Shown here: one piece after another, positions 1-64,000 of the stretch
How positions within the stretch are numbered: the stretch's first letter is position 1
How the letters are laid out: every line of letters starts with the position of its first letter
DNA from: Candidatus Tayloriibacteriota bacterium
GTDB lineage: Bacteria; Patescibacteriota; Minisyncoccia; Phycocordibacterales; PALSA-1337
DNA length: 64,000 bases
Direction: 5' to 3'
Assembly (NCBI GenBank): GCA_052034805.1
Contig: JBPOID010000005.1
Span: forward strand, 50,984-114,983
Notes under the pieces: model-generated
Database searches by the model: none
The model's input: only the letters and a program-made list of their open reading frames with translations
What the model was told of the DNA's origin: nothing
Position numbers and translations under genes: made by a program

Positions 1-409
1 CTATCTCTGTAACTATAGGTTTGCCATTTTTATTTGAATTATTTATTTCTTCTATCATTTTATCTACTATGACTTTCTGCATGGGATTTGTATAGAAAAC
101 TACAGAGCGATATTGTGTACCAACATCATTATCTTGACGATTAAGTGAAGTCGGATCATGTGAACTAAAGAATACAGTTAATAAACTCTTATAATCAACC
201 AGATCTGGATTGTATTCTATATATATGACTTCTGCATGACCAGTATTACCGGAACTAACTTCTTCAGAAGTGGGATAAGGCTTGTCTCCGCCTGCATAAC
301 CAGGAGAAACGGATATAACGCCTTTTAACATTTTAAAAACTGCTTCTGTACACCAGAAACATCCTCCACCGAAAACAGCTATTTCTTTTTTATTTATATT
401 TTTATCCAT
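1..409 (-). CDS. msrA: peptide methionine sulfoxide reductase MsrA (3' end runs off the window start)
   Basis: Manual minus-strand translation gives MDKNINKKEIAVFGGGCFWCTEAVF...TGHAEVIYIEYNPDLV...HDPTSLNRQDNDVGTQYRSVVFY. It has the GCFWC active-site motif and the MsrA fold signature throughout. It is absent from the ORF track because it is truncated at the window edge. Confidence 0.8.
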   Translation of the reverse strand, partial: MDKNINKKEIAVFGGGCFWCTEAVFKMLKGVISVSPGYAGGDKPYPTSEEVSSGNTGHAEVIYIEYNPDLVDYKSLLTVFFSSHDPTSLNRQDNDVGTQYRSVVFYTNPMQKVIVDKMIEEINNSNKNGKPIVTEI

Positions 410-449
410 ATAAATATTGAATATATTATATCATTTTATTTAATATAAT

Positions 450-1256
450 TTGCGGAATGTTATGAATTGTTATAGTCTATATGGAATGATAACTATAATA
501 GTTTCTTCTTTTATTATAATACTCGCTTCGCTTGTAGGGATTATATCCAAATGGAAAGCAATCGGTGAAATAATAGAGAAAAATATGCATTATCTCATCA
601 GCTTTTCGGCTGGAGTATTTGTAATTATCTCTATAGATTTATCTATGGAATCCATAGAACATACAGAAAATATTTGGAATGGTTTTCTATGGATTTTATC
701 GGGTATTATTATATTTTCAATATTAATAAAATTAATACCAGATTTTCATAATCATGATGAAGAATGTGTTGGAGAACATTCACATCATTCTCATGGGAAA
801 ATAGATGCGAGAAGAATGATTATAGGAAATGCTATGCATAATATAGGAGATGGAATATTGTTGGCGACTTCTTATTCTATAAATTTCACCTTGGGTATAA
901 TAACTACAGCTAGCATATTCGTACATGAAATAATACAAGGTACTTCAAAATTCTTTATATTGAAATATGCCGGAAATAATATAAAAAAATCTCTTATTAT
1001 AAGTTTTCTTTCTTCATCATCTATTCTTATAGGATCTATTGGTGGATATTTCTTATTAGATAAATTCAAAATAATAGAAGGACCGCTTCTAGGTATTACT
1101 GCTGGAGCATTCTTTATTATAGTTATAAACGATCTTATACCTCATTCTATAAAATCGATAAATAGTAAATCTCATATTGTAAAACATATAGTATGGTTTC
1201 TAATAGGAGCAAGTATTATAACAATAGTTGGTGTCATAATTTCTCATAATAATTAA
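450..1256 (+). CDS. ZIP-family (ZupT-like) divalent metal transporter
   Basis: Multi-TM protein with a His-rich loop (HNHDEECVGEHSHHSHG) and GNAMHNIGDG / HEIIQG motifs typical of ZIP transporters. Confidence 0.6.
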   Translation: MRNVMNCYSLYGMITIIVSSFIIILASLVGIISKWKAIGEIIEKNMHYLISFSAGVFVIISIDLSMESIEHTENIWNGFLWILSGIIIFSILIKLIPDFHNHDEECVGEHSHHSHGKIDARRMIIGNAMHNIGDGILLATSYSINFTLGIITTASIFVHEIIQGTSKFFILKYAGNNIKKSLIISFLSSSSILIGSIGGYFLLDKFKIIEGPLLGITAGAFFIIVINDLIPHSIKSINSKSHIVKHIVWFLIGASIITIVGVIISHNN

Positions 1257-1280
1257 AAGTTTCTCATAATAATTAAAACA

Positions 1281-1309
1281 CCCAGAGCGTACGGCTCTGG
1301 GTTGTTTGC
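1281..1309 (+). terminator. stem-loop cccagagcgtacggctctggg followed by a T-rich run
   Basis: Perfect 8 bp inverted repeat directly after the ZIP gene stop; seen directly in the sequence. Confidence 0.45.
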
Positions 1310-2017
1310 TTCAGATCTTTGGTTGAATTCTTAGAGAAAATCTTCCAAAAGATCTTGTTTTGTAACGATAATTTTCGACCTTCTTCTTTCACTCCTAGGT
1401 AATTGGCTTTTATCACTAGGAATGGTGTTGCGCATAATCGCTTTGCGAGGTGATACGATAGTTTTCTTTTTATTCTGCGGAACTATCGTAGCAAGAACAG
1501 AAGTTTCTACAGGCATAGTATTATTGTTTTTTGTCCATAGAAAACTATATCATAATATTATTAATAATAAAATAAAAAAATAGTCACAAGTTTCCTTGTA
1601 ACTATTTATGTCTCATGGGTTTCATTGCTTTTTACAGTATTTTTTATGTTCGTCGATTGATTTGTACTTTTGTGCTTAATCAATTATTTGAGAACACTGC
1701 TACTGATGAAGGTACATTGCTAACCAGTTTTAAAGTTCTGATTAGAACTGTATCTCGAACCGTATCGAGCTTTCCGAAAATTTTATCTCGGATACGCTCG
1801 TTGCGTAATTTACGCCATGAATCCTTGTTTTTAGGGTTCATAGTATATCCTTGGTTTTTGTTATCTTCCTTTGAAGATTATCCAACACCCATTGGATAAT
1901 GGCCGAAGAACTTTGCTCTGTTTATGATAATAACATAATTATCTTTATTAGTAAAATGATAAAATAACTAGAAATAATCAAAATTAAACTTATTTATAGA
2001 GATTATTATTATCTATA

Positions 2018-3382
2018 CTAGATAATAGCCGGAGCTACAGATATTCTTTTTTCTATTATTTTTATAAAAGAATCAGGGAAATATTTCTTTAATTCATTTT
2101 TCCAATCTGATTTACTAATATCTATATCAGGAGAAACTCCTCTTCCTTCTATGGGCTCATTGTCATCACCTAGAGTTATATTATTCACTAGGAATAATGT
2201 ATATTTTTCATTTGTATCTATAACAGTTTCTAATGGATAAGTATTCTCTATAGTTCCCCAACCGGCAGTCCTTGTACCTATTATTTTTGCAATTTTAAGT
2301 CTTTTGAAAATAGCAGAGGTTAATTCGGCTGTAGATTGAGTTCTATTATCAGTAAAAATTACAATATTTTTGAAACGATTCAATGCATCAAATTTAGCTA
2401 GAGTTGTTCTCTGTGGATCATAATTTTCATTTCTATAAAGATCATAAGCATATTGATTGGCTCCGATGAAAAGTCCAGTAATAGAATTAGCGAAAGAGAG
2501 ATCACCACCGATATTCCCTCTCATATCTATAATCAAACTATCGAGATTAGGAGTACTAGAAGCATTCTCTATAGCTATACCGAATTCTTGTAGAGTTATT
2601 GGGGATATTTTAGAAAAATAAAAATAAAAAGTATTATTCATAATATGACCAGAAACTGTTGGTTCTACTTTCGCGGTATCATATAGCTTTTTTGTATTAT
2701 CATCGGTTAATACTTTCTTTGCATATGAGATTTTCTGTAATTCAGTTTTGGCCTCTGTTGTAGTAGCTTTTTCTAGGACTTTTGCTTTTTCTTCATAGAC
2801 TTTTTCTATTTCTTTTTTTGAAGTATCTTTATTTACACCTAAATCTTTATATAAATCTTTAGAAGGATTTATATTACTTACTTCTTGTCTTAGAGCTACT
2901 CTCTGCTTTTCTGAGAAAAGATTACTTCTCATAAACGGCTTTAGACTATTCGTTACCAATCTCACAGTATCTACTATTATTTGTTTTTTCAATTCACTAC
3001 TAGTAGCATTTCTAAGCATGGTGGATAAAATAAATGCTGTATTATCTCTATCTGTGGCTTCTTTATTTTCTTTATTTATAGTTGGTGACTTATCTGTATT
3101 CATAACTTTCATTATAGAAAGTCTGAATAATTCCCCTAATTCTGGTGAACCATATTTTTTATATGAGCCTAATTTCATCCAAAAGTTTTCTCCGATTTTA
3201 TCATAGGCCTCCATAGCAAATCTGGTATATACATCGGATTCATAAACTGTTTTATATTGTTTATTAGGAATATTTATATCCTTTTTATTATAGAAAATAA
3301 TAGGTAAAGAAATAAATGCTAGAAGTATGATAATCGAAAGCTTTTTATTTTTTAATATATTTTTTAAAAGACGCATAAACAT
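2018..3382 (-). CDS. S41-family C-terminal processing peptidase (tail-specific protease-like), membrane anchored
   Basis: N-terminal TM segment; IIDMRGNIGGDLSFANSITGLFIG resembles the S41 D(L/M)RxNxGG motif region. Confidence 0.6.
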   Translation of the reverse strand: MFMRLLKNILKNKKLSIIILLAFISLPIIFYNKKDINIPNKQYKTVYESDVYTRFAMEAYDKIGENFWMKLGSYKKYGSPELGELFRLSIMKVMNTDKSPTINKENKEATDRDNTAFILSTMLRNATSSELKKQIIVDTVRLVTNSLKPFMRSNLFSEKQRVALRQEVSNINPSKDLYKDLGVNKDTSKKEIEKVYEEKAKVLEKATTTEAKTELQKISYAKKVLTDDNTKKLYDTAKVEPTVSGHIMNNTFYFYFSKISPITLQEFGIAIENASSTPNLDSLIIDMRGNIGGDLSFANSITGLFIGANQYAYDLYRNENYDPQRTTLAKFDALNRFKNIVIFTDNRTQSTAELTSAIFKRLKIAKIIGTRTAGWGTIENTYPLETVIDTNEKYTLFLVNNITLGDDNEPIEGRGVSPDIDISKSDWKNELKKYFPDSFIKIIEKRISVAPAII

Positions 3383-3403
3383 ATTTGATATATTTTATCA
3401 TAT

Positions 3404-3448
3404 AAAAAAATTAAACCCCCAAGTCTTGCGGACTTGAGGGTAAAAGTG
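3404..3448 (-). terminator. intrinsic terminator, copy 1 of an identical 45 bp element
   Basis: Minus-strand stem ccctcaagtc/gacttggggg, loop cgcaa, then TTTAATTTTTT. The sequence is identical to 4479..4523. Confidence 0.65.
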
Positions 3449-4291
3449 TTAATTAGTGAAAACTCTAAAGATTCCGGAGTCTCCACTTGAATCTACGGGA
3501 TACATGGTGATATCCCCGTAGATGAAGAATGGCTTTAAAGCCATTTCATTCCATGTTTTGAAATCGTTAGATTTCTCGACATGGATATGTGTGTATTCCC
3601 ATGGGGAATCTACAAAGAGATAGGTACCGTCCGGAATCCCATCAAGATTTTTTATGACCTTGATCTCAAGTGATGTTTTCTTTGCATAGTCCATCACTGC
3701 AAATTCCTCGAATGTATCTATGATAGTACCAACCTCAAAGGAATCAGACCCTTCACCCCAAGTAATAGAGATCGTGGGGTATCTGGTGCTACCATCATAA
3801 GCAATGAAGACATTGAATGTCTCGCTACCGATCTTAAAGCTTCCATAGCTATAAAGATTTTTCATCAACCCTTCAGGGGTCAATGAATAATCATATACGC
3901 TAGTACGATGATCTTCTGTCTTCAGAGCTGGAGAAAATTTTTCCCCAGTCAACACATCGGTAAAGACAGGTGTTGAAACTATCCCATCTAGACCTGTCGG
4001 TATGGGAGATAGTCTGAGGATTCTTCCTCCTGCAAGGGATTTCGTCTTGATAACGAAATAATCGTAATTCCCCTGCTGGGAAGATGCAGAGTTTGACCAA
4101 TCTCCCTCTGTACTAACCCAATGAAGTGGGTAGTTCTGGCTCTGAGCTATCTCCTTATAGTAAAGGATATTGGTTTTGAACGCCTCGCTTACGCGAGGGA
4201 TCCTCACCACCGGCTCAGATGCCTCCGAGAAGATCTGAAACACGAATGATAAGATAACCGACAGAATGACAATGAACTTTGTTGTTTTCAC
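3449..4291 (-). CDS. secreted hypothetical protein (signal peptide), GC-richer than the housekeeping genes
   Basis: Long ORF with an N-terminal signal-like hydrophobic segment and no motif I recognise; its composition differs from the flanking AT-rich genes. Confidence 0.5.
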   Translation of the reverse strand: MKTTKFIVILSVILSFVFQIFSEASEPVVRIPRVSEAFKTNILYYKEIAQSQNYPLHWVSTEGDWSNSASSQQGNYDYFVIKTKSLAGGRILRLSPIPTGLDGIVSTPVFTDVLTGEKFSPALKTEDHRTSVYDYSLTPEGLMKNLYSYGSFKIGSETFNVFIAYDGSTRYPTISITWGEGSDSFEVGTIIDTFEEFAVMDYAKKTSLEIKVIKNLDGIPDGTYLFVDSPWEYTHIHVEKSNDFKTWNEMALKPFFIYGDITMYPVDSSGDSGIFRVFTN

Positions 4292-4478
4292 TTTCTTTCC
4301 TCTTTCTTGTTTTTGTTGTTGTTTACTTATTCACAAAATCTACTCTATATATAGTATCATAATAAATACTATATGTCAATATGACTATGGGCACATTCAA
4401 CCTCTTGGTGCATTTACTTGCTGAACTAGCCATAATACACTAATAACTTTATATCTATTATGTATAAATTTTATTTAT

Positions 4479-4523
4479 AAAAAATTAAACCCCCAAGTCT
4501 TGCGGACTTGAGGGTAAAAGTGG
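4479..4523 (-). terminator. intrinsic terminator, copy 2 of the identical 45 bp element
   Basis: Exact repeat of 3404..3448, lying immediately 3' of the next minus-strand gene. Confidence 0.65.
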
Positions 4524-4540
4524 TTTTGTGATTGTCTCAA

Positions 4541-5203
4541 TCAATGATTGAAATACAACCACGACCATGTCGTGACCATCCATGTGAGCTCATTGCCCGT
4601 CTCACTGATGAATAGTCCGATGTTCTTCTTCGTCCAGCCATCTTGTTTGGCTGTGACTGCGATCTCTATAGCTCTCACAATAACTGTGATATGCCCAATG
4701 ACAAGAGACATTCCAGCCAACCCATCGTTTCGCCCTGCTTTGAATATGCAGTAAGCGATATAGAGTTGTGGAGTGCTCTTAACAATAATGGACATTAAGC
4801 CTCTATTGATCGGCTCGACGAAAGTTTCCATCACAGAACCTTTTGATCTTACAATCATAAGGACAGTGAGAGATGCGATAACCAGAAGTGTTACCAATGT
4901 ATCACTTTTCGTCCAGTATCCCTTTAGAGAAATAATGACGAACATAGTGGCCCATAGTAACAACCAGTTGGCATATACAAGAGTGACTTGCATAGCCTTT
5001 CGACTGCCTGAATCCCAATAAGCACTGAGAGCCAGGAAGAAATTAATTGTGACGAAGATCGAACAGAGCATAGACCATGTGATGGTCATGCCAGTCGTCG
5101 TTGTGAATGATCTGTGTATCTGCGGGATGCTGAAGCACCACGCCATAATGATCTGGAACCAGAAAAGCAGGTCCCCGATCATATTTTTGTTTTTATTAGA
5201 CAA
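4541..5203 (-). CDS. PQ-loop-repeat-like polytopic membrane protein
   Basis: About 7 TM segments; two PQ motifs (SIPQIHRSF and STPQLYIAY) in positions consistent with the two PQ-loop repeats; GC-richer composition. Confidence 0.4.
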   Translation of the reverse strand: MSNKNKNMIGDLLFWFQIIMAWCFSIPQIHRSFTTTTGMTITWSMLCSIFVTINFFLALSAYWDSGSRKAMQVTLVYANWLLLWATMFVIISLKGYWTKSDTLVTLLVIASLTVLMIVRSKGSVMETFVEPINRGLMSIIVKSTPQLYIAYCIFKAGRNDGLAGMSLVIGHITVIVRAIEIAVTAKQDGWTKKNIGLFISETGNELTWMVTTWSWLYFNH

Positions 5204-5354
5204 GGTAAACCTCCCCTTTTTTATCTTTGTTGTTTTACCGAATCAAAATCTGAAATAATTATATACATAAAATGTAACTATGTCAATAGCCATATTTAAT
5301 GCGCATATATTTGTGAATATATTTTATATTTTTTATTAGAGAATTAGAGAATAT

Positions 5355-5771
5355 TTACCAACAAGCTATTATCGTACCCATAAGAGTCATGACTACTAGT
5401 GATGATACGCATTCGAAAAGCCATAATGATAATTTCCTTCCCATCCATATCACCTCTATAGAAGAAGATGCCACGATAAATCCCCATGCGAGTAATGCAC
5501 ATAATACGCCACCTAGAGATCCCATCTCTGCTATTTTTGTAGAATTCAAAGCTATTGTGTATAGAGCAGACAAGAGAATTGCTGTTACTATATTTGTTAC
5601 TAGATTCCATACAAGTTGAGGAAGCATATCGCTTAATTTCTCATTTCCAGTTGGATGTATATCTGCAAGTTTCATCCATAATTTCCCGAATACAGGACCA
5701 TGGAATAAAAATCCCACAATAAAAGCTACAAAAGCCGCTACCAAAACTGCTACGAAATCTATTGATATCAT
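5355..5771 (-). CDS. small polytopic membrane protein (unknown function)
   Basis: ORF-track ORF 5355..5849. I trimmed it to the internal ATG (MISIDF...), because the longer N-terminus lies in AT-rich spacer. Confidence 0.4.
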   Translation of the reverse strand: MISIDFVAVLVAAFVAFIVGFLFHGPVFGKLWMKLADIHPTGNEKLSDMLPQLVWNLVTNIVTAILLSALYTIALNSTKIAEMGSLGGVLCALLAWGFIVASSSIEVIWMGRKLSLWLFECVSSLVVMTLMGTIIACW

Positions 5772-5858
5772 ATAAAATAAATTATTTTTTAATGATTGTA
5801 TTATAACAGATAAAATAATTAAATTAATATTTAAAAAAGAAAACCGCAAAGCAAAGCC

Positions 5859-6410
5859 TTACGGTTTTTTGAAAAGCACTATTATGAGTAGAATGGTGTT
5901 AAAGAAAATACCATTAACTGCATTGATGATTCCTCCCAAGCTCCAATCTGATCCGATCAATGTGAGTAAACACGATAAAGCACTAAATCCCCAAACAGGC
6001 CAAGTGTCTTTTATCGGATTTCTCCATAAATCGATGAAATTGGGAATACCAGCTATATTCATCGCAGTTATACTACCCATAAGACCTATCAATGCACCAT
6101 ATCTAAACCAAATGTATGCACTGATGATAGCCCCGATGGCACAGATAGTCTCTTTATAAGACCAAATCCATTTCCCTCGTACGAACAATGCAATAGCTAC
6201 AGAAGTAGAACCCAAAACCCAAGCCCCTGGCAGATAACCTGGTTCATTATTCGCTATGGTAGTAGCTAGAAGTAGAGAATCAAGCACCACCCACATTACC
6301 CAAGTCGCTCCCGTAGAAGCATGAGCCTTTCGAGTCCATACATTGTAGGCGTACCATAAAAATACACCCAATGCCATTGCACCTCCTGAATATGTAAAGA
6401 ACGTTTTCAA
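5859..6410 (-). CDS. polytopic membrane protein (unknown function)
   Basis: 183 aa ORF with 5-6 hydrophobic segments and clean coding statistics. Confidence 0.45.
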   Translation of the reverse strand: MKTFFTYSGGAMALGVFLWYAYNVWTRKAHASTGATWVMWVVLDSLLLATTIANNEPGYLPGAWVLGSTSVAIALFVRGKWIWSYKETICAIGAIISAYIWFRYGALIGLMGSITAMNIAGIPNFIDLWRNPIKDTWPVWGFSALSCLLTLIGSDWSLGGIINAVNGIFFNTILLIIVLFKKP

Positions 6411-6577
6411 AATCCACCTCCTTTCTGTTTTTTCTGTAATTTTTCTGTGTTTAGAGTATTGTTTACAGTATTTTTTTCCAGTATTTTTTCTATTCAGACA
6501 ATATCATGTGAAAGTGGTTATGTCAATGGAGTGCTAGATACAACTTCTAGAAGACCTCGGTATGATTCATATGGATG

Positions 6578-6648
6578 CTGGGGGACAGGGACTCGAACCC
6601 CGATACTATGCGCCAAAGGCATATGTCCTACCATTAGACGATCCCCCA
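6578..6648 (-). tRNA. tRNA-Gln (anticodon TTG)
   Basis: Cloverleaf folded by eye: acceptor tggggga/tccccca, D-arm TCGTCTAATGGTAGGAC, anticodon stem tatgc/gcata with loop CTTTGGC, T-arm GGGGTTCGAGTCCC. Confidence 0.8.
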
Positions 6649-6705
6649 ATAAAAACAATACTTCTATAAAATACATTAAAAATAGAGAATATTCAAGCAA
6701 AATGA

Positions 6706-7752
6706 CTAATCATTACATATCCCTATCACCGCCATCTCGAGTGGTAAACTCTCTATATAGGCCTTTCCTACTGCATCATATGCTTTTAATAATTCTATAA
6801 GTGCATTTGAATTTATTCTATTCTTTGAATCGGATGAAATGCTTTGTATTATTTTAAAATCATCTTCACTTAATTCTTCTTTTAATCTATCTATGCTTTT
6901 TTTATCTATTATATTTTTTAAAAGTAGGACAATTCTTACTTTTTCTAATATTAAAGCTGTGAAAGTCTTTATGGAAATATTGCCTTCGCGCGCGAGGGAT
7001 ATTGTATTTAATGCTTTTTCTTTTTCTTTATTTGCTATGGCTAATATGAAATCATTTACTATGCTTCCCTTTGGGGCTCCGGTTATATCTTCTACTTCTT
7101 TTATTGAGACTTTCTTATCTTCATTTGTGCTTAATACTTTCTGTAATATTCCTAAAGTGTCTCTGAATGATCCATCTCCGAGTAAAGATATTAGATCTGC
7201 TACTCCATTCTCTAGACTATAACCTTCTTTCTTTGCTATTTTTATTATTAAAGTTTTTAGTATTTCTCTATTTGGTTTTTTGAAAGAAAAGACTTGGCAA
7301 CGGGATACAACGGTTTCTGGTATTTTCTCTGTTTCTGTTGTGGCGAGTATGAATATTGCATGTGCTGGTGGTTCTTCTAGGGTTTTCAATATTGCATTGA
7401 ATGCTTCTTTTGTAAGCATATGCACTTCATCTATTATATAGACTTTATGAGTTGATTCTAAAGGTAATACATTTACCCCATCTCTTATTTCTCTTATATC
7501 ATCTATTCCTCTATTCGAAGCTGCATCTATTTCATAAATATCATTTGGACTAATCCCTAGAGCATTGGCGAATATGCGAGCTATGGAAGTTTTGCCTGTG
7601 CCACGGCTTCCAGAGAAAAGATAGGCATGGGAAATCTTTTTCAATTTTATTGAATTTTCTAAAACATTCACTATATGATCTTGACCGATAACATCTCCCC
7701 AATCATTCGGTCTATACTTTCTATATAAGACTCCGGAAGAATTCTTTTGCAT
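6706..7752 (-). CDS. dnaX: DNA polymerase III subunit gamma/tau, short form
   Basis: YRKYRP...DVIGQ N-terminus, Walker A GSRGTGKTS, and an IIDEVHML box. Confidence 0.8.
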   Translation of the reverse strand: MQKNSSGVLYRKYRPNDWGDVIGQDHIVNVLENSIKLKKISHAYLFSGSRGTGKTSIARIFANALGISPNDIYEIDAASNRGIDDIREIRDGVNVLPLESTHKVYIIDEVHMLTKEAFNAILKTLEEPPAHAIFILATTETEKIPETVVSRCQVFSFKKPNREILKTLIIKIAKKEGYSLENGVADLISLLGDGSFRDTLGILQKVLSTNEDKKVSIKEVEDITGAPKGSIVNDFILAIANKEKEKALNTISLAREGNISIKTFTALILEKVRIVLLLKNIIDKKSIDRLKEELSEDDFKIIQSISSDSKNRINSNALIELLKAYDAVGKAYIESLPLEMAVIGICND

Positions 7753-7759
7753 AATGGTA

Positions 7760-8758
7760 TTATAGCATTTTGATATAGTCCTTCACTATTTTCTCTACTT
7801 CTTTTAATCCATTACTTTCCATAAGCTTTACTCTCAATTCCTTTGCACCATCGAATTCTGATACATAAGCTTTGAAATGCTTTTTCATTATTGCGAAATT
7901 CTTTATCTTTCCTAAATATTTATTAAAAGCTTTTGCATGTTCGAGCATTACGGTTAAACGTTCTTTTATGGTTATATCCTTTATATTTTTATTAGAGAAA
8001 AACCAAGGATTGCCAAATATTCCTCTACCTATCATCACTCCATCGCAACCGGTTTCTTGTATTTTCTTCTTTGCTTCATCTATACTATTTATATCGCCAT
8101 TACCTATTATCAATGTTTCTTTAGAAATTTCATTTCTCATTTTCACTATAATAGGCATTAATTCCCAATGTGCAGGTACATTCGACATTTCCTTTCTGGT
8201 ACGTAGATGTACAGTTAAAACTGGTAATTTCTGTTCTAATAAAGTTCTTATCCAAGTATCTATTTCTATTTTATTGTAACCTATACGAGTCTTCACAGAG
8301 ACGGGTATATTCTTTGCACCTTCTCTTGCTGATTTTATTATTTCTATTGCATGTTCTGAATCCTTTATATGATGAGCTCCTGAACCTTGCTTTTCTATAG
8401 AACGATCTGGACATCCCATATTGAGATCAAGTCCATCGAAACCTAATTCTTCTACTAGACTTGCTGCGGATTTCATCTTTGAAATATTTGATCCGAATAA
8501 TTGTGCCACTATCGGTCGCTCATTTTCATAAAACTCCAAATCCTTTTCGAGATTCTTTCTCCCTTTGGAACATAGTCCATCCGCCGAGACGAATTCTGTC
8601 CACATAACAGTGGGCTTTCCATATTTCGCAAACATAGATCTGAATGCCACATCAGTGACATTGGCCATAGGCGCCATGACGAAAAGAGGCTTTTTCAACC
8701 CTTGCCAGAAATTAGTTTTATTGCCTTTATTTGCCTTTTTATTGCTTATTTTATTCAC
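7760..8758 (-). CDS. dus: tRNA-dihydrouridine synthase
   Basis: FVMAPMANVTDVAFR start and a TIM-barrel Dus signature throughout. Confidence 0.8.
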   Translation of the reverse strand: MNKISNKKANKGNKTNFWQGLKKPLFVMAPMANVTDVAFRSMFAKYGKPTVMWTEFVSADGLCSKGRKNLEKDLEFYENERPIVAQLFGSNISKMKSAASLVEELGFDGLDLNMGCPDRSIEKQGSGAHHIKDSEHAIEIIKSAREGAKNIPVSVKTRIGYNKIEIDTWIRTLLEQKLPVLTVHLRTRKEMSNVPAHWELMPIIVKMRNEISKETLIIGNGDINSIDEAKKKIQETGCDGVMIGRGIFGNPWFFSNKNIKDITIKERLTVMLEHAKAFNKYLGKIKNFAIMKKHFKAYVSEFDGAKELRVKLMESNGLKEVEKIVKDYIKML

Positions 8759-8783
8759 ATAGACATACTACATTATTTTCAGT

Positions 8784-9740
8784 CTATTTCAATGTATTAT
8801 TCAAAATAGATAAAATATCATTTGCCCTATCCATACTACCGAGAATCACTATAGAATAAAGTTTTTTGGGTGATCCAATATCGAATAATTCCAAACCAGT
8901 TAATCCAGATTCTGGTATATATCCATTTTTTCCACCTCTATATGATGAAATATTTAGAAATCTTATAGGATTAGTCCATGTATGAGTTCTTATTATTTTT
9001 GTTTTAGTATTTGTTATATCAAATATTTCTTTTTGATTATTCTGTATCCATTCTGACATTATGGATATATCTCTTGCAGTAGAAACATTCTTTGGAGAAA
9101 GACCTGTAGGATCATAGAAAAATGTATTCTTTGCACCTATTGATTTTGCCCAATCATTCATCTTTTTTATAAATGCCTTCCTACCGTATTCACGCGCGAG
9201 GGCTTCGGCGGAATCATTGCTAGAAGTCATAAGTAATGGATATAATAATTCATCTCTAGTGAATTTCTCCCATAGGAATAATCCTCCAGTATCGCCTTGT
9301 GTCTTCAGCACATCTTCGGTAATCTCTATTTTTTTATCTTTATCTATAAGTCTTTCCGCTATAACAGCAGTAGCGAGTTTAGTGATGGAGGCGATTGGCA
9401 AAACTTTATTTGCATTCTTTGAAGCTATTATTTTCCTATTATCCATATCATATAAAAGATATGAAATAGCAGAAATCTCTGAAGAAGGTTTGATTATAAA
9501 ATAATTAGAAGAATTATCTTTTATACCATTATCGATTTTATCTTTTGATGAATATATCAATACTCTAGAAAAAGCAGAAATAAATGTATTATCCAATTCT
9601 TCGCCTTCTTCATCTTTGAATATAACTTTTTTATCTATAGATGAAGCATTGGTTTTATCTATAATAAAAATAGCAAATAAAATACCTACGAATACAGCAG
9701 ATGCAATAGATAAAAAGAATTTTCCCTTGATTTTCGGCAT
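8784..9740 (-). CDS. serine-type D-Ala-D-Ala carboxypeptidase (PBP5/S11-like), membrane anchored
   Basis: SxxK motif ASITKLATAV, N-terminal TM segment, and a YGRKAF region. Confidence 0.65.
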   Translation of the reverse strand: MPKIKGKFFLSIASAVFVGILFAIFIIDKTNASSIDKKVIFKDEEGEELDNTFISAFSRVLIYSSKDKIDNGIKDNSSNYFIIKPSSEISAISYLLYDMDNRKIIASKNANKVLPIASITKLATAVIAERLIDKDKKIEITEDVLKTQGDTGGLFLWEKFTRDELLYPLLMTSSNDSAEALAREYGRKAFIKKMNDWAKSIGAKNTFFYDPTGLSPKNVSTARDISIMSEWIQNNQKEIFDITNTKTKIIRTHTWTNPIRFLNISSYRGGKNGYIPESGLTGLELFDIGSPKKLYSIVILGSMDRANDILSILNNTLK

Positions 9741-9746
9741 ATTGGA

Positions 9747-10631
9747 TTATTGATTCTGTTTTGAAAAATATACAGTATTACCAAAATGTAAATTTATGGA
9801 ATCAAATATAGGTGCATTGGCGCTTTTTGCTTTTATTAAAGCATCTTTCCAGAAAACTAATAGATTGGATAATGTATCCTTTAAAGATTTTTTATCATCG
9901 AAATATACAGTTATATCGTCCGTAGATGATGCGTTTTTAGAAAATACATTTTTCAAATACATTTCATATTCTCCATTATCACCGATAAGCATACCGAGAG
10001 GTACTAGACCATTGCTTATAGATACAGAGAGAAAATTCTGCAAATCATCGAATTTATTTTTATCTATAAAATAAGATCCAGTAGAAATATCTTCCTTACT
10101 ATTCGGATAATAATATGTATTGTATGAATTATCATTTACATCACTTGTACTAGCTTTATCATATATATAACCTTTATTATCAGATAAGAAACAATTATCA
10201 ACTATATCATCACCACGGAATCCATCGCAGACAATAGCGCTAGGCATTCTTTCTTCTATATTTATAATTATTTTAGAAATACCTGATCTCTTTACTGAAA
10301 TATCATTTATTATTTTATATTTGGAAATGAGATCATTCATTATATATTTCTTCGGAAAGAAAATAATATTCGAACGAGGAATTATTCCAAAATAATTCCC
10401 TTCTAGATCGGACCAAATAACTTCTTTTATATTATCTGTTAATGAATTATTTGTACCTATCACATCTATATCAGATATTTGGAAAACAGATAATCTAGAT
10501 AAAAGTAAAATATTTATAATAATCAATAATGTACAAAAAATAGAGAGCACAGTAGAAGCAATCAATATCTTTCTTCTTTTCTGTACAAATTTTGAAGACT
10601 TTAAAGCATTTTTATGCCTAGAAAAATACAT
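9747..10631 (-). CDS. ftsQ: FtsQ/DivIB-like cell division protein (TM plus POTRA)
   Basis: A cytoplasmic basic N-terminus, one TM segment, then a POTRA-like segment (VFQISDIDVIGTNNSL...). Confidence 0.5.
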   Translation of the reverse strand: MYFSRHKNALKSSKFVQKRRKILIASTVLSIFCTLLIIINILLLSRLSVFQISDIDVIGTNNSLTDNIKEVIWSDLEGNYFGIIPRSNIIFFPKKYIMNDLISKYKIINDISVKRSGISKIIINIEERMPSAIVCDGFRGDDIVDNCFLSDNKGYIYDKASTSDVNDNSYNTYYYPNSKEDISTGSYFIDKNKFDDLQNFLSVSISNGLVPLGMLIGDNGEYEMYLKNVFSKNASSTDDITVYFDDKKSLKDTLSNLLVFWKDALIKAKSANAPIFDSINLHFGNTVYFSKQNQ

Positions 10632-10637
10632 AATTTA

Positions 10638-11903
10638 CTATGATAAAGAAATTTTATCCTTACCCATATATTTTCTCAATACTTCTGGAATAGTTATGGA
10701 ACCATCTGCATTCTGATAATTTTCTATAAGAGATACTAGAATTCTAGGAGTAGGAATAGCTGTAGAGTTTAGAGAGTGGGCATAACGAAGTTTGCCTTCA
10801 TTATCACGATAACGAATATTCAAGCGACGAGTTTGGAAATCATGAAAATATGATGCTGAGGATATTTCGCGGTATTTGTATTCTTTTGGTACCCATAATT
10901 CTATATCGTATTTCTTTACTTGACCCAATCCTAGATCTGCACCGCAGTTTATAACTGTTCTATATGGAATCATAAGTGACTCTATGAATTCTTCTGTATT
11001 TCTATTTATTTCTTCATGCAAAGCGACTGAGGCTTCATGACTGGCTTCACATAGTATCAACTGTTCAAATTTATAAAATTCATGAACACGAATAAGACCC
11101 TTTACATCTCTACTATGAGATCCAGCCTCGCGACGATAACAAGGAGAAAATCCTAAATAACGTTTAGGTAATTCTTTAATATCTAAAACTTCTTCACTAT
11201 GAAATGACATAAGTGGAACTTCTGCTGTTCCTGCTAGAACATCATTGTCTTGTGTCATATAGAAATCTTCTACATCTCCGGGCAAATGTGCTGTACCGTA
11301 TAATGCAATCTTTCTAACAATAGTCGGAGCTATAACTGGCATTAAATTCTTTTTACTGAAAAATTCTAAAGCATATTGCCAAATAGCAAAAGTTAATCTT
11401 GCTCCATCTCCAGTCAGGAAATATCCTCTGAATCCATGCACCTTGGCTCCACGTTCGAAATCAACCATTTTGAGCTTTGTCATAAGCTCTATATGATCCT
11501 TTGCTTCAAAATCAAAATTAGTTTTCTCTCCCCAAGCTTTTATTTCTTTATTGAAATCCTCATTTTCGCCTTCTGGTACAGATATATCTGGAATATTCGG
11601 CACACGCAACATCATATCCTGCCATTTCTTCATTATATCTTTCAATTTCTCTTCTTCATCTTCTAGACCAGCTTTCAAATGCTTCATGGATTCTATAAGC
11701 TTTTCGCGATCTTCTCCATTTGCTCTTATTATTTTCTGACTTGCTAGATTCTGTTCTGTTCTTTTCTTTTCTATAGAAGAAATCAATGCACGACGTTTGT
11801 CATCGAGTTCTATAAGCTCAGCAATGTCTATTTTTACATGCTTTTTCTTTGCACCTAATTCAACTATATCTTTATTTTCCCTTATGAATTTGATATCTAA
11901 CAT
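10638..11903 (-). CDS. serS: seryl-tRNA synthetase
   Basis: Canonical MLDIKFIREN start, a coiled-coil arm and class II motifs. Confidence 0.9.
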   Translation of the reverse strand: MLDIKFIRENKDIVELGAKKKHVKIDIAELIELDDKRRALISSIEKKRTEQNLASQKIIRANGEDREKLIESMKHLKAGLEDEEEKLKDIMKKWQDMMLRVPNIPDISVPEGENEDFNKEIKAWGEKTNFDFEAKDHIELMTKLKMVDFERGAKVHGFRGYFLTGDGARLTFAIWQYALEFFSKKNLMPVIAPTIVRKIALYGTAHLPGDVEDFYMTQDNDVLAGTAEVPLMSFHSEEVLDIKELPKRYLGFSPCYRREAGSHSRDVKGLIRVHEFYKFEQLILCEASHEASVALHEEINRNTEEFIESLMIPYRTVINCGADLGLGQVKKYDIELWVPKEYKYREISSASYFHDFQTRRLNIRYRDNEGKLRYAHSLNSTAIPTPRILVSLIENYQNADGSITIPEVLRKYMGKDKISLS

Positions 11904-11987
11904 GGTTAAATCATAACATATAATGCTATAATTAATCCAGATTTTGCTCTAGCACATAATGTTGGTAAACATAAACCAAATAAAACA

Positions 11988-12653
11988 ATGAAAGATGTGA
12001 TACCCATTGTAATCACGGTTACTGTATTCTTTCTTGCTACAGTGGTGTACTGCTCATTCTTTGAATGGAATTTGCACAAACACTGGATGCATAAACCTTG
12101 GAAAATACCTTTCACAAAATGGAAGGTAGAATATCCCTTCAAAGCACATGCTCTGACTCATCATGTGATCTTTAGAGCAGATGAAACATATCATCTCATA
12201 AAAGATGAAGACAAATGGACTATACCTATGGCCTGGTGGAATGGACCGGTGCTCGTTGCCGTATCCTCCACACCATGGATCATTCCATCTATCATAGTGC
12301 ATTCTGTATTCTCTATATCATTTTGGGTGCCTTATACGGCTTCTACCGTTACCATAGCACTCTATTATGTTATATATGAATACATTCATTGGTGCATGCA
12401 TTTGCCACAACCCAAACATCAGAGACTTTTGGAACGTTCTAGTTTGTTCAGAAAGCTGAACGGCCATCATCTCTTGCATCACTTTTGTCAGCACAAGAAT
12501 TTCAATGTGGTTTTTCCACTTGCTGATTTCTTCATGGGTACCTTGATCACGGTTTCCAAATTTCGTTTCAATCAGCCGGAAGGACCGAGCGTACCCAATG
12601 TTCAACCTGACGGAATATCATTGCCTGATAAGAAATTAGTAGGCAATACTTAA
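11988..12653 (+). CDS. fatty acid hydroxylase / sterol desaturase superfamily membrane protein
   Basis: Three His boxes (HKHWMH, HWCMH, HHLLHH) in TM-flanking positions. GC content is above the housekeeping background. Confidence 0.6.
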   Translation: MKDVIPIVITVTVFFLATVVYCSFFEWNLHKHWMHKPWKIPFTKWKVEYPFKAHALTHHVIFRADETYHLIKDEDKWTIPMAWWNGPVLVAVSSTPWIIPSIIVHSVFSISFWVPYTASTVTIALYYVIYEYIHWCMHLPQPKHQRLLERSSLFRKLNGHHLLHHFCQHKNFNVVFPLADFFMGTLITVSKFRFNQPEGPSVPNVQPDGISLPDKKLVGNT

Positions 12654-12710
12654 TTAAGCCCCCTCGAGAGAAGCCTCTCGTGGGGCTTCTTCTTATTTGG
12701 ATTATCTTTA

Positions 12711-13025
12711 TAGAGAAAATCGGTTCACTGATTATAAAATTGGACTTTATGTATAAGAAAATTGGACTTCATGTCATAGAAAATTGGACTTGGCTACTAA
12801 GAAAATCGGTTCGCCGATCTTGCGGTCGGAAGCTCTTTTTCTTTACTCCGTACACTCGCAAAGAAAAAGACTTCCTCCCCGTCGGCTCACACGATTTTCT
12901 AATACGTAATCTAGAAAATTGAGACTTGGCACGGTGCGGGAGCCTTTCCGTAACGGAAGTGGAGGAAAGGTCTCACGCACGCAAGATGCCAAGTCCAATT
13001 TTCTTAGTTTAGTTAATTTTCTTAT
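12711..13025 (+). repeat. copy 1 of a ~290 bp nested-palindromic repeat family
   Basis: Shares a >200 bp near-identical core with 58796..59090 and 60041..60315. Has terminal inverted motifs gaaaattggacttggc / gccaagtccaattttc and extra tandem aaaattggactt units at its left end. Confidence 0.85.
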
Positions 13026-13084
13026 ATATAAAAATCCACACATAAAAATATATTAAAATAAATAAAAAAACATGTAAGAAAAGT

Positions 13085-13118
13085 AAAGCAAAATAAAAAG
13101 CGGCGCAACATATGTTGC
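13085..13118 (-). terminator. intrinsic terminator on the minus strand
   Basis: Minus strand reads aagcggtgcaacatatgttgcgccgctt (12 bp stem, one G.U pair) followed by TTTTATTTT. Confidence 0.6.
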
Positions 13119-13400
13119 ACCGCTTCGGCCTAAGCCTTATGGTATCACTCGCGCATGCGAGTACGACCGCTACGGTCGCATTTGACCCGATCCTGAAGCT
13201 TCAGATGTTGTCCAGTATTCGCAGGAATGGCAAACCGGTTGAAAAAATCAATCCCCTCTCCAGCCCTACTCTCTTCCTCGTTACCCCTCCTTGCTTGACG
13301 GGCACTGTGTACTGCGATTTGTCCGCCAGTAGTCAGGACGTTCTGATCATTAACTTTACTCAGGTCTTTCGCCATAGTATTGTAGACTCCGATTTTTTAA
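13119..13400 (-). ncRNA. GC-rich (~50%) transcribed element ending at the terminator: candidate structured ncRNA, or a foreign 76 aa ORF
   Basis: Local GC far above the flanks; several local hairpins (ctgaagcttcag, cgaccgtagcggtcg, ctcgcatgcgcgag). It also carries a GGAG-preceded 76 aa ORF (13145..13375). I cannot tell from sequence alone whether it is coding or structural. Confidence 0.3.
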
Positions 13401-13510
13401 CTACCATTTTTACCAGTATATCCACAACAGATATACTACTCCAACAAAGAATAGTACAAGAACGAATAACAAATGTCAAATGAATTATCAACAAAAATAA
13501 TAAATAGAAT

Positions 13511-14398
13511 ATGTATAAAATAATAAATAAAAAAGATAAAGAATTTCCCCCATTATTACTCGAAATAAATGATACACCAGAAAGACTTTTCTATATTGGA
13601 AATATTTCTAAATTACAAGATAAAGAAATGAAAATACTCTGTATAGTAGGATCTAGGAAGTATTCTAATTATGGAAAAGAAGTTACAGAAAAATTAATTT
13701 CAGAAATCAAAGGATACAATATATGTATAGTATCTGGACTTGCTCTCGGTATAGATAGTATTGCACATAGAAGCGCTATAGATAATGGACTCTATACTAT
13801 AGCCTTCCCTGGATCAGGACTTCATAGAGAAGTTATGTATCCCACGACACATAGACAATTAGCAGATGAAATAATAGAGAAAGGAGGAGCATTATTCTCT
13901 GAATTTGAATTAAAACAAAAAGCTCAAGAATGGACTTTTCCACAGAGAAATAGACTTATGGCTGGTATATCTCATGCAACTCTTATAATAGAAGCCGGTG
14001 TGAAAAGTGGCACAATGATCACAGCCAGACGCGCTATGGAATACAATCGCGATGTAGCGATAATACCAGGTGAAATATTTGATCCATTGAGAGAGGGTCC
14101 ACATAGTCTAATGCGTGACGGTGCTGTACCTATAACATGTAGTGATGATTTATTGGAATTATTGGGTTTTAGCAGACGAGAAGGTCAAAGTAGTCTTAAT
14201 TTCAAAGATAATAATATTCTAGAAAATCTAAATGAAAATGAGAGAAAAATATTAGGAATATTACAAATAGAATCTTGTAATAAAAATACATTAATAAATA
14301 GATTAGGAATGGATACAAAAGTTGCAAATATAATTATATCTTCTATGGAATTAGAAGGACTTATAGAGGATATAGATGGGAGAATTAAAATAAAATAA
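13511..14398 (+). CDS. dprA: DNA processing protein DprA/Smf
   Basis: Rossmann-like core GSRKYSNYG...VSGLALGIDSIAHR...TIAFPGSGL and a C-terminal wHTH. Confidence 0.8.
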   Translation: MYKIINKKDKEFPPLLLEINDTPERLFYIGNISKLQDKEMKILCIVGSRKYSNYGKEVTEKLISEIKGYNICIVSGLALGIDSIAHRSAIDNGLYTIAFPGSGLHREVMYPTTHRQLADEIIEKGGALFSEFELKQKAQEWTFPQRNRLMAGISHATLIIEAGVKSGTMITARRAMEYNRDVAIIPGEIFDPLREGPHSLMRDGAVPITCSDDLLELLGFSRREGQSSLNFKDNNILENLNENERKILGILQIESCNKNTLINRLGMDTKVANIIISSMELEGLIEDIDGRIKIK

Positions 14399-14482
14399 TT
14401 TGCAAAAAAAATCATTTCCATGTAATACTTAACCTATTACAAAAAGAGAAAACCTAATTCAAAGCATTTTGTAAATTTAAAA

Positions 14483-16762
14483 ATGAAACTACTAATTGTA
14501 GAATCTCCAGCAAAAGCAAAAACCATTTCCAAATATCTAGATGGAAAATATACTGTAAAAGCTTCTGTTGGACATATAAGAGATTTGCCTAAAAGCAATA
14601 AGAAAGCTATTGATATTCCAAATGGCTTTATTCCGCATTATGAAATATCTCCAGGTAAAGAAAAAGTAGTAGAAGAAATAAAACAATTAGCAAATAAAGC
14701 TGATGAAGTAATACTTGCAACAGATCCAGACCGTGAAGGAGAAGCTATAGCTTGGCATATAGCTGAAGCCGTAGGATTAAAGAAACCGAAGCGTGTAGTA
14801 TTCCACGAAATTACAAAAGAAGCCATACAAGAAGCGATAAAGGAACCCAGAGAAATAGATGAGAATCTACGCACAGCCCAAGAAGCACGTAGAGTTCTAG
14901 ATCGTTTAGTGGGTTATGATCTATCAGGACTTATATGGAAAAAAGTTCGTTATGGATTATCTGCTGGTCGTGTACAATCCCCCGCTCTACGCATCGTGGT
15001 AGAGCGTGAACGCGAAATACGCGCCTTCAAACCAGAAAAGTTTTGGGTCATAACCGCATTGGTCACTACACATTTAGATAAAAAAGGAATACCTCTATTA
15101 CTCACATGTACGAAAGAACCAAGAGATGAAAAAGAAGTAAAAGATATATTAAAGAAAGGAAAAGAAGCCCAAGAAAGAGGTGAATGGGAAATAGTAAGTG
15201 TAGACGAAACAACAGTAAATCGCTCCCCTCGTGCACCTTTTATAACTTCTACCCTACAACAAACAGCGAGTTCAAGATTGGGATTTGCACCTAGTCGTAC
15301 TATGTCTATAGCACAGAAATTATACGAAGCAGGACATATAACATATATGAGAACAGATAGTACAAATCTATCAAAAGTAGCATTAGGCCAAATAGCAGGA
15401 TTAATAGAAAAAGATTATGGAAAGAAATACCTACAATTTCGTACATATTCAGCAAAGAGTAAAAATGCCCAAGAAGCACATGAAGCAATACGTCCAACAC
15501 ATATAAATGTAGAAAAAGCAGGAATGAATGATGAACAGAAAAAACTATATAGATTGATATGGCAAAGAACAATAGCTTCACAAATGGCCGATGCAGAAAT
15601 GCTTCGTACAAAGATAATCGCAAATATTTCTCTAAAAGATAATATTCCAGATTTTTATGCAAATGGTTCGAGACTTCTATTCCCAGGTTGGCTTGCTGTA
15701 GACAAAGAAGCGCGTGGTGAAGATGTAGAATTACCAAAATTAGAAAAAGGTAATAGTCTAGATTTAAAAGAAATAAAAAGTGAAGAAAAAGAAACCGAAC
15801 CACCTAGTAGATATAGTGAAGCAGGACTTGTAAAAGAATTAGAGAAAAGAGGAATAGGTCGTCCTTCAACATATGCATCTATAATAAAGACAATAGAAGA
15901 ACGTGGTTATGTAGAGAAATATCCACCACCAAGCGGAAAAGCATTGAAACCTACAGATACAGGAGAGGTTGTTTCTACATTTCTTGAAGATAATTTCATG
16001 CATTATATAAATGATTCCTTTACAGCAGAGATGGAAGATTCTCTGGATGATATCGCTTTGGGTAAAAAAGAATATGGAAATACATTAAAGAAATTCTATA
16101 TACCTTTCGCAAAAGAAATAAAAGAAAAAGAAAAAACAGCAAAGATAACAACATTAGGCGATGCAGATAGCAGATTCAAATGTCCAAAATGTGGTAGCGA
16201 TATGGTTATTAAGCTTGGTCGTGGTGGCAAATTCATTTCTTGTTCTCGTTATCCAGACTGTGATGGAGCTCTTATGATAGATGGTACAGAAATAAAGAAA
16301 GATGAACCAATAGGAAATGATCCCGAAACTGGATTACCTATATATGTATTAGTAGGAAGATTCGGACCTTATGTGCAATTAGGTGAAAAGGTTATGAAAG
16401 CCAAGAAAACAAGAACAAAGAAAATAAAAAAGAATGAAGAAGGAATAGTAAAAGGAGAAGTAAAAAAAGTTAAACCAAAAATGGCTTCTATACCAAAGGG
16501 TGTAGACATAAGCAAGGTTACAATAAAAGACGCTTTGAAATATCTAAGCTTACCTAGAATATTAGGACTCGATCCGAAAACCGGTAAAGAAATAAAAGCA
16601 AATATAGGAAGATTCGGACCTTATATTATGCTTGATGGAGATTTCCGCTCAATAAAGGAAAAAGATGGTGATAATCCTTATGAAATAACTTTAGAGAGAG
16701 CTTTAGAAATACTTTCAAAGCCTAAAGCCATAAGAAAAGGAAGATTCGCTAAAACGAAATAA
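14483..16762 (+). CDS. topA: DNA topoisomerase I
   Basis: MKLLIVESPAKAKTISKYL start, Toprim and topo IA domains, and a C-terminal Zn ribbon CPKCGSDM...CSRYPDC. Confidence 0.95.
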   Translation: MKLLIVESPAKAKTISKYLDGKYTVKASVGHIRDLPKSNKKAIDIPNGFIPHYEISPGKEKVVEEIKQLANKADEVILATDPDREGEAIAWHIAEAVGLKKPKRVVFHEITKEAIQEAIKEPREIDENLRTAQEARRVLDRLVGYDLSGLIWKKVRYGLSAGRVQSPALRIVVEREREIRAFKPEKFWVITALVTTHLDKKGIPLLLTCTKEPRDEKEVKDILKKGKEAQERGEWEIVSVDETTVNRSPRAPFITSTLQQTASSRLGFAPSRTMSIAQKLYEAGHITYMRTDSTNLSKVALGQIAGLIEKDYGKKYLQFRTYSAKSKNAQEAHEAIRPTHINVEKAGMNDEQKKLYRLIWQRTIASQMADAEMLRTKIIANISLKDNIPDFYANGSRLLFPGWLAVDKEARGEDVELPKLEKGNSLDLKEIKSEEKETEPPSRYSEAGLVKELEKRGIGRPSTYASIIKTIEERGYVEKYPPPSGKALKPTDTGEVVSTFLEDNFMHYINDSFTAEMEDSLDDIALGKKEYGNTLKKFYIPFAKEIKEKEKTAKITTLGDADSRFKCPKCGSDMVIKLGRGGKFISCSRYPDCDGALMIDGTEIKKDEPIGNDPETGLPIYVLVGRFGPYVQLGEKVMKAKKTRTKKIKKNEEGIVKGEVKKVKPKMASIPKGVDISKVTIKDALKYLSLPRILGLDPKTGKEIKANIGRFGPYIMLDGDFRSIKEKDGDNPYEITLERALEILSKPKAIRKGRFAKTK

Positions 16763-16763
16763 A

Positions 16764-17837
16764 CTAAATAGAAAAATCTTTCAAAGAATATATTTCTTGA
16801 TTTTCTTCTTCTTTGACTTCTTCTCTTGATCTATCGTCAACAGGTTTATCGTCTTTTGATTCTCCATTTACAATATCTAATGGTGTAGATTTTGATATTG
16901 AAGATATATTTTCTTGAACATATTGTTCTCTTTCTTTTATATGTAATGCATCTATTTCATCTGCACTCATTGCACTGTTTGTATTGTTTGAATTATTAGA
17001 AACTCTATCAGAAATCTTATCTATTATCTTGTGAACATCACTTGCAGTATAGAAATCAATAGTTATACGTCCACCACGGCCGAGTTTGTTTATACTTACT
17101 TTTGTACCAAGCATTTCTTTGAATTTATTTTCAAGCTCAAGCATATCTGGTTCATTTGACCAATCCTTCTTTCTAACTCTATCTTGGGCTGTACGACGAG
17201 CAATAGACTCTGCTTCGCGTACGCTTATCTTTCTAAACATTATTTCTTTAAAGAGAGTCATTTGCTCTTCTTTATGATCTGTAAGCATAAGCAATGGTCT
17301 AGTATGACCTTCTGCTATTTTGCCTTCAGAAAGAGCATTCAATATTTCTTCTGGCAAAGCGAGAATTCTCATAGTATTGGAAACATATTCCCTACTTTTA
17401 CCAACTTTCTCGGCTACTTGTGCGTGCTTTAGATTGAATTCTTTCACAAGGCGATCGAAAGCACGTGCACGATCCACTGCATTTATATCTTCTCTTTGTA
17501 AGTTTTCTATTATGGCTAATTCTAGTTTTATCCTAGGATCATTTTCTCCACTTCGGATAAGCGCTGGCACCTGAGCAAGTCCCGCTACTTTTGAAGCGCG
17601 TAAACGACGTTCTCCAGATATGAGTTCATATTCAACAGCCATACCACCATCAGGCTTTTCATATTCATGACGAGTAACTATAAGAGGTTGTAGAATACCG
17701 TACATTCTTATAGACTCAGCCAAATCTCTGATTTTATCATCATCGAATTCTCTTCTAGGCTGATATGGGTTTGGTTTTATTTTTTCTATTTCAATCCAAA
17801 AGACTGAATCACCAAAATATTGTGATGTATTAGGCAT
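16764..17837 (-). CDS. parB: chromosome partitioning protein ParB/Spo0J
   Basis: IEKIKPNPYQPRREF N-terminal box, HTH core, and a C-terminal acidic tail. Confidence 0.85.
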   Translation of the reverse strand: MPNTSQYFGDSVFWIEIEKIKPNPYQPRREFDDDKIRDLAESIRMYGILQPLIVTRHEYEKPDGGMAVEYELISGERRLRASKVAGLAQVPALIRSGENDPRIKLELAIIENLQREDINAVDRARAFDRLVKEFNLKHAQVAEKVGKSREYVSNTMRILALPEEILNALSEGKIAEGHTRPLLMLTDHKEEQMTLFKEIMFRKISVREAESIARRTAQDRVRKKDWSNEPDMLELENKFKEMLGTKVSINKLGRGGRITIDFYTASDVHKIIDKISDRVSNNSNNTNSAMSADEIDALHIKEREQYVQENISSISKSTPLDIVNGESKDDKPVDDRSREEVKEEENQEIYSLKDFSI

Positions 17838-17937
17838 GGATATATTTTAACATAGAATCATAACATGCAAAATTTTATTTTAAATAAAATTAATAAAATT
17901 GATTTTTACAAAAATATTGGGTATTCTTGTAGAAGAT

Positions 17938-18018
17938 GCCAGAGTGATGAAATAGAAAACATACTCGACTCAAAATCGAGCGCCGTAAGGCTTGTGGGTG
18001 CAAGTCCCACCTCTGGCA
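17938..18018 (+). tRNA. degenerate class-II tRNA-like sequence (tRNA-Leu CAA-like; probable pseudo-tRNA)
   Basis: 7 bp acceptor gccagag/ctctggc, anticodon stem ctcga/tcgag with loop CTCAAAA, a long variable arm, and a T-stem gtggg/cccac. However the D-loop lacks G18G19 and the T-loop reads TGCAAGT, so U55 is replaced by G. Confidence 0.4.
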
Positions 18019-18193
18019 CAGAATACTATAGGAAATATATAGACCTGAGTCTCACCATGCCCACTATTGACAAATCTATATATGTATATTAATATTTTTA
18101 TAGATTGGATAGTTCCAGTTCTACTGCATAGCTTGTCCATTTATAAAAGGATGCAAAGCAGTAAAAACAAAACAACAAAATAAAGAGGTACGT

Positions 18194-19279
18194 ATGAACC
18201 TAAAACTGATGAGGCCAAGTCTCGATGCTATCACCGTGATAGACAAAGACGGTAAACCCCAAGAAAGATTGGTTTTCCGGGGTGTTATCGATGCAAGTAC
18301 GATTGATTCCATCAAAACAGCTGAATACCAGAGGGAAATTCTCTCTGGAGTAAAGGCTAGCTCACTTACTGTGGCGGCCAAGAATTCTACCCTGCCGGAT
18401 ATTGAGCTCGGTATGCGCGGAGACAGATATCAAACAAGGATAGATAAAGACAGGAATGAAGAATTCTTTATCTTACTTGATGATATCTATGTCATCGACG
18501 GCCTACAGAGAATCAACGCTATCAGAACAGTGATGGCGAGTAAGCCTGAGAATCTTCCGAGGATCGGGGCAATGATTCACACTGATACCGATTTTGATTG
18601 GGAGCGAGAGAGATTTCGTACACTCAATCAAGAAAGATCAAGACTTTCACCAAGCATTCTGCTTAGGAACGCAAGAAAAGATCATCCCGGTCTCGAATTG
18701 CTCTATAACCTGAGCACGACCGACTCCAGCTTTATCTTGAATGGTAAAGTGTCATGGGAACAAAGGCAAAAGAAAACTGAGCTCATACCAGCAATGCGCT
18801 TTTGTCGAACCGTGAGTTATCTGCATTCAAGGTTTATCCCTGGTGGTAGATCAGATGATGTTAGAGAACTCATACCATCTCTTGATAAAAAAAGAGATCT
18901 GGTTGGTCCTAATATCATGAGAGATAATATCAAAGCATTCTTTGACCTCATCGATGAATGCTGGAATATCAGACACATTGTCTACAGAGAGCAACAACCT
19001 CAGATCAAGGCGACATTCCTTGAAGTGGTTGCCGACTTTTTGACGAGACATGAGATTTTCTGGAGTGACAAGCGACTGTTCGTGAAAGCTGATCACAAGA
19101 AAAAGCTTTCGAAATTCGCCATAACCGATCCAGAGGTATCCAGACTCTGCGGTTCTGGTGGACAAGCAAGAAATATTCTGTTCCAAATGCTGATTGAACA
19201 CTTTAACAGTGGCAAAAGGCATGGAAGAATCGGAGTAGAACACACGAATGGAAACAGCGAGGAGAATGGGCATGAATAG
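18194..19279 (+). CDS. DGQHR/DndB-like (ParB-Srx nuclease superfamily, DUF262-like) protein; GC-richer foreign-looking gene
   Basis: YVIDGLQRINAI matches the DG(Q)xR box of the DndB / DUF262 / ParB N-terminal domain. Length is 361 aa. An RBS aaagagg precedes the ATG. GC is about 45% by eye. Confidence 0.5.
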   Translation: MNLKLMRPSLDAITVIDKDGKPQERLVFRGVIDASTIDSIKTAEYQREILSGVKASSLTVAAKNSTLPDIELGMRGDRYQTRIDKDRNEEFFILLDDIYVIDGLQRINAIRTVMASKPENLPRIGAMIHTDTDFDWERERFRTLNQERSRLSPSILLRNARKDHPGLELLYNLSTTDSSFILNGKVSWEQRQKKTELIPAMRFCRTVSYLHSRFIPGGRSDDVRELIPSLDKKRDLVGPNIMRDNIKAFFDLIDECWNIRHIVYREQQPQIKATFLEVVADFLTRHEIFWSDKRLFVKADHKKKLSKFAITDPEVSRLCGSGGQARNILFQMLIEHFNSGKRHGRIGVEHTNGNSEENGHE

Positions 19280-19307
19280 TATCCTCTGTTTCAACTAAAT
19301 ACTATCA

Positions 19308-19340
19308 ACCAGCACCCCTTAAAAGGTGCTGGCTTTTTTA
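19308..19340 (+). terminator. intrinsic terminator
   Basis: Stem ccagcacc/ggtgctgg, loop ccttaaaa, then CTTTTTTAT. Confidence 0.65.
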
Positions 19341-19364
19341 TACAAAAAGCATAATATATTATAA

Positions 19365-20219
19365 ATGAAAACTGAAATCGTAATCATACTCGGCCCAACA
19401 GCTGTAGGAAAAAGTGATTTCGCAGTAGAATACGCCATAAAAAATAATGGTGAAATAATATCTGCAGATTCTAGACAGGTATATAAGAAACTAGATATAG
19501 GTACAGGAAAAATAACAAAAGAAGAAATGAAGGGTATACCCCATTATCTTTTAGATATAGTAGATGCAAAAGAACAATTCAATGTAGATAAATGGAAAAC
19601 ATTAGCAGAAAAAGCTATTGTTGATATTTCGAATAGAGGAAAATTACCCATAATATGTGGCGGTACAGGTTTCTATATAGATGCATTAGTAAATGATATT
19701 TCTTATCCAGATATACCACACAATGAAAAGTTGCGTGAAGAGTTGAAAGATAAAGATAAAAAAGAAATATTAAATATATTAGAAAAATTAGACAAAGATT
19801 ATGTTAATAGATTAAATAATTCAGAAAAAAATAATAAACAAAGATTAATACGAGCCATAGAAATAGTACAATCAAAAGGCAAAATGCAAGAAATTATCCA
19901 TAAAAAAGATAATGATAAATACGATGTAACATGGATCGGACTTAATTGTGATATAGAAATATTGAAAGAAAGAATACATAATCGCCTAATAAAGCGCATA
20001 GAAAAAGGTATGATAGAGGAAGTAGAAGATCTATATAAACAAGGTCTTTCTTGGAATAGAATGGAAGAATTGGGACTTGAATATAGATATATATCTAGAT
20101 ATTTGAGAGGAATGATTACAAAAGAAGAAATGATAAAACAATTAGAATTAGAAATAAATCATTATGCAAAAAGACAAATGGTATGGTTCAAGAGAAATAA
20201 AAAGATAGAATGGGTGTAA
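19365..20219 (+). CDS. miaA: tRNA dimethylallyltransferase
   Basis: P-loop GPTAVGKS near the N-terminus and IPHYLLDI; typical MiaA length. Confidence 0.9.
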   Translation: MKTEIVIILGPTAVGKSDFAVEYAIKNNGEIISADSRQVYKKLDIGTGKITKEEMKGIPHYLLDIVDAKEQFNVDKWKTLAEKAIVDISNRGKLPIICGGTGFYIDALVNDISYPDIPHNEKLREELKDKDKKEILNILEKLDKDYVNRLNNSEKNNKQRLIRAIEIVQSKGKMQEIIHKKDNDKYDVTWIGLNCDIEILKERIHNRLIKRIEKGMIEEVEDLYKQGLSWNRMEELGLEYRYISRYLRGMITKEEMIKQLELEINHYAKRQMVWFKRNKKIEWV

Positions 20220-20287
20220 AGAATGGGTGTAAAAAAGAACCACGCGCTTGCGCACGTGGTTTTGGAAAACTAAAATTCAAGAATTGA

Positions 20288-21220
20288 CTAGAATTGCTTT
20301 GGCAGGAATCCAGATGCAGCACCATAGCCCGCAGAAACACTATAAACATTACTAGCATCAAAAGATAGCATCCCATTCTCTTCATCGAATTCAAAGCAGG
20401 GCGACCTAGAGAAGTTGCCTTCCTCATCAGAGAACCATTCGTCGCCTGCACAATCAATCCACAAATCATCGTAATCTTGAATACGATCAGGATGTGTGAG
20501 AAGCATCGAACCTACAGCGAATACACCAAGGCCGAATTCATATTCCATATCTTCCATGATGACTCTCGAACGATTGGTAGAACGACCACGATGACGAAGG
20601 CCGAACTGAGCAGGAATGATGAGAATATTAGCATCACCTTGTGTTCTAGCTATCTCATTCCAGAATTGCTCGGAACGACTAGACTGACGCAAATACTTAT
20701 CATTCATTTCATCAGCAAGTGACCTGTAGTTACGTATACTCTTGATAGTAGAGATGATTCTCTTTACCGCCTCACAATAGGTAGAACCGAAAACTTCAGG
20801 ATTCTTCTTCCAGTTAGGAATAGCGAACCAACCTTCTGCAAATCTTGGTAGTCCAGCCGAACGAATACTATTAGTATTGACGAGTATTGTCCGACTGCTT
20901 ACAAAGATCTCTGGAAACAATCCACATAGAAGACTTATCTGATGAGATAAATCCAGAAGTTTGTAACCCGATGGATAACCAGATATGGATTCAATCTCTT
21001 GTTCAGCATACTCATCTACATTTTCAAACTTAGCAATCTGACGAGCAACAAGTGACTGAATGGACGTCACGAATTCAGGATTACCTTTGACGCGTTCCGC
21101 ACTCTTCTCGTTCAAAGCATCAAGTGCATTTTGCACAGGATCAGAATCTGCAACATCACTGATCATACGGATAAGTTGCTTCCTTTGATCATCACTTATC
21201 CCTTCTTGAGTAAGTGCCAT
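20288..21220 (-). CDS. hypothetical cytoplasmic protein, GC-richer (foreign-looking)
   Basis: 310 aa ORF with clean coding statistics and no motif I recognise. It lies between miaA and tRNA-Trp. Confidence 0.5.
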   Translation of the reverse strand: MALTQEGISDDQRKQLIRMISDVADSDPVQNALDALNEKSAERVKGNPEFVTSIQSLVARQIAKFENVDEYAEQEIESISGYPSGYKLLDLSHQISLLCGLFPEIFVSSRTILVNTNSIRSAGLPRFAEGWFAIPNWKKNPEVFGSTYCEAVKRIISTIKSIRNYRSLADEMNDKYLRQSSRSEQFWNEIARTQGDANILIIPAQFGLRHRGRSTNRSRVIMEDMEYEFGLGVFAVGSMLLTHPDRIQDYDDLWIDCAGDEWFSDEEGNFSRSPCFEFDEENGMLSFDASNVYSVSAGYGAASGFLPKQF

Positions 21221-21355
21221 AGACGTTAGCTCCTTTCATGTATGCCGGATTCGCCCCAGCGATTGCGGGTAATTTTTGATGTTTCCATGTCAAATTTCCA
21301 GAGAAAACTATACAATATAGTACAGTATAATGCAATGATTTTAAAAACAAAGTTG

Positions 21356-21426
21356 CGGGCGATCGAGGAATCGAACCCCGGACAACGGTTTTGGAGACCG
21401 TAGTTATACCACTTAACTAATCGCCC
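21356..21426 (-). tRNA. tRNA-Trp (anticodon CCA)
   Basis: Acceptor gggcgat/atcgccc, anticodon stem acggt/accgt with loop CTCCAAA, and T-loop TTCGATT. Confidence 0.8.
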
Positions 21427-21448
21427 TAATATACTTTGACAGTATATC

Positions 21449-21604
21449 TTATTTCTTAGCTTCTTTGAAGACTATGTGTTTACGTAGAGATTTACTATAT
21501 TTCTTTAATTCTATTTTCTTCTCTACTGTTTTTCTGTTTTTACGAGTAATATAGATTTCTCCTGTCTCTTTATTACGAAGTGTTATTAGTTTATCTTGTG
21601 ACAT
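21449..21604 (-). CDS. rpmG: 50S ribosomal protein L33
   Basis: Manual translation gives MSQDKLITLRNKETGEIYITRKNRKTVEKKIELKKYSKSLRKHIVFKEAKK (51 aa). This matches the L33 pattern YxTxKNxR...KLELKKY...RKHVxxKE. It is below the ORF-track length cutoff. Confidence 0.75.
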   Translation of the reverse strand: MSQDKLITLRNKETGEIYITRKNRKTVEKKIELKKYSKSLRKHIVFKEAKK

Positions 21605-21773
21605 ATTGTATAAAAATCTTAAATATTGTTTACATACATTAACCTATATTGTATAAAAAAGCAAATGGGTCTTTTTTTATATAAAAAGAAAACCGCCTCA
21701 TGCGAAAGCATAAAGCGGTCTTTTGAAACCAATGTTGAGAGTGTATCTTGTGATCACTCTCGGCTAGTTTGGT

Positions 21774-22829
21774 CTAGCCTTTGCCACCATCGGACGGACC
21801 AGTATAAAGTTTTCCGGGCTTTTGAAAATCAACCCAGTCAAACTTTACACGATATGTTCCATCTGCTGGAAACACAACAGTATATTCACTGTTAAATTTA
21901 CCAGCACCGGTCCAAGGTCCACCGACCTGACTGAAACTAAGAGCAAAAGGATGTTCAATATTAACTTCGGCGCCATCCTGAACTAAACCACTAATGTCAA
22001 ACCTGATGACTTGACCTTTGGTAACTGTGATCAGGACCGTGGGTTTATTGTAAACTTCCACGATTTTCACCAGCGCTACATCCTTCGGTGAAAGTTCGAA
22101 AACATAGTGACCTTCGATCTTCCAAGATCCATTTCTCTCATTGGTGGCGCCAGGGGTATTACCCTTAGCATCCCAAAGATTATAGGTCATAACATTTCCA
22201 TCAGTGAATCTGATAGAGAGAATACCATTAGGTACACCCGCCATCCAAGTATCAAACAAGACTCTATTATTATTCACTGACACGCTCTCTTTCCGAACAG
22301 TGTTACCATCATCGCCGATAACAAGGATTTCGGCTGATTGAACCTGATCCCCAATCGCAACTCTTTGAATCCAGATATTGTACTGAGGAGGTCCATACTT
22401 TCCGATCTCTGAAACGAGATAGGAAGCGTAGCCGTAGAAAACAAGGTTATTGTCCTTGTCGTAAAGCCACACATGACCCTCGATTTTGTCGAGAGGATTT
22501 GCGACTTTGTACTTGAACTCAACAGCGAAAAGCTGATTGAGTACATCTTCTGCTCCGTTACCAGTCTTACTGGCATAGATGACAGAATTGTCATCATAAA
22601 CCATACTCGATGAAGATACCGACCTCGCCCCACGGACAACTTGTCCGAGAGCATAATTCCTGATCGTATCTTTGGACTGAATCGGCATGTCTACCGCCAG
22701 AGCTTTCGTGCTGAAACTGAAACCGATCACCATCATCAAGATAGCAACGATACTACGAATCATGATTTTCATTGTCTTTGTTTCCTTCTTTGGTTTTTCC
22801 TGTGTTTTGTTTTTTGTTGATACTAACAC
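21774..22829 (-). CDS. secreted hypothetical protein (signal peptide, beta-rich), GC-richer
   Basis: Basic N-terminus plus a hydrophobic segment, then a long domain with no motif I recognise. A terminator-like compound hairpin lies at about 21690..21730. Confidence 0.5.
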   Translation of the reverse strand: MLVSTKNKTQEKPKKETKTMKIMIRSIVAILMMVIGFSFSTKALAVDMPIQSKDTIRNYALGQVVRGARSVSSSSMVYDDNSVIYASKTGNGAEDVLNQLFAVEFKYKVANPLDKIEGHVWLYDKDNNLVFYGYASYLVSEIGKYGPPQYNIWIQRVAIGDQVQSAEILVIGDDGNTVRKESVSVNNNRVLFDTWMAGVPNGILSIRFTDGNVMTYNLWDAKGNTPGATNERNGSWKIEGHYVFELSPKDVALVKIVEVYNKPTVLITVTKGQVIRFDISGLVQDGAEVNIEHPFALSFSQVGGPWTGAGKFNSEYTVVFPADGTYRVKFDWVDFQKPGKLYTGPSDGGKG

Positions 22830-22861
22830 CGAAATTGCTTGTTCAATTCATTCTGTCGTTA

Positions 22862-23233
22862 CTACTTCTGTGCCTCTCTCGCAATCTTTTGACGAGCGAG
22901 AATTTCACTTTCGGCCATTGGAATTGGCTGATTTGATGAAGCACCGATCATATTGAAAGATGCACCCTTATCAACCACCTCAATGACTTCCTGCTCCTGA
23001 CCAGCTCGCTTCGCCATGATCTCTGCTTTGGCATCATGACTGCGATTGTTTGCCGGTACTGCATTCTGCAGAACCGGTGTGGTGTCTTTCTTGAACATAG
23101 GCACCATAACGATGGAGACCATGACGAGAATGAGACCCAAACAGAAGAGAACCACAGGGGTTCTCACGACTTTGTTGTCTCGCCTATCGACGATACGATG
23201 ATTGGTTGCCAGAAACTTATGTCCCATAATCAA
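22862..23233 (-). CDS. small membrane-anchored protein co-oriented with 21774..22829
   Basis: One TM segment (VVLFCLGLILVMVSIVMV) and a hydrophilic C-terminus; GC-richer composition. Confidence 0.45.
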   Translation of the reverse strand: MIMGHKFLATNHRIVDRRDNKVVRTPVVLFCLGLILVMVSIVMVPMFKKDTTPVLQNAVPANNRSHDAKAEIMAKRAGQEQEVIEVVDKGASFNMIGASSNQPIPMAESEILARQKIAREAQK

Positions 23234-23422
23234 GTCCTTTCAGAAAATCCGCTCTTCATATAACCAAATCCTCTCACACGAGAGAATCCTTTTTACATTG
23301 GTTTGACAAAGAACAGATTAGGCCTTTACTAGGCCATAATTCGATTTACTGTCAAATATAGTATCATAAAATAGGCGTAGAGTCAATGGGTATAATTAGC
23401 ATAAAAAAGTTACAATATCCCA

Positions 23423-24565
23423 ATGAAAACAAAGATAAAAGATGCATTAAGAAAGATAATAAAGAAAGAAACCTATACACCATCACTTATAAACCTTTAT
23501 ATAAATAAGAAAGCACTTATACATAATCTAAACCAATTCAAGAATATTGCAGGAGACAGAGAAATAGCCCCAGTATTAAAAGGCAATGCTTATGGTCATG
23601 GATTAAAAGAAATAGGAGAAATATTAAAAGATCAAAAAGTTCCCTTCTTTATTATTGATTCATATTTTGAAGCAAAAGCCCTAAGAAATGAAGGAATAAA
23701 GACCCCATTACTCATAATAGGATATTCAAGTACAGATTCTATTATAAAAAATTCATTAAAAAATATAAGTTTTACAATAACTAGCATAGAAGCATTGAGA
23801 GATTTATCTAGGAAAATAAATAAAAAAATATCTATACATATAAAAATAGATACCGGAATGAGAAGACAAGGAATTTTATTAGAAGAAATAAGAGAAGCAA
23901 TAGAAATAATAAAATTCAATCCAAATATCTATCTCGAAGGTGTCTGTTCACATTTCTCTAGTGCAGACGATAATAAAGATTCTTTCACAGAAAGACAAAT
24001 GTATGATTGGAATAATTCCATAAAAATCTTTAAAGATTCAATACAGAATATAAAATATTTCCATATAAGCGCAACGGCAGGATCTGTATATAGAGAAGCC
24101 AATGCAAATATGATAAGACTAGGTATAGGACTTTATGGACTTATGGATATAGAAGGATTAAATCTTATACCAATACTTGAAATGAAAACGATAATATCTG
24201 GAATAAAGAAAATAAAAAAAGGAGAATCAGTAGGATATAGCGGTACATACATAGCTCCAAAAGATATGACAATAGCAACAATACCTGTCGGATATTATGA
24301 GGGCATAGATAGAAGACTTTCCAATAAAGGTTTTGTTAAAATAAAAAATATATTTTGCCCAATAATAGGTAAAGTTAGTATGAATATAACTGTTATAGAT
24401 ATTTCAAGAATTGAAAGTCTAAAAATCGGAGATGAAGTAATAGTTATAAGTAATAAAAAAGAAGATAAAAATTCTATAGAAAATATAGCTCGTGATTGTG
24501 AGACTATCTCATACGAAATAGCTGCAGTGCATATCGGTACACATTTGAAAAGGAATGTGGTTTAG
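23423..24565 (+). CDS. alr: alanine racemase
   Basis: PLP-binding PVLKGNAYGHG motif and a C-terminal beta domain. Confidence 0.85.
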   Translation: MKTKIKDALRKIIKKETYTPSLINLYINKKALIHNLNQFKNIAGDREIAPVLKGNAYGHGLKEIGEILKDQKVPFFIIDSYFEAKALRNEGIKTPLLIIGYSSTDSIIKNSLKNISFTITSIEALRDLSRKINKKISIHIKIDTGMRRQGILLEEIREAIEIIKFNPNIYLEGVCSHFSSADDNKDSFTERQMYDWNNSIKIFKDSIQNIKYFHISATAGSVYREANANMIRLGIGLYGLMDIEGLNLIPILEMKTIISGIKKIKKGESVGYSGTYIAPKDMTIATIPVGYYEGIDRRLSNKGFVKIKNIFCPIIGKVSMNITVIDISRIESLKIGDEVIVISNKKEDKNSIENIARDCETISYEIAAVHIGTHLKRNVV

Positions 24566-24671
24566 GGATAATTGTGATTAAGATCTTTTTAAATAAGAAT
24601 ATCTCCAAATAAAAACAACACCCATTTGAGTGTTGTTTTTATTATTTTATATTTAATACTAAATAAATATA

Positions 24672-25511
24672 TTATTCGGCATAAACTACAGCTGTATTTG
24701 TATAACCTGTATTAGCTGAACCCTTATAAGATCTTACTCTATAATAAGCTGTATTCGGCATATTATAATCTGTATAACTTGTAATATTTGAACTAGCAGT
24801 TCCAATTTGACTGAAAGTTACATTATTTGAACTCCTTTCAATTTTGAAACCATCTTCATTTGAAGAATTATCATTCCATCTCAATATAACTGATGTTGTA
24901 GTAGCTGTTGATGTAGATACTGCTGTTAGATTTGATGGTGCAGGTGTATATGTTATAGATGTATTAATATTACTCATCTTTACACCACCTCCACCGCTTG
25001 TATAAACAGCGCCTATTTCAAGTGTAGATGTAGAAGTTTTTATAAATGTTAAACCACTAAATGTAGTTGTTGATAGTGTAGTAGGAACTGTTCCACTAAG
25101 TTTATAATCACCACTATCAGCACTATTATTTCCAGAAAAACGATAGAAAACATTCATAGTTGTTGTTCCACCAGTTGTATTTATACGAGAAGCACAAGGA
25201 GTTATACTAATATCAGTAATTACTGAACTTGTTGAAATATTAGATAAATTTATCTTGTATGAATCTCTTGAGGTTGTTGCTGAAGTATAGACGTAATCAG
25301 TATTACCATTACATGGAGTTTCGTCAACCATTGTGTAATGTAACGTACTTGTACTCACTGACCAACTCTGATATGTTCCATCTTCAATAGGGACAAGAAC
25401 TGATGTTATATTAGCCAATGCAACAAACTTAAAAAGAAGAATGCCGGCTAACACAAAAAAACCGAATGACAAAAAATACTTATACTTAGAAATACGATCG
25501 ATATATGACAT
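24672..25511 (-). CDS. Ser/Thr-rich surface protein with a C-terminal fibronectin type III-like domain
   Basis: N-terminal TM or signal segment, a T/S-rich low-complexity region, and an FN3-like LRWNDNSSNEDGFKIERS motif. Confidence 0.5.
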   Translation of the reverse strand: MSYIDRISKYKYFLSFGFFVLAGILLFKFVALANITSVLVPIEDGTYQSWSVSTSTLHYTMVDETPCNGNTDYVYTSATTSRDSYKINLSNISTSSVITDISITPCASRINTTGGTTTMNVFYRFSGNNSADSGDYKLSGTVPTTLSTTTFSGLTFIKTSTSTLEIGAVYTSGGGGVKMSNINTSITYTPAPSNLTAVSTSTATTTSVILRWNDNSSNEDGFKIERSSNNVTFSQIGTASSNITSYTDYNMPNTAYYRVRSYKGSANTGYTNTAVVYAE

Positions 25512-25611
25512 ATTATCTTTATTAATTATTAATAACAGTATAAATTATAACATCTTATGGGTATTAATAAAAAAATAAAAAAGTGGGTATATGATTATTT
25601 ATTTATAAAAA

Positions 25612-25697
25612 TGGTGCGCCGGGCTGGACTCGAACCAGCGATGGCCAATGGCCGCTTGATTTACAGTCAAGTGTAATAGCCGCTATACGACCGGCGC
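25612..25697 (-). tRNA. tRNA-Tyr (anticodon GTA), CCA encoded
   Basis: Acceptor gcgccgg/ccggcgc, anticodon loop CTGTAAA, a long variable arm, T-loop TTCGAGT, and a 3' ACCA. Confidence 0.8.
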
Positions 25698-26314
25698 AAA
25701 TATTTACTCCTATATGAGTCTATCATCTTTTTTATTTCTAGCAAGAGTTTCTTATCATGATAACGTATATGTATTAACCCATACTTCATTTTTCTTCCAT
25801 CAGTTTTATAATCTTTTCTTACATATGGTTTAATAAATTGTTTATATGAAATATTTGTACACTTACTCCAAAAATCAATCAATTTATTTATATTCTGATC
25901 AGAATAACAATACAATAATACACGAAATTTACTTTCGTCTAATATGTAATTATTTCTCAAGAATCTAAGAAATAATAAAATCATATCGACATCACTATTA
26001 GCAAAATCAATTAATTTAGCGGGATTTTTATTATCACCTTTATAACCTTCTCCCCAATAAAGCATAGCACCTATAGCTGAAAGTTCATTTGAATTTTTAT
26101 TTAATTTTCTTATAGAAAATGATGGCTTCTTATTCTCAAATCTCATTTTCTGTTCTTCTTTTAATGTTCTTCTAGATAAATTATTCTTTCTCATAAAGTA
26201 TGCAACACAATCTAGAGAAACCTTCAATTCTTTAGCAATAGATTTCATACTATATTTTTTTATATAGTAAAGTTTTTTAACTAACTCAAGTTTTGATTGA
26301 GAAATTTTAGCCAT
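25667..26314 (-). CDS. HTH-containing protein with a LAGLIDADG-like box (homing-endonuclease-like?); paralog of 63583..64000
   Basis: N-terminal HTH-like segment (SMKSIAKELKVSLDCV) and a GAMLYWGEGYKGD box. The last 10 codons are read from the 5' part of tRNA-Tyr. Confidence 0.4.
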   Translation of the reverse strand: MAKISQSKLELVKKLYYIKKYSMKSIAKELKVSLDCVAYFMRKNNLSRRTLKEEQKMRFENKKPSFSIRKLNKNSNELSAIGAMLYWGEGYKGDNKNPAKLIDFANSDVDMILLFLRFLRNNYILDESKFRVLLYCYSDQNINKLIDFWSKCTNISYKQFIKPYVRKDYKTDGRKMKYGLIHIRYHDKKLLLEIKKMIDSYRSKYLRRSYSGYYT

Positions 26315-26392
26315 ATAATAATTATATATACCAAATAATACAAGTCAAAGGACACTGTACAGAAAACACAGTCAATTTACTAAATAACAATT

Positions 26393-29104
26393 CTATTTTT
26401 GTACTTCTATTTCTTTTATGATTATAGGGCTTTCGCTTTTCTTTTTATTCTTTACATCAAATGAGAATTCATCTGTACTACCCTTTTTCATACTAACGAT
26501 TATAGTACCGCCCTTCGATATTCCTTGGGATATCATAAGTCCCGCAACTGGTGTAAGTATTTTGTTCTGTATAAGTCTCTTTAGAGGTCTAGCTCCATAA
26601 TGCGGATTGTATCCTTCTTTAGCGAGATAGGCCATAATATCATTATTTACTATTAGATTTATTTCTTTATCTTTTAATCTTTCTATTACAGTATTCACTT
26701 GTATCTTTACTATTTTTTCTATAGAAGACATATCTAGAATATCGAAAAGTATAATATCATCTAGACGATTTAGAAATTCTGGACGGAAATAATCCTTTAG
26801 AGAATTCATAACCTTTACCTTTGTTTCAGCATAATTCACCTTTTCAACTGTATTTGCATTTGAATTTGTATTTGAATCTATAGCGAAACCTATTTTTTCC
26901 ATTTTCTCTATGAACTGTGCACCGATATTCGAAGTCATTATTATTACTGTATTTTTGAAATTCACTACACGTCCCTTTGAATCTGTTAATCTTCCATTAT
27001 CTAATACTTGCAAAAGTATATTGAACACTTCAGGATGTGCCTTTTCTATTTCATCGAATAGTATTACAGAATATGGTCTATGACGAACAAGCTCTGTTAG
27101 ATTTCCTCCTTCATCATGACCTATATATCCTGGAGGTGCACCTATGAGTTTGGATACTGAATGTTTCTCCATGAACTCTGACATATCTACACGTATAAGA
27201 GCTTTTTCATCATTGAATAGGAATTCAGCAAGAGCTTTCGTAAGTTCTGTTTTTCCAACTCCTGTAGGACCAAGGAAAATAAAAGAACCGATAGGACGAG
27301 ATGGATCTGCTATACCTGCTCTTGAACGTTTTATGGTGTCTGAGATTTTCTTTACTGCTTCGTCTTGGCCTATTATTCTATTCTTTATTTCTTCTTCCAT
27401 ACGAGAAAGCTTTATAGCTTCTTCTTCAAGCATTCTATTTACTGGTATACCAGTCCAACGTGATACTACATCAGCTATATCTTGTTCGGTTATTTCTTCT
27501 TTTAATATTCTTCTTGAACTTTGTAATTTCTTTAATCTTTTATTTTTATTTTCCAAATCTTTCTCTAAAGCAGGGATTTTGCCATAGCGTATCTCTGCCG
27601 CTTTTGCTAGATCAGCTCTGGCTTCTACAGCTTCGGCTTCTATTCTTAGACTTTCTAAATCTTTCTTTATTTTCTTTATATCGGTAATAGTTTCTTTTTC
27701 ATTTTTCCATTTTAATTCTAATTCTGATGTACTTTCTCGAAGATCAGCTATTTCCTTTTCTATTTTCTGAGTACGAGCTTTTGCATTTTTATCTTTTTCA
27801 TTTTCTTTCTTTAATGCTTCTCTTTCTATTTCTAAACGCATTATTTTCCTACGAGTTTCTTCTAATTGCGGTGGCATATTCTCTAGAGAAATCTTTAGGG
27901 CGGAAGCGGCTTCGTCTATAAGATCTACAGTTTTGTCTGGTAAAAATCTATCAGAAATATATCTACTTGATAGATTCACAGCAGAGACTATAGCATCATC
28001 TGTAATTCTTACACCATGATATAGTTCGTATTTTTCTTTCAAACCGCGAAGTATAGCTATAGCATCTTCTATATTTGGTTCCGCCACATATACAGGCTGA
28101 AAACGACGAGTAAGCGCTGGGTCTTTCTCTATATGCTTCTGATATTCTTTGAGTGTCGTTGCTCCTATAGCGCGCAGTTCCCCTCGAGCAAGTGCTGGCT
28201 TTAACATATTGCTTGCGTCCATAGAACCCTCGGATGCTCCAGCTCCTACTAATGTATGTATTTCATCTATAAATAATATTATCTTTCCTTCTGATCTTTC
28301 TATTTCTCTCAAAATATTTTTTAATCTTTCTTCGAATTCTCCACGATATTTAGTACCCGCGATGAGAGATCCCAGATCAAGAGATACTAATTCTTTATCC
28401 TTCAATGATTCTGGCACATCACCTTGCGCCATACGTATAGCCAATCCTTCAACTATAGCAGTTTTACCAACTCCAGCTTCACCTATAAGTATTGGATTAT
28501 TCTTTGTTCTACGAGAAAGTATTTGTATTATACGGAGTATTTCATTATCACGGCCTATAACAGGATCTAATTTATTTTCTTTTGCAAGCTTTGTGAGACT
28601 TCTAGCATATTTCGATAGAGTTCTCATTTTCTTTGGCTTATCGTCTTCACCTTCTTTAGAATCTTTTAATTCCTGTATTATACTCATTACATTTTGTCTA
28701 TCTATTTTGAATCTAAGAAGAATATCTCTAGCTTGATTCTGTATATCGAAACATCCAACGAATAGATGTTCTGTAGAAATAAATTCATCCTTTAGAGATT
28801 GTGCCACCTTGCCCGCATGTTCTATTATCGATGCGAGTTCCGGTGTTAGATATATTTGGTATGAAGGAGAAAGTGTTCTTCCTGATTCTGGTGCTTCTAT
28901 ATTTTCTAATATTACATCAGTAAGAAGCATAGTATCTATTTCCATTTTATCTAGAATAGATGCAACCATACTCTCTTCTTGTAGAATAAGAGCACATAAT
29001 AAATGTACAGGATTAACATGATTCTGGCCTCTTTCTATAGCCAATTCATGTGATCTTCTCAAAGCTTCTTTCGCTTTTGTTGTGAAATTTGTTAATGGTG
29101 GCAT
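26393..29104 (-). CDS. clpB: AAA+ chaperone ClpB
   Basis: Clp N domain, two AAA modules (GEAGVGKT and GPTGVGKT), and a long coiled-coil middle domain. Confidence 0.9.
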
Positions 29105-29155
29105 ATATAATATGAATATGGCTTATAATAATGACAAAAACCAAATATGTCAACG

Positions 29156-29977
29156 TTATCTTGATATAATTGGTATACTAGGTTTCAAAGCATTTATAGG
29201 ATAGAAAATGCTTTTATCTTTTTCTTTATTCTCTTTGAATGTCTTTGTTTCTATTCCTATAATTTCTCCAGAAATAGTAAAGAGTGGACTACCAATATCT
29301 ATATTAGAAGAATCAATAGAAGTAAATATAGGACTAACCAAGGTCAATGCATTATAAGAATTGTTTGATTCATTTACTGTTTTTATTATTCCCTGTTCCA
29401 AAGAGTTTATATTCTTACCATGAAGAGAGAATACTGATTGACCAAGCTTAACAGATGAAGCGAATTTCATAGAACTCAAATGAATAGAATCTTTCTTTTC
29501 TTTTGGAATATCCATAATAGCAAATACAATATCTCCATCTATCTGAGATTGGATAATATGAATAGATAATTCCGTACCATCATATAATCTAGCTACTGGA
29601 TCAGTGATACTATCTATAGAAGATCTATCAGCAAGTATTACACCATCGGAAGAAACTATAATACCTAAACCAGTTATAGAATCAGCATTACTGTCTTTTG
29701 GTTTTATTCTGACTATACTTTCTCCGACAACTTCTGCATTTATTGCTATTTGATCTTTATAATCCAGAACATTGGCAGTATTATCTGTATTTTTAGGATT
29801 TGAATTATCAGAAACAACCCTTTCTATTGTTCTCTCTACAACATTATTTATAGTTTGAGTTACTCCTGTAGGACTTTGATCCATAAGAGATACTGTAACT
29901 ATACCCGTAGCCATAGAAGTTACAAAACTTGTGAAAAGAGTTAGGAGTACTATTTGTTGTTTAGTTAAATGCTCCAT
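29156..29977 (-). CDS. trypsin-like (HtrA-like) protease-fold protein, possibly inactive
   Basis: GLGIIVSSDGVILAD and DIGSPLFTISGEIIGIE resemble the HtrA His- and Ser-containing boxes, but an Arg sits where the catalytic His is expected. It is membrane anchored. Confidence 0.45.
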   Translation of the reverse strand: MEHLTKQQIVLLTLFTSFVTSMATGIVTVSLMDQSPTGVTQTINNVVERTIERVVSDNSNPKNTDNTANVLDYKDQIAINAEVVGESIVRIKPKDSNADSITGLGIIVSSDGVILADRSSIDSITDPVARLYDGTELSIHIIQSQIDGDIVFAIMDIPKEKKDSIHLSSMKFASSVKLGQSVFSLHGKNINSLEQGIIKTVNESNNSYNALTLVSPIFTSIDSSNIDIGSPLFTISGEIIGIETKTFKENKEKDKSIFYPINALKPSIPIISR

Positions 29978-30044
29978 ATATACATATTATATATGTTAGC
30001 AACTACTCTCGCAAATTATACATATATATTTTATAATCATACCT

Positions 30045-30527
30045 ATGAACTTTGCTCTTGGCCCAATAGAGATAGTGATAATAGTACTATTTGTAATAGT
30101 TATAGTACTTTCCTTTTGCCTTGCAAATCTATATTCAAAATTAAAAAAATTACTATTAGGAAATAAAACAGAAAATATAGGTGATTCTATAGAATCAATG
30201 AATAAATCTATAAATGAATTAGGAATATTCCGTAAAGAATTAGAAAGTTATCTTACATTAGTAGAAAAAAGATTAAGAAAAAGCACTCAAGCAATACACA
30301 CCGTTAGATTCAATCCATTCAAAGGCACAGGAAATGGTGGAAATCAGAGTTTCGCCACAGCTTTTATAAATGAAGATGGAGATGGAGTAGTAGTATCTAG
30401 TCTATATTCTCGTGAACATGTAAGTATATTTTCAAAACCAATTAAAAAAGGTAATTCCGAATACGAACTAACCGAAGAAGAAAGAAAAGCAATAGATGAA
30501 GCGGTAAAAATAGTAAAAGTGAATTGA
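30045..30527 (+). CDS. DUF4446-like membrane-anchored protein
   Basis: TM segment, a coiled region, and RFNPFKGTGNGGNQSF, which I recall as the DUF4446 signature. Confidence 0.45.
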   Translation: MNFALGPIEIVIIVLFVIVIVLSFCLANLYSKLKKLLLGNKTENIGDSIESMNKSINELGIFRKELESYLTLVEKRLRKSTQAIHTVRFNPFKGTGNGGNQSFATAFINEDGDGVVVSSLYSREHVSIFSKPIKKGNSEYELTEEERKAIDEAVKIVKVN

Positions 30528-30619
30528 AAATTAATTTTTAATAATTTAATTTAATAAAGAAACCATTAAATAAACGCCCTAGTCAATGGTCGTTTTTTCT
30601 GATACAGTATACTATCAAT

Positions 30620-32137
30620 ATGGAGAAAAAGACCTTAAATACAAATATGACAAAAAGACCCCCCGTTATAGTAGTAATGGGCCATATTGATCATGGAAAA
30701 AGTACTCTTTTGGATTATATAAGAAAATCAAATATAGTAGCCAAAGAAGCCGGTGGTATAACACAACATCTAGGTGCTTATGAATTAAACCATACAACTT
30801 CTGACGGCAAGACAAGTGCCATGACTTTCCTCGACACTCCTGGTCATGAAGCATTCTGTTCCATAAGAGAACGTGGTGCCTCTGCCGCTGATGTAGCCAT
30901 ACTAGTAGTATCAGCAGAAGATGGAGTAAAACCCCAAACAGTAGAAGCATTGAAATGTATAAGAAAAGAAGAAATACCTTTTATAGTTGCAATAAATAAA
31001 ATAGACAAACAAGGTGCAAATATAGAATTAACAAAACAAAGTCTAGCAGAAAATGAAATATATGTAGAAGGATACGGTGGTGATATACCGGTTGTTCCAA
31101 TATCAGCCCTAAATGGTAAAGGCATATCAGAACTATTAGATATGATTACTCTCATCACAGATATGGAAGACTTGAAAGCCAATAAAGGAAATAAAGCAAA
31201 AGGCATAATAGCAGAAGCAACTCTAGATAATAAAAAAGGCATTTCTTCTACAATAATAATAAAAGACGGAACACTAGAAAGCGGAATGTATATAGTTTCA
31301 GGAAATGCATATTCACCAATACGCATAATGGAAGATTGTCATGGCAAATCCATAAAATCTGCAACTTTCTCAAGCCCCGTAAAGGTTATAGGTTGGAATA
31401 AAGTACCAACCGTGGGAGCAGACTTTATATCTCTAGATGATAAAAAAGAAGCAGAATTATTAGCTTCTCAATACAAAGAAGAATTAGATGATGAAATAAT
31501 AAATATAAAAGAAAGCGAAAACTCTGTAATAATTCCTCTTATAATCAAAGCCGATACAACAGGAAGTCTAGATGGTATAAAGCATGAATTAGGCAAAATA
31601 AAGAATGAGAAAGTAAAGATAAAAATAATAAGCGAAGGAATAGGAAATATAAATGAAAGCGATGTAAAGAAAGCTCAAAGTAATGACAAAATCATTATAC
31701 TATCATTCAATGCAAAGCCAGATGCAAAAGCAAAAAGTATATTAGAAAGAGGCACAATACAGATGAAATCATTCGATATTATCTATAACCTTACAGAATT
31801 CGTAAAAAATCTAGTATTATCAAATATACCAAAAGAATATATAGACGAGATAAGCGGTACAGCAAAAATATTAATGGTATTTAGTAAAAATAAAGACAAA
31901 CAAATACTCGGAGGAAAGGTAGAAAAAGGAAGTATACTCATAGGAAGTGAAGTAAAGATATTAAGACGCGAAGGAGAAATAGGCCTAGGCAGAATAAAAG
32001 AATTACAACAACAAAAAGTCAAAGCAAGTGAAGTAAATGAAGGCTATGAATTCGGAGCTCTTATAGAATCAAAAATAGAAATAGCCAAAGGAGATAGAAT
32101 ACAATGTTTCAAAGTAGTAGAAAAGAAAATAATATAA
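30620..32137 (+). CDS. infB: translation initiation factor IF-2 (short form lacking the N-terminal extension)
   Basis: G domain VIVVMGHIDHGKSTLLD...DTPGHEAF...NKID, followed by beta-barrel domains. Confidence 0.85.
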   Translation: MEKKTLNTNMTKRPPVIVVMGHIDHGKSTLLDYIRKSNIVAKEAGGITQHLGAYELNHTTSDGKTSAMTFLDTPGHEAFCSIRERGASAADVAILVVSAEDGVKPQTVEALKCIRKEEIPFIVAINKIDKQGANIELTKQSLAENEIYVEGYGGDIPVVPISALNGKGISELLDMITLITDMEDLKANKGNKAKGIIAEATLDNKKGISSTIIIKDGTLESGMYIVSGNAYSPIRIMEDCHGKSIKSATFSSPVKVIGWNKVPTVGADFISLDDKKEAELLASQYKEELDDEIINIKESENSVIIPLIIKADTTGSLDGIKHELGKIKNEKVKIKIISEGIGNINESDVKKAQSNDKIIILSFNAKPDAKAKSILERGTIQMKSFDIIYNLTEFVKNLVLSNIPKEYIDEISGTAKILMVFSKNKDKQILGGKVEKGSILIGSEVKILRREGEIGLGRIKELQQQKVKASEVNEGYEFGALIESKIEIAKGDRIQCFKVVEKKII

Positions 32138-32141
32138 ACCC

Positions 32142-32465
32142 ATGTCACAGAAAGATGAAATATTAAAAGAATTAATCAGAAAAGCTGCTGGAGAATTCAT
32201 ACAAAAAGAATCAAATTACACTTCTCTTATAACCATAACTGACGTAGCCTTGGCCGAAAGAGGAAAGCGTTCAAAGATATTCTTTACAGTATTACCAGAA
32301 GAAAAAGAAAAAGCCGTATCAGATTTCCTAAAAAGAAAAAGAAGTGAATTCAGAGAATTTTTCAAAGATAAAGCTCGTATGAGAGCTCTTCCCTTTTTTG
32401 ATTTCGAAATAGATAAAGGAGAAAAAAATCGTCAGCATATAGACGAAATCGCTAGGAGTCTGTAG
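32142..32465 (+). CDS. rbfA: ribosome-binding factor A
   Basis: 107 aa KH-like protein; the ITITDVALAERGKRSKIFFTV region is RbfA-like; sits directly downstream of infB, as is commonly conserved. Confidence 0.7.
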   Translation: MSQKDEILKELIRKAAGEFIQKESNYTSLITITDVALAERGKRSKIFFTVLPEEKEKAVSDFLKRKRSEFREFFKDKARMRALPFFDFEIDKGEKNRQHIDEIARSL

Positions 32466-32510
32466 AATGAATATAGAATAAAGTATTATATAAATCAATT
32501 GAAATCAAAT

Positions 32511-32584
32511 GGCGTAGTGGCGAAGTTGGTCAACGCGACAGTCTGCAAAACTGTTATGCGCCGGTTCGATCCCGGCCTACGCCT
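32511..32584 (+). tRNA. tRNA-Cys (anticodon GCA)
   Basis: Acceptor ggcgtag/ctacgcc, anticodon stem acagt/actgt with loop CTGCAAA, and T-loop TTCGATC. Confidence 0.8.
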
Positions 32585-32663
32585 CAAAATAAAGATAATA
32601 ATTCAATAGATTTTACATTTTCTATATATACGTGATAACATGATATAAATAAGAAATATTAAT

Positions 32664-32747
32664 GCCCGGGTGGCGTAATTGGTAGCCGCAGTAGACTTAA
32701 AATCTGCCGACCGTAAGGTCATGTGGGTTCGATTCCCACCCCGGGCA
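32664..32747 (+). tRNA. tRNA-Leu (anticodon TAA)
   Basis: Acceptor gcccggg/cccgggc, anticodon loop CTTAAAA, a long variable arm, and T-loop TTCGATT. Confidence 0.8.
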
Positions 32748-32815
32748 CATTTGATTAGTGTTATATAGAATACCTAACATCCCCCCAACAATCCAAAAGA
32801 TGTTAGAATATAGGC

Positions 32816-33535
32816 ATGTATAGAATAGTACATGGTTTCAGAATAACTAAAAAAAGAAAACATAAGAAAATATTAGGTACACTTTTATTATTATTTATAA
32901 TACTAATATCCAGTATAATATTCTTCTCATCAGGCGATTCTGCAAATATATTATTATCTAATCTATTACTATCATTATTTAGACTTGTTATAGCTTATTT
33001 TATATCTCTAACTTTAGCTATATTGATAGCCATACCGGTAAGCAATACTAGATTTGGAGATTTTATGATACCTGTTTTTGATCTATTACAGAATCTTCCT
33101 TCATTCGCATTAATTCCTATTTTTATATCTTGGCTTGGATATACAAATATTATGACAATAGTATTCGCCGCCACCTCCATCCTTTGGCCAATATTATTTT
33201 ATATATTACATGCCTTAAAGACAGCATCGAAGGATCAAGAAAATGCAGCGAGAATATTCGGTGCAAAAGGTATAAAGAAAGTATTATTTTTTTCTTTACC
33301 TGTATCCTTCCCTGCTATCATCACAGGTTCAATAGTCGGTTTCAGTATTGGCTGGGAAGCTATAATAGGAGTTGAGATTATAGGATTAACGAATGGCATA
33401 GGTTCATTTATAAATAATCCATCACATAATAACAATCTAGTGCTAGGTATATCTGCTTTACTTGTCATAGTATTTCTAATAAACAGATTGGTATGGATGC
33501 CATTATTAAAGAAATCACAATTATATGCAGAATAA
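32816..33535 (+). CDS. ABC transporter permease (SsuC/TauC-like BPD inner membrane component)
   Basis: 6-TM permease with an EAA-like loop; overlaps the downstream ATPase gene. Confidence 0.7.
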   Translation: MYRIVHGFRITKKRKHKKILGTLLLLFIILISSIIFFSSGDSANILLSNLLLSLFRLVIAYFISLTLAILIAIPVSNTRFGDFMIPVFDLLQNLPSFALIPIFISWLGYTNIMTIVFAATSILWPILFYILHALKTASKDQENAARIFGAKGIKKVLFFSLPVSFPAIITGSIVGFSIGWEAIIGVEIIGLTNGIGSFINNPSHNNNLVLGISALLVIVFLINRLVWMPLLKKSQLYAE

Positions 33536-34259
33536 AAATATAGCCGAAATAAAAGATCTTTCTTATTCATATATAAATGAAGAGACTAATGAACATATAA
33601 ATGTAATAAAGGATATATCTTTCCATATAAAAAGTGGAGAATTCTTGTCTATAGTTGGACCATCAGGTTGTGGCAAATCTACATTATTAGAAATAATTGC
33701 AGGATTAATAAAAGCAAAGCATGGAAATATAATTTTGAATACAGATAGAATATCATTTGTATTCCAGAATTTTGCCTTATTCCCTTGGCTTACTGTTAGA
33801 GAAAATATTGAATTTGGTTTAAAGATGAAAAATATTCCAAAAGCAGAGAGAAAAAAGATATCAGAAGAAAAAATAGAAGAAATCGGTTTAAAAGGTTTTG
33901 AAAATAAATATCCAATAGAATTATCAGGAGGAATGAAACAAAGAGTAGGTATTGCAAGAGCATTAGCTATAAATCCAGAATTATTACTTATGGATGAGCC
34001 CTTCTCAAGTCTCGATGTAATCACAGCAGAAAAATTGAGAGCAGAATTACTTGAAATATGGAAAAAATACAAAATGACAATTGTTATGGTTACACATCTA
34101 GTAGATGAGGCGGTAGAATTATCTGATAGAGTATTGATATTCGGTAAAAGACCTACATATATAAAGGAAACTATAACAATAGATTCTGTTAAACCTAGAG
34201 ACAAAAGATCTCATGAGTATTACAAGATAATAGACGATATAACAAATAAAATAGAATAA
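33525..34259 (+). CDS. ABC transporter ATP-binding protein (SsuB/TauB-like)
   Basis: Walker A GPSGCGKST, signature LSGGMKQR, and Walker B LLLMDEP. Confidence 0.85.
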   Translation: MQNKNIAEIKDLSYSYINEETNEHINVIKDISFHIKSGEFLSIVGPSGCGKSTLLEIIAGLIKAKHGNIILNTDRISFVFQNFALFPWLTVRENIEFGLKMKNIPKAERKKISEEKIEEIGLKGFENKYPIELSGGMKQRVGIARALAINPELLLMDEPFSSLDVITAEKLRAELLEIWKKYKMTIVMVTHLVDEAVELSDRVLIFGKRPTYIKETITIDSVKPRDKRSHEYYKIIDDITNKIE

Positions 34260-34367
34260 AGAAGGTGAATAAATGATCACACTTTAAAACTAAATTAAAA
34301 AGTATATACGCCCATAGTCGTCATTGCTAATTATCATTATTTCTGTTATATTTTTTCATGTATCTTT

Positions 34368-34440
34368 GTTTGTAAATGTAATAATGTAAATATGCGCCCA
34401 TAGCTGTTTTGGTAGTTAAAGACAGGATGAGGTGATATGA
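34368..34440 (+). repeat. first unit of a 73 bp tandem duplication carrying the tRNA-Lys upstream region plus a decayed copy of the tRNA 5' half
   Basis: gtttgtaaatgtaataatgtaaatatgcgcccatagct occurs at 34368 and again at 34441. The first copy continues as gttttggtagttaaagacagg, a degenerate version of the D-arm cagttggtagagcagatccc. Confidence 0.75.
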
Positions 34441-34466
34441 GTTTGTAAATGTAATAATGTAAATAT

Positions 34467-34539
34467 GCGCCCATAGCTCAGTTGGTAGAGCAGATCCCTC
34501 TTAAGGATAAGGTCGTAGGTTCGACCCCTACTGGGCGCA
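34467..34539 (+). tRNA. tRNA-Lys (anticodon CTT)
   Basis: Acceptor gcgccca/tgggcgc, D-arm TAGCTCAGTTGGTAGAGC, anticodon loop CTCTTAA, and T-loop TTCGACC. Confidence 0.85.
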
Positions 34540-34594
34540 CAAGTTTCAATAAAATTGAAACGAATATATAATATAATTCAGTTATATATTATAT

Positions 34595-34675
34595 GCCGAG
34601 GTGGCGAAATTGGCAGACGCACTTGCCTTAGGAGCAAGCGGGGTGACCCATGGAGGTTCAAGTCCTCTCCTCGGC
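34595..34675 (+). tRNA. tRNA-Leu (anticodon TAG)
   Basis: Acceptor gccgagg/cctcggc, anticodon loop CTTAGGA, a long variable arm, and T-loop TTCAAGT. Confidence 0.8.
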
Positions 34676-34819
34676 ACAATCTGATATAAAACCCATATAA
34701 ATACCCATTGACAAAAGGGTTATTTGATGTATAATTATATAAGAACAGGCATTTAAACCGAAGCTAAAGCTTAGGTTGAAAGTTGAAATAACAATCAAAA
34801 TAAGGGGAAAGAAAAGTTT

Positions 34820-35989
34820 ATGATTCGATCATGGATGGCTGAAGATGGGAGAACGATCTGGGCGGAAGCTCCGGATAAATACCCTCAATGGATGGTTGGT
34901 GTGGCCAAAATTGGGTTTCTAAATTACCTGAATCCCTTCGGAGAAAGGGTTATGTCAGAGAAAGAAGAGCTGAAGCCCGTCTCCAAGGGAGACAAGGACG
35001 GCGAAGACAATATCGCCAAAGCCGGTAACGTTTGGTACAAGCTCGAGGTCAGCAAGAAACTAGCCCTTAAGAAGGGTAAAAAATATATGGTAGAAATCAT
35101 GCCATATGAGATGCCCCCCGTCCCTGGACCAGGAACTACATCACCCACTCCAGTCCCAACAAAAGACTTGTACAGAGTGGACCTCTCGAGGGTGAACAAG
35201 GGAAAGAAAGGGTTTTGGCTTTTTCTATTCATTCTTGCAACCATCATTGTACTCGGAACAATCGGCTACAAGACCTTTCAGTGGTATAAAAACCACAAAA
35301 AAGAATCCGTGCCGATCATGGGTACAAACAGTGTAGGAAATGGCGTAGAACAATTGATCCAGAAAAACCTGGAAATGTCGGGAAAGATTGAGGAGTTGGA
35401 GAAGAAATTGGAAGAGCAAAGGAAGAAAAGCTCTACCAACTCATCGACTTCTTCTATTTATCCCACCCCACCGACGAATTCGACACCAACGAATCTGCCC
35501 ACGAGTGTTTCCCTCACCCACACTACAAATCAAATTGTAGTGACCAATATCAGTCAGGAAAGAGAAAGTCGGGAAAGGATTGATTCTGGCGGGCAAGTTG
35601 TTGTAGTGAACGGAGGTGGAAATAAATTCACCTTCCATAACTATAACGGTAGAAGTAACGGGGACACATACAACACATCACCAAAAGTGATGTGGCCGGA
35701 CGATAGCAGGCCAAATCGTCACTACCCTATTATGGGCGAAAAGGTGGATTTGCCACCTGGTGAAGATTACTGCTATTGTTACCCTACTACTGGAAAGTGG
35801 AGGGTGGACGTATATACTGATGCGGAATCAGTGAAAAGTGCCTACAATGTAGGCACCGAGCAAGAACCTAAATGGGTTCTAACGCGGGATTTCAATCCCA
35901 CTCAAACAGCAGTTGGGCTCAGACTCAAAAATCTGAGTCAAACAAAGATAAGTGTCACATTTGTTCTTACAAGGAAAGCAGGTCCTTGA
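34820..35989 (+). CDS. single-pass membrane protein with a coiled-coil and a Pro/Thr-rich linker (unknown function), GC-rich
   Basis: Central TM segment (FWLFLFILATIIVLGTIGY), then an EELEKKLEEQRKK coiled region and a low-complexity TPPTNSTPTN linker; about 48% GC by eye. Confidence 0.5.
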   Translation: MIRSWMAEDGRTIWAEAPDKYPQWMVGVAKIGFLNYLNPFGERVMSEKEELKPVSKGDKDGEDNIAKAGNVWYKLEVSKKLALKKGKKYMVEIMPYEMPPVPGPGTTSPTPVPTKDLYRVDLSRVNKGKKGFWLFLFILATIIVLGTIGYKTFQWYKNHKKESVPIMGTNSVGNGVEQLIQKNLEMSGKIEELEKKLEEQRKKSSTNSSTSSIYPTPPTNSTPTNLPTSVSLTHTTNQIVVTNISQERESRERIDSGGQVVVVNGGGNKFTFHNYNGRSNGDTYNTSPKVMWPDDSRPNRHYPIMGEKVDLPPGEDYCYCYPTTGKWRVDVYTDAESVKSAYNVGTEQEPKWVLTRDFNPTQTAVGLRLKNLSQTKISVTFVLTRKAGP

Positions 35990-36015
35990 GGAGCGAACTA
36001 CACTAGGGCATGGCG

Positions 36016-36049
36016 CAAGCCATGCCCTTTATTATTTTTATATATGATA
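36016..36049 (+). terminator. intrinsic terminator
   Basis: gggcatggcgcaagccatgccc followed by TTTATTATTTTT. Confidence 0.65.
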
Positions 36050-36201
36050 CTCCAAGCATTAAAAACGCCATTTTAGCTAATAATTTAAGGATATAAATGA
36101 TATTGACTTTATGTCTTATTTATGTTAATATAATAAGAGAAACAAAGAGATCGGTGTTAATAAACAAAAACACTTTTGACAACAAAAAACAGGAGACAAA
36201 A

Positions 36202-37161
36202 ATGAAAATGGTAGAAGAAAATAAGGTACCGAATGGACCGATGGTCCTCGGTATCACAGTGTTTCTGGCTATAATAAGCCTGACACTATTTGTAACAGGG
36301 GTACTCATAGAGATTCCTATGGAATTCTCTATCCCCCTTTCACTAGCCCTTGCAAGTAGCATCTTTTACAAAAAAGTGCTCGGCAATTTCCTAGTCATCG
36401 TACCGGAAAACAAAGCATGGATCATATCCAATGCTTTCAAAGACGAAGAAGTTTCTGAAAATAGTCTCACAGAGACTGGCTATAGAAATATCAAGGCTCA
36501 GAGAGAACTTCAAGCGGGAATACATTTCATATACCCTTGGGAAAGTAAAGCTGAGGAAATCGATATGAAATGGTTCAATTCCATCGGTTCCAAAGAAGAA
36601 GATGGTGGAAACTCTTACACTCTCAAGAACGGACGCACTGTAAAAATTGCGTGGCAAGTCAGAGTAGTACCACTTCCAGGGTTCTTGGTCAACTTCAATC
36701 GAAGCGACAAGAAAGACATCGAGAGAAAGGTAAGAGCTCGAGCCGAAGCCTTCTTCCAAGGATATATCGGTAATCTAGAACTTGTTCAATTTGGAAATGA
36801 ACAAAAGAAAGACATCGAAAAAGCCTTCGAAAATCTATGGGGTGGAGAATCTACTAAAGACGATCAAGAAAAAGAGCTTGGAGTCTGGACTGGTACACCC
36901 GAAGTATTTGATATCAGCAATCCTAAAGATGTTGAGATTCAAATGAACTGGGAAGCCATAATGTTGTCTACCACAACAATTGCAAAGAGAATGGTAGAGG
37001 AATCTGGAAACAAGATGTCCTTCCAAGATGCTATGAGATTGGCTCTAATAGGCCAAGGCAAAGCAAAAATGGAAATGGTGGATGTTGTGGGCCTCCTCGG
37101 AGGAGGAGGTAAAAAAGATCAACAGCAACAACAAAGACAGCCTAAAAAAGGAGGTAAGTGA
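36202..37161 (+). CDS. SPFH/Band-7 (stomatin/HflK-like) domain membrane protein
   Basis: Start moved to the ATG preceded by aggaga (MKMVEEN...). N-terminal TM, then IVPENKAWIISNAF...AGIHFIYPW...RVVPLPGFLVNF, resembling the SPFH core, and a C-terminal coiled/Gly-Gln-rich tail. Confidence 0.45.
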   Translation: MKMVEENKVPNGPMVLGITVFLAIISLTLFVTGVLIEIPMEFSIPLSLALASSIFYKKVLGNFLVIVPENKAWIISNAFKDEEVSENSLTETGYRNIKAQRELQAGIHFIYPWESKAEEIDMKWFNSIGSKEEDGGNSYTLKNGRTVKIAWQVRVVPLPGFLVNFNRSDKKDIERKVRARAEAFFQGYIGNLELVQFGNEQKKDIEKAFENLWGGESTKDDQEKELGVWTGTPEVFDISNPKDVEIQMNWEAIMLSTTTIAKRMVEESGNKMSFQDAMRLALIGQGKAKMEMVDVVGLLGGGGKKDQQQQQRQPKKGGK

Positions 37162-37574
37162 TGGGTACAACAACAAAAGAAGGTGTAATAAAGACCCTGT
37201 CTTTCATTACACTAATTCTCATCATAATAGGGACTGCAACCTATTTTAAATTCAAATACCACTCTAGCGGTGGCATCATGCAGTACATCGTCGGAGATGA
37301 TACGAAACCTCGTCATTCTCTAGTCATCACCGAAGATTGGTCCAAGTCAATCCCCATCAACGTCAACAGTTACCTAAGGGAAGACGAAACCTGGGTAGAA
37401 GTATGCGTGGTGGGAGGCGGTACAAACGGTGACTTCATCTATGATGTTCCTCCGAAAAGCATGAGGGGGAACGACTGGAGGCCACCAGAGCTCAAAGGTA
37501 TATCTCTACGATACCGACTGGCTCCTGGAAAGAACAAAGTTAAGTCAGCAGAAATATTCTATGTTATGAAGTAG
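37158..37574 (+). CDS. small membrane-anchored protein, possibly the NfeD-like partner of the SPFH protein
   Basis: Overlaps the SPFH gene stop (ATGA), has an N-terminal TM and a beta-rich C-terminal domain. The pairing with SPFH is an inference from the known SPFH-NfeD operon arrangement. Confidence 0.3.
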   Translation: MMGTTTKEGVIKTLSFITLILIIIGTATYFKFKYHSSGGIMQYIVGDDTKPRHSLVITEDWSKSIPINVNSYLREDETWVEVCVVGGGTNGDFIYDVPPKSMRGNDWRPPELKGISLRYRLAPGKNKVKSAEIFYVMK

Positions 37575-37591
37575 GGAAACATAGAATGCAA

Positions 37592-37629
37592 AAAGGGCGC
37601 CACATTAGTGAACGCCCTTTCTTTTTATC
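37592..37629 (+). terminator. intrinsic terminator
   Basis: aagggcgccacattagtgaacgccctt followed by TCTTTTTAT. Confidence 0.6.
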
Positions 37630-37640
37630 TATAAAATATT

Positions 37641-37958
37641 CTAGAAAAATGGATCTGGTACTCCTATAGTATTTGCTATAACTCTTATTATTCCATAAGC
37701 ACATACCATAATAAACATACCGACAACACCCCATAATATATGCTTTTGACCTTCTTGTCTTGCACTAGGATCATCACCGCTTCTTATGAGTTTGAATACT
37801 CCTAAAATAAACATAAATACAGTAAATACAAATAAAAGAGTAATAAGAGGTAATACTATAACATTTACTATGTTTGTTATAAGAGGTCCAGCTACAGGAT
37901 TATTTGCGACTTTAGAGAAAGTCTGTGCATAAGCTATATTTGCCATTAAAGCTAACAT
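37641..37958 (-). CDS. small TM-loop-TM protein, VirB2/TrbC-pilin-like architecture (paralog 4, short pre-sequence)
   Basis: AYA|QTF junction, then two hydrophobic helices separated by a charged loop (RSGDDPSARQEGQKHILW). Paralogous to the next three genes. Confidence 0.45.
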   Translation of the reverse strand: MLALMANIAYAQTFSKVANNPVAGPLITNIVNVIVLPLITLLFVFTVFMFILGVFKLIRSGDDPSARQEGQKHILWGVVGMFIMVCAYGIIRVIANTIGVPDPFF

Positions 37959-37967
37959 AGTTATGTA

Positions 37968-38333
37968 TTATATTCCTACTGGATTTGGAAGAGTTGCTGT
38001 TTCGTTTATTTTCTGTGTAGGTGTACGATCTTGTGTTGCAAATGAAGTCTTTAATATATTTACAAGTCCCCAAATAGATAATATAAGGAAAAGTCCTAAT
38101 ACTCCGTAGAATACTGCCCAACCTCCCTTCTTTCTATCGTCTTCGCCACCAGCTATAAGATATCTAACAATACTTATAATAATCCATAGAACAGCAAGAG
38201 ATATGGCTAAAGCAATTATAAGATTTCCTATATTTGTACCCTTTTGTGCTACATCATTTATATTATTTAATTGACTCTGAGCAAAGGCCAAAGATGGCAT
38301 AAAAGCTAAAACAAATGCAATGATTTTTTTCAT
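37968..38333 (-). CDS. small secreted TM-loop-TM protein, VirB2/TrbC-pilin-like architecture (paralog 3)
   Basis: Signal peptide ending AFA|QSQ, then TM1, loop AGGEDDRKKGGW, and TM2. Confidence 0.5.
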   Translation of the reverse strand: MKKIIAFVLAFMPSLAFAQSQLNNINDVAQKGTNIGNLIIALAISLAVLWIIISIVRYLIAGGEDDRKKGGWAVFYGVLGLFLILSIWGLVNILKTSFATQDRTPTQKINETATLPNPVGI

Positions 38334-38420
38334 AAAATAAAAAATAATTAATAAACTTTTCTATATTGTATCAATATACTATGTATAATACAAATACTAT
38401 TGTGGATACAAATGACGATA

Positions 38421-38837
38421 TTATGGCGTACTAGCACTAGGTATAACATTACCTGGATTCAAACTACTATTATTCGATGAACTACCATTAAAAGGCCATG
38501 ATGGTCTACTATTAGGCAAATTAAGAGAATTACCCAGTAAAGCTACCAATCCCCAGAAAGATAATATAACGAAAAATCCTATAGTACTGTATAGAACATA
38601 CATACCAGCTTCCTTTTTATCCTTTTCTGTAAAGAAATATCTATATACATTCCAAATAAAAGTAACTATTGCAAAAGATATAATAAGTTTTATACCTATG
38701 GTCAAATATTCAGTAACCAAAACAGCCACGCATTTCAATGTATAAGGTGTACATGAACTAGATGTTTGCGCTTCACTTATAAATGGCAATGCTAATAATA
38801 GTGATAATAATGCTATTTTGATTATATTCTTTTTCAT
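38421..38837 (-). CDS. small secreted TM-loop-TM protein, VirB2/TrbC-pilin-like architecture (paralog 2)
   Basis: Signal peptide ending SEA|QTSS, then TM1, loop TEKDKKEAGMY, TM2, and a Ser/Asn-rich tail. Confidence 0.5.
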   Translation of the reverse strand: MKKNIIKIALLSLLLALPFISEAQTSSSCTPYTLKCVAVLVTEYLTIGIKLIISFAIVTFIWNVYRYFFTEKDKKEAGMYVLYSTIGFFVILSFWGLVALLGNSLNLPNSRPSWPFNGSSSNNSSLNPGNVIPSASTP

Positions 38838-38854
38838 ATTTTTTATATTATAAT

Positions 38855-39301
38855 TTATTTCTTAAGCAAACTCTCATTTACCAAACCACTAGAAGTAAGA
38901 GTATTCTGTACAACAGAGACTATCAATTTTGCACTTATAAGCACTGCAGTACCTATAACTGCATATAGAAACCATGATTTGGCTTCACTCAATGCTTTAT
39001 CATTACCTTGAGCCATAACGAATTTGAAACCAATCCATATAAACATAAGTACAGCCACTATCATACCGATAAACATAGCCATATCTACTACAGAGAATAA
39101 TAATTCAGTCACACTATTGGCTTTAAGAGGATTACTAAGTGTTGGAAAAACAGAATTATTTATAGGTGAAGTATTATTCAATGATTGTTTAGAACTTGTA
39201 TCATTCAAAGGTTGTTGACTTCCAGATTGAGCAAATACAGGAACAGAACTTATTATGAATAATGTAATTATGATTAATGAGGAAATTAGAAATTTTTTCA
39301 T
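38855..39301 (-). CDS. small secreted TM-loop-TM protein, VirB2/TrbC-pilin-like architecture (paralog 1)
   Basis: Signal peptide ending VFA|QSGS, then TM1, loop AQGNDKALSEAKSW, and TM2. Confidence 0.5.
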   Translation of the reverse strand: MKKFLISSLIIITLFIISSVPVFAQSGSQQPLNDTSSKQSLNNTSPINNSVFPTLSNPLKANSVTELLFSVVDMAMFIGMIVAVLMFIWIGFKFVMAQGNDKALSEAKSWFLYAVIGTAVLISAKLIVSVVQNTLTSSGLVNESLLKK

Positions 39302-39306
39302 ATTTT

Positions 39307-40989
39307 TTATTTTATAAAGGTAGTTACTCCAGAATCACTTTTTGCAATATAATCTACTATAGTTCTCACTCCTATCCACGCTACAAGCATTATTATAAAC
39401 CCAATTGCCGTAGTTACAAATATGGATTTAGCTTTTGATATATTTTTTGATATACCTGTCATATATAGAAGTCCAGCCCAAGCAAACATAGCAGTAGCAA
39501 TAGGAATAGATATTAGGAACATCCATGTTATAAGACCTAATATTGTATCTATAAGAGCTTTGAAATCGCATACTTTATCTCTATATGTCTCTCCCTTTTT
39601 CAATACTCCATCGCATTTTACGAAACCACTATAGTCCAATACAGAAGCCATCATATTGCTTATTGCTGAATGTTTCTTTATCTCTACAGATAAAGGATTT
39701 TGTAATGATAGATCTAATTCCCCACTTGCAGTTTGTATAGCATCATAAACATTAGTTCTACCACTTGTTATTGATTCGATCATTTTCTGGAATATTTGAT
39801 TTGTTCTAGAAGAATTCATATCTAACCAAGATTTAGATATTAGAGCAGCATCATAGAAAATAGATTGATAAGGATCGGATGAACCAGTAGCTATCATATC
39901 TCTTCTTACTGGTGGCAAATATGTGATTTGATTCAAAGATGCCAAAGCACTTGGATCCGTAAGTATTTTGAATATTGTATATACAGAACTTTGATTCTTT
40001 GAAGCTTTCACTATTGATAATCCATACATAGAACCATAATTAACGGAATTTTTTGCATCTCTTATTTGTGGTAATGTTGTTACATCGAAACTAATATTCA
40101 CATTTTTTTGTTTTATATCAAAAAGTTCTGAAGCAAAGCCGAAATAAGTAGCTAATGAGCCAGACAAAAATGCACTTTTTGAATTCGGCAATGATCTATT
40201 CCATGAATAATCTGCATTATTAGGATCAGAAAACTTTGTGAATAATTCTACAGCAGAAGTAGTCAATCTCGAACCAGAATATTGACCATCGCCTAGAGAA
40301 CTTACTAATGCATCACCTTTATTTGAAACAACAGGATTTCCGTATTGAAGAATAAGAGAACCTAATATTTCTTTTGCATTATTTATATTTGCAAATTCAC
40401 CCATAGCTATCGCTGTTCTACGTATATTAGAATTAGAATCTTTTGTATTTATTTTTGATATTAAATTATCAAATTCATCCCAATATTTCGGAGGAAGGGC
40501 TATCCTTGCATTTGTAAATATATCTTTATTCCAATACATTACTAGAGGATCAATAGTAAAAGGTATAGCCAAAGCTCCATCATTCGATAAATAAAGTTCG
40601 GCTTGAGCTATATATGTATTTTTGAAATCTCTTTCGGAGAGAATACTATAAGGTATAGGTAAAACCTTATCTCTATGTCTCAATATCATATTCTGAGGTA
40701 TAAGTATTGCATCAGGACCAGCACCACGAGCCAAAGCTTCTATAAAATCTTGATCGAATTTATCTTTTGATTTCTGTGTATAGTTTATAGATATTTGGAA
40801 ATTACTTGTGCTGTTTATTTTCTGCATTAGATTATTCACCGATTCAGCTGGAAAAGTTCCCCATATCGATATAACTGGTAATTCTGTATTTGTACTTTCT
40901 GATTTGTAAGTAGCGAAAAGCGCAACACCAACTATTATACAAATAACGAAAATTGCTATTGTTATGATTTGAAATTTACTAGTATTCAT
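39307..40989 (-). CDS. membrane-tethered extracellular solute-binding-protein-like domain fused to a C-terminal TM-loop-TM module homologous to the four small proteins
   Basis: N-terminal TM; a large domain with SBP family-1-like AIPFTIDPLVMYWNKDIF; C-terminus MFAWAGLLYMTGISKNISKAKSIFVTTAIGFIIMLVAWIG aligns with MFIWIGFKFVMAQGNDKALSEAKSWFLYAVIGTAVLISAKLIV of ORF 38855..39301. Confidence 0.55.
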   Translation of the reverse strand: MNTSKFQIITIAIFVICIIVGVALFATYKSESTNTELPVISIWGTFPAESVNNLMQKINSTSNFQISINYTQKSKDKFDQDFIEALARGAGPDAILIPQNMILRHRDKVLPIPYSILSERDFKNTYIAQAELYLSNDGALAIPFTIDPLVMYWNKDIFTNARIALPPKYWDEFDNLISKINTKDSNSNIRRTAIAMGEFANINNAKEILGSLILQYGNPVVSNKGDALVSSLGDGQYSGSRLTTSAVELFTKFSDPNNADYSWNRSLPNSKSAFLSGSLATYFGFASELFDIKQKNVNISFDVTTLPQIRDAKNSVNYGSMYGLSIVKASKNQSSVYTIFKILTDPSALASLNQITYLPPVRRDMIATGSSDPYQSIFYDAALISKSWLDMNSSRTNQIFQKMIESITSGRTNVYDAIQTASGELDLSLQNPLSVEIKKHSAISNMMASVLDYSGFVKCDGVLKKGETYRDKVCDFKALIDTILGLITWMFLISIPIATAMFAWAGLLYMTGISKNISKAKSIFVTTAIGFIIMLVAWIGVRTIVDYIAKSDSGVTTFIK

Positions 40990-41510
40990 GATTTTTTAAA
41001 AATAATACCATAATGATGATCACCTGCATCGAATTTCTTTTCAATAGAAAATCCTGCTTTTTCGAATATTCCTTCGGCAAACATTTGGGGTACTAGAGAT
41101 TTCGGACTCAAAGGACTACCAGAATCCCAATCTATGACCAATAATTTTCCTCCTGGTTTTATTATTCTTTTTATTTCTAAAGCGAGATTATCTCTATTTT
41201 CTGGAGATATTTGGAATAGAATATTAGAAAGTATAACCCTATCAGCTATAGCTTCACGAACCTTTGTGCCTCCTATTTTCTCTATATTCCCCCAGATAAT
41301 CTCTATATTATATAAATTAAGATTATTTGCTGTTCTTTTTATTTTATCTAGTAATTCTTGTTGAACATCTATAGCATAAACTCTGCCACTAGGGCCAACA
41401 GCCTTGGCGACTTCTATAGTATAAAATCCAGATCCAGCACCGAGATCAACAACTTTCATACCAGGCATAAGTCCCAGTTCTAAAATATTCTTTTTTGGAT
41501 CAGAGAACAT
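40986..41510 (-). CDS. class I SAM-dependent methyltransferase
   Basis: Motif I VVDLGAGSGFYT and motif II-like VYAIDV. Its stop overlaps the start of the downstream SBP-fusion gene (ATGA). Confidence 0.75.
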   Translation of the reverse strand: MFSDPKKNILELGLMPGMKVVDLGAGSGFYTIEVAKAVGPSGRVYAIDVQQELLDKIKRTANNLNLYNIEIIWGNIEKIGGTKVREAIADRVILSNILFQISPENRDNLALEIKRIIKPGGKLLVIDWDSGSPLSPKSLVPQMFAEGIFEKAGFSIEKKFDAGDHHYGIIFKKS

Positions 41511-41601
41511 GAGTTTATTATACCCTTTTGTGTATTATTGAGCTATAAAGATTTGTGTATAAACTTGAACAATATCTCTTTTTAGGGTATTTTAATAGTA
41601 T

Positions 41602-41672
41602 TGCCGGCTCGTCTAATGGTAGGACACATCCCTCTGGAGGATGTTATTGGGGTTCGAGTCCCTGGCCGGCAG
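41602..41672 (+). tRNA. tRNA-Gln (anticodon CTG)
   Basis: Acceptor tgccggc/gccggca, D-arm TCGTCTAATGGTAGGAC, anticodon stem catcc/ggatg with loop CTCTGGA, and T-loop TTCGAGT. Confidence 0.8.
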
Positions 41673-41746
41673 CAATGGAAATTTGGAACGACTAACGAAA
41701 GAGCGAGAGACGATTATATATGATATAATTTAATCTATAAATATAT

Positions 41747-42307
41747 ATGAACAAAAAAATAATTTGGGGGATTATTATTGTGGTTATATTAATTCTAGGA
41801 ATAGTGACGGTGCAGAGAGGATATTTGAAACACTTAAATCGCCCAGACTTGGATAATAAGACTGTAACCGCTCCAGTAAGTAACTGGAAAATTTATTCAT
41901 ACCCTAATAAATACCAATTTAGCTATCCTGCAAATACACAGATTGAAGAAACGAAAGAGAGTGGGATTTCAGAAATCACTGTAATATTTACTGAAGACTG
42001 GATGAATTCATTCGATGTCACAATTCCACCTGAAGTTGCGTATTGTTCCTCCAATCCTTATAAAAATTATATAACCTTAAAAGGTTCGACTGTTACAGAA
42101 AATAAAGTGACTATTAATGGAAACGAGTATCGACACTTGCAACATGTTGATACATCGCTTAAAACGGTCACTTATAACGAAGATAAATATTATCTAGTTA
42201 AAGATAATACCTGTTATATGCTTACTGTTAAGACCAATAATAAAGTCGACCCCATCATCAAAACAAATATTGAAAAAATACTTTCGACATTTACATTAGT
42301 GAATTAG
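41747..42307 (+). CDS. membrane-anchored hypothetical protein
   Basis: N-terminal TM followed by a beta-rich domain; no motif I recognise. Confidence 0.45.
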   Translation: MNKKIIWGIIIVVILILGIVTVQRGYLKHLNRPDLDNKTVTAPVSNWKIYSYPNKYQFSYPANTQIEETKESGISEITVIFTEDWMNSFDVTIPPEVAYCSSNPYKNYITLKGSTVTENKVTINGNEYRHLQHVDTSLKTVTYNEDKYYLVKDNTCYMLTVKTNNKVDPIIKTNIEKILSTFTLVN

Positions 42308-42316
42308 AAAAAATCA

Positions 42317-42745
42317 ATGAATAAAGGCATCAACATAGGGATCGTATTTTTTTCAGTCGGAATCTTATTGACGTCCTACATCCTAATCAAAAATATTCCT
42401 TTGAGTAAAAATGGAGTTGTCACTGAGGGAACAGTTATTCAGCTTATTACAAAAAGAAATCCCAATTATCGTAACACTCGCTGGATTACCCAGAATATAC
42501 CCATTATTAGCTTCAGGACTGCGGATAATCATGAATTTAGGACTCAAGGATGTTCTGATTGTTATTATATAGGCGAGAAAGTGTCTATTGTTTATGATCC
42601 AAAAAATCCTACAAATGCAGAGGTTAACTCGAAGCGGTTATTTATTGAGTCGATTTATTATTTAGTGGGTTTTATTATTTTCCTTATTATTTTTATAAGG
42701 CTAAAAACCAAAATACGCCACAACCCAAAATATTCTATAATATAA
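42317..42745 (+). CDS. DUF3592-like protein (TM, small beta domain, TM)
   Basis: Architecture and the GTVIQL...KVSIVYDPKNP segment resemble DUF3592. Confidence 0.45.
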   Translation: MNKGINIGIVFFSVGILLTSYILIKNIPLSKNGVVTEGTVIQLITKRNPNYRNTRWITQNIPIISFRTADNHEFRTQGCSDCYYIGEKVSIVYDPKNPTNAEVNSKRLFIESIYYLVGFIIFLIIFIRLKTKIRHNPKYSII

Positions 42746-42748
42746 CCC

Positions 42749-43195
42749 ATGAAAGAAATCACTCTTCACAATCAATGGATTATCGAAGCTCCTATAGATA
42801 ATGTATTCAAAATAATGACTGATTTTGAAAAATTCCCAGAACATTTTCCTAAAGTAGCTGAATCAATACGTATAGAAAAACGTGATGAGAATTATCTAGA
42901 AATAGAAGCAATTGCGAAATCATTTGGTAAGAAATTCAAAGTAAAAATGAAAACCCAAATTCTTCCTAATAGAGGTTTTATATCAGATAATAATAGCCAT
43001 GAATTCGGAACTTCTGGACATGAGGAATTATTACTTTCTCCACATGAAAAAGGAACTCTAATAGACTATACATATAAAGTTACAATTCATAAAAGATGGT
43101 TAAGTATTTTAGCTACACCACTTATACGTTGGTATTCTATGAAATATTGGGAGAAAGCAGTTATTGATGAGTTGAAGAAAATTTTGAAGAAATAA
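42749..43195 (+). CDS. SRPBCC (START/Bet v1-like, polyketide cyclase-like) family protein
   Basis: 148 aa with the alternating beta pattern and a C-terminal helix typical of SRPBCC (...WIIEAPIDNVFKIMTDFEKFPEHFP...). Confidence 0.5.
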   Translation: MKEITLHNQWIIEAPIDNVFKIMTDFEKFPEHFPKVAESIRIEKRDENYLEIEAIAKSFGKKFKVKMKTQILPNRGFISDNNSHEFGTSGHEELLLSPHEKGTLIDYTYKVTIHKRWLSILATPLIRWYSMKYWEKAVIDELKKILKK

Positions 43196-43241
43196 TACTT
43201 ACCCACAATGCACAATATATAACATACTATATAATATACTG

Positions 43242-44129
43242 ATGAATTTTAGAGGGTTACATTTTCACCACTTAAAAGATAAGAACTTTCATAGATTATT
43301 ATTTATAACTATTGCTATTCTAGGTTCTATAAATATTTATTATACATATAACTATGTTGTCTATGATCCACTACGAGAAGATTTTAATAAAAATATAGGT
43401 AAGAAATATAATTTAGAATTAGATTTACAGAAAAAAGAAGAGGAGGTAAAAACTGGGTCCATAAAGATACCCATACTTATATATCATAGTGTTAGAGATC
43501 ATATAAATGGTGAAGATAATATGCTCAAATATTATACAGTTTCGCCAGAATCCTTTACCAAGCAAATGCAATATCTAAAAGATAATAATTATTCTGTATT
43601 AAGTTTGGATTTTATAGCTGATGCATTAGAAGAAAATATACCAGTTCCAGAAAAAAGTGTTGCTATAACATTTGATGATGGATGGAGAAATCAATACGTG
43701 AACGCATATCCTATACTTAGAAGATTCGGCTATACAGCTACTTTCTTTATAATCACTAATACTATAGACAAACCCCATTTCTTCTCTTGGGATCAAGTTA
43801 GACTGATGAATAATAACGGAATGACAATAGGTAGCCATACTGTATTTCATCCTTTCTTACCAGAAATAGAAAATCCAAAAGAATTACAAAAAGAATTAGT
43901 AAATAGTAAAAAAGTTATAGAAGAAAAACTAGGACATACTGTAGATATATTCGCATATCCTTATGGACATTATAATGATGAAGTGGTAAATGCAGTAAAA
44001 TCTGCCGGATACAAACTAGCTCGTTCTACACATAAAGGTATATATCATACAAAATCAGATCTATTCACAATGAAAGGTATAGAAGTTACAGATGATATGA
44101 AAAGATTTGCGATTGATATAAATAATTAG
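43242..44129 (+). CDS. polysaccharide deacetylase (NodB homology domain), membrane anchored
   Basis: TFDDGW motif, a HTVFHP His box and the following NodB motifs. Confidence 0.8.
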   Translation: MNFRGLHFHHLKDKNFHRLLFITIAILGSINIYYTYNYVVYDPLREDFNKNIGKKYNLELDLQKKEEEVKTGSIKIPILIYHSVRDHINGEDNMLKYYTVSPESFTKQMQYLKDNNYSVLSLDFIADALEENIPVPEKSVAITFDDGWRNQYVNAYPILRRFGYTATFFIITNTIDKPHFFSWDQVRLMNNNGMTIGSHTVFHPFLPEIENPKELQKELVNSKKVIEEKLGHTVDIFAYPYGHYNDEVVNAVKSAGYKLARSTHKGIYHTKSDLFTMKGIEVTDDMKRFAIDINN

Positions 44130-44164
44130 ATTGATAAAAATAATTAGAAAATCAAGACGATATA

Positions 44165-44836
44165 CTAAGATGAAACTGATATTTCATAATCTCTATGGAA
44201 AATTATTTGGGATATTCTGTATATTCCATGAACAATAAAGAATGCAGACAGAACATCTATAGTGTAATGCACATGTGCTAATAGAACTACTATTCCGAAC
44301 ATTATAGATAATAATATAAAAATAGTTCTTATCCATTTTTTATCCCAATACAGAAGCGCCATGAGAAATGGCAATCCAGTATGACCAGAGAAAAATGAAT
44401 CATTACCCAAAAACAATGATTCATATAGATTAGTACCTATAATATCTTGTATGAAATTCTGTGAACTAGGATTGATTATCATATGTTCAGGGAAAGCTCC
44501 TATATGTGTAAGAACTATAAATAAAGATCTTATAATAATGAAAAGTGCTATTGTCTTTACGGTGAAAGGAATCCTTTTTGGATCATATAGACAAACAAAA
44601 GCAATAAATAAAGTCATGAGCATTGCCCCATTTACGAATATCCCATCCACATCATAAACTCTTATATTACTTAGAATAAGATCAGTTACAGGACTACTAG
44701 CGCTTCTGGTAGCGTATTCTACTGCATAGATATTTATTATAAAACCAGCAGCTAATATAACGAGAGATATTATTAGAGATAATAAATAATGTTTATCTTT
44801 AAAGTGTATTTTATATTGTCTTATAGAGTTCTTCAT
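44165..44836 (-). CDS. PAP2-like (acid phosphatase/phosphotransferase superfamily) membrane protein
   Basis: Trimmed to the ATG preceded by gaagagg (MKNSIRQY...). FSGHTGL (PSGH-like) and LLAHVHYTIDV (H...D box) motifs on a polytopic scaffold. Confidence 0.45.
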   Translation of the reverse strand: MKNSIRQYKIHFKDKHYLLSLIISLVILAAGFIINIYAVEYATRSASSPVTDLILSNIRVYDVDGIFVNGAMLMTLFIAFVCLYDPKRIPFTVKTIALFIIIRSLFIVLTHIGAFPEHMIINPSSQNFIQDIIGTNLYESLFLGNDSFFSGHTGLPFLMALLYWDKKWIRTIFILLSIMFGIVVLLAHVHYTIDVLSAFFIVHGIYRISQIIFHRDYEISVSS

Positions 44837-44895
44837 TGCCTCTTCGTTTACAATAAAAGATTGACCTATTATATAATAAAAGATACAATTATTCA

Positions 44896-45480
44896 ATGTT
44901 ATCTTGGTTTATTTCTCTTATACTGACTTACAAATATCCATTACTTTTGATTATTGCTATACCAGAAGGTCCAGTTATAATGCTTTTATCTGGAGCATTG
45001 CTCAAACTTGGTTTTCTTTCTTTTTGGCCAGCATATATTTGTTTAATGATCGGCGATATGATAGCCGATATTATGTGGTATTGGATAGGATACTTCGGTG
45101 GAATGAAATTCGTTGATAGATTCGGTAAATATTTTGGAATAACTAGACATAGAATAGAAATCGTCAGTTTGTTCTATCACAAATATCATGAAAGAATATT
45201 ATTTATATCAAAGATAACTACAGGTTTCGGTTTTGCACTTATCACTCTTATTACAGCTGGATTGGTAAAGATACCATTCAAGAAATATTTTATATTGAAT
45301 TTCCTAGGTGGATTTATATGGGCAGGATTGCTCATGTCTCTGGGTTATACTTTCCAACATCTTTATGTGACTATAGACAATATACTAGGACGTATTACTA
45401 TTATAGGTGTAAGTGCCTTACTTATTATCTTGATAATAAATATTGGAATTAGAATACGTAATAAAATAGAGAAAACATAA
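44896..45480 (+). CDS. DedA/VTT-domain membrane protein
   Basis: PEGPVIMLLSGALL...GDMIADIMWYWIGYFGG is characteristic of the DedA family. Confidence 0.7.
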   Translation: MLSWFISLILTYKYPLLLIIAIPEGPVIMLLSGALLKLGFLSFWPAYICLMIGDMIADIMWYWIGYFGGMKFVDRFGKYFGITRHRIEIVSLFYHKYHERILFISKITTGFGFALITLITAGLVKIPFKKYFILNFLGGFIWAGLLMSLGYTFQHLYVTIDNILGRITIIGVSALLIILIINIGIRIRNKIEKT

Positions 45481-45493
45481 TAAAATAAAAAAT

Positions 45494-46210
45494 ATGAAAA
45501 AAGTAAGTGTGATAATACCAGCTCATAATGAAGAAAATGATATAGGAAAAACATTAGAAGCTTTGCTTGTTCAAGATTATAAAGATATAGAAATAATAGT
45601 AATAGATAATGCTAGTACAGACAAAACTTCTGAAGTAGCTAGAAGATATAAAAGTGTAACTGTTCTAAACGAAAGCAGAAAGGGTACTAATTTTGCCCTA
45701 GAATGTGGAAGAAAGCAGACAACTGGAGAAATAATAGCTAGACTAGATGCGGATTGTCTACCAGAGAAGAATTGGATAAGTCAGGGTGTCAAAAACTTTG
45801 AAGATAACAATGTCGTCGGACTTACTGGACCTTATGATTATTATGATGCTGATAATTTCTTTAGATATACTTCCCTATTTTTCCAAAAATATATATACAG
45901 ATTCACAAGTTGGCTATTCCAATTGCTTCATATAGGAGCAATAATGACTGGTGGTAATAGTATGATGAAAGCCAAAGAATTAGATCTTATGGGTGGCTTT
46001 GATACATCTTTTACATTTTATGGAGATGATACAGATGTTGCAAAAAGATTGTCGAAATATGGACGTGTAGCATTTGACCCTAATTTCGTATTGAAAACTT
46101 CAGCCAGAAGATTCAAAAAACAAGGTGAATTCAAGATATTCTTCCTTTATTTCTATTATTTCTTAAAAACAACATTCTATAGACCCAAGAAAAATCTAAA
46201 AAATAATTAG
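45494..46210 (+). CDS. family 2 glycosyltransferase
   Basis: VSVIIPAHNEE...IIVIDNASTDKT and a DAD/DxD box. Confidence 0.8.
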   Translation: MKKVSVIIPAHNEENDIGKTLEALLVQDYKDIEIIVIDNASTDKTSEVARRYKSVTVLNESRKGTNFALECGRKQTTGEIIARLDADCLPEKNWISQGVKNFEDNNVVGLTGPYDYYDADNFFRYTSLFFQKYIYRFTSWLFQLLHIGAIMTGGNSMMKAKELDLMGGFDTSFTFYGDDTDVAKRLSKYGRVAFDPNFVLKTSARRFKKQGEFKIFFLYFYYFLKTTFYRPKKNLKNN

Positions 46211-46231
46211 GAGAATAGTTAGAAAAATAAA

Positions 46232-46774
46232 ATGGATGAGATAAAAAACAATACAGCAGAACAATCTCCACATTTGATAAAGTTATTTATAGCAATAGGA
46301 GCTACTCTTTATTTTTTATATTATATTAGAACTTCTACTGATTGGCATTTTATTGATAATGTAAATCTCATAATACATGAAGCCGGACATACTCTATGCT
46401 TTTTCTTTGGTCAATTTATACAAATACTAGCCGGATCAGCATTGCAAATATTATTTCCTACTACATTTTCATTATATTTTTATATAAAAGGAGATTATTA
46501 TTCTAGTTCATTATTACTTTTCTGGATTGGGCAAAATATAATAAATGTATCTATATATGTATCAGATTCTATAATTATGCAATTGCCATTATTAGGTGGT
46601 GACAATGTTATTCATGATTGGAATTATATATTAAGCAGACTTGGAATATTACAATACGCCAATAGTATTGGATCATTTATGTTTCTATTAGGAATTATTA
46701 CTATAATAATAGCTTCTTATTTTTCTATAACTACATCACAGAGAGAAAAAGAAAAAGTTAATAACTTAATATAA
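46232..46774 (+). CDS. small polytopic membrane protein with an HExxH motif (putative membrane metallopeptidase)
   Basis: IIHEAGHTLCF sits within or near a TM segment. Family not recognised. Confidence 0.35.
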   Translation: MDEIKNNTAEQSPHLIKLFIAIGATLYFLYYIRTSTDWHFIDNVNLIIHEAGHTLCFFFGQFIQILAGSALQILFPTTFSLYFYIKGDYYSSSLLLFWIGQNIINVSIYVSDSIIMQLPLLGGDNVIHDWNYILSRLGILQYANSIGSFMFLLGIITIIIASYFSITTSQREKEKVNNLI

Positions 46775-46802
46775 TTTTTATTAATTAGGATGATATAATT
46801 GT

Positions 46803-47246
46803 TTGATTATGAATACACAAAAAACAACATTAAGTATATTACGCTATGCAATGTCATTTATTTTCTTATGGGCATTCATAGATAAATTATTCGGTTTGGG
46901 ATTTGCAACATTGGGTAAAGATGCTTGGATAAATGGTGGTTCTCCAACATATGGTTTCTTGATGTTTGCTACAAAGGGACCTTTGGCCCCATTTTTCAAA
47001 AGTCTAGCAGGCATGCCTGTTATAGATTGGATATTCATGCTTGGACTTCTAGGAATCGGTTTATCTTTATTATTAAATAGAGCTTTAATATGGGGAGCAT
47101 TATCAGCTGTAGTAATGCTTAGTCTTATGTGGTTTGCAGTTTTACCACCAGCAAATAATCCTATAATAGATGAGCATACAATATATATTCTAGTTATGAT
47201 TATTCTAGCTATTTATCATAAAGAAGAGAAAAAATTGGATAAATAA
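46803..47246 (+). CDS. DoxX-family membrane protein
   Basis: About 4 TM segments with a LRYAMSFIFLWAFIDKLFG start, typical of DoxX. Confidence 0.5.
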   Translation: MIMNTQKTTLSILRYAMSFIFLWAFIDKLFGLGFATLGKDAWINGGSPTYGFLMFATKGPLAPFFKSLAGMPVIDWIFMLGLLGIGLSLLLNRALIWGALSAVVMLSLMWFAVLPPANNPIIDEHTIYILVMIILAIYHKEEKKLDK

Positions 47247-47471
47247 TGCATATAGTGTATATTAGATTGATATAAATTATATATAATAAATAAAAAATAT
47301 GGCAAAAAGAGCAAGTGCAAGTACAAATAGAAAAACCTCTCGTTCAAAGAAGACAAAGAAGCGTTTAGCAATAAAATACGCTCGTCTATTGGCAAAGAAG
47401 AAGAGATAAATAGAAGAGATAGAAAAAGTTAATAAAATAAAGAGGAGCTAATAAATAAAAGCTAATGATGT

Positions 47472-47500
47472 AAAACCCCGCAAGAACTGCGGGGTTTTAT
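47472..47500. terminator. bidirectional intrinsic terminator hairpin
   Basis: aaaaccccgcaagaactgcggggtttt, lying between the convergent ends. Confidence 0.6.
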
Positions 47501-47532
47501 AATAAAAGCGTATTCTAACTGAAGAAGACCAA

Positions 47533-48453
47533 TCAAAATACTGAAATCAAATATTCATCTATATTTCTCTGATCAAGATCATAGAAATTTTTGCCTTGAT
47601 TATGCAAATCTGTTGCTAGTTTTACACCGACGAAACGCCAATGCCAAGGTTCAAATACATAGAATTTATTATCTTTAGGATAAGAAAGTATAAAGCCATA
47701 TTTATAAGCATTAGCTAAAAGCCAATTATAAGCTGTGGTTTTGTCGAAGCCATCTAATTCCCCACCAAGTCCTACAGTTATAAAATCTACTGCTGTACCT
47801 AGCTGATGTTCACTGTAACCCTGATCTGCTGAGAATTGATTGGCTGTTCCAGCTCCATATACAACTTTATATTTACTTTTCAAAGCTTGTTGTTCACTGA
47901 ATGATCTATATCCAGATTCTACAAATATAGTTACACCATTTACCCTAGCATCATCTATGAGATGTTTGAGATATGGCCATGTATCTGCTTGTATCTTCAC
48001 AACTTTTGTATCACTGTATTTATAATCAGAAGTAACTTCTTCTAATCTCGCTGGTGCATAATATTCATTCAAGAAAAAGACTTTTGAATATTTCTGTAGA
48101 AGTTGTTTATCTGTTTTACTTAATTTCTGCAAAGTATCTACTGTACCTGTTATGGAACCGACTTGTTGTTCATAAGAACCTATTTTCTGAGCTATAAAAC
48201 CTACATTCTGTCTTTCCTCATTTATAGCATTGGTAAGAGTGTTATGAGTTTTTGCTAAATTTTCTTTTATTATATTTGTTGTAGATGATACATTGCTTTC
48301 AAGTACTACAAGATCTGATGAAAGAGAATCTATTTTATTTGTTAGATTTTTGATTTTATAAGAATCATAAGCAAAAGCGATAAATACTACTATAGTAAAT
48401 ATAGAGATTATCAAATCTTTTTTATCTATAGGTTTTATATCTTTATTTTTCAT
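47533..48453 (-). CDS. M15B/VanY-like D-Ala-D-Ala carboxypeptidase, membrane anchored
   Basis: SGYRSFSEQ, SEHQLGTAVDF and EPWHWRFVG Zn-binding boxes. Confidence 0.75.
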   Translation of the reverse strand: MKNKDIKPIDKKDLIISIFTIVVFIAFAYDSYKIKNLTNKIDSLSSDLVVLESNVSSTTNIIKENLAKTHNTLTNAINEERQNVGFIAQKIGSYEQQVGSITGTVDTLQKLSKTDKQLLQKYSKVFFLNEYYAPARLEEVTSDYKYSDTKVVKIQADTWPYLKHLIDDARVNGVTIFVESGYRSFSEQQALKSKYKVVYGAGTANQFSADQGYSEHQLGTAVDFITVGLGGELDGFDKTTAYNWLLANAYKYGFILSYPKDNKFYVFEPWHWRFVGVKLATDLHNQGKNFYDLDQRNIDEYLISVF

Positions 48454-48487
48454 TTTTATAAATCAAACAATGCGAGAAAAAAGAAAA

Positions 48488-50938
48488 TTATAGACAAATG
48501 AGACTAGCTAGAGTATCTCCATCGCGAAGTTTCATAACACGCACGCCTTGAGTTGATCTTCCTAGAGTAGGTATCTCTTTTATATCTATTCTTATAACCT
48601 GACTTTTCTTTGACATTGCAACTATTTCTTCATCTAGATCTGTAACGACTTTTGCTGCCATCAGTGGACCAGTCTTACTAGTAATATTCATTGTTAATAT
48701 TCCTGAGCCACCACGATTCTGAGTTTTGTATTCTGCTAATTTTGTTTTCTTTCCATAACCATTTGATCCCATTACGAATAGTGTTGGATTCTTTGCATCT
48801 TTTGATACTATATCGGCACTTATAACTTCATCATCTTTACCAAGCTTTATCACTCTAACTCCAGCTGCATTTCTACCCATTTCTCTAACATCACTTTCTT
48901 CGAATCTTATGGATTGTCCATCCTTTGTTGCTATAACGATATCATCACCCTTGGATACGAATGATGCTGACATGAGTTCGTCTTTATCATCTAGAGTAAT
49001 AGCGATAAGTCCTGAACGACGAACATCTTTGAAATGTTCTGCTGAACTTTTCTTTCCTGTACCGCCTTTGGTAACCATCATAAGAGAAAGTCCTGCTGAT
49101 TCCTTTTTATTCTTTGGCATTGGCAAAATAGAAGTAACTTTTTCTCCATCCGAAAGTGAAAGGAAATTCATAATCGACTTTCCTTTTGTGGCACGTCTGC
49201 CTTCTGGTAAATCATACATCTTTATTTGATATGCTTTGCCTTTATCGGTAAAGAATAATAAATCACTATGTGCTGTAGCATATATAAGATGTGATATGAA
49301 GTCTTCTTCTTTTGTATCTAAATCTACAACTCCTATACCACCGCGCTTTTGCTTTCTGTATTCATCAGGATTTGTACGCTTTATATAACCACCCTTGGTC
49401 AATACTAATACACTTTCTTCATCAGGTATTAGATCTTCTGGATTAAAGTCTTTTAGATTATGCTTTATGAGTTTTGTTCTACGTTCATCGCCGTATTTCT
49501 CTTTTATATCAGATAATTCTCTCTTTATTATATCTTTAACCTTTTTCTCACTTGCTAATATTTCTTTTAATTCGGCTATAAGATCTTGAACTTCTTTTAA
49601 TTCATCTAATACTTTCTTTCTTTCAAGTCCTGCAAGTTTCTGCAAACGCATTTCTAGAATAGCAGTAGCTTGTCTATCTGAGAATTTGAATTTCTTCATA
49701 AGATTGGCATGTGCCTCTATTGCATCTTTTGAAGCTCTTATAAGAGTAATGATTTCATCTATATGATCTAGAGCTTTCTTCAAACCGATAAGTATATGCT
49801 CTCTATCCTCTGCTTTATTCAAATCAAACTTTGTTCTTCTTCTTACAACTTCTATACGATGAGAAATGAATTCTTGTAGAATAGACTTTATGGATAGAGT
49901 TTGTGGAACTCCATTTACAAGTGCAACAGAGTTTACATGGAATGTATCTTCGAGTTGAGTATGTTGATATAGGAAATTAAGAACTTTCTCTGGATATGCT
50001 CCTTGTTTCAAATCTATAGCGATACGAAGTTCTTTGTCTGACTCATCACGAAGACCCTTTATACCTTCTAATACTTTGTCTCTGATAAGATCTGCTATAC
50101 GCATTATAAGATCACTCTTATTAACACGATAAGGTATAGAAGTAATGATAATTTGGAATTGGCCTTTTTTATCTTCTACTATTTCTGCTTCACCGCGTAC
50201 CACTATTCCACCGCGACCTGTAGAATACGCATGATGTATATCTTTCTCACCATACATAACAGCACCAGTTGGGAAATCTGGACCCTTTATATAAGTGAAT
50301 AAATCATCCATTGTCGCATCTTTATTATCTATAAGATGTACAGTAGCATCTATAACTTCACCTAGATTATGAGGTGCTATATTTGTTGCCATACCGACAG
50401 CAATACCCAATGTTCCATTAAGTAAAAGATTAGGAACAGCAGTAGGGAGAACTATTGGTTCTTTCCTAGTACCATCATAGTTTGGTCTAAACTCTACAGT
50501 ATCTTTTTCTATATCTCTCAATAATTCAGAAGATAGTCTAGACATCTTCGCCTCTGTATAACGCATAGCTGCGGCACCATCTCCATCTATATTTCCGAAG
50601 TTTCCCTGACCAGTGATGAGAGGATAACGCATCTTGAAATCCTGTGCCATCACAACCATAGAATCATAAACAGCAACATCACCATGTGGATGATAATTAC
50701 CTAGTACATCTCCTACAACAACGGCACTTTTTCTGAATTTGCTAGAGAAAGTTAAATTCTTTTCATGCATAGCATAGAGTATTCTCCTATGCACAGGCTT
50801 CAATCCATCACGAACATCAGGTAAAGCACGTGAAGTAATAACAGACATAGCATAGTCTAGATAAGACTCACGCATTTCTGTAGTTATATTTCTCGCAACA
50901 ATTCCCTTTTGATTTTCTGGTTTTTTATCTTCAGCCAT
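48488..50938 (-). CDS. gyrA: DNA gyrase subunit A
   Basis: YAMSVI...[16 protein letters not shown] active-site region, GyrA-box-like C-terminal beta-pinwheel repeats, 816 aa. Confidence 0.95.
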
Positions 50939-50957
50939 AATTATGTCTTTCTATTTC

Positions 50958-51248
50958 TTATTGTTTTGGTAATGCTTCTATACTATCATCCGCCTTATAA
51001 TCTATTTTATTACCTCCAGTGAAAATGTCTTTAATATATACAAATATATCACCAACACTAGCAGTAAGTGAAGATATAGGTGACTTCGCCTCCTTCGCCA
51101 AATTAATTTTATTATCTGTTGACATTACACCGCGCGAAGTAATCCAAAATACAAAAATAATCACCGTTATCCCCATAGATGTAAAGAAGGCAATATTTTT
51201 CTTTGCACCATCTGATTTAGAACGAAGTTTTTCTAAAAAATCAAGCAT
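50958..51248 (-). CDS. small membrane protein (unknown function)
   Basis: 96 aa with one TM segment; co-oriented and immediately downstream of gyrA. Confidence 0.4.
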   Translation of the reverse strand: MLDFLEKLRSKSDGAKKNIAFFTSMGITVIIFVFWITSRGVMSTDNKINLAKEAKSPISSLTASVGDIFVYIKDIFTGGNKIDYKADDSIEALPKQ

Positions 51249-51288
51249 ATTTTTATATTTTAATAATAATTTTATATTTTAATAACAA

Positions 51289-51915
51289 TTATTCCTTTGA
51301 TGAATCAAGCAATACAATATCACCTTCTTTTCCATCCAAATCTTTTCTCTTTAATGTAAGTTTTGCTTCTGGTTTTGGATTTTCTCCTGCCTCTTTTAAG
51401 AAAGTTTTCAGAACGTCTTTACCTGAGACTTCATTATAATACATAGGTATGATTATTTTTGGTTCTAGTGATACGGCTAATTTATATGCCTTTACAGGAT
51501 CCAATACATTATCACCACCAATAGGTACAAATAGTATATCTATACCATCCAATGCTTCTTCTGCTTCATTGCTTAATTCACCAGTATTTATTGCTCCTAG
51601 GAAACATATATTCATATTTTCTAGAGATACAGTATATATAGTATTTATTCCAAAACCTGACTTTGATGGCAAACCTTTTATAAATACTCCTTTGACTTCG
51701 TATTCTCCAGGACCATTTATAATAAAAGGTTTCTTTTCTCCATGAGTAACTTGATCTATACCATTGAAATCCTGATGATTAGTACTAACGAATACTATAT
51801 CTGCCCCGAAACGACTTGGTTTTAACTTTGAATCCTTGGAAATAGGGTTAAAAGCAAGCGTAATATCGCCGAATTGTACCTTAAAGAATTCTCCTCCAAA
51901 ATATGTAATTATCAT
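51289..51915 (-). CDS. metallo-beta-lactamase-fold hydrolase (UPF0173-like)
   Basis: MBL-like beta-strand/His-Asp pattern (ADIVFVSTNHQDF...ILFVPIGG). Confidence 0.55.
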   Translation of the reverse strand: MIITYFGGEFFKVQFGDITLAFNPISKDSKLKPSRFGADIVFVSTNHQDFNGIDQVTHGEKKPFIINGPGEYEVKGVFIKGLPSKSGFGINTIYTVSLENMNICFLGAINTGELSNEAEEALDGIDILFVPIGGDNVLDPVKAYKLAVSLEPKIIIPMYYNEVSGKDVLKTFLKEAGENPKPEAKLTLKRKDLDGKEGDIVLLDSSKE

Positions 51916-52027
51916 AATAAATTTGCTCTTATTATAGCAAAAATAGACAAAAAGGCAATTTTCCTTTATAGTGGCTAAAGCGTGACAATTCGCAAGTTAT
52001 CATTATTAATTAAAAAGCGAACCATGC

Positions 52028-53113
52028 TTGAATAAAATGTTAAAAGAAGCCTCAGTTTTAATGGAAAAGCTCTTAAATGAGACAAAAAATCCACCAATTA
52101 TAGGGGATTTGGTAGAAGGACCAGTTATAAATATAGAGAAAAGTGCTGTATATGTAGACTTGGCACCATTCGGTACAGGTATTATATATGGTAGAGAGTT
52201 CATAACAGCTCGCGATATTATAAAGAAAATAAATATCGGAGACGTTATAGCAGCCAAGGTTGTAGATACAAATAATAAAGAAGGTTATATAGAACTTTCT
52301 CTAAAGGAAGCTAGACAAGCTCTAATCTGGAGTGAAGCCGAAGAAGCGATAAAGAATAAGACAATATTAGAATTACCTATAATAGAAGCCAATAAAGGTG
52401 GTCTTATAATACAATGGCAAGGCATAGCAGGATTCCTACCAGCTTCTCAATTAAAAACAGAACATTATCCTAGAGTTACAGATGGAGATAAGGATAAAAT
52501 ATTAGAAGAATTAAAGAAATTAGTAGGACAACATATATCTGTTTCTATTATTTCTGTATTACCAAAGGAAGGAAAACTAATATTCTCAGAAAAGAGTCCT
52601 GAACAAAAAGATAAAGAGAAAACAATAGCAAAATACAAAGTAGATGATGAAGTTACAGGAACAGTAACAGGTATAGTAGATTTCGGAATATTCGTAAAGA
52701 TAGAAGAAGGCCTAGAAGGACTAGTACATATATCAGAAATAGATTGGTCTCTAGTAGATGATCCACGTGCATTATTCAAAGTTGGTCAAAAAGTAAAGGT
52801 AAAGATAATAGAAATAAAAGAAGGAAAAATATCTCTATCTATAAAAGCTTTGAAAGAAAATCCTTGGACAGAAGCATCAAAGAAATACAAGAAAGATATG
52901 CAAGTAAAGGGTGTAGTTATAAAATTCAATAAACACGGTGCATTGGCTTCAATAGAAGAAGGCATAGCAGGATTAGTTCATATATCAGAATTCGGTGGAG
53001 AAGAAAAACTACGCAAAACACTAGAACTTGGCAAGAGTTATGATTTCAAAATTACATTATTTGATGTAAAGGAGCAAAAGATGGCATTATCTTTTGTAGG
53101 TGAGAAGAAATAA
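52028..53113 (+). CDS. rpsA: 30S ribosomal protein S1 (four S1 domains)
   Basis: Repeated S1 OB-fold units (GDLVEGPV, GDVIAAKV, GTVTGIVDFGIFV, GVVIKFNKHGALA). Confidence 0.8.
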   Translation: MNKMLKEASVLMEKLLNETKNPPIIGDLVEGPVINIEKSAVYVDLAPFGTGIIYGREFITARDIIKKINIGDVIAAKVVDTNNKEGYIELSLKEARQALIWSEAEEAIKNKTILELPIIEANKGGLIIQWQGIAGFLPASQLKTEHYPRVTDGDKDKILEELKKLVGQHISVSIISVLPKEGKLIFSEKSPEQKDKEKTIAKYKVDDEVTGTVTGIVDFGIFVKIEEGLEGLVHISEIDWSLVDDPRALFKVGQKVKVKIIEIKEGKISLSIKALKENPWTEASKKYKKDMQVKGVVIKFNKHGALASIEEGIAGLVHISEFGGEEKLRKTLELGKSYDFKITLFDVKEQKMALSFVGEKK

Positions 53114-53153
53114 AAAAAGAGAATTTTAAAAGACTGTAAGTGAAAGTAACAGC

Positions 53154-53738
53154 TTATGAAGCATTATATATGCTCATTGCCTTTTCTCTTCCCTCTTTAA
53201 CTATTACTTCTATAGACTCTTTAACGATTTTGGAGATTTTCTTTATTATCTTCATTTCATCGTCTTTATATTTTCCTAAAATAAATTTCTCTATTTTATC
53301 CTCACCATGAGGAACTTTTGCATTGCCTTTTGCATTCTCAGGGGCTACACCTATTCTTATACGTATAAAGGCTTCTGTTTTTATTGATTTTATAATTGAT
53401 TCTAAACCATTATGTCCTCCGGAGCTTCTATTATATGAAATTCTTATCTTTCCTAATGGCAAATTGAAATCATCGTATATTACTATCAATTTTTCTGCTG
53501 ATTTTATATTCTTTACTATTTGAGAAATAGATTTACCAGAATTATTCATAAAAGTTTCTGGTTCTATTAGTTTTATTTTCTCTTTTCCTATTTTTAATTC
53601 AGATATTCTAGCATTTATTTTTTTATCAAAAGAAAATTCATCATCTGTTAATGATTCTAATACTATTCTTCCAGTATTGTGACGAGTATTCACATATTCT
53701 TCACCTGGATTTCCTAAACCTGCTATTATATATGGCAT
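53154..53738 (-). CDS. pth: peptidyl-tRNA hydrolase
   Basis: MPYIIAGLGNPGEEYVNTRHNTG N-terminus. Confidence 0.9.
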   Translation of the reverse strand: MPYIIAGLGNPGEEYVNTRHNTGRIVLESLTDDEFSFDKKINARISELKIGKEKIKLIEPETFMNNSGKSISQIVKNIKSAEKLIVIYDDFNLPLGKIRISYNRSSGGHNGLESIIKSIKTEAFIRIRIGVAPENAKGNAKVPHGEDKIEKFILGKYKDDEMKIIKKISKIVKESIEVIVKEGREKAMSIYNAS

Positions 53739-53797
53739 AACAGTAGTATATTATATTAAATAGAAGTTGCAAAAGCTCTGCAACACAGAAGAAAATC

Positions 53798-54418
53798 TTG
53801 TGTCAAACGATTAATCATAATACAATTGGCATAATGGACCCTGAAATTTTACCTAAAACAAAAAAAGAAAATTATTTTAAAGAATTTTTTAAAATCGCAA
53901 TCATTGCGATTGTGATAGTGATTCCATTCAGAATGTTTATCGCTGAACCATTCATGGTAAATGGTGAATCCATGGATCCAACATTTGATTCTGGACATTA
54001 TCTCATAGTAGATAGAATCACATATCGTTTCAAAGCCCCAGAAAGATTGGATATAATAGTATTCGATTATCCAAAAGAAGCTGTGAAATACACCGAGAAT
54101 ACAAATATATATCTCATAAAACGTATAATAGGCTTACCAGGAGAAACATTAAATATAAAGGATGGCAAAGTCACAGTAATAAACAAAGAACATCCAGAAG
54201 GAATAATCATCCCTGATAATTTCGTCATAGATTCACATAGAACCAATGAAAATCTAGATATAACTCTAGGTCCAACAGAATATTATGTTATGGGTGATAA
54301 TAGAGCGAATAGTCTTGATTCTAGAAAATGGGGACCTTTGGAAGAAAAATATATAGTAGGTAGACCGATACTGCGCCTACTACCCTTTTCCAAAATAGGC
54401 ATTTTACCAGGAAAATAA
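53798..54418 (+). CDS. lepB: signal peptidase I
   Basis: GESMDPT (box B), GDNRANSLDSRKWG (box E), and an N-terminal TM. Confidence 0.85.
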   Translation: MCQTINHNTIGIMDPEILPKTKKENYFKEFFKIAIIAIVIVIPFRMFIAEPFMVNGESMDPTFDSGHYLIVDRITYRFKAPERLDIIVFDYPKEAVKYTENTNIYLIKRIIGLPGETLNIKDGKVTVINKEHPEGIIIPDNFVIDSHRTNENLDITLGPTEYYVMGDNRANSLDSRKWGPLEEKYIVGRPILRLLPFSKIGILPGK

Positions 54419-54438
54419 AATGAAAAGAAAAATATAAT

Positions 54439-55677
54439 ATGGCAAAAAAAATAAAGAGTGACGGAAAGAGTGAAGCAAAATATATAAATCACAAAAACCT
54501 AGACAGAATAGGTGAAATAGCTGTGTATTATGGATTCACTTCCAAAGAAAGTCCAACAATAAACAAAAATGATATAAATCAAGCAAAAAGTTTATTAGAT
54601 AGTGATTATATAAATAGCGAAGATGATAGCAAGGATCATCTTGCATTACATGTAGAAGAGAAAATCGCCATACTTCGAATGTATCAAGAAGAAAATCTAT
54701 CTTCACAACCACAACCAGTAACTCTATATTTCAAAGAACCCTTTAATGGATCATTAAAAAAGAATGATGACTATAATAGATATTGTGATTTAGAAATAAT
54801 AGGAAATTCTAAAGGTATATCAGAAGCAATCTTAATACAAACAGCGAGAATGATGCTAAAAGAAGAAGGTTATGAGAATGTATGCGTAGAGATAAACAGC
54901 GTAGGTGATAAAGAATCAATGAATAAGTTTACCAAGGAACTTATTAATTACTATAGAAAACATATAGACAGTATGCATGTAGAATGTAGACAATTATTCA
55001 AGAAAGATCCTTTCGAACTCCTACATTGTGAAAATGAAAAATGTAAAAAGATAAATGAAAATGCTCCACATATAATGAATTATCTCGGAGAATCTAGTAG
55101 AAATCATTTCCAAGAAGTATTGGAATACCTCGAGGCATTGGATATACCATACAAAATAAATCATAATCTAATAGGAAATAGAAAATACTGTACAGAAACT
55201 GTATTTGCAATAATAAATCTAGATCATGATAAGAAAAGTAAAGATCATAAAATATTAGCTATGGGTATAAGATATGATGGATTGTCAAAGAAATTAGGAA
55301 TGAAAAAAGAAATTCAAGGAGTCGGAATATCTATACTTATAAAAGGAAGTAAAGCTGAATTAAGAAAAGAAATAAAGAAAACAAAAAGACCTTTTGCTTC
55401 ATTTGTACAATTAGGTTTTGAATCAAAATTACTTTCATTATCTGTTGTAGAAAGTCTCCGAAAAGTCAAAATACCTTTATATTTATCATTAGCAAAGGAT
55501 AGATTAGGAGCTCAAGTCTCTATGGTTGAGAAAAATCATATACCGTATTCTATAATAATGGGTAAAAAAGAAGCCATAGAAAAATCAGTAATAGTTAGAA
55601 ATCTAAATACTCATGCCCAAGACACGGTATCTCTAGATGATTTGCCAAAATATATGAAAAAATTGGAGCCAAAATAG
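54439..55677 (+). CDS. histidyl-tRNA synthetase-like protein with degenerate class II motifs 1 and 2 but retained motif 3 and anticodon-binding domain
   Basis: GIRYDGL aligns with the HisRS motif 3 GGRYDGL. The C-terminal alpha/beta anticodon-binding-like domain is present. The motif 2 region reads LYFKEPFNGSLKKNDDYNRYCD where FRYERPQxGRxRQF is expected. Confidence 0.55.
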   Translation: MAKKIKSDGKSEAKYINHKNLDRIGEIAVYYGFTSKESPTINKNDINQAKSLLDSDYINSEDDSKDHLALHVEEKIAILRMYQEENLSSQPQPVTLYFKEPFNGSLKKNDDYNRYCDLEIIGNSKGISEAILIQTARMMLKEEGYENVCVEINSVGDKESMNKFTKELINYYRKHIDSMHVECRQLFKKDPFELLHCENEKCKKINENAPHIMNYLGESSRNHFQEVLEYLEALDIPYKINHNLIGNRKYCTETVFAIINLDHDKKSKDHKILAMGIRYDGLSKKLGMKKEIQGVGISILIKGSKAELRKEIKKTKRPFASFVQLGFESKLLSLSVVESLRKVKIPLYLSLAKDRLGAQVSMVEKNHIPYSIIMGKKEAIEKSVIVRNLNTHAQDTVSLDDLPKYMKKLEPK

Positions 55678-55720
55678 AAGAGCTTGCTCATATAGACCTT
55701 TTGTGATAATATCCTCCCAT

Positions 55721-55966
55721 ATGATAAATGTAGAAGTTACAAAACACGGCACAGAAAATAGCTTGGGTGTGCTTCGTCGTTTTACAAAGAAAGTCCAAGG
55801 ATCAGGTGTGCTACCTCGCGTTAGAAGCAAGAGATACAATGAACGCTCTCTATCTTCATACAAAACAAAGATGAAGACATTGAAATCTATAAAGAGAAAA
55901 GCAGAAATACAAGAACTTATAAAAATGGGTAAAATGCCAGAAAAGACATCTCGTTTTTCAAGATAA
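55721..55966 (+). CDS. rpsU: 30S ribosomal protein S21
   Basis: MINVEVTKHGTENSLGVLRRFTKKVQGSGVL matches the S21 N-terminal pattern. The ORF track starts at an upstream GTG; I chose the ATG. Confidence 0.8.
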   Translation: MINVEVTKHGTENSLGVLRRFTKKVQGSGVLPRVRSKRYNERSLSSYKTKMKTLKSIKRKAEIQELIKMGKMPEKTSRFSR

Positions 55967-55995
55967 TCTCTGTATTATTCTCTGTATTTTAGATA

Positions 55996-56331
55996 ATGCA
56001 TCAAATAGAATCTATTAAAAATGAAATTCTAGGAAAAGATTATGATCTTTCCTTTTCTTTCATTACTCCAAAAGAAATTCAGAGACTAAATAAGCAATAT
56101 AGAAACATAGACAAGCCAACAGATATACTTTCTTTCCCATTAAGTGATAAAGAAGGAGAAATTTTTATTTGTAAAAGTGAAGCAAGGAAAGAATCAAAAA
56201 AATTTGATAGAGATTATGAAAATTTTCTAAATTTTCTACTTATACACGGCATGGTGCATTTGAAAGGATTCGATCATAGTAGTACAATGGAGAGTATAGA
56301 ATCAAAATTCAGAAAGAAATTTGGTGTCTAA
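55996..56331 (+). CDS. ybeY: rRNA maturation endoribonuclease YbeY
   Basis: TDILSFP and HGMVHLKGFDH metal-binding motifs. Confidence 0.8.
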   Translation: MHQIESIKNEILGKDYDLSFSFITPKEIQRLNKQYRNIDKPTDILSFPLSDKEGEIFICKSEARKESKKFDRDYENFLNFLLIHGMVHLKGFDHSSTMESIESKFRKKFGV

Positions 56332-56343
56332 ATCTTTCTCCAC

Positions 56344-57528
56344 ATGTCGCGTTCAACAATAACTGGTATTGATATTGGAACATACCACGTAAAGGTGGTT
56401 ATTACTCATGGAACAGAAGTAAATGAAAAAGGATTTCCGAAAATACTCGGAACAGGTATAGCAGATTCTAGAGGATTGAGACATGGATATATAGTAAATC
56501 CAAATGATATATCACAAAGTATAAAAAAGGCATTAAGTGATGCAGAAAAAAGAGCAGGAATAAAAGTCAAAAAAGCTTTTGTATCAATAGGTGGTATAGG
56601 ATTGGGTAGTGTAGTATCTAGTAGTTCAATAATAATATCAAAAGCAGATCTAGAAATAACAAATCTAGATATAAAGAAAATACAAGAACAATGCGAGAAA
56701 GATATTCCATCTGGACTTATTTTGAATAAAAAAATAATAAATAGCATTCCCCTTCAATACAAAATAGATGGAAAAGTAATACTAGGAAAGCCAGAAGGCA
56801 TGAAAGGCAGTAAATTCGAAATAAAGACTTTGTATATAACATGCCTAGAACATCATCTAAATGACATTATTCAGTCCGTAGAAGAAGCTGGAGTGAGTGT
56901 AGAGGATGTAGTGGCCTCACCTATCGCTGCAAGCCTTATAACCCTCACCAAGGCACAGAAAATAGCAGGATGCGTACTTGCAAATATCGGTGCCGAAACT
57001 GTATCAATAGCTGTATTTGAGAATAATATGCCAGTATCCCTAGAAATATTCCCCATAGGTTCTACAGATATTACAAATGATATTGCTTTAGGATTAAAAG
57101 TTCCACTAGAAGAAGCCGAGCAGATTAAAATAGGTGCAATAACAGGTAGTTCATATCCTAGGAAAAAGCTAGAGGAAATAATATTCGCTAGACTTTCTGA
57201 TATTTTTGAATTGATAGAATCTCATTTAAAGAAAATAGGTAGAAATGGATTATTACCTGCTGGAATAGTTATAACAGGTGGAGGATCAGGACTTTCTAAT
57301 ATAGAAGAAATGGCAAAGGCTTATCTTAGACTGCCTTCACGTATTGGCTTTATAAATATAGGTAATGGAGAAAAACAGAATTTCAGAGATTCTACATGGG
57401 CTGTGGCTTATGGATTATGTATCCTAGGCACTCATTCTGATGAAGAAGAAGTAATAAATACCAATAGTCAATTCTTGGTAAAAATATGGAAAGGTATAGT
57501 TTCTTGGTTAAAACAATTTCTACCATAA
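56344..57528 (+). CDS. ftsA: cell division protein FtsA
   Basis: Actin-like ATPase (ITGIDIGTYHVKVV) located upstream of ftsZ. Confidence 0.85.
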   Translation: MSRSTITGIDIGTYHVKVVITHGTEVNEKGFPKILGTGIADSRGLRHGYIVNPNDISQSIKKALSDAEKRAGIKVKKAFVSIGGIGLGSVVSSSSIIISKADLEITNLDIKKIQEQCEKDIPSGLILNKKIINSIPLQYKIDGKVILGKPEGMKGSKFEIKTLYITCLEHHLNDIIQSVEEAGVSVEDVVASPIAASLITLTKAQKIAGCVLANIGAETVSIAVFENNMPVSLEIFPIGSTDITNDIALGLKVPLEEAEQIKIGAITGSSYPRKKLEEIIFARLSDIFELIESHLKKIGRNGLLPAGIVITGGGSGLSNIEEMAKAYLRLPSRIGFINIGNGEKQNFRDSTWAVAYGLCILGTHSDEEEVINTNSQFLVKIWKGIVSWLKQFLP

Positions 57529-57606
57529 TTTAAAGAAAACTAGAAGTTGCACGCTAAAATGAGGGTGGTATGATGTAGATACTATCCCTTTTTTAATACA
57601 CTATTC

Positions 57607-58791
57607 ATGCCAAACATAACACCAGATATAGAAGCATTCGCTAGAATAAAAGTTATCGGAGTTGGAGGTTCAGGAAAGAACGCTGTGAATCATATGATCA
57701 ATTCCAAAGTAAAAGGTGTTGATTTTATCGCGGTAAACACTGATGCTCAAGACTTGCATCATTCATTAGCAAAAAAGCGTATTCATATAGGGAAAAATCT
57801 AACAAGAGGTCTGGGTACAGGCATGAATCCAGAAATGGGTAAAAGAGCAGTAGAAGAAAGCAAAGAAGAAGTACAAGAAGCTATAAAGGGTGCGGATATG
57901 GTATTTGTGGCTGGAGGATTGGGCGGAGGCACATGTAGTGGAGCAAGTCCTGTTATAGCGAGAACAGCCAAGGAACTCGGTGCTCTTACAGTAGCTGTTG
58001 TAACTAGACCATTTTTCTTCGAAGGACAACAAAGATCAAAAATAGCAGAATCAGCATTAGAAGATTTAAGAAAAGAAGTTGACGCTATTATAGTTATACC
58101 TAATGATAGACTTCTATCTACAATAGACAAAAACACTACAGTAAAGAATGCTTTCGCAATATGTGATGAAATATTACGCCAAGCAGTAGAAGGCATATCT
58201 GATCTTATAACAACTCCTGGAATCATAAATATAGACTTTGCAGATATAAGAACTGTTATGGAAAATGCTGGTTCAGCTCTCATGGGTATAGGTTCAGCAT
58301 CAGGAGAAAATCGTGCAATAGAGGCAGCAAAGCTCGCTATAAACTCCCCATTATTAGATATATCTATACATGGAGCAAAAGGAGTTCTATTCTCAATAGC
58401 TGGTGGTGAAGATCTAACAATGTTCGAAATACAAGACGCAGCGAAAGTTATTACAGAATCCATAGATCCTCAAGCAAAAGTTATATTCGGTACAGTTAGA
58501 GATGATAAGCTAAAGAAAAATGAAGTAAAAGTAACCGTTATAGCTGCGGGTTTCCTAGGTAATACAAAAGAAGGCGTTACAAAAGAATCACCAAATACAA
58601 AGATAGAAAATATATCAATACAAGCAGATATTACAGCAAAAGAAGAAAAGAAAGGTAAAATCTTTAATAACATATCAACACCAATAAAAGAGAAAGTATT
58701 GGTTGAAGAAAAGAAAGAAATCAAAAATAGTGATGATGACGATGATTGGGGTGCGGTACCGGCTTTCTTGAGGAGATCAAAATTGAAATAA
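57607..58791 (+). CDS. ftsZ: cell division GTPase FtsZ
   Basis: GVGGSGKNAVNHM, tubulin signature GGGTCSGASPVIA, and an acidic C-terminal tail. Confidence 0.95.
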   Translation: MPNITPDIEAFARIKVIGVGGSGKNAVNHMINSKVKGVDFIAVNTDAQDLHHSLAKKRIHIGKNLTRGLGTGMNPEMGKRAVEESKEEVQEAIKGADMVFVAGGLGGGTCSGASPVIARTAKELGALTVAVVTRPFFFEGQQRSKIAESALEDLRKEVDAIIVIPNDRLLSTIDKNTTVKNAFAICDEILRQAVEGISDLITTPGIINIDFADIRTVMENAGSALMGIGSASGENRAIEAAKLAINSPLLDISIHGAKGVLFSIAGGEDLTMFEIQDAAKVITESIDPQAKVIFGTVRDDKLKKNEVKVTVIAAGFLGNTKEGVTKESPNTKIENISIQADITAKEEKKGKIFNNISTPIKEKVLVEEKKEIKNSDDDDDWGAVPAFLRRSKLK

Positions 58792-58795
58792 TCTT

Positions 58796-59090
58796 TAGAA
58801 AATTGGACTTGGCATACAAGAAAATCGGTTCGCCGATCTTGCGGTCGGAAGCTCTTTTTCTTTACTCCGTACACTCGTAAAGAAAAAGACTTCCTCCCCG
58901 TCGGCTCACACGATTTTCTAGTTTACAATATTACATACTAGAAAATTGAGACTTGGCACGGTGCGCAGAACTTTCTTTTTAGTCGCTTGTCGATAAAAAG
59001 AAAGTTTACTGCGCACGCAAGTAGCCAAGTCCAATTTTCTCGTATACGAACCGATTTTCTTAGATACGGACCAATTTTCTACAGACTATG
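58796..59090 (+). repeat. copy 2 of the ~290 bp nested-palindromic repeat family (variant central hairpin)
   Basis: Shares left and right arms with copies 1 and 3. The centre is cagaactttctttttagtcgcttgtcgataaaaagaaagtttactg, itself a palindrome. Confidence 0.85.
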
Positions 59091-59106
59091 CTAAAATACT
59101 ATCATT

Positions 59107-60030
59107 ATGATATATGATCTTATAATAATAGGTGGCGGACCAGCAGGAGTTGGAGCAGGTGTATACGCCGCTAGAAAGGAATTAAAAACTTTATTTATAA
59201 CAAAGGATTGGAATAGCCAAAGTACAGTTTCAACTGGAATAGAAAATTGGATAGGAACCATAAAGATATCCGGAGAAGATTTCGCAAAAAGCCTAGAAAA
59301 TCATCTAAGAGCTTATGCAAAAGAATTCGTAGATATACATACAGGTGAAAGCTGTGAAAATATAGAAAGAAACGATAATTTATTTAATATAAAAACATCC
59401 AAAGGCAATTATTCAGCAAAAACAGTACTAATAACCATAGGAAGCTTCCGTAAGAAATTAGAAATAAAAGGAGCAGATGTATTCGAACATAAAGGACTTA
59501 CATATTGCGCATCATGTGATGGACCATTATTCAGAGATCAAGATGTAATAGTAGTAGGTGGCGGTAATGCAGCATTCGAAAGTGCATCTCAACTATTAGC
59601 ATATTGCAAAAGCGTGACTCTGATAAATCGTAGTGACAAATTCCGTGCAGATCCCATAACCATAGATACCGTTTCGAAAAATTCTCATTTCAAAATAATT
59701 ACAAATGCAATACCGAAAGAAGTTAAGGGTGACAAATTCGTAAAGTCTTTTGTATATACAGATTCAAGTAATGGTAAGGATGTAGAAATACCAGCTACAG
59801 GCATTTTCGTAGAAATAGGTTCATTACCTACAACATATTTCGCAAAAGATTTGGTAAAACTAGATCAATGGAATCATATAGTAGTGGATCCTAGGGATCA
59901 GAGAACATCTGTAGAAGGTATATGGTCTGCTGGAGATTGTACTGATGGTCTTTATCATCAGAATAATATAGCTACAGGAGATGGTGTAAAAGCTCTAGAG
60001 GATATATATCTTTTCTTAAAAACAAAGTAA
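59107..60030 (+). CDS. trxB: thioredoxin-disulfide reductase-like flavoprotein
   Basis: FAD motif IIGGGPAGVGAG, redox CASCDG, and NAD(P)H motif VVGGGNAAFE. Confidence 0.8.
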   Translation: MIYDLIIIGGGPAGVGAGVYAARKELKTLFITKDWNSQSTVSTGIENWIGTIKISGEDFAKSLENHLRAYAKEFVDIHTGESCENIERNDNLFNIKTSKGNYSAKTVLITIGSFRKKLEIKGADVFEHKGLTYCASCDGPLFRDQDVIVVGGGNAAFESASQLLAYCKSVTLINRSDKFRADPITIDTVSKNSHFKIITNAIPKEVKGDKFVKSFVYTDSSNGKDVEIPATGIFVEIGSLPTTYFAKDLVKLDQWNHIVVDPRDQRTSVEGIWSAGDCTDGLYHQNNIATGDGVKALEDIYLFLKTK

Positions 60031-60040
60031 TTTGTTAGAA

Positions 60041-60315
60041 AATTGGTTCGCCTATTAGAAAATTGGACTTGGTATACAAGAAAATCGGCTCGCCGATCTT
60101 GCGGTCGGAAGCTCTTTTTCTTTACTCCGTACACTCGTAAAGAAAAAGACTTCCTCCCCGTCGGCTCACACAATTTTCTAGTTTGTAATATTCCATACTA
60201 GAAAATTGAGACTTAGCACGGTGCGGGAGCCTTTCCGTAACGGAAGTGGAGGAAAGGTCTCACGCACGCAAGATGCCAAGTTCAATTTTCTAATAGGCGA
60301 ACCGATTTTCTATTT
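60041..60315 (+). repeat. copy 3 of the ~290 bp nested-palindromic repeat family
   Basis: Near-identical to copy 1, including the central ggagcctttccgtaacggaagtggaggaaaggtctc hairpin. It is in the same orientation as copy 2, on the other side of trxB. Confidence 0.85.
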
Positions 60316-60334
60316 TACAATATAGGAAAATTTA

Positions 60335-60904
60335 TTAAATGCACTTCTTCCACAGTCCTTTCTTTGTCTTTTTTGCTATTGCTTCTGCTTCTTTGAATTC
60401 TTTTTGATATTTATATTTTTCTTTATTGAAAGTATATTCATAAGCAAAGCCATTTTCTATCATATATTGATTATAGAATAATCCATTAGACAATCTCGCA
60501 TAGGCCAATACTCTTCCATATTTATCATAATCTCCGGAAGTATTACTTTTATTTATATCTCTTTCTAGGAAGACATAATTATGCAAAAGAATGCTTTTTG
60601 CTTTATCTGAAGCTTCCCTACCATAACATTGAACTGTCTTTCTGGGATCTAAAGTTTCTGGAGTATCTATACCTAAAAGTCTTATAGTAATATCTTTATT
60701 ATCTATATTAATAACAAATGTATCACCGTCTAATACTTCTTTAATATTATATGATTTATCTTTATCTATAAAATTAGCTTTATTATGTGATTTATTATAA
60801 TTAGATTTTTCAAAGAATAGGATAATGAAAATTATTAGAAAAATAAAAAAAGCCAATAAAATATATCCTATAAATAATTTTATTTTCTCTATATTTATAT
60901 TCAT
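60335..60904 (-). CDS. thermonuclease (staphylococcal nuclease, SNase-like), membrane anchored
   Basis: Trimmed to the internal ATG (MNINIEKIK...). DGDTFVINI...IRLLGIDTPE...GRVLAYA is an SNase signature. Confidence 0.75.
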   Translation of the reverse strand: MNINIEKIKLFIGYILLAFFIFLIIFIILFFEKSNYNKSHNKANFIDKDKSYNIKEVLDGDTFVINIDNKDITIRLLGIDTPETLDPRKTVQCYGREASDKAKSILLHNYVFLERDINKSNTSGDYDKYGRVLAYARLSNGLFYNQYMIENGFAYEYTFNKEKYKYQKEFKEAEAIAKKTKKGLWKKCI

Positions 60905-61210
60905 AAAAAATAGTAAATAAAAATAATAATGAATAAAAAAACCGGCTAGGACATTGTCCAAACCAGTTATGTAATAGAGGGGAACGCATCGCACGAGCAA
61001 AGAAGGTGCAATCGACTAGGATTATCCAGCAACAATCTGGATAGATCTGCCAGAGTAGCAGATCATCACCACTTTCAGTGGGAAAGAGGAAACAAAACCC
61101 ACATAATTAAGACGTACAATGCGCCCCCTCTCCTATAATAATAACAAGAATACAATATAGGGAGCAATGAAAAGATATCCCCATTTATTCCACAAGTTAT
61201 TAGATTTCGC
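60905..61210 (-). promoter_or_regulatory. GC-richer structured 5' leader with a terminator-like hairpin immediately upstream of the nuclease start (candidate riboswitch/attenuator or sRNA)
   Basis: No ORF of 60 aa or more on either strand. Minus-strand hairpin aactggtttggacaatgtcctagccggtt followed by TTTTTTTATT ends about 25 nt before the ATG. Internal hairpins include atccagattgttgctggat. Confidence 0.3.
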
Positions 61211-61660
61211 CTATTGACTATCTACCTTTGAAAGAATACCTATTTTTAGACTTGAAAGCTCATTTGCTGGTCTTCTCTCCCCACCATGTTGATCTCCAAA
61301 GAGTGTTGAACCATCTATTCCACATACCTTTACTATATTATCTACACCACCGGGATGTTTGTTAACGAAAGATGTCAAATCATATACCCCACCATTAACA
61401 GTAGTCCAACAATCGGAAGAAGTTTTGTGTTTCGCTATATCTGCTAAAGTATATTTCTTCTCTGTTGTTGATGTATTATTTGTTGTGGAAGTATCATTCT
61501 TTGTATCAGAAGGATTTGTAGAAACTGAACTATTATCAGTTGAAGTATTTGTATTATCTATTACTTTATTCTCTGTTGATGAAGAATTCTTCATTCCTAT
61601 AACTAAAGCTCCAATAACTATTAATATAATTAATACTATCCAAATTATTTTTTTATTCAT
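61211..61660 (-). CDS. membrane-anchored cytochrome b5-like heme-binding domain protein
   Basis: N-terminal TM, a Ser/Thr/Asn-rich linker, then YTLADIAKHKTSSDCWTTVNGGVYDLTSFVNKHPGG, a cyt b5 HPGG signature. Confidence 0.6.
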   Translation of the reverse strand: MNKKIIWIVLIILIVIGALVIGMKNSSSTENKVIDNTNTSTDNSSVSTNPSDTKNDTSTTNNTSTTEKKYTLADIAKHKTSSDCWTTVNGGVYDLTSFVNKHPGGVDNIVKVCGIDGSTLFGDQHGGERRPANELSSLKIGILSKVDSQ

Positions 61661-61724
61661 ATGGAAAGTATTATATCACAATCATTTTTTATTTTACTAA
61701 AAAGTTTTACTATAAAAAGAGTAG

Positions 61725-62876
61725 TTATTTTGAAAGGATTTTCTTTAGACTGAGTATTCTATAAACGCTATTATTTATATTATCCATAGAAATCTGGCCA
61801 TTATTCACTGAATCTATAATCTCATTATATGCTTCATTTATTATCTTTTCATTTGCAACATAGAGTAATATATCATTGCCCGCGAGAACAGCTTGTTTCG
61901 CGGCTTCCTTTATTCCAAATTTTGTAGTTATAGCACCCATATTCATATCATCAGTGATAATAACACCATTATAAAGAAGATCATTTCTCAATACACTGAT
62001 TATCTTTGGCGATAGAGTTGCTGGGTATTTTGCATCTATTTTAGGAAATAAAACATGACTAGTCATAACCATATATGGTTTAGACTCTTTTATAACATTT
62101 CTAAAAACTTCTATGTATTCCAATAAATCATTTTCTTTAATAGAAGATACCGGTAGAGATCTATGAGAATCAACAGAATTATTATCATGACCAGGGAAAT
62201 GTTTAACCGTAGCAGATATGCCATTATCTTGATAACCCTTTACCATAGCTATACCGAGAGATGAAACTTGTTCTTTTGTACCACGAAAAACTCTATTATA
62301 TAGAAAAGAAGATGGATTATTAATATAATCCAAAACCGGAGAAAAGTTTACATTTATACCCAATAAAGATAATTCTTTGGCTCTCTTGGAAGAAACTTCA
62401 TAAGCTTGATTATAGTCCTTTATTTTTGTCTGTGATGTCAGATCGAGATTCGGATTATTTATCCTAGAAACAATACCACCTTCCTGATCTATAGTTATAA
62501 GCAAATTCTGCTGAGAAGAACTAGTGGCTAATCCTTGCAATGAATTTATCAGAGCATGAACATCTTTCCCTTTTATATTTGAATTCATTAAAATAATAGA
62601 ACCAATTTTCTTTTCTTTTATCAATTTCTTCAATACTTCATCACTATCATTTGTATATATACCAGCAAGAAACATTTGACCAACCTTTTCTTCTAGGGAC
62701 ATTTTATCCAAAATAATACGTATATTATCTATAGGTTTTTCTATAATTTTATCTTGAACAATAGATTCTTTAGATATATATTCTGTTTTATTATTTGGAG
62801 AAAACTTTATAAATAAAAAACAAGACAGAAGGATTATCGGTATAGAAATATATAGTATTATCTTAGATAAGGGCAT
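61725..62876 (-). CDS. nagZ: glycoside hydrolase family 3 beta-N-acetylhexosaminidase (NagZ-like), membrane anchored
   Basis: KVGQMFLAGI and a KHFPGHG catalytic region. Confidence 0.8.
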   Translation of the reverse strand: MPLSKIILYISIPIILLSCFLFIKFSPNNKTEYISKESIVQDKIIEKPIDNIRIILDKMSLEEKVGQMFLAGIYTNDSDEVLKKLIKEKKIGSIILMNSNIKGKDVHALINSLQGLATSSSQQNLLITIDQEGGIVSRINNPNLDLTSQTKIKDYNQAYEVSSKRAKELSLLGINVNFSPVLDYINNPSSFLYNRVFRGTKEQVSSLGIAMVKGYQDNGISATVKHFPGHDNNSVDSHRSLPVSSIKENDLLEYIEVFRNVIKESKPYMVMTSHVLFPKIDAKYPATLSPKIISVLRNDLLYNGVIITDDMNMGAITTKFGIKEAAKQAVLAGNDILLYVANEKIINEAYNEIIDSVNNGQISMDNINNSVYRILSLKKILSK

Positions 62877-62885
62877 GTAAATATA

Positions 62886-63425
62886 CTAGTTACATTTTAT
62901 ATCTTCAACATTTTGACTTTCTATTGAAGCAAACTCATCTGGTTTGTTACTAAGATTAATAATACCTTTAGTTTCAACTAATGAACAAGTATTATTATAA
63001 TTCTTATAAGAATACTTAAAATTATATGGATATTTTATAGATTTATTTGGAGTAATCCTTTCATCATAATCCAAAGAGATATTACTTTGCATTCCAGGAC
63101 CAAATATCATATTCAGATAAGGTTTTTGAGTATCAATAGGTATATTATTTATATAGAAATCTTTAATAGTAAAATCTTTAGCTGGTGTTTGTCCACTATT
63201 CTTAATATTTATATAAAATAAAACTCTATCTTTAATTACCACACCCTCCATTCTTCCTATGTATAAATAAGCTCTCAATCTAATAAATTCTTCACTTCTT
63301 TGTTGATTAATGATTGAGTAAGTTTGGCATATTGCTATTATCGCAAAGATAGCCATCACAATTGAAACAAATAGTTGAATTAACTCAATTGGAAGTTTTT
63401 TTGAAAAATCAATAAAAGCATTCAT
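62886..63425 (-). CDS. membrane-anchored hypothetical protein
   Basis: The ORF-track N-terminus overlaps tRNA-Glu, so I trimmed it to the internal ATG (MNAFIDFSKK...). One TM, then a beta-rich domain. Confidence 0.4.
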   Translation of the reverse strand: MNAFIDFSKKLPIELIQLFVSIVMAIFAIIAICQTYSIINQQRSEEFIRLRAYLYIGRMEGVVIKDRVLFYINIKNSGQTPAKDFTIKDFYINNIPIDTQKPYLNMIFGPGMQSNISLDYDERITPNKSIKYPYNFKYSYKNYNNTCSLVETKGIINLSNKPDEFASIESQNVEDIKCN

Positions 63426-63428
63426 TTG

Positions 63429-63500
63429 TGACCCTACAGAGAATCGAACTCTGATTAATTGATTGAAAACCAATTGTCCTAACCATTAGACGATAGGGCC
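63429..63500 (-). tRNA. tRNA-Glu (anticodon TTC)
   Basis: Acceptor ggcccta/tagggtc (one G.U pair), D-arm TCGTCTAATGGTTAGGAC, anticodon loop TTTTCAA, and T-loop TTCGATT. Confidence 0.75.
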
Positions 63501-63582
63501 TCAGTAAATACTATAGCATTCCTTATTAAAAAAATAAAGTCTCTATATTGAACCTAATATATTAATAGTGTACCATATACCT

Positions 63583-64000
63583 ATGGGTTCAAATATACAC
63601 TTAAAAAAGAAAGCTATATCTCTACGTAAGAAAGGTATGAGTTATAATAATATAAGAAAATCCTTAGGAATAAAATCAAAAGGCACTCTTAGTTATTGGT
63701 TTAAAAATATAGAATTTTCTAAGAAAACTAAAGAATTATTAGAAAAGAATAATAGAATCGCACATGAGAAGGGTTTGTTTAATGCTAATAGAGATAGAAA
63801 AATAAAAATAGATAGAGAGAATAATGATGCATATATTAATGGGATAAAACTTATAAATTCAATCTCTAAAAATGAATTACTCTTAATAGGTACATCATTA
63901 TATTGGGCAGAAGGAACAAAATCAGAAAAAATTAATCCGGCACTTAATTTCAGTAATTCTGATCCATTAATGGTTTCAGTGTATATGAAATTTTTACGTG
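63583..64000 (+). CDS. HTH/LAGLIDADG-like protein, paralog of 25667..26314 (3' end runs off the window)
   Basis: Manual translation gives MGSNIHLKKKAISLRKKGMSYNNIRKSLGIKSKGTLSYWFKN...LIGTSLYWAEGTKSEKINPALNFSNSDPLMVSVYMKFLR. This parallels ...AMLYWGEGYKGDNKNPAKLIDFANSDVDMILLFLRFLR of the paralog. Confidence 0.4.
   Translation, partial: MGSNIHLKKKAISLRKKGMSYNNIRKSLGIKSKGTLSYWFKNIEFSKKTKELLEKNNRIAHEKGLFNANRDRKIKIDRENNDAYINGIKLINSISKNELLLIGTSLYWAEGTKSEKINPALNFSNSDPLMVSVYMKFLR

Follow-up and report, generated by a model that had tools for sequence, protein, structure and literature searches.

The GC-rich island found between serS and dprA in the window (the whole stretch of 64,000 nt analyzed here, from a candidate-phyla-radiation (CPR) bacterium with a genome of 33% G+C) is very probably, on the comparative sequence evidence, a real small protein-coding gene that would specify 76 amino acids on the minus strand. 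Purifying selection acts on the 76-aa frame, the sole one with gene-like behavior, and the product of this frame founds a new and tiny, lineage-restricted protein family seen in a few Paceibacterota. A sequence-only reading of this DNA had offered two interpretations of the island, a structured ncRNA or a horizontally acquired mini-gene. The mini-gene part of it holds and the structured ncRNA part does not. Thus, a GC-rich intergenic island in an AT-rich CPR genome, a classic lead towards structured RNA, resolves here in all probability into a small orphan protein gene, and the outcome is a corrected public annotation together with a small new protein family with defined motifs.

The serS-dprA spacer

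The closest relatives of the DprA encoded in the window come exclusively from Paceibacterota/Parcubacteria MAGs. The island sits between two divergent housekeeping operons, the one of serS (10638-11903, minus strand) with an ftsQ-like gene, and that of dprA (13511-14398, plus strand) with topA. The head-to-head pair of serS and dprA is kept across about 70 related loci, over which the spacer between both genes usually measures only 25-100 nt in Paceibacterota, and most members of this group have no insert at the site. In the window the spacer extends over 1607 nt and contains three inserts: a gene of 221 aa of the fatty-acid-hydroxylase/sterol-desaturase family (11988-12653, plus strand), a repeated element of 250 nt (12756-13004) and the GC island with the 76-aa ORF (13375..13145, minus strand).

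The first insert codes for a membrane protein and is followed by a terminator at 12668-12691. Its homologues carry PF04116, although the sequence itself did not reach E<=1 in a Pfam scan. Its GC3 was 0.41, compared with 0.16-0.23 in housekeeping genes. Outside three CPR relatives, the nearest proteins were 50-58% identical, Verrucomicrobiales proteins among them. Such an enzyme is unusual among reduced CPR genomes, and its gene may be an old horizontal acquisition.

The 250-nt element is present in the window in three copies, all intergenic and about 90% identical (12756-13004, 58796-59040 and 60037-60291), for instance downstream of ftsZ and of a trxB-like gene. Its boundaries are formed by the inverted repeat AGAAAATTGGACTT(GGC), and the whole folds as one long nested hairpin (MFE z -7.9); in copy B the apical segment differs yet remains self-complementary. 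Its features resemble those of a MITE or a structured repeat. It is exactly at this element that public contigs of the same organism break (L103 and L104 end at 12746-12807), and the element was not present in the homologous spacer of L108, a contig of a sister Paceibacterota. Besides, the motif AGAAAAT[TC]GG occurs at least 8 times, direct and inverted, at 12692-12810 and 12890-13030, with a 22-nt spacing at 12733-12809, both within and beside the element. These repeats might form an array of protein-binding sites, or represent partial, nested copies of the 250-nt element itself. In other Paceibacterota (L006, L011, L012, L018 and L028) the serS-dprA spacer has independently acquired unrelated small ORFs of 39-253 aa, all of them on the serS strand, most with their own intrinsic terminator and several with a ribosome-binding site. 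The spacer looks like a hot spot for the gain of small genes.

Composition of the island

The presence of a GC-rich island of about 300 bp in AT-rich surroundings was confirmed. The G+C content was 0.535 at 13100-13299, against about 0.22-0.36 in the flanking AT-rich intergenic DNA, and peaked at 0.545 at 13117-13316, the maximum of all the 200-nt windows in the 64 kb. The average over these windows was 0.331 (sd 0.061) and just 0.04% of them reached 0.535. The coding sequence, stop included, is MAKDLSKVNDQNVLTTGGQIAVHSARQARRGNEEESRAGEGIDFFNRFAIPANTGQHLKLQDRVKCDRSGRTRMRE (13145..13375, minus strand), as delimited by the ORF list, the homologue P0002 and the codon alignment described below. It starts as had been read from the letters alone (MAKDLSKVNDQ...), and a Shine-Dalgarno-like GGAG (13388..13391) is indeed found 11 nt upstream of its ATG. 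The codon usage, which had been described as unlike that of the housekeeping genes, proved so as well, with a GC3 of 0.48 versus 0.16-0.23 in serS, dprA, topA, ftsZ and the ftsQ-like gene. The atypical GC3 of the small gene and of the hydroxylase gene recurs in L108. Part of the high G+C content of the island (GC1 0.61 and GC2 0.45 in the ORF) is due to the composition of the protein, rich in Arg, Gly and Ala. The remaining excess is the GC3 of 0.48, which the protein composition does not explain. This value is maintained in both lineages despite nearly saturated dS, and plain neutral evolution at 33% GC does not explain it either.

At the end of the unit there is a stem-loop with a UUUUUAUUUU tail, the arrangement expected of a putative Rho-independent terminator (13087..13126, minus strand). 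Its stem (13126..13097) has 13 pairs, 7 of them G-C, closed by the 4-nt loop AUAU and followed by the U-rich stretch TTTTTATTTT to about 13087. The minus-strand terminator noted before was therefore correct as a feature, and only its limits (13085..13118) and its stem of 12 bp were slightly off. In L108 the lower stem is retained and the upper stem has a different sequence with the pairing intact. The multiple perfect local hairpins noted in the same reading were also found, clustered at the 3' end: GCGACCG-UAG-CGGUCGU, ACUCGC-AUGC-GCGAGU and GGC-UUAG-GCC, besides the terminator.

A small gene under purifying selection

With the 76-aa product as query, exhaustive phmmer searching against 1.84 billion representative proteins gave a single match, P0002, a protein of 81 aa (E 5.9e-16) encoded on the contigs L108 and L109 of a sister Paceibacterota. 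The neighbors there are those of the window, the fatty-acid-hydroxylase gene, serS and dprA, and the small gene is again convergent with the hydroxylase homologue beside serS and divergent from dprA. Between the window and L108 the identity was 97% for SerRS, 86% for dprA, 81% for the hydroxylase homologue (222 aa) and 62% for the small protein. Start and stop codons are retained, and the indels within the coding sequence (21, 9 and 3 nt) are all in frame; indels that are not a multiple of three (1 and 2 nt) appear only upstream of the ATG.

Among 74 aligned codons, 27 were identical, 19 had only synonymous changes and 28 nonsynonymous ones. The substitutions at codon positions 1, 2 and 3 were 20, 13 and 40 (chi-square p 3e-4), with the third-position bias present in each half of the coding sequence (p 0.011 and 0.023), and the N-terminal half was poorly conserved while the C-terminal half was conserved. 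The resulting values were dN 0.31, dS 1.23 and omega 0.25, and they stem essentially from one pairwise comparison of 74 codons, in a family of two to three members and with a codon alignment built in the frame under test. As for the other five frames, three gave omega values of 0.97-2.1, a fourth 1.45 with stops, and the fifth (antisense frame 1) 0.33 but with three stops in the window; no alternative frame was both open in both genomes and constrained. The neighboring genes had dS values of 0.60-0.88 and omega values of 0.04-0.17. Since the dS of the small gene resembles that of its neighbors, it appears to have been co-inherited with them, under weaker but real purifying selection. The small protein has evolved about 12 times faster than SerRS (dN 0.31 vs 0.026). 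Protein-level conservation with a synonymous substitution pattern, the check suggested for telling a small CDS from an ncRNA, was thus found (dN/dS 0.25, third-position bias, in-frame indels), and the conserved start and stop codons give further support to the mini-gene alternative.

Other members of the family were rare. When the two small proteins were compared by tblastn with about 117 related loci, only the window itself and L108/L109 were recovered, and neither blastn nor nhmmer with the element found a match in the related loci L001-L047. A word-indexed profile search with the two-member alignment added no members, and DprA-anchored scans of genome and metagenome collections recovered the synteny and no close relative (best DprA identity 70%). 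A third locus, L118, was reached by tracing hydroxylase homologues through other CPR contigs. Here serS and the hydroxylase gene are followed by an island of 0.55-0.59 G+C whose terminator lies on the strand that diverges from dprA. It holds an ORF of 89 aa at the same position and strand, 31% identical to the family and matching the two-member profile in hhalign over the C-terminal 25 residues (P 1.7e-4). The three members (76, 81 and 89 aa) all begin with MA and their stops align to within one to two codons. They share two invariant motifs, H-x2-R-x2-RR-x-G-x-EE and N-x-G-[QH]-HL-x3-[DE]-RV-x3-R-x-G, both basic and within the conserved C-terminal half, which persist in L118 although the nucleotide sequence is no longer alignable.

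Two further loci, L001 and L114 (SerRS 87% and 75% identical), have, at this same position, a small unit of elevated G+C and its terminator, in L001 directly upstream of serS. The terminators of L118 and L001 occupy the same place as that of the window and are unrelated to it in sequence. The ORFs of these two units (52 aa in L001, 58 aa in L114) had no significant similarity to the family profile. However, L001 shares the TTGACA-N17-TAYYAT promoter and the ACTATGGC start context, and to judge from these its unit may be a diverged orthologue of the small gene; the loss of detectable similarity would be expected, because the protein evolves about 12 times faster than SerRS. In the spacer of L114 the hydroxylase gene is accompanied by a gene for a DUF5654 membrane protein of 88 aa and, apart from it, by an island (these two at 3979-4245 and 4280-4620, both minus strand). 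This island, of about 300 nt and 0.5 G+C, has its own TTGACA promoter and terminator and adjoins dprA, and its 58-aa ORF bears merely a faint likeness to the family (MxKxxSK, AHLAR). Altogether, the unit occupies the same site in at least three, perhaps four, related lineages.

Alternative readings of the island

The main rival was the other half of the original interpretation, that the island is a structured ncRNA (about 300 nt), be it a housekeeping RNA that escaped recognition or one of a new class, and that its ORF is open by chance. The idea arises because G+C-rich sequence has few stop codons, and indeed the antisense frame is likewise open, so long ORFs come easily here. It is also in line with a GC island with its own promoter and terminator in an AT-rich genome, and with the folding of the whole transcript (MFE z -3.1 in the window, minus strand, and -2.05 in L108). 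However, the z value of -3.1 is due to the terminator and the 3' hairpins and not to the coding sequence, which folded alone gave -1.44 in the window and +0.09 in its L108 homologue. A base differs in L108 in 32 of the predicted pairs of the coding sequence, and 13 of them are still canonical there; controls in which the partners were slid by 1-3 nt did equally well (12-15 of 27-36). Nothing here thus points to a conserved fold in the element's body. Rfam 15 at the gathering threshold found only tRNAs, both over the whole window and in six related loci. At E<=10 nothing better than E about 1, with scores far under threshold, was found at 12600-13520, and ARAGORN found no tmRNA in the window. 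These searches bear out the earlier remark that RNase P RNA, tmRNA, SRP RNA and T-box cores could not be matched. A T-box or attenuator leader of serS was also considered and is ruled out by the absence of an Rfam match, the intervening gene and the coding signature. With the excess of third-position substitutions, the omega of 0.25, the in-frame indels, and amino-acid motifs that outlast the nucleotide alignment in L118, we consider a structured ncRNA extremely unlikely. A milder version, in which the mRNA of the small gene would also work as RNA at its 3' end, is less improbable, although we still see it as unlikely. RNAalifold on the window and L108 predicts a nested stem-loop, AUCGGGU...ACUCG.AU around GCGACCG-UAG-CGGUCGU (13155..13191, minus strand), within the last 15 codons. 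This stem-loop could be an RNA-level element, as far as the two sequences tell; together with the small hairpin and the terminator, it could stabilise the transcript, bind a protein or give rise to a small RNA derived from the 3' end. Here 11 consecutive codons (RVKCDRSGRTR) are free of synonymous change although the overall dS is about 1.2 (p about 0.005 per stretch, by our own rough estimate), and one pair of the stem has changed on both sides, from U-A to A-U, in L108. The 13 predicted pairs of the last 46 nt of the coding sequence are all kept in L108, and a block of the 3' UTR is conserved, ACCATA-GGC[CT]TAGGCC-GAAGCGGTGC. Against this, only one of these 13 pairs varies, which amounts to almost no covariation support, the stem-loop and the 3' block are not conserved in L118, and no part of the protein is more conserved than RVKCDR.GRTR, so that protein constraint and chance may suffice. 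Conserved structure between the window and L108 is thus limited to the terminator and one 3' stem-loop.

The public annotations of this genome propose a different gene. They never call the 76-aa gene, and on three contigs of the organism they put an ORF of 123 aa on the opposite strand (13112..13483, plus), which appears in NCBI as P0001. The corresponding frame is open in L108, and in L118 the public call is similarly an antisense ORF, of 131 aa (1340-1735, plus). Nevertheless, the 123-aa product had no homologue except itself among 5.8 billion proteins. Its substitutions by codon position (40/13/20) are the mirror of those in the sense frame, with an omega of 0.97. The ORF starts within the terminator hairpin, lacks a ribosome-binding site and crosses the promoter region to end 28 nt before dprA. 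That it is the real gene seems to us barely credible. Both the 123-aa and the 131-aa calls are probably on the wrong strand, a consequence of stop-poor GC-rich sequence, which keeps antisense frames open, and therefore ORF length alone misleads. The last alternative is that the 76-aa frame, still open, belongs to a decaying remnant of foreign DNA, a gene fragment or a disused gene. The atypical GC3, the lack of a known family and an evolution faster than that of the neighbors (omega 0.25 vs 0.04-0.17) would fit this scenario, as would the adjoining hydroxylase gene, with relatives outside the clade at 50-58% identity, Verrucomicrobiales included. But omega is far under 1, start, stop, promoter and terminator have been maintained across lineages with nearly saturated synonymous sites, and the C-terminal motifs are kept in a third lineage. 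We therefore regard a remnant as very unlikely, and a real small protein gene as the best description of the island.

A horizontal origin of this small gene is a separate matter. Its composition is atypical, as expected of a horizontal island (GC3 0.48, and 0.41 in the hydroxylase gene). Nevertheless, three to four related lineages carry the unit at one fixed position, with a dS close to that of its neighbors. No donor, mobility gene or integrase, insertion scar or target duplication was found at the locus, and the phage, plasmid and viral-contig collections gave no match to the element. The small gene may still have been acquired horizontally.

Transcription unit and regulatory region

From its sequence signals, the small gene would form an independent, monocistronic transcription unit of about 320-360 nt on the minus strand. 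Transcription would start at one or two sigma-70-like promoters within the 135-nt spacer shared head-to-head with dprA. The transcript would comprise a short leader with the GGAG ribosome-binding site, the coding sequence (13375..13145) and a 50-nt 3' UTR, and would finish at the strong intrinsic terminator. The 120 nt upstream of the ATG were 86.6% identical between the window and L108, and the coding sequence 65.8%; the putative promoter region of the small gene is more conserved than its coding sequence. A consensus scan (10/12) located the candidate promoter P1 at 13451..13479, minus strand (TTGACA 13479-13474, 17 nt, TACTAT 13456-13451). Its form, TTGACA-N17-TA[CT][CT]AT, is kept in L108, L118 and L001. 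Together with the window this makes four lineages that share P1, and they share the ATGGC start as well. By sequence reading we found a second candidate, P2, at 13415..13442, minus strand (TTGGAG 13442-13437, 18 nt, TATACT 13420-13415). It appears interlocked with a promoter-like site on the plus strand directed toward dprA (TTTACC 13409, 17 nt, TATACT 13437, from the consensus scan), both being candidates by consensus matches only. In the same place, between the divergent genes, there is a palindrome, GTATATC-N7-GATATAC (13416..13436), with a TATAC(T) -10-like box in each arm. In L108 it reads ATATACC-N6-GGTATAT, with both arms altered, a T>C in one being matched by an A>G in the other. The palindrome might function as an operator or as a hairpin in the 5' UTR, or be no more than a pair of opposed -10 boxes.

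The spacer between the small gene and dprA (13400-13510 in the window) thus carries overlapping and oppositely oriented candidate promoters. With such a layout, transcription of the small gene and of the dprA unit could be mutually exclusive. The GGAG is located 9 nt upstream of the ATG in L108; it is conserved in L108 and L109 and absent in L118 and L001. Shine-Dalgarno-like motifs precede just 5 of the 40 long ORFs (>=200 aa) of the window. Many long ORFs present instead a -10-like hexamer, 6 nt and the ATG, e.g. TATGAT-TTAACC-ATG (serS) or TATAAT-ACCATT-ATG (7752), a pattern which suggests that leaderless mRNAs are widespread in this organism.

The small protein and its possible function

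The 76-aa protein is basic (pI 10.0, 10 Arg), and tryptic peptides such as FAIPANTGQHLK would be expected from it. Searches of Pfam and NCBIfam (to E<=10), PHROGs, PADLOC and PDB sequences assigned the small protein to no family and no fold. The AlphaFold model obtained with the two-sequence alignment (mean pLDDT 57.6) left the N-terminal half disordered and placed a helix at residues 40-48 and a basic beta-hairpin at residues 64-74, with a block-mean pLDDT of about 80 at the hairpin and of 65-82 across the last 36 residues or so. Foldseek with this model against the PDB gave nothing below E 3. Following the model, the variable N-terminal half is probably disordered, and the conserved C-terminal half is predicted to form a helix and a basic beta-hairpin. 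By eye, the stretch FAIPANTGQHLKLQDRVKCDRSG loosely recalls the pattern '..IP....L.L..GD.V.I...G' of the SpoVT/AbrB (MazE-like) domain, a small DNA-binding domain; the protein described here is likewise small, and it is basic, with a beta-hairpin predicted at its C-terminus. However, membership in this family (PF04014) was rejected. Pfam had no match at E<=10, even with the C-terminal half alone, no PDB profile matched, and the Foldseek score for SpoVT was poor (E 6.5, probability 0.08, on a low-confidence model).

Charge, size and the conserved basic hairpin suggest that the small protein most likely binds nucleic acid. A more specific possibility, which we put forward tentatively and think more doubtful than not, is that the protein is a small regulator of its own promoter and of that of dprA-topA. 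This is suggested by the same features together with the divergent, interlocked promoters and the conserved palindrome. Taken further, the head-to-head dprA-serS promoter region of this group of Paceibacterota might be a cradle of small and very fast-evolving, possibly de novo proteins, with the gene coding for a lineage-specific nucleic-acid-binding regulator and its promoter interlocked with that of dprA-topA, something that we find decidedly improbable. If this were true, the expression of the small protein and that of the DNA uptake and recombination operon would be coupled or mutually exclusive. The biological weight of the finding is modest, a fast-evolving basic protein placed divergently from dprA-topA, and the gene would matter more if it were shown to regulate competence or recombination genes in reduced symbiotic bacteria.

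Comparison with known systems

The T-box and other aminoacyl-tRNA synthetase leaders resemble the island in being GC-richer units of about 300 nt, co-oriented with the synthetase gene (here serS) and ended by a terminator. They differ in that no leader was matched in the window or in L001, and in that the island has a coding signature; besides, an opposite-strand gene and the 250-nt repeat lie between the unit of the window and serS. The dual-function small RNAs that also encode a peptide, such as SgrS/SgrT, RNAIII/delta-haemolysin and SR1/SR1P, are similar in architecture. Their transcripts likewise measure 300-400 nt, are delimited by a promoter and a terminator of their own, include a small ORF and form stable 3' hairpins. 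In contrast, the ORF takes up two thirds of the transcript of the island, no base-pairing seed or target is in evidence, and its structure is unconserved beyond the last 46 nt or so of the coding sequence.

A close parallel is provided by the unannotated short ORFs of long GC-rich intergenic regions uncovered by the GC-IGR approach (Stav et al., 2019; PMC6429828). Those regions, too, appeared as candidates for structured RNA, and comparative analysis showed them to hold a short ORF, complete with ribosome-binding site and terminator. In that survey of GC-rich intergenic regions in AT-rich genomes, about one third were unannotated coding genes and about one quarter had short ORFs. Since such regions commonly resolve into coding sequence (PMC6429828), the small gene described here is a useful but unsurprising outcome. 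It differs from those cases in that its 76 aa exceed the size typical of a sORF or uORF, in that it is a free-standing gene and not a leader peptide, and in that its family is so far confined to a few Paceibacterota.

Follow-up and report, generated by a model that had tools for sequence, protein, structure and literature searches.

A tRNA-Leu(CAA) gene with a non-canonical A18/G55 elbow, probably functional, in a strain-specific segment of a Patescibacteria chromosome

The DNA at positions 17938-18018 (+) probably represents a functional tRNA-Leu(CAA) allele that carries an alternative A18/G55 elbow and was imported by a 1.45-kb allelic replacement. The window, as the whole 64-kb stretch of DNA analysed here is called, is a bacterial chromosome of ~33% GC in which dprA, topA, parB, miaA and alr are present and the tRNA-Leu(CAA) gene is solitary. 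The features of the locus are as follows.

16764-17837 (−): parB, the divergent neighbour anchoring the parB/tRNA-Leu(CAA)/miaA arrangement (Pfam ParB_N and HTH_ParB; synteny in 47 loci)
17936-19383 (+): strain-specific replacement segment, 1,448 nt (blastn of the sister-strain contig L081 against the window; junction sequences)
17938-18018 (+): tRNA-Leu(CAA) gene with a non-canonical elbow (ARAGORN, RF00005, sequence and fold, A18/G19 register)
18019-18066 (+): 48-nt spacer separating the tRNA from the DndB-like gene promoter, similar to no fetched locus
18067-18095 (+): sigma-70-like promoter of the DndB-like gene, TTGACA, 17 nt, TAATAT (promoter scan, 10 of 12 matches)
18102-18163 (+): conserved 5' leader of the DndB-like gene, predicted to form two hairpins, at 18102-18121 and 18122-18163 (alignment and RNAalifold)
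18194-19279 (+): DndB-like gene with a DGLQR motif, 361 aa, ~43% GC (257 homologs; sub-threshold DndB, DGQHR and GmrSD_N matches)
19309-19340 (+): intrinsic terminator of the DndB-like gene unit, CCAGCACC..GGTGCTGG and then a T run (terminator scan)
19365-20219 (+): miaA, tRNA isopentenyltransferase (Pfam IPPT, 1e-68)

Fold and identity of the tRNA

The Rfam tRNA model RF00005 (gathering score, 29) was run over the whole window and matched 17938-18018 end to end (model positions 1-71) with 52.6 bits and an E value of 2e-8. ARAGORN independently called a tRNA-Leu(CAA) at 17938-18018 (+), and the gene is therefore not a chance match. It reads GCCAGAG UG AUG AAAUAGAAAA CAU A CUCGA CUCAAAA UCGAG CGCCGUAAGGCUU GUGGG UGCAAGU CCCAC CUCUGGC A. 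The 23 stem pairs (acceptor, 7 bp; D, 3 bp; anticodon, 5 bp; variable arm, 3 bp; T, 5 bp) contain no mismatches. The molecule is of class II, with a long variable arm, a CAA anticodon in the loop CUCAAAA, U33, and A37; A73 is position 18018, and CCA is not encoded. The core and leucine identity elements, as listed in PMC2377443 and PMC6614811, were present in the expected register: A73, U8:A14, A15:U48, G19:C56, U54:A58, and G53:C61. An earlier note on this DNA had given the same coordinates and strand and described a class-II cloverleaf with a perfect 7-bp acceptor stem, a CAA anticodon and a U55-to-G change, all of which were confirmed.

The departures from a canonical leucine tRNA lie in the elbow, where G18 and pseudouridine-55 form a tertiary contact and G19:C56 makes the outer face (PMC4810234). 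In the T-loop, UGCAAGU, the replacement of U55 by G is the only change, and U54, C56, A57, A58, and the G53:C61 pair are all kept. The D-loop, AAAUAGAAAA, is A-rich. The nearest relative has GAAAUGG where the window tRNA has GAAAUAG, and the G of the AG dinucleotide at +4/+5 from A14 stands in the G19 register of 369 canonical tRNAs. The alignment and the A14 register together indicate that G18 alone is replaced, by A, and that G19, the Watson-Crick partner of C56, is kept. The absence of both D-loop guanines claimed in the earlier note therefore applies to G18 but not to G19. Both partners of the G18-U55 tertiary pair are thus exchanged, for A18 and G55. The lack of a G18:U(psi)55 pair does not place the gene outside the tRNA family, because the covariance model still scores it well. 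With A18 and G55, the tRNA cannot carry pseudouridine-55 or Gm18.

Ten tRNA genes were found in the window. The other nine all have GG in the D-loop and a GTTCRA T-loop, and a D-loop without GG together with UGCAAGU occurs only at 17938-18018. ARAGORN detected no second tRNA-Leu(CAA) within the 64-kb window; a tRNA-Leu(UAA) gene is located at 32664-32748. UUG makes up 16% of the leucine codons in 61 ORFs of the window.

Replacement of the tRNA-Leu(CAA) allele and the gene that accompanies it

The chromosomal slot of the gene was compared among ParB-anchored loci. All ParB homologs with a named source were from Patescibacteria (Taylorbacteria and Paceibacteria-type). Eighty such loci from other species were fetched, and the first 60 were scanned for tRNAs; a tRNA-Leu(CAA) was found near parB in 47 of the 60, mostly directly adjoining it and divergent from it, and miaA was in the parB neighbourhood in 47 of the first 90 loci. 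Every one of the 47 parB-adjacent tRNA-Leu(CAA) genes was canonical, with G18G19 and U55. A canonical tRNA-Leu(CAA) at the same slot in 47 other Patescibacteria indicates that the slot is ancestral. The window gene is their positional ortholog and the sole G55 tRNA-Leu(CAA) among the 48 orthologous loci, and its RF00005 score is the lowest of the orthologs measured (53.4-62.2 bits in the canonical ones). Its backbone is closest (85% identity) to a canonical cellular Patescibacteria tRNA-Leu(CAA), that of L076. The canonical class-II genes of the 47 loci and of L081, which lie next to parB and upstream of miaA, share with it the cloverleaf, the long variable arm, A73, U8:A14, A15:U48, G19:C56, U54:A58, and the CUCAAAA loop, whereas the window tRNA has A18 for G18, G55 for U55, and its A-rich D-loop.

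The order of divergent parB, tRNA-Leu(CAA), and miaA is conserved in many Patescibacteria (window 16764-20219; L002-L059, L081, and L085). Base-level reading of two loci, L081 and L085, placed the 3' end of the tRNA 1-11 nt before miaA, and the pair is therefore probably co-transcribed, judging from this spacing. With its A36-A37, tRNA-Leu(CAA) is a substrate of the MiaA type. An inserted gene unit with a terminator separates it from miaA in the window.

A sister strain is represented by the ENA contig L081, whose ParB is 100% identical to that of the window. By blastn, its flanks were 98.9% identical to the window up to 17935 and 99.8% identical from 19384. In place of the 1,448-nt segment, L081 has 123 nt comprising a canonical tRNA-Leu(CAA), 11 nt, and a miaA 5' end unlike that of the window, and the DndB-like gene is absent. 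The segment in the window contains the unusual tRNA, the 48-nt spacer, the DndB-like gene unit, and the first codons of miaA. The first 19 nt of miaA are within it, so that the N-terminus reads MKTEIVI.. in the window and MNNPINITV.. in the sister strain. On the upstream side, the native sequence is preserved as far as 2 nt from the tRNA gene. The tRNA-Leu(CAA) genes of the window and L081 differ along their whole length, which indicates that the unusual tRNA did not arise from the native one by decay and was swapped in whole. The single-gene insertion proposed in the earlier note is thus real, with exact limits at 17936 and 19383, but the tRNA lies inside the segment and does not form its outer border.

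Two independent Logan assemblies from different runs, L082 and L083, matched the window with 100% identity over a stretch of 6.5-6.9 kb that includes the tRNA, and an assembly artefact is thereby ruled out. The short contig L084 breaks off inside the tRNA, at 17949, as expected at a polymorphic junction. The segment is therefore a presence/absence polymorphism, being absent from L081 and present in L082, L083, and the window. The next species, L085 (ParB 83% identical), has the canonical compact arrangement, and because L085 and 47 other species share it, the canonical compact haplotype was taken as ancestral by parsimony. These results indicate that the tRNA-Leu(CAA) allele was replaced as a whole within one Patescibacteria species. 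No DndB-like gene was found near parB in 80 other genomes, and neither the last 23 nt of the spacer (18042-18064) nor the exact D-arm strings of the tRNA had an exact match in viral contigs.

Other variable DNA was seen in this region. L081 (reverse complement 7272-8642) has a ~1.4-kb insertion, absent from the window, that carries a reverse-transcriptase (RVT_1) ORF. It adjoins tRNA-Trp (window ~21360; tRNA-Trp 21355-21426) and is thus a second strain polymorphism beside a tRNA. The window contains no fewer than three copies (12746-12938, 58779-59037, and 60057-60225) of a ~170-260-nt sequence that matches the end of L081 with 89-97% identity, a multi-copy element or a repeated gene fragment. 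The ORF regions 20288-21220 (−) and 21774-23233 (−), of ~42-44% GC, flank tRNA-Trp and gave no match in Pfam, NCBIfam, or PADLOC. Since the 20288-21220 region is also found in the sister strain, higher GC alone does not mark strain-specific DNA here.

The DndB-like ORF begins 175 nt downstream of the tRNA and has ~43% GC against ~33% in the window; the earlier note had likewise placed a GC-rich gene downstream of the tRNA. Judged by its sequence, the gene belongs to a Patescibacteria-wide family: 257 homologs were retrieved, most of them unnamed, and all of those with a named source are from metagenome-assembled genomes of the Patescibacteria group. The protein scored 18.9 bits against PF14072 (curated cut-off, 29.1) and 26.4 bits against TIGR03187 (curated cut-off, 58.85). 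Searches of PADLOC, NCBIfam, Pfam, and PDB sequences gave sub-threshold matches at most, and no solved structure related to the protein was found in the PDB sequence search. Its likeness to DndB, DGQHR-domain, and GmrSD_N proteins (ParB-like nuclease superfamily) consists of the DG(L/Q)QR motif and a weak profile similarity over approximately residues 97-210; it differs from them in falling below the curated thresholds and in having no dnd or dpd partner genes nearby.

The TTGACA element upstream of the DndB-like gene is conserved in the homolog loci L171-L177. The two leader hairpins are followed by an A-rich tail and a Shine-Dalgarno sequence. RNAalifold on six leader sequences predicted 18 pairs, 4 of which show compensatory changes. 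The two-hairpin leader is thus a candidate for an unreported cis-regulatory (riboswitch-like) RNA. The leader region (window 18067-18193) was also located at L171 1612-1710, L173 2772-2870, L174 3385-3490, L175 4780-4877, and L177 175-275. In more distant homologs, the Shine-Dalgarno sequence is closely preceded by another conserved hairpin, GGUUCGCUAUCCC..GGGAGCUAGAACC, ~30-80 nt upstream of the start (L106, L109, L112, L114, L118, L119, L122, L128, L130, L131, L134, and L136). It occurs in tandem in L112 and L114 and had no Rfam match in the loci tested. Neither leader type matched Rfam 15 at E ≤ 1.

None of the five closest relatives of the DndB-like gene has an adjacent tRNA, and four of the five lie just downstream of pheS or pheT; in the one closest-homolog locus with an annotated downstream gene, that gene is gyrB. 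Among 125 homolog loci scanned (80 metagenome, 7 closest-homolog, and 38 'viral' loci), a tRNA was present within 1 kb in at most about 5, and none was of the G55 type. The similarity of the window to the homolog loci begins at 18065, at the promoter, and the tRNA and the spacer are therefore outside the conserved unit of the gene. A dedicated tRNA partner of the DndB-like family was rejected on these grounds, the tRNAs in the 125 loci being rare, unrelated, and never of the G55 type.

A18/G55 tRNAs in viral tRNA arrays

For this analysis, an A18/G55 class was defined as tRNAs with a U54-G55-C56-R57-A58 T-loop and an A18-G19 D-loop in the G18G19 register. The window tRNA has these features (UGCAA and AAAUAG), although it is chromosomal and solitary and is not encoded in a viral genome or tRNA array. 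A scan of viral contigs for the Leu-CAA anticodon arm followed by GUGCRA retrieved four phage tRNA-Leu(CAA) genes, all four with a D-loop lacking GG, and a scan with the 15-mer of the window T-arm retrieved more than 120 loci. The viral labels of the IMG/VR collection are predictions, and some of the contigs may not be viral. ARAGORN was run on every fetched locus and the loops were parsed, which gave 488 unique, well-formed tRNAs. U55 was present in 376 of them, 372 of which had GG in the D-loop. G55 was present in 88, mostly in phage tRNA arrays, a count that is no frequency in cells or viruses because the scans required G55 and covered the viral collection. GG was missing from 80 of the 88, and the other eight read AGG or have GG at positions 15-16; position 18 is A in essentially all 88, with G19 in the canonical register.

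The association was also seen in tRNAs that shared a locus with the hits and had not been selected by the search pattern. Among these, GG and AG were found in 254 and 2 of the U55 tRNAs and in 6 and 52 of the G55 tRNAs, respectively (Fisher p = 6e-50). Some arrays consist of G55 tRNAs throughout (18 of 18 in L214 and 6 of 6 in L210), and many others mix G55 and U55. Since both elbow types occur within single phage arrays, the same cell machinery must use both. The G55-type tRNAs of L214 and L278 that were matched to Rfam scan rows scored ~50-64 bits.

Viral loci of 30-62% GC yielded 18 independent class-II tRNA-Leu genes of the G55 type, with the D-loop consensus GAAU(N)AG(A/C)AGAC. The window D-loop 'GAAAUAGAAAACA' and the T-loop UGCAAGU, which is the commonest in the A18/G55 class, are both identical in a G55-type tRNA-Leu(UAA) of the viral locus L278. 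A D-loop common to L278 and to loci of 30-62% GC indicates that its richness in A is a shared design and not AT-biased decay. The A18/G55 tRNAs of viral arrays (IMG/VR; L214, L262, L210, and L278) have the same UGCRA T-loop and A18-G19 in the canonical register. The window gene differs from them in being chromosomal, in encoding no CCA, and in having stems nearer to those of cellular Patescibacteria tRNA-Leu(CAA); its closest relative among the G55-type phage tRNA-Leu genes is at most 73% identical.

Several further observations concern elbow types. A57 was present in 68% of the G55 tRNAs and in 25% of the U55 tRNAs. Arrays that are wholly or largely G55/A18 are those of L214, L210, and L262 (and L213, L274, L278, L286, and L291), and short (type-I) tRNA-Leu genes are included in them. 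Among ~140 tRNAs in the fetched genome and metagenome loci, G55 was found only in the window gene and in one gene of L059, a Parcubacteria chromosome. The latter (8803-8875, −) is a 73-nt type-I tRNA-like gene, 'tRNA-Leu(AAG)', with the T-loop UGCAAAC and a D-loop lacking GG. It is followed by a terminator and lies between the 3' end of topA and a relA/spoT-like gene.

BLAST of the window tRNA plus spacer against cultured phages gave only weak matches, to canonical tRNA-Leu genes, and the G55 tRNAs of L278 had no match there. The tRNAs of T5, Mycobacterium phage Alice, Mesorhizobium phage Cp1R7A-A1, Serratia phage 4S, Synechococcus phage RN05-S, and Ralstonia phage RSP15 were all U55; the first three of these phages carry large sets of tRNAs. 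In the tRNA-Ile(GAU) of T5 (L357 3211-3287), the T-loop is UUUAAAU, with U56, and the D-loop (AGCGAUCUAA) lacks GG; A19:U56 may be another kind of compensated pair in the elbow. In the literature on G55/A18 tRNAs, phage tRNA elbows, and Patescibacteria tRNA loops, no description of an A18/G55 elbow class was found.

Alternative explanations and the meaning of the A18/G55 elbow

It is rather improbable that the gene is a tRNA pseudogene in early decay, that is, an imported allele with a broken elbow pair that is poorly charged or folded while tRNA-Leu(UAA) reads UUG. Such a reading would account for its position as the unique outlier among 48 orthologous loci, with the lowest RF00005 score of those measured, and for four D-loop differences from the consensus that are all towards A in an AT-rich genome. 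It also fits the importance of the elbow pairs to bacterial LeuRS (PMC2377443), and the tRNA-Leu(UAA) at 32664-32748 might read UUG by wobble, which would make tRNA-Leu(CAA) dispensable and free to decay. However, the 23 stem pairs have no mismatches, the changes relative to the relatives being compensatory; the exact D-loop and T-loop recur in phage tRNA-Leu of large tRNA arrays; A18 and G55 covary (p ~1e-50); and the sequence is identical in three assemblies. Neither the disrupted stems nor the score far below the orthologs that would mark a pseudogene was found (52.6 against 53.4-62.2 bits). The earlier note had judged the tRNA decayed and probably non-functional. That judgement is contradicted by the intact stems, the other tertiary and identity elements that are kept, the near-ortholog score, and the recurrence of A18/G55 in 88 tRNAs. 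The note had itself named a high-scoring call as a functional tRNA, or an intact tRNA-Leu(CAA) existing only here, as grounds for giving it up. What was found goes part of the way, in that the covariance model scores a normal tRNA and this is the only tRNA-Leu(CAA) slot in the window. Still less credence can be given to an attachment-site scar, in which an integrative element would have entered tRNA-Leu(CAA) and then been deleted except for one cargo gene and a tRNA copy, either hybrid or element-borne. tRNA genes are classical integration sites, the tRNA occupies the left end of a strain-specific segment, its 5' end being 2 nt from the boundary, and the A18/G55 elbow is otherwise found mainly in viral contigs. 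Against this, a search of the 64 kb that tolerated up to 3 mismatches found no repeat of the tRNA 3' half; the last 25 nt had no second match at that setting in the window, and direct or inverted repeats flanking the segment were limited to chance-level short matches. The segment holds one ORF only, with no integrase or other mobile-element gene. The tRNA differs from the native one as a whole and not in its 3' part alone, the right junction is inside miaA and not in a tRNA fragment, and the backbone is nearest to a cellular Patescibacteria tRNA-Leu(CAA) (85%), phage ones reaching at most 73%. The locus resembles tRNA-associated genomic islands and prophage att sites in having strain-specific DNA of different composition beside a tRNA. 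It differs from them in lacking an integrase and a duplicated tRNA segment and in having a single cargo gene. In addition, the exchange takes in the entire tRNA together with the opening codons of miaA, a pattern that resembles allelic replacement rather than site-specific insertion. The att remnant suggested in the earlier note is likewise at odds with a full-length tRNA that is not partially duplicated, at a slot from which the native tRNA is absent.

It seems very unlikely that the sequence is a tRNA-like element that has no part in translation and serves the DndB-like gene as regulatory leader, decoy, or cofactor. The two are adjacent on the same strand, they arrived in the same tract, and the terminator scan found no terminator between them. 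Nevertheless, a tRNA lies within 1 kb in at most about 5 of 125 homolog loci, never of the G55 type and never beside the closest homologs, the similarity to the homolog loci starts at 18065, downstream of the tRNA, and the DndB-like gene has its own promoter and leader. The regulator proposed in the earlier note also has to face ~120 homologous genes elsewhere that have no such tRNA and a conserved promoter and leader that begin 48 nt downstream of it. What might speak for an artefact of assembly or sequencing, for example a chimeric join at the tRNA, is the contig L084, which ends inside the tRNA at window 17949. Such an artefact is hardly conceivable, since L082 and L083, from different runs, span the whole locus with 100% identity and the break in L084 is what a strain polymorphism at the junction would produce.

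As regards the functional allele preferred here, a 1.45-kb tract with the tRNA, a DndB-like unit that appears self-contained (promoter, structured leader, CDS, and terminator), and the first miaA codons would have replaced the native canonical tRNA-Leu(CAA). The tract may have moved by recombination with a relative or with a phage. The contact between G18 and pseudouridine-55 would have been exchanged for A18-G55 with all else of the leucine tRNA kept, and A18/G55 would represent a recurrent, co-varying alternative elbow that stands beside canonical tRNAs in the arrays of uncultured phages. On sequence grounds, A18/G55 is likely to be a compensated pair that preserves the elbow, and we infer from the preserved elbow that the tRNA is charged and used. 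It would be transcribed from the unchanged native upstream region, processed, charged with leucine, and decode UUG. Bacterial LeuRS depends on the integrity of the elbow and not on the identity of its bases, and the compensatory exchange G19U:C56A restores charging (PMC2377443). In E. coli, G18:U55 is less important than G19:C56 (PMC6614811). On the other hand, G18C alone lowers leucylation efficiency ~10-fold in Aquifex aeolicus (PMC2377443), and A18/G55 could therefore be costly with the LeuRS of this host. Animal mitochondrial tRNAs, tRNA-Pyl, and the Streptomyces bldA tRNA-Leu(UAA) without G19 (PMC6614811) are functional despite departing from G18G19/T-psi-C. These reduced-elbow tRNAs mostly lose contacts, whereas the window tRNA keeps G19:C56 and has its inner pair exchanged for another purine-purine combination that covaries.

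We tentatively raise the possibility that A18-G55 is an unrecognised functional elbow design that keeps the G19:C56 face, dispenses with modification by TruB and TrmH, occurs in tRNA arrays of uncultured phages over a broad span of GC contents, and has here displaced the native tRNA-Leu(CAA) of a Patescibacterium with a reduced genome. If so, A18/G55-type tRNAs can replace cellular tRNA genes, and the elbow type would be under selection in the conflict between phage and host, for example by letting the tRNA evade, or do without, a factor that recognises positions 18 and 55. G18, G19, and U55 count as near-universal tRNA positions, and a gene that lacks them is routinely interpreted as a pseudogene. 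The present case suggests that such a reading can be wrong and that the 18:55 pair may be exchanged as a unit; annotation rules that flag A18/G55 genes as degenerate would then miss working tRNAs. Should the class prove functional, it would constitute a natural experiment on what pseudouridine-55 and G18 are needed for, on how LeuRS, RNase P, EF-Tu, and the ribosome read the elbow, and on why phages carry both types. In this Patescibacteria species, the replacement event cut the conserved pairing of tRNA-Leu(CAA) with miaA and inserted a gene that appears to be independently regulated.

What the first reader, a model, noticed from the sequence alone, without database searches (positions are those of the whole stretch)
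18194..19279. Orphan DGQHR/DndB-like ParB-nuclease-superfamily protein in a ~45% GC single-gene island
YVIDGLQRINAI is the diagnostic box of the DndB / DUF262 / ParB N-terminal domain. In known systems such proteins accompany DNA phosphorothioation (dnd) or GmrSD-type restriction modules, but no partner genes are present here. The gene is compositionally foreign, framed by the pseudo-tRNA upstream and a strong terminator downstream, and separated by native miaA from another foreign ORF (20288..21220). It is a candidate stand-alone defence or DNA-modification-sensing protein, or a remnant of a larger system.
Basis: partly seen in the sequence, partly recalled or inferred. Interest (0 to 1): 0.6.

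Follow-up and report, generated by a model that had tools for sequence, protein, structure and literature searches.

The report
Orphan ParB-fold gene cassette insertion
A 1.3-kb self-contained gene cassette, inserted between a tRNA gene and miaA in a tiny candidate-phyla-radiation (CPR, Patescibacteria) bacterial genome, encodes a stand-alone nucleotide-switch protein distantly related to phage-defence sensors; its family is uncatalogued, also occurs in phage-like DNA, stays oddly GC-rich, and carries its own conserved leader RNA hairpin.

Summary
The ORF is real: 18194..19279 (+), 361 aa. It has the ParB/Srx fold, with YQRE and IDGLQR motifs of the DUF262/DGQHR type. All curated HMM hits (DndB, DGQHR, GmrSD_N, DzbA) are below threshold. 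There is no HNH/DUF1524 module and no dnd, ssp, dpd or dzbB partner in the window.

It belongs to a small uncurated family: 516 clusters among 1.84 billion representative proteins. Members occur as solitary genes in Patescibacteria chromosomes and inside phage-like metagenomic contigs. The closest characterised relative is DzbA of the Dazbog abortive-infection system (hhalign probability 94%).

The "foreign single-gene island" reading is correct. GC3 is 0.44 against about 0.18 for native genes. A close relative has the empty site, with tRNA-Leu(CAA) followed 12 bp later by miaA. The upstream tRNA is genuine, not a pseudo-tRNA.

The inserted unit is a cassette: promoter, structured 5' leader, ORF and terminator. 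Three findings were unexpected:
- The gene is GC-richer than its chromosomal neighbours in nearly all genomes that carry it.
- This excess holds even between syntenic orthologues whose synonymous sites are saturated.
- The family has leader hairpins with covariation that are absent from Rfam.

Function is inferred, not shown. The most likely role is an NTP-gated DNA-sensing protein of mobile-element origin. It is not a remnant of a larger system.

The parts
17938..18019 (+). tRNA-Leu(CAA). A genuine, conserved flank. Its 3' end is the left boundary of the insertion.
   Evidence: ARAGORN; Rfam tRNA 52.6 bits; the same tRNA precedes miaA in L112, L113 and L115.
18020..19364 (+). Inserted cassette of about 1.34 kb, absent from the syntenic site of related genomes.
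   Evidence: In L112, tRNA-Leu is at 277-359 and miaA starts at 372. In L115, the tRNA ends at 6000 and miaA starts at 6001. No flanking repeat exceeds chance.
18067..18095 (+). Sigma-70-like promoter, TTGACA-17-TAATAT.
   Evidence: Consensus scan, 10 of 12 matches. The block is conserved in L117, L119 and L005, which carry the gene at a different chromosomal site.
18103..18120 (+). Leader hairpin 1, at or near the predicted 5' end of the transcript.
   Evidence: MFE fold. The pairs are kept in four loci, and pair 18108-18115 reads GC/AT/CG/CG.
18122..18163 (+). Leader hairpin 2: outer stem UACUGC/GCAGUA, a GC/GC step, inner stem GUCC/GGAU and a 10-nt loop. It has the same architecture as the family-wide 'type-1' leader hairpin.
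   Evidence: MFE fold, z = -2.36. Compensatory changes occur at 18124-18161, 18125-18160 and 18127-18158 among four loci. The type-1 covariance model does not detect it, so homology to type 1 is inferred from architecture only.
18184..18190 (+). Shine-Dalgarno sequence AAAGAGG, upstream of the ATG at 18194.
   Evidence: Read directly from the sequence.
18194..19279 (+). ORF of 361 aa: a stand-alone ParB/Srx-fold (DUF262/DGQHR-like, DzbA-like) protein.
18326..18337 (+). YQRE motif (residues 45-48), nearly invariant in the family. I equate it with the FQR/box I motif of DUF262 and ParB.
   Evidence: Alignment A1; aligned to the EIQR of a true DzbA by hhalign. The equivalence to box I rests on my knowledge of those families.
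18395..18421 (+). PDIELGMRG motif (residues 68-76), a family-specific invariant block.
   Evidence: Alignment A1.
18497..18511 (+). DGLQR motif (residues 102-106), the GxxR-type phosphate-binding box at the junction of strand 97-102 and helix 104-116.
   Evidence: D102, G103, Q105 and R106 are invariant; secondary structure from DSSP on the model.
18686..19225 (+). C-terminal all-helical domain (about residues 165-344). It ends in a conserved basic patch H-x-N-x-GKR and is followed by an acidic disordered tail.
19309..19340 (+). Intrinsic terminator: 8-bp GC-rich stem followed by a T-run.
19365..20219 (+). miaA, a native gene forming the right flank of the insertion.
   Evidence: Pfam IPPT 1e-68; GC3 0.18.

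Best explanation
SHOWN. Window 18020..19364 is a self-contained, horizontally acquired one-gene cassette. It comprises a promoter, a two-hairpin 5' leader, a Shine-Dalgarno site, a 361-aa ORF and a terminator. It is inserted between tRNA-Leu(CAA) and miaA of a low-GC Patescibacteria (CPR) genome. The product has an N-terminal ParB/Srx nucleotide-binding fold of the DUF262/DGQHR type and a helical C-terminal domain with no recognisable nuclease. It belongs to a small, sharply delimited, uncurated family. That family occurs as solitary genes in many CPR chromosomes and inside phage-like metagenomic contigs, next to recombination genes.

INFERRED. By analogy with its nearest relatives, the protein is most likely an NTP-gated DNA-sensing or DNA-binding switch of mobile-element origin. 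Those relatives are DzbA of Dazbog, the GmrS/BrxU/SspE N-domains and DndB. The YQRE/DGLQR pocket would bind and hydrolyse a nucleotide. Nucleotide state would be coupled to recognition of DNA, possibly modified or foreign DNA, through the N-terminal beta extension and the C-terminal helical domain. The outcome would be exclusion of, or defence against, invading DNA, or repression of a target. Expression is probably controlled through the conserved leader hairpin, possibly by the protein itself. It acts alone and is not the leftover of a multi-gene system.

The confidence given applies to the whole statement, including the inferred function. For the shown, descriptive part alone I would put it at about 0.85.
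For: Fold and motifs:
- AF2 model: pLDDT 89.6, pTM 0.72.
- BFVD gives 25 hits at E <= 1e-3 to stand-alone viral 'GmrSD_N' or 'DNA-sulfur modification-associated' proteins of 280-440 aa.
- Weak but co-linear HMM hits: DGQHR residues 97-210 to profile 98-213, DndB 97-157 to 99-160. GmrSD_N is hit in 20 of 38 members.
- hhalign of the family profile against a bona fide DzbA: probability 94.3%, E 1e-7.

Family:
- 257 hits by the indexed search and 516 by the exhaustive profile search, nearly all about 340-390 aa and matched full length, with no Pfam domain.

Insertion:
- Empty sites in L112, L113 and L115.
- WIN and L112 differ at only 0.26-0.36 of 4-fold sites.

Cassette:
- About 130 nt of promoter plus leader is conserved between the window and homologues at a different site, pheS/T|gyrB.

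Stand-alone state:
- Neighbourhoods differ between genomes. The only recurrent neighbour is an HTH-like protein, in 11 of 66 loci.
- No DzbB in the window or in 1.45 Mb of loci.

Constraint:
- dN is 0.15-0.20 where synonymous sites are saturated.

Mobile-element link:
- 38 IMG/VR loci carry the gene beside a serine integrase, a ParB-like gene, a PD-(D/E)XK exonuclease, a RecD-like helicase and Erf. There its GC3 matches its neighbours.

Leader:
- Covariation-supported hairpin: 89% paired, 8 of 11 pairs compensatory, 0 of 500 shuffles reach the observed value.
- All 22 covariance-model hits with E <= 0.15 in 1.3 Mb lie just upstream of this gene.

Literature:
- DUF262 proteins sense modified DNA and use NTP hydrolysis (PMC10952713; bioRxiv 10.1101/2022.08.27.505566).
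- DndB is an ATP-modulated repressor (PMC10853773).
- A DndB-like protein binds ATP and GTP, and orphan ParB-fold proteins are common on mobile elements (PMC12704722).
Against: - No biochemical or genetic datum exists for any member.
- Every curated HMM hit is sub-threshold, and similarity to DzbA covers only about 105 residues.
- Known DUF262 defence proteins work with a fused or adjacent effector (DUF1524, DzbB, OLD nuclease). None is present here.
- The C-terminal domain has no recognisable DNA-binding or catalytic fold.
- No PADLOC, PHROG, cultured-phage or plasmid match.
- The gene's neighbours in CPR genomes are housekeeping genes, not defence islands.
- Only 64 kb of the source genome was visible, so distant partner genes cannot be excluded.
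- The viral status of the IMG/VR contigs rests on the database's classification plus recombination and integration genes. No structural genes were examined, and some large contigs may be CPR fragments.
Confidence: 0.45

Rival explanations
1. Autoregulated DNA-binding regulator. A DndB/KorB-like, nucleotide-modulated repressor whose main target is its own promoter or leader, and perhaps a few host genes, with no role in defence.
For: - Size and motif positions are co-linear with the DndB and DGQHR profiles.
- DndB is an ATP-modulated autorepressor that binds near its own promoter (PMC10853773, PMC4507180).
- A conserved inverted-repeat element sits between the promoter and the Shine-Dalgarno site in most chromosomal copies.
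- An HTH partner is translationally coupled in 11 of 66 loci.
Against: - A regulator that controls only itself has no obvious selective value in a roughly 1-Mb genome.
- No HTH is detected in the protein.
- G-U wobble pairs and strand-specific bulges favour an RNA hairpin over a DNA operator.
- The phage-contig copies lack the leader motif.
Confidence: 0.2
2. Selfish or homing-like element. The ParB/Srx domain would be a nuclease that promotes insertion or retention of its own cassette in intergenic spacers between conserved genes, like free-standing homing endonuclease genes of phages.
For: - It is a one-gene cassette with its own promoter and terminator, inserted exactly in a 0-12-bp tRNA|miaA spacer.
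- The same cassette, including its leader, is found at a different conserved site, pheS/T|gyrB, in the closest homologues.
- Distribution is patchy.
- It is GC-rich relative to the host in 56 of 59 chromosomal loci, and this persists through saturating divergence, which repeated re-invasion would explain.
- Some ParB/Srx proteins are nucleases (Osa; cited in PMC10853773).
Against: - No target-site duplication or conserved junction sequence.
- The homologues at pheS/T|gyrB are less conserved than their flanking genes (75-80% against 87-91%), as expected for vertical descent.
- No nuclease activity has been shown.
- I know of no homing endonuclease with this fold (own knowledge).
- tRNA adjacency holds in only about 6 of 52 loci.
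Confidence: 0.12
3. Phage-derived anti-defence or 'moron' gene now resident in the chromosome. It originally served phages or integrative elements in their early/recombination module, for example to counter host restriction or to manage modified DNA, and is retained or decaying in CPR genomes.
For: - It sits in phage-like modules with matching composition.
- Structural relatives are stand-alone proteins of cyanophages and giant viruses.
- Moron-like anatomy: own promoter, own terminator, foreign GC.
- ParB-fold proteins are enriched on mobile elements and have been suggested to act in anti-defence (PMC12704722).
Against: - Chromosomal copies are intact, keep all invariant motifs and stay under amino-acid constraint across syntenic orthologues.
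- They have acquired a dedicated leader RNA that the phage-contig copies lack.
- The hosts of the viral contigs are unknown.
Confidence: 0.13
4. Degenerate remnant of a larger dnd, ssp, dpd, GmrSD or Dazbog system.
For: Weak similarity to DndB, DGQHR, GmrSD_N, DzbA and DpdB models; no partners present.
Against: - The ORF is full length, with all family-invariant residues.
- The same solitary ~360-aa architecture recurs in hundreds of clusters and more than 60 genomes.
- The closest relative has a clean empty site rather than a decaying system.
- The profile search does not run into the large DndB and DUF262 families: only 516 hits in 1.84 billion proteins.
Confidence: 0.03

Closest known systems
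DzbA of the Dazbog abortive-infection system (PADLOC PDLC03835; Millman 2022, Stokar-Avihail 2022)
   Same: - Similar length (374-393 aa against 361).
- Same order and spacing of the x-QR, LP(D/P)I and YIIDGLQR(I/T)NAI motifs.
- hhalign probability 94.3%, E 1e-7 against a true DzbA (L072, which scores 299 bits on the DzbA model).
- DUF262-type ParB/Srx fold without DUF1524.
   Different: - Scores only 15 bits (E 0.0026) on the DzbA model.
- Similarity is confined to about residues 44-152; the C-terminal half is not alignable.
- No DzbB anywhere in the window or in 1.45 Mb of family loci.
- Occurs in CPR bacteria and metagenomic phage-like contigs rather than in Bacillus or Proteobacteria defence islands.
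DndB / DGQHR-domain proteins (PF14072, TIGR03187, TIGR03233); DpdB
   Same: - ParB/Srx superfamily.
- About 360 aa, with the DGxxR box near residue 100, co-linear with both profiles.
- Helical C-terminal half.
- Possible autoregulation through an inverted repeat near its own promoter.
   Different: - Below curated cutoffs (18.9 against 29.1 bits; 26.4 against 58.85 bits).
- The motif is DG(L/Q)QR, not DGQHR.
- Never linked to dndCDE, sspBCD or dpdA in 66 chromosomal and 34 viral-contig loci.
GmrS / DUF262 N-domains of type IV restriction and PT-sensing enzymes (GmrSD, BrxU 7p9k, SspE 6jiv)
   Same: - (I/V)DGQQR-like box; some family members read IDGQQR.
- Upstream aromatic-QR box.
- 20 of 38 members weakly hit PF03235.
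   Different: - No DUF1524/His-Me nuclease domain.
- Below the Pfam threshold.
- Has an extra N-terminal beta-hairpin extension and the family-specific PDIELGMRG block.
ParB-CTPase-fold switches (ParB, KorB, PadC, Noc) and orphan ParB-like proteins of mobile elements (PMC12704722)
   Same: The best structural matches are PadC, KorB, pNOB8 ParB-N and ParB-CDP. It is orphan and mobile-element associated, like many divergent ParB-fold proteins.
   Different: - No ParB HTH or dimerisation domains and no parA partner.
- The genome's canonical ParB is the separate neighbouring gene at 16764..17837.
- PF02195 is not hit.
Stand-alone viral DUF262/DndB-like proteins (BFVD: cyanophage Syn19, S-RIM2 and S-IOM18 proteins; giant-virus 'GmrSD_N domain' proteins; 'Sulfur modification protein' of uncultured phages)
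   Same: Similar size (280-440 aa). Near full-length structural alignment, TM 0.45-0.51, probability 1.00, E down to 2.5e-9. They are solitary and of unknown function.
   Different: Sequence identity is only 10-15%. No tblastn match among cultured phages and no PHROG family.

Membership tests
ParB/Srx superfamily (fold level) | ParB/Srx alpha/beta core recognisable by structure comparison | tested here: met
   [not shown]
ParB/Srx superfamily (fold level) | GxxR-type phosphate-binding box at a strand-to-helix junction | tested here: met
   D102-G103-L104-Q105-R106 lies between strand 97-102 and helix 104-116. D, G, Q and R are invariant in 38 members.
DUF262 / GmrSD_N (PF03235) | Profile score at or above the Pfam gathering cutoff | tested here: not met
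   16.1 bits against a cutoff of 33.2, E 0.012. 20 of 38 members hit the profile, all sub-threshold; best E 2e-4.
DUF262 / GmrSD_N (PF03235) | (I/V)DGQQR box plus an N-terminal aromatic-QR box | tested here: met
   The window protein reads VIDGLQR, and several members read IDGQQR. YQRE at residues 45-48 is nearly invariant.
GmrSD / BrxU / SspE-type enzymes | Fused or adjacent DUF1524 (His-Me finger) nuclease | tested here: not met
   [not shown]
DndB (PF14072 / TIGR03233) | Profile score at or above the cutoff | tested here: not met
   PF14072: 18.9 bits against 29.1, E 8.8e-4, covering only profile positions 99-160 of 338. TIGR03233 did not appear in the NCBIfam scan at E <= 1.
DndB (PF14072 / TIGR03233) | Linkage to dndCDE (or iscS-dndBCDE) | tested here: not met
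   No such genes in the 64-kb window or in the neighbourhoods of 66 chromosomal loci. The rest of the source genome could not be examined.
DGQHR domain (TIGR03187) | Profile score at or above the NCBIfam cutoff; DGQHR motif | tested here: not met
   26.4 bits against 58.85 (E 5e-6), co-linear (residues 97-210 to profile 98-213). The motif is DGLQR, not DGQHR.
Dazbog (DzbA + DzbB) | DzbA profile match | tested here: not met
   15.2 bits, E 0.0026, against 299 bits for a true DzbA. Remote homology is nevertheless supported by hhalign, probability 94.3%.
Dazbog (DzbA + DzbB) | Adjacent dzbB gene | tested here: not met
   A true DzbB (L072 7015-8082, PADLOC 53.6 bits) has no tblastn match in the window or in 1.45 Mb of family loci. 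No window ORF hits DzbB.
Dpd system (DpdB) | DpdB profile match and linkage to the dpdA transglycosylase | tested here: not met
   Only one member, P0092, gives a weak DpdB hit (E 0.008). No TGT-like neighbour was seen in the contexts examined.
Canonical chromosomal ParB (TIGR00180; PF02195 + PF17762 + PF23552) | ParB_N, HTH_ParB and ParB_C domains | tested here: not met
   None of these is hit by the target. They are all present in the separate neighbouring gene at 16764..17837.
tRNA-targeting integrative island | Integrase gene and att-type direct repeat of the tRNA 3' end | tested here: not met
   No integrase in the 1.34-kb insert. Junction repeats do not exceed shuffled controls. A tRNA lies within about 500 bp of the gene in only about 6 of 52 family loci.
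Known RNA families (Rfam 15) for the 5' leader | Covariance-model match | tested here: not met
   Nothing at gathering thresholds in the window or in 11 family loci. Nothing relevant at E <= 10 in 18020..18200.

The most novel reading that the evidence does not exclude
The family may be a new kind of autonomous one-gene element of CPR bacteria and their phages. In this reading a stand-alone DUF262-like sensor is its own effector, or a homing-type ParB nuclease. It travels as a promoter-leader-ORF-terminator cassette. It is governed by a dedicated, previously undescribed leader RNA. Its GC-rich synonymous composition is actively maintained in AT-rich hosts, either by selection or by recurrent re-acquisition or gene conversion from a GC-rich phage pool.
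Probability: 0.2. Interest if true: 0.75.

Novelty: new variant of a known kind. Interest (0 to 1): 0.55.

Why it matters
CPR/Patescibacteria have tiny genomes and few recognised defence systems, so a conserved, repeatedly acquired stand-alone ParB-fold gene is a good candidate for an unrecognised immunity or exclusion function.

It also offers a minimal model for asking what a DUF262/DzbA-type nucleotide switch does without a partner effector.

Two side results are directly testable:
- A covariation-supported leader RNA motif that is specific to this gene family and absent from Rfam.
- A gene that keeps GC-rich synonymous sites in AT-rich genomes through saturating divergence. This challenges the usual reading of compositional 'foreignness' as a simple clock of recent transfer.

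Tried and rejected
- **C-terminal HNH/DUF1524 module.** Not present.
- **att site or target-site duplication.** The 26-nt imperfect repeat 17948-17973 / 19373-19398 has its second copy inside the conserved miaA P-loop coding region. An 8-bp AATACTAT repeat is no better than shuffled controls.
- **tRNA adjacency as a family rule.** Only about 6 of 52 loci.
- **Cultured phages, plasmids, PHROGs.** No match.
- **PDB by sequence, single protein and profile.** Nothing.
- **AFDB50 fold search.** The library was unavailable, so the C-terminal domain remains unclassified.
- **Paralogy with other GC-rich ORFs of the window.** None.
- **Homologues of those ORFs in the fetched loci.** None, apart from the same organism and one relative.
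- **Toxin-antitoxin reading of the HTH-partner pairs.** Rejected as general, because 55 of 66 loci lack the partner.
- **preQ1-like or other known riboswitch in the A-rich leader.** No Rfam signal, even at E <= 10.
- **Type-1 leader covariance model on the window.** No hit. Equivalence of the window's hairpin rests on architecture and local covariation only.
- **DzbB-like partner among the window's GC-rich ORFs of about 354-389 aa.** None.
Full report
**1. The observation**

An ORF runs from 18194 to 19279 on the + strand and encodes 361 aa. It has a Shine-Dalgarno sequence, AAAGAGG, at 18184-18190. A promoter-like TTGACA-17-TAATAT lies at 18067-18095, and an intrinsic terminator lies at 19309-19332.

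The gene's GC is 0.434 and its GC3 is 0.442. The 64-kb window has GC 0.331, and its recognisable housekeeping genes have GC3 of 0.14-0.25.

The neighbours are DprA, topoisomerase I, canonical ParB on the minus strand, tRNA-Leu(CAA), then the gene, then MiaA, and further on alanine racemase. The upstream tRNA is genuine. ARAGORN calls it, Rfam scores it at 52.6 bits, and it is conserved in relatives. It is not a pseudo-tRNA.

**2. What the protein is**

Curated profile hits are weak and all fall below their cutoffs:
- DndB PF14072: E 8.8e-4, 18.9 bits against a cutoff of 29.1.
- GmrSD_N PF03235: E 0.012.
- DGQHR TIGR03187: E 5e-6, 26.4 bits against 58.85.
- PADLOC DzbA: E 0.0026; NsnA: E 0.013.

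The hits are co-linear: residue 97 of the protein aligns near position 98-99 of both the DndB and DGQHR profiles. Among 38 family members, 20 weakly hit GmrSD_N and 8 hit DndB.

Foldseek against the PDB ranks ParB-CDP and PadC first, with probability 0.99-1.00.

The invariant D102-G-x-Q105-R106 box sits at the junction of a strand and a helix, as the GxxR box does in ParB. Also conserved are YQRE (residues 45-48, Y/Q/R/E each in at least 90% of members), an invariant family-specific block PDIELGMRG (68-76), and W136/E137/R140/F141/N145.

Residues about 165-344 form a helical domain. It ends in a conserved basic patch, H-x-N-x-GKR, followed by an acidic disordered tail. Nothing resembling an HNH/DUF1524 nuclease is present.

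**3. The family**

The indexed search found 257 homologues, nearly all 350-390 aa. All lack precomputed Pfam domains, and every one that carries a name is called hypothetical or uncharacterized. The named ones come from Patescibacteria (Taylor-, Uhr-, Pace-, Parcubacteria).

An exhaustive profile search of 1.84 billion cluster representatives found only 516 proteins at E <= 1e-3, of which 356 were at E <= 1e-30. Most of the 150 listed are matched over nearly the full profile, and nearly all are of the same size. The family is therefore small and sharply bounded, and it does not merge into the very large DndB and DUF262 families.

One genome per species yielded 69 loci, nearly all from CPR MAGs.

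Two marginal hits from Proteobacteria (L072 and L073) proved informative. They are bona fide DzbA proteins of the Dazbog system (PADLOC 299 and 293 bits). In L072 the downstream gene scores as DzbB. hhalign of the family profile against this DzbA gives probability 94.3% and E 1e-7 over residues 44-152.

DzbA is therefore the closest experimentally studied relative. Dazbog is a two-gene abortive-infection system. It is triggered by a phage cytosine methylase, and its first gene carries DUF262 (bioRxiv 10.1101/2022.08.27.505566; PMC10952713). No DzbB homologue exists in the window or in 1.45 Mb of family loci.

**4. Genomic context elsewhere**

In CPR chromosomes the gene is solitary among housekeeping genes, and the neighbourhoods differ from genome to genome.

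The only recurrent neighbour appears in 11 of 66 loci. It is a 220-305-aa protein with a weak HTH_3 signal, immediately downstream in ten loci and two genes downstream in L056. In six of these loci its start overlaps the upstream gene's stop codon. It is absent from the window. A tRNA lies within about 500 bp in only about 6 of 52 loci.

IMG/VR holds 38 further loci. There the gene lies in arrays of short co-directional ORFs. Its neighbours include a large serine recombinase, a ParB-like protein, a PD-(D/E)XK exonuclease, a RecD2-like helicase, an Erf annealase and AAA ATPases.

Cultured phages, plasmids and PHROGs contain no member. BFVD, however, contains many stand-alone viral proteins of 280-440 aa with the same overall fold, annotated GmrSD_N or DndB-like, from cyanophages and giant viruses.

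**5. It is an insertion, and the unit is a cassette**

Close MiaA homologues led to three contigs with the same backbone: DprA-TopA-ParB-tRNA-Leu-MiaA ... tRNA-Trp-L33 ... Alr ... ClpB.
- In L112, tRNA-Leu ends 12 bp before miaA. This relative shares 97% identity over the ParB N-terminus, 91% for Alr and 79% for MiaA.
- In L115 the spacer is 0 bp.
- In L113 it is 349 bp.
- None of the three contains the gene.

The window therefore carries a 1.34-kb insert, 18020..19364. The window and L112 differ at only 0.26-0.36 of fourfold sites, so the insertion at this site is comparatively recent. No flanking repeat exceeds chance.

The closest homologues (59-60% identical: L005, L117, L119) sit at a different site, downstream of pheS/T; where the contig extends far enough (L117, L119) gyrB lies further downstream. 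Even so, about 130 nt upstream of the ORF is conserved between them and the window. This stretch includes the -35 and -10 boxes and two leader hairpins. What moves is thus promoter plus leader plus ORF (plus a terminator).

**6. An unexpected compositional pattern**

The GC excess is not peculiar to this window.
- In 59 chromosomal loci, the gene's median GC3 is 0.74 against 0.47 for its neighbours, a median excess of 0.24.
- It is the single most GC3-rich gene in 45 of those 59 loci (Wilcoxon p = 5e-11).
- In 33 viral-contig loci the excess is only 0.07, and the gene's GC3 tracks its neighbours (Spearman 0.70).

This fits a GC-rich mobile-element pool as the source. Recent transfer alone is not enough, however. 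The syntenic copies in L005, L117 and L119 differ at 64-74% of fourfold sites, which is saturation. They still keep GC4 at 0.43-0.55, beside host genes at 0.08-0.18. The syntenic pairs L012-L026, L024-L025 and L066-L067 show the same pattern.

Either something maintains GC-rich synonymous sites in this gene (selection on codon usage or expression, or biased conversion), or copies are repeatedly replaced from outside. I could not discriminate between these.

**7. A leader RNA motif**

Upstream regions across the family share a nested hairpin, 'type 1': GGGUU-GCU-AU-CCC ... GGG-AGC-UU-AACCC. It lies 15-25 nt before the Shine-Dalgarno site.

On a MAFFT alignment of 19 loci:
- 89% of cells pair.
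- 8 of 11 pairs show compensatory changes.
- The covariation score is 0.359 against 0.151 for shuffles (0 of 500 reach it).
- Slid controls fall to 58% paired or less.

A covariance model searched over 1.3 Mb, both strands, gave 22 hits with E <= 0.15. All lie on the gene's strand just upstream of it, and three were not in the seed. There were no hits in the viral-contig loci. Rfam 15 has no matching family.

The window's leader folds into two hairpins, 18103-18120 and 18122-18163, with z = -2.36. The second has the same architecture as type 1. Both hairpins keep their pairs through compensatory and G-U changes in L117, L119 and L005. The type-1 model does not score the window's version, so its homology to type 1 is an inference. 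A second motif ('type 2') in another clade has weaker support.

**8. Interpretation**

The shown facts are these:
- a ParB/Srx-fold, DUF262/DzbA-like stand-alone protein;
- an uncurated family shared between CPR bacteria and phage-like contigs;
- a recent one-gene cassette insertion;
- moderate amino-acid divergence (dN 0.15-0.20) where synonymous sites are saturated;
- a dedicated leader.

The inferred mechanism is an NTP-gated DNA sensing or binding switch of mobile-element origin, acting alone in exclusion, defence or repression. This rests on what DUF262, DndB and ParB-fold proteins are known to do (PMC10952713, PMC10853773, PMC12704722). Individual-gene HGT among Patescibacteria is documented (PMC12455944).

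The rivals are a pure autoregulator, a homing-like selfish gene and a phage anti-defence moron. A remnant of a larger system is the least likely.

**9. Verdict**

Membership in DndB or DGQHR, a nuclease module and the remnant reading do not.

Novelty: a new variant of a known kind.

Noticed in passing
window 3449-4291(-), 4541-5203(-), 5859-6410(-), 11988-12653(+), 13112-13483(+), 20288-21220(-), 21774-22829(-), 22862-23233(-), 34820-35989(+), 36097-37161(+), 37158-37574(+): Eleven further ORFs have GC3 of 0.34-0.53 against about 0.18 for native genes. They lie in small islands of 1-3 genes between core genes. None has a significant Pfam, PHROG or PADLOC match, and none is paralogous to another. 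About one gene in five in this window looks compositionally foreign.
   Followed up: partly
window 20220-23420; L112, L113, L115: The stretch between miaA and alr is a variable slot. tRNA-Trp and rpmG (L33) are conserved in the window, L112 and L113 (L115 keeps the tRNA-Trp), but the other genes differ in every relative: RibD_C in L112, a PG_binding protein in L115, a 390-aa ORF in L113. Only 22862-23233 has a partial homologue, in L112.
   Followed up: partly
window 34467-37574: A three-gene GC-rich island (34820-37574) starts directly downstream of the tRNA-Lys(CTT) and tRNA-Leu(TAG) pair at 34467-34677. This is another tRNA-adjacent foreign block.
   Followed up: no
window 37641-40989 (-): Four tandem paralogous small proteins carry the T4SS_pilin (TrbC/VirB2-like) domain. 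Next to them is a 560-aa solute-binding protein whose C-terminus gives a sub-threshold (22.4 vs 26.6 bits) hit to the same pilin domain.
   Followed up: partly
L030, L035, L040, L044, L046, L047, L048, L059, L063, L069 (+1 gene); L056 (+2): In 11 of 66 chromosomal loci the family gene is followed by a protein of 220-305 aa, overlapping its stop codon in six of them. This protein has a weak N-terminal HTH_3 signal and is itself GC-rich. It may be an optional partner or regulator. It is absent from the window.
   Followed up: partly
L004, L014, L018, L019, L022, L023, L026, L031, L056: about 40-90 nt upstream of the family gene: A second conserved leader motif, CUCGGACAUAAGG-[variable hairpin]-ACUGCUUCCGGG, occurs in one clade of the family. 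The outer stem shows some covariation: 3 of 8 pairs with double changes, n = 9.
   Followed up: partly
L072 5887-8082 (Pseudoxanthomonas winnipegensis NZ_SHMH01000002.1); L073: A complete Dazbog system (DzbA and DzbB) was picked up only because DzbA shares the YIIDGLQR box with the query family.
   Followed up: yes
L049 (MAG labelled Acidiferrales), L052 (Terracidiphilus), L011 (Nanoarchaeia), L023/L032/L038 ('Gammaproteobacteria'): A few family loci sit in MAGs with non-CPR labels. L049 shares neighbouring genes with the IMG/VR contigs L086 and L092 and looks like a prophage region. The labels may reflect real non-CPR hosts of the phage-borne copies, or binning and labelling errors.
   Followed up: partly
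L021 7226-12768; L046 491-617: In L021 the family gene lies next to a 5S/23S rRNA operon. L046 contains a LOOT RNA (Rfam RF03000, 58.3 bits) about 5 kb upstream of the gene.
   Followed up: no
L115 10801-11631 (-): A relative carries a free-standing LAGLIDADG_3 ORF between alr and clpB, overlapping the tRNA-Tyr call. At the corresponding position the window has an unrelated 279-aa ORF (24672-25511) with only a weak DUF4360 hit.
   Followed up: partly
window 18851-19294 (-): A 147-aa antisense ORF overlaps the 3' part of the gene. It is probably a by-product of the locally high GC, which leaves few stop codons. It was not examined further.
   Followed up: no

What the first reader, a model, noticed from the sequence alone, without database searches (positions are those of the whole stretch)
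25612..26314. HTH/LAGLIDADG-like protein whose reading frame terminates inside tRNA-Tyr
The 215 aa ORF has an N-terminal HTH-like segment and a GAMLYWGEGYKGD box reminiscent of the LAGLIDADG catalytic motif (L-x-G-x-x-D/E-G). Its last 10 codons are supplied by the first 31 nt of tRNA-Tyr on the same strand. A paralog sits next to tRNA-Glu at the window end. Homing-endonuclease-like genes parked against tRNA genes are a recognised signature of selfish elements.
Basis: partly seen in the sequence, partly recalled or inferred. Interest (0 to 1): 0.5.

Follow-up and report, generated by a model that had tools for sequence, protein, structure and literature searches.

The report
Selfish nuclease-like gene glued to tRNA-Tyr
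A small DNA-binding, nuclease-like gene sits flush against the start of the tyrosine tRNA gene; it belongs to a very large, unnamed family in which each branch is attached to its own tRNA gene in tiny bacteria and giant phages, and it behaves like a mobile selfish gene.

Summary
ORF 25667-26314 (-) is 215 aa and ends 31 nt inside tRNA-Tyr(GTA) 25612-25697 (-).

This is not chance. In 76 of 80 related genome loci the homologue abuts tRNA-Tyr on the same strand, and in 56 of those the stop codon lies inside the tRNA.

The family is one branch of a superfamily of about 5,500 clusters at 50% identity. Each clade sits immediately upstream of a different tRNA gene (Tyr, Trp, Gln, Arg, Lys, Gly, Phe, Met, Ser, Val and others). 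Members also lie inside tRNA arrays of large viral contigs.

The window-end paralogue belongs to tRNA-Ser(cga), just beyond the window, not to tRNA-Glu.

Close relatives (ClpB 82-91% identical) have the same ClpB/tRNA-Tyr site empty. One has it filled by a canonical LAGLIDADG gene with the same overlap.

One pair of genomes shares a recently transferred gene cassette.

The tRNA-Tyr promoter lies inside the ORF's 3' end.

Best reading: a free-standing homing-endonuclease-type selfish gene targeted to the 5' flank of a tRNA gene. Nuclease activity is untested.

The parts
25667..26314 (-). 215-aa ORF: HTH plus LAGLIDADG-like protein, tRNA-Tyr branch of the superfamily
   Evidence: ORF; 405 homologues, none with a Pfam domain; AF2 pLDDT 92; dN/dS 0.06-0.18 in the family
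26180..26308 (-). N-terminal helix-turn-helix domain (aa 3-45)
   Evidence: Weak HTH hits for this protein. HTH_23, HTH_SB, HTH_38 and HTH_28 hits in up to 38 of 51 superfamily members. Three helices, 6-43, in the model.
25697..26101 (-). C-terminal LAGLIDADG-like domain (aa 72-206); its last codon ends on tRNA position +1
26039..26062 (-). LYWGEGYK box (aa 85-92): the end of the first helix of the domain, with invariant Y86, W87, E89, G90 and K92
   Evidence: Invariant in 51 members of all subfamilies. The helix spans aa 75-90 in the model.
25612..25697 (-). tRNA-Tyr(GTA), the partner gene
   Evidence: ARAGORN. The same partner is found in 76 of 80 related loci.
25667..25697 (-). 31-nt overlap: nine sense codons plus the stop codon are read from the tRNA acceptor stem and D arm
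   Evidence: In 56 of 76 related loci the stop also lies inside the tRNA. C-terminal tails across the family are translated tRNA 5' ends.
26321..26348 (-). Promoter-like site P1, TTGACT-16-TATAAT. Its -10 box ends 6 nt before the ATG, and there is no Shine-Dalgarno sequence, which implies a leaderless mRNA.
   Evidence: A -10 box 5-8 nt before the ATG occurs in 34 of 50 family genes against 87 of 352 control ORFs.
25717..25744 (-). Promoter-like site P2, TTGCTA-16-TAGACT, inside the ORF (codons L191-S200). Its -10 box ends 19 nt before tRNA +1. This is the tRNA-Tyr promoter.
   Evidence: the same sequence stands in front of tRNA-Tyr in relatives that lack the gene (L195, L196). An embedded promoter scoring at least 10 occurs in 28 of 77 family loci against 13-17 of 536 control windows.
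63583..64000 (+). N-terminal 139 codons of a paralogue (228 aa in full) of the tRNA-Ser(cga) branch, cut by the window end
   Evidence: The full gene and tRNA-Ser(cga), 28 nt after its stop, are seen in L081. Its closest relatives also precede tRNA-Ser(cga).

Best explanation
The ORF is a free-standing homing-endonuclease-type selfish gene. It has colonised the DNA immediately 5' of the tRNA-Tyr gene in a Patescibacteria (CPR) genome.

What the sequences show:
- The protein has an N-terminal HTH and a divergent single LAGLIDADG-like domain.
- That domain is expected to act as a dimer, because natural tandem-fused versions exist.
- The gene has its own promoter-like site placed for a leaderless mRNA.
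- Its reading frame runs through the tRNA-Tyr promoter and leader and stops inside the tRNA.
- The whole superfamily is organised as one protein clade per tRNA species.
- The site is present/absent among close relatives and can hold a canonical LAGLIDADG gene instead.
- The gene cassette has moved laterally between genomes.

What is inferred:
- The protein recognises the conserved tRNA gene sequence and cuts alleles that lack the gene, near the 5' boundary of the tRNA.
- Repair from an occupied allele then copies the cassette in.
- The position is tolerated because anything upstream of tRNA +1 is removed by RNase P.
- Complete loss is constrained because the tRNA promoter lies inside the gene's 3' end.
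- Where the stop codon lies inside the tRNA, RNase P cleavage of read-through transcripts would leave a message without a stop codon and so limit expression.
For: tRNA association:
- tRNA-Tyr follows on the same strand in 76 of 80 loci. Three exceptions are contig ends and one is an intron-split tRNA-Tyr.
- The control rate for other ORFs in the same loci is 14 of 503.
- Superfamily clades map one-to-one onto Tyr, Trp, Gln, Met, Lys, Arg, Ser, Val, Gly and Phe tRNAs.

Fold and motif:
- E89-G90 at the helix end, plus K92, N106 and D108, are invariant across subfamilies.
- Single-chain tandem duplicates exist.

Mobility:
- Relatives with ClpB 82-91% identical have an empty ClpB/tRNA-Tyr site: L195, L197, L200, L201.
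- L199 carries a canonical HTH plus double-LAGLIDADG gene (LAGLIDADG_3, E = 1.2e-13) at the same site, with a 38-nt overlap on the tRNA.
- L017 and L020 share a tract of about 700 bp at 85-100% identity. It covers the intergenic region, the gene and the tRNA 5' end. ClpB is about 75% identical and the downstream DNA is unrelated.
- In that pair the focal gene has dS 0.415. The flanking genes are saturated or at 2.9.
- Identity to flanking genes is otherwise discordant. For L025 and L008: ClpB 99%, c2 96%, c3 88%, focal gene 65%.
- Thirty relatives lie in IMG/VR viral contigs, almost all inside dense tRNA arrays and often abutting a tRNA.
- A high-GC tandem version abuts tRNA-Gln.

The gene is functional: dN/dS is 0.06-0.18.

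Promoters.

Precedent: T4 SegB is a homing endonuclease encoded in a tRNA cluster and recognises the T-psi-C motif of tRNA genes (PMC2330249).
Against: - No nuclease activity, cleavage site or homing event has been observed. Everything rests on comparative sequence analysis of MAGs and metagenome contigs.
- No LAGLIDADG HMM matches any member.
- The gene is intact, under purifying selection and syntenic with ClpB in about 45 loci. That fits a host-useful gene as well as an active selfish one.
- No decayed copies were found in empty tRNA-Trp spacers.
- It is unclear how an occupied allele would be immune if the recognised sequence lies in the unchanged tRNA gene.
- The direction of the indel is unresolved. 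The empty site in L195 still reads LLEIDKMLDSYRSTL*, so it may be a deletion remnant rather than an ancestral state.
- The viral nature of the IMG/VR contigs was not checked. No relative was found in deposited phage genomes.
Confidence: 0.65

Rival explanations
1. Domesticated DNA-binding regulator. In this reading the protein is a catalytically idle LAGLIDADG-derived transcription factor, comparable to WhiA. It binds the promoter region of its own gene and/or of the adjacent tRNA and tunes tRNA expression. The paralogues would be dedicated regulators of individual tRNA genes.
For: - There is an HTH domain.
- The family is under strong purifying selection.
- ClpB-gene-tRNA-Tyr synteny is conserved.
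- The tRNA promoter is embedded in the gene.
- Non-Tyr subfamilies carry a palindrome around the -10 box that looks like an operator.
Against: - Close relatives do without the gene.
- A canonical LAGLIDADG endonuclease gene replaces it at the same site.
- The cassette transfers laterally.
- Members occur in viral tRNA arrays and in convergent orientation to the tRNA.
- The acidic residue at the helix end is invariant. From my own knowledge of the WhiA structures, WhiA has lost the catalytic acids.
- Autorepression does not exclude a nuclease. I-TevI is both, also from my own knowledge.
Confidence: 0.17
2. Accessory host-beneficial nuclease, for example an anti-phage or anti-mobile-element guard of tRNA loci. 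It would spread horizontally because it is useful, not by homing.
For: - Patchy distribution and lateral transfer.
- A nuclease-like fold.
- Presence in phages, which often carry counter-defence or competition genes.
Against: - No match to any PADLOC defence model.
- It is a single small gene with no partner genes.
- Its insertion point is fixed exactly, relative to one tRNA per clade. Site-specific homing predicts this; defence islands do not.
Confidence: 0.1
3. RNA-level factor. The protein would bind or process the precursor of the adjacent tRNA, in the way some LAGLIDADG proteins act as maturases. The gene would be linked to the tRNA because they are co-transcribed.
For: - Same-strand abutment, with a stop codon often inside the tRNA.
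- Some members lie in inter-tRNA spacers with no room for a promoter.
- Group I introns split the partner tRNA in three loci.
Against: - The tRNA has its own promoter inside the ORF, so co-transcription is not required.
- In some phage, high-GC and CPR loci the gene abuts the tRNA in convergent orientation.
- Relatives process the same tRNA without the gene.
- The HTH types that match are DNA-binding ones.
Confidence: 0.05

Closest known systems
LAGLIDADG homing endonucleases (I-DmoI, I-CreI/I-CeuI type; intein endonuclease domains)
   Same: - They are the best structural matches.
- The first helix ends in an invariant acidic residue followed by Gly, then a strand, with a conserved Lys nearby.
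- Single-domain and tandem-fused forms both exist.
- A canonical member occupies the same genomic site in a close relative.
   Different: - No LAGLIDADG Pfam or PDB profile detects the family.
- The motif is LxGAxLYWxEGxK, about two residues longer and with bulky invariant Tyr-Trp.
- The topology has an extra helix between the third and fourth strands.
- The protein is fused to an N-terminal HTH.
- The gene is not in an intron or intein. It is free-standing, in front of a tRNA gene.
Phage T4 SegB (GIY-YIG free-standing homing endonuclease in the tRNA gene cluster)
   Same: - It is a selfish endonuclease gene lodged among tRNA genes, and its recognition site includes a conserved tRNA-gene motif, the T-psi-C stem-loop (PMC2330249).
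- Relatives of the window protein sit inside viral tRNA arrays.
- Non-Tyr subfamilies carry T-psi-C-like GGTTCRATT palindromes in front of their start codon.
   Different: - The nuclease fold is different (GIY-YIG).
- SegB is a single gene in one phage group.
- The family here has thousands of clusters and one clade per tRNA species. It is mostly chromosomal in Patescibacteria, and its reading frame is physically fused to the tRNA promoter and 5' end.
WhiA (DUF199), a LAGLIDADG-derived transcription factor with an HTH
   Different: - WhiA has two degenerate LAGLIDADG domains, a C-terminal HTH and no catalytic acids, and it is a vertically inherited core gene (my own knowledge of the family).
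- Here there is one domain, the HTH is N-terminal, the Glu is invariant, and the distribution is patchy with lateral transfer.
LAGLIDADG homing endonuclease genes in rRNA introns, and group I introns in tRNA genes, of CPR/Patescibacteria
   Same: Same host phylum and the same theme: selfish elements lodged in genes for stable RNAs (PMC11270868 listed; PMC13011429).
   Different: - Those sit inside introns, and self-splicing restores the RNA.
- This gene sits outside the mature tRNA, in its 5' flank. The tRNA intron paper does not mention it.

Membership tests
LAGLIDADG endonuclease superfamily | Sequence match to the LAGLIDADG_1/2/3 or WhiA-LAGLIDADG profiles | tested here: not met
   - Pfam scans of the window protein and of 51 diverse members give only HTH hits.
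- The family profile searched against PDB sequences gives only HTH hits.
- hhalign of the superfamily alignment against the canonical LAGLIDADG protein of L199 aligns only the HTH.
LAGLIDADG endonuclease superfamily | alpha-beta-beta-alpha-beta-beta-alpha fold, with the motif helix at the subunit or domain interface | tested here: inconclusive
- Unrelated two-layer folds score 5-6 in the same search.
- Foldseek found nothing with E below 0.02.
- The model has an extra helix.
LAGLIDADG endonuclease superfamily | The motif helix ends in a conserved catalytic Asp or Glu followed by Gly | tested here: met
   E89-G90 end helix 75-90 and are invariant in 51 members of all subfamilies. A catalytic role is inferred, not shown.
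LAGLIDADG endonuclease superfamily | Acts as a homodimer, or as a single chain with two tandem domains | tested here: met
   Natural proteins of 396-576 aa carry two copies of the domain or of the whole unit: P0298, P0305, P0307, P0332, P0333, P0340 and P0368. Dimerisation of the 215-aa form was not modelled.
LAGLIDADG endonuclease superfamily | Metal-dependent site-specific cleavage of double-stranded DNA | not testable with these tools
   This needs purified protein and a substrate.
Homing endonuclease genes (functional class) | Presence/absence polymorphism at one fixed site among close relatives | tested here: met
   ClpB/tRNA-Tyr site:
- occupied in the window and in about 45 other loci;
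- empty in L195, L197, L200 and L201, where ClpB is 82-91% identical;
- holding other occupants in L196, L198 and L199.

tRNA-Trp site: occupied in 7 loci and empty in the rest.
Homing endonuclease genes (functional class) | A gene history decoupled from its flanks (lateral transfer with short co-converted flanks) | tested here: met
   - L017 and L020: focal gene dS 0.415, flanks saturated or 2.9. The high-identity tract ends inside the tRNA.
- Discordant identities in other pairs.
Homing endonuclease genes (functional class) | Target lies in, or next to, a highly conserved gene | tested here: met
   The gene always abuts a tRNA gene, with one clade per tRNA species. The actual recognition sequence is unknown.
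Homing endonuclease genes (functional class) | Preferential inheritance (super-Mendelian copying into empty alleles) | not testable with these tools
   This needs crosses, co-culture or time-series population data.
WhiA-type regulators | Two degenerate LAGLIDADG domains without catalytic acids, a C-terminal HTH, and status as a vertically inherited core gene | tested here: not met
   Here there is a single domain, an N-terminal HTH and an invariant Glu. Presence is patchy and the gene transfers laterally.

The most novel reading that the evidence does not exclude
Patescibacteria and large phages host a previously unrecognised guild of tRNA-gene-specific homing endonucleases.
- There would be one lineage per tRNA species, using the pre-tRNA 5' flank as an intron-free safe harbour, because RNase P trims whatever lies upstream.
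- Their reading frames would have fused with the promoters of essential tRNA genes. The selfish gene then cannot be deleted cleanly and in part controls tRNA transcription.
- Their HTH plus divergent LAGLIDADG modules would be a natural library of programmable binders of tRNA-gene sequences.
Probability: 0.35. Interest if true: 0.85.

Novelty: new variant of a known kind. Interest (0 to 1): 0.72.

Why it matters
If the reading is right, this gives a name and a likely role to a protein superfamily that current annotation leaves blank. It has about 5,500 clusters at 50% identity and no Pfam, NCBIfam, PHROG-function or PADLOC assignment.

It would matter in several ways:
- It shows that free-standing homing-endonuclease-like genes can be a regular feature of tRNA loci in very small bacterial genomes, not only in phage tRNA clusters or introns.
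- It reveals an unusual overlap: coding sequence, the promoter of an essential tRNA, and the tRNA itself share the same bases.
- It offers many protein clades, each tied to a known and highly conserved DNA sequence. That makes target prediction, biochemical testing and possibly meganuclease engineering straightforward.
- It warns annotators that ORFs ending inside tRNA genes in these genomes are real genes and not artefacts.

Tried and rejected
Searches that found nothing useful:
- Pfam, NCBIfam and PDB-sequence searches of the window protein, and the family profile against PDB sequences, gave only weak HTH hits.
- The PHROGs 'HNH endonuclease' hits cover only the HTH region, aa 10-65. I did not take them as evidence for an HNH nuclease.
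- Foldseek against PDB found nothing significant. The afdb50 library was unavailable.
- PADLOC gave no defence-system match.
- tblastn of three family proteins against deposited phage genomes (INPHARED) gave no match.
- A search for decayed copies in empty spacers upstream of tRNA-Trp found none.
- hhalign and BLASTP between the family and the canonical LAGLIDADG protein of L199 were not significant beyond the HTH. A collinear but non-significant alignment pairs IGAMLYWGEGY with FGIML--GDGH.
- Five literature searches found no description of this family or of this arrangement.

Ideas considered and dropped:
- That the gene is strictly vertically inherited. This is contradicted by the empty sites and by the dS result.
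- That the tRNA depends on co-transcription from the gene's own promoter. This is contradicted by the promoter embedded in the ORF.
- That the window-end paralogue is associated with tRNA-Glu. Its partner is tRNA-Ser(cga).
- That D-stem differences in tRNA-Tyr separate occupied from empty alleles. They do not do so consistently.
Full report
**1. The observation**

The window holds a 215-aa ORF at 25667..26314 on the minus strand. tRNA-Tyr(GTA) lies at 25612..25697 on the same strand. The two overlap by 31 nt. The G of the Leu206 codon is tRNA position +1. Nine further sense codons (RRSYSGYYT) and the stop are read from the acceptor stem and D arm.

A second, related gene starts at 63583 (+) and runs off the window. 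tRNA-Glu lies 82 nt upstream of it on the other strand.

**2. The overlap is a family trait, not chance**

The protein has 405 homologues in the large protein collection. All are about 205-217 aa, none has a Pfam domain, and the named ones come from Patescibacteria MAGs.

Their C-terminal tails fall into a few classes that read like translated tRNA 5' ends.

A genome scan returned 80 loci at 44-75% identity.
- In 76 of them a tRNA-Tyr(GTA) follows on the same strand.
- Three exceptions are contigs that end right after the gene.
- The fourth, L068, has a tRNA-Tyr split by a group I intron.
- The stop codon lies inside the tRNA in 56 of 76 loci. Otherwise it lies 0-17 nt upstream, with one case at 58 nt.
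- The last conserved residues (Lys-Tyr/Phe) always abut tRNA +1.
- Other ORFs in the same loci have such a neighbour in 14 of 503 cases, against 73 of 78 for the family.

**3. A superfamily with one clade per tRNA**

The window-end paralogue is 228 aa in full, recovered from L081. It is 35% identical to the first gene over the C-terminal domain. It is followed 28 nt later by tRNA-Ser(cga), beyond the window. tRNA-Glu is only its upstream neighbour.

Its own family has 339 hits. A metagenome scan with that family's alignment gave 80 loci at 28-68% identity. Nearly all are followed within -44..+50 nt of the stop by a same-strand tRNA. The partners are Ser(cga), Val(gac), Gly(gcc), Phe(gaa), Arg(tct), Arg(tcg), Pro(tgg), Gln(ttg), Lys(ctt), Met(cat), Glu and Trp.

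In a neighbour-joining tree of 173 members the clades correspond to the partner tRNA.

Second copies in the Tyr loci sit in front of tRNA-Trp. Modules can also stand in tandem, for example gene-Gly then gene-Gln in L111, and gene-Thr then gene-Tyr in L023.

Three apparent exceptions have an intron-split tRNA. A few loci truly lack a downstream tRNA (L104, L107, L128, L135, L099).

A profile search finds 5,550 clusters at 50% identity with E up to 0.001, and 3,173 with E up to 1e-10. The window itself holds only these two copies.

**4. What the protein is**

The N-terminus is an HTH.
- Hits for the window protein are weak.
- HTH_23, HTH_SB, HTH_38 and HTH_28 match up to 38 of 51 superfamily members.

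The C-terminal domain has no sequence match anywhere.

The AlphaFold models are confident: pLDDT 92 for the whole protein and 94 for residues 70-209.

- These scores are modest, and unrelated alpha/beta sandwiches reach 5-6.
- Foldseek found nothing significant.

Independent pointers to a LAGLIDADG relationship:
Y86, W87, E89, G90, K92, N106, D108, W149 and G179 are invariant across all subfamilies.
- High-GC members read L(A/I)GAIAYWCEGAK, closer to the classical motif.
- Single-chain tandem duplicates of 396-576 aa exist. This is the evolutionary route known for LAGLIDADG enzymes.

I treat 'LAGLIDADG-like' as probable, not proven.

**5. Evidence for mobility**

(a) Synteny is real but not strict.
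- About 45 loci have c3-c2-ClpB-gene-tRNA-Tyr.
- About 17 have the gene inside a Thr-[gene]-Tyr-Thr-Trp tRNA cluster.
- Where the ClpB block is inverted, the gene stays with the tRNA.

(b) Relatives chosen by ClpB similarity, not by the gene, show the site in different states.

| Locus | ClpB identity to window | What lies between ClpB and tRNA-Tyr |
|---|---|---|
| L195 | 91% | only 40-100 nt, no gene |
| L197 | 86% | only 40-100 nt, no gene |
| L200 | 84% | only 40-100 nt, no gene |
| L201 | 82% | only 40-100 nt, no gene |
| L196 | 87% | a DUF3800 gene |
| L198 | 86% | an unrelated 131-aa ORF |
| L199 | 86% | a 276-aa canonical LAGLIDADG gene |

The L199 protein has an N-terminal HTH and two canonical LAGLIDADG motifs (Pfam LAGLIDADG_3 E = 1.2e-13; LAGLIDADG_2 E = 8.6e-5). 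It overlaps tRNA-Tyr by 38 nt and ends in the same kind of tRNA-derived tail. L196, L198 and L199 come from one assembly.

(c) Gene history is decoupled from the flanks.
- L025 and L008: ClpB 99%, c2 96%, c3 88%, focal gene 65%.
- L017 and L020 show the reverse. The focal gene is 89% identical with dS 0.415. ClpB and c2 are saturated and c3 is at 2.9.
- In that pair DNA identity is 85-100% from the ClpB/gene spacer to the first bases of the tRNA. It is about 75% in ClpB and under 50% downstream.
- That is a recently transferred cassette.

(d) Thirty relatives lie on IMG/VR viral contigs of 11-527 kb with GC 0.22-0.58.
- Almost all are inside dense tRNA arrays, with up to 26 tRNAs in the stretch held.
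- Many abut a tRNA, in the same or in convergent orientation.

(e) A high-GC tandem version ends 8 nt from a convergent tRNA-Gln.

(f) The gene is not decaying: dN/dS is 0.06-0.18.

**6. Expression anatomy**

Upstream promoter-like site, P1.
- A near-consensus TTGACT-16-TATAAT site ends 6 nt before the ATG, with no Shine-Dalgarno sequence.
- A -10 box 5-8 nt before the ATG is present in 34 of 50 family genes. Of these, 21 are perfect TATAAT.
- The figures for control ORFs are 87 of 352, with 20 perfect.
- This suggests a leaderless mRNA.

Promoter-like site embedded in the ORF, P2.
- TTGCTA-16-TAGACT lies at 25744..25717, coding L191-S200. Its -10 box ends 19 nt before tRNA +1.
- The same sequence stands in front of tRNA-Tyr in relatives that lack the gene.
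- Occupied and empty alleles are alignable from exactly the -35 box onwards.
- The L195 spacer still reads LLEIDKMLDSYRSTL*.
- Embedded promoters scoring at least 10 of 12 occur in 28 of 77 family loci, against 13-17 of 536 control windows. At 11 or more the counts are 16 of 77 against 1 of 536.

So the tRNA has its own promoter, and that promoter is part of the gene's last helix.
- Transcripts from P1 would read into the tRNA. This is inferred.
- RNase P would then remove the stop codon in the 56 loci where it lies inside the tRNA. This is also inferred.

In other clades (Gln, Gly, Arg, Met, Phe) a palindrome AATYGAAC...GTTCRATT brackets the -10 box and ends at the ATG.
- It occurs in 24 of 89 genes, against 23 of 381 control ORFs.
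- Its arm resembles the T-psi-C loop motif.
- That motif is the conserved core of the SegB recognition site (PMC2330249).
- This could be an operator that mimics the target. I-TevI is known, from my own knowledge, to repress its own gene in this way. This point is speculative.

**7. Mechanism proposed**

Shown:
- the gene's architecture;
- its fixed position relative to a specific tRNA;
- polymorphic occupancy of the site;
- lateral transfer of the cassette;
- replacement by a canonical homing endonuclease gene;
- promoter sharing with the tRNA.

Inferred:
- The protein dimerises.
- It binds the conserved tRNA gene sequence through the HTH and the beta-sheet surface.
- It cuts gene-less alleles near the tRNA 5' boundary, and is then copied in by repair.
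- The 5' flank is a safe harbour, because RNase P defines the mature 5' end whatever lies upstream.
- Fusion with the tRNA promoter makes clean loss difficult.

The direction of the indel at empty sites (ancestral state or deletion remnant) is unresolved.

**8. Comparison with known systems, and novelty**

The closest known systems are:
- LAGLIDADG homing endonucleases, for fold and motif logic;
- T4 SegB, for a free-standing endonuclease gene in a tRNA cluster that recognises tRNA-gene DNA;
- WhiA, for a LAGLIDADG fold combined with an HTH used as a regulator;
- the intron-borne LAGLIDADG genes of CPR rRNA.

None of five literature searches found this family or this arrangement. The recent survey of tRNA introns in Patescibacteria does not mention it.

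I rate it a new variant of a known kind. The family is very large, unannotated and divergent. It has a clade-per-tRNA organisation and a three-way overlap of coding sequence, tRNA promoter and tRNA.

**Caveats**
- There is no biochemistry.
- The data are from MAGs and metagenomes.
- Structural similarity is modest.
- The viral status of the IMG/VR contigs was not checked.

Noticed in passing
window 63426-63500 (also L081:5312-5926): The ORF listed as 62886..63473 (-) probably starts at the ATG at 63426 (MNAFIDF...). That is 2-3 nt after the 3' end of tRNA-Glu(ttc) 63428-63500 (-). A membrane-protein-like gene therefore begins directly at a tRNA 3' end with no room for a leader.
   Followed up: partly
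L068:4305-4600; L093:3690-4020; L098:1470-1800: The tRNA that follows the family gene is split by a group I intron. In L068 it is tRNA-Tyr: its 5' half starts right after the stop codon, and the intron is at 4337-4552. ARAGORN misses these tRNAs.
   Followed up: partly
L112, L124, L140, L113, L101, L104, L155 and others: the 60 nt before the ATG: Non-Tyr subfamilies carry a palindrome AATYGAAC...(25-32 nt including TATAAT)...GTTCRATT that ends at the start codon. It occurs in 24 of 89 genes against 23 of 381 control ORFs. The arm resembles the T-psi-C loop motif GGTTCRATT. It may be an operator or a mimic of the target.
   Followed up: partly
window 26355-26362: The palindrome CTGTACAG lies a few nt upstream of the -35 box of the gene's promoter-like site. 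A TGT(R)TAYA box recurs at the same place in many ClpB-context loci.
   Followed up: no
L199:5274-6150: A canonical HTH plus double-LAGLIDADG gene (276 aa, Pfam LAGLIDADG_3) lies between ClpB and tRNA-Tyr in a close relative. It overlaps the tRNA by 38 nt and ends VGTQAVNEDRL*.
   Followed up: yes
L195:5222-5296; L196:6150-6223: Relatives without the gene keep its last roughly 16 codons as the tRNA-Tyr promoter. L195 reads LLEIDKMLDSYRSTL* and L196 reads LLEVEKLVDS*.
   Followed up: yes
P0298, P0305, P0307, P0332, P0333, P0340, P0368; L193:1115-2791: Proteins of 396-576 aa, most with a high-GC-type composition, are tandem duplications of the unit. The P0307 gene ends 8 nt from a convergent tRNA-Gln(ttg). 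The host organisms are unknown.
   Followed up: partly
L163-L192 (IMG/VR contigs): Relatives at 23-39% identity sit inside dense tRNA arrays of large putative phage genomes, for example L169 with 26 tRNAs in 6 kb. Several abut a tRNA in convergent orientation. No relative was found in deposited phage genomes.
   Followed up: partly
L156:2321-3582; L136:2327-3576: Two family genes stand in tandem in front of tRNA-Lys(ctt). The first is followed by the second gene, not by a tRNA.
   Followed up: no
L067:934-1664: A Trp-clade copy on the minus strand ends exactly at the 3' end of tRNA-Trp on the plus strand. This is a convergent arrangement within Patescibacteria.
   Followed up: partly
L001-L080, all ORFs: About a quarter of ordinary ORFs in these Patescibacteria loci (87 of 352) also have a TATAAT-like box 5-8 nt before the ATG. 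This hints that leaderless transcripts may be common in these genomes.
   Followed up: no
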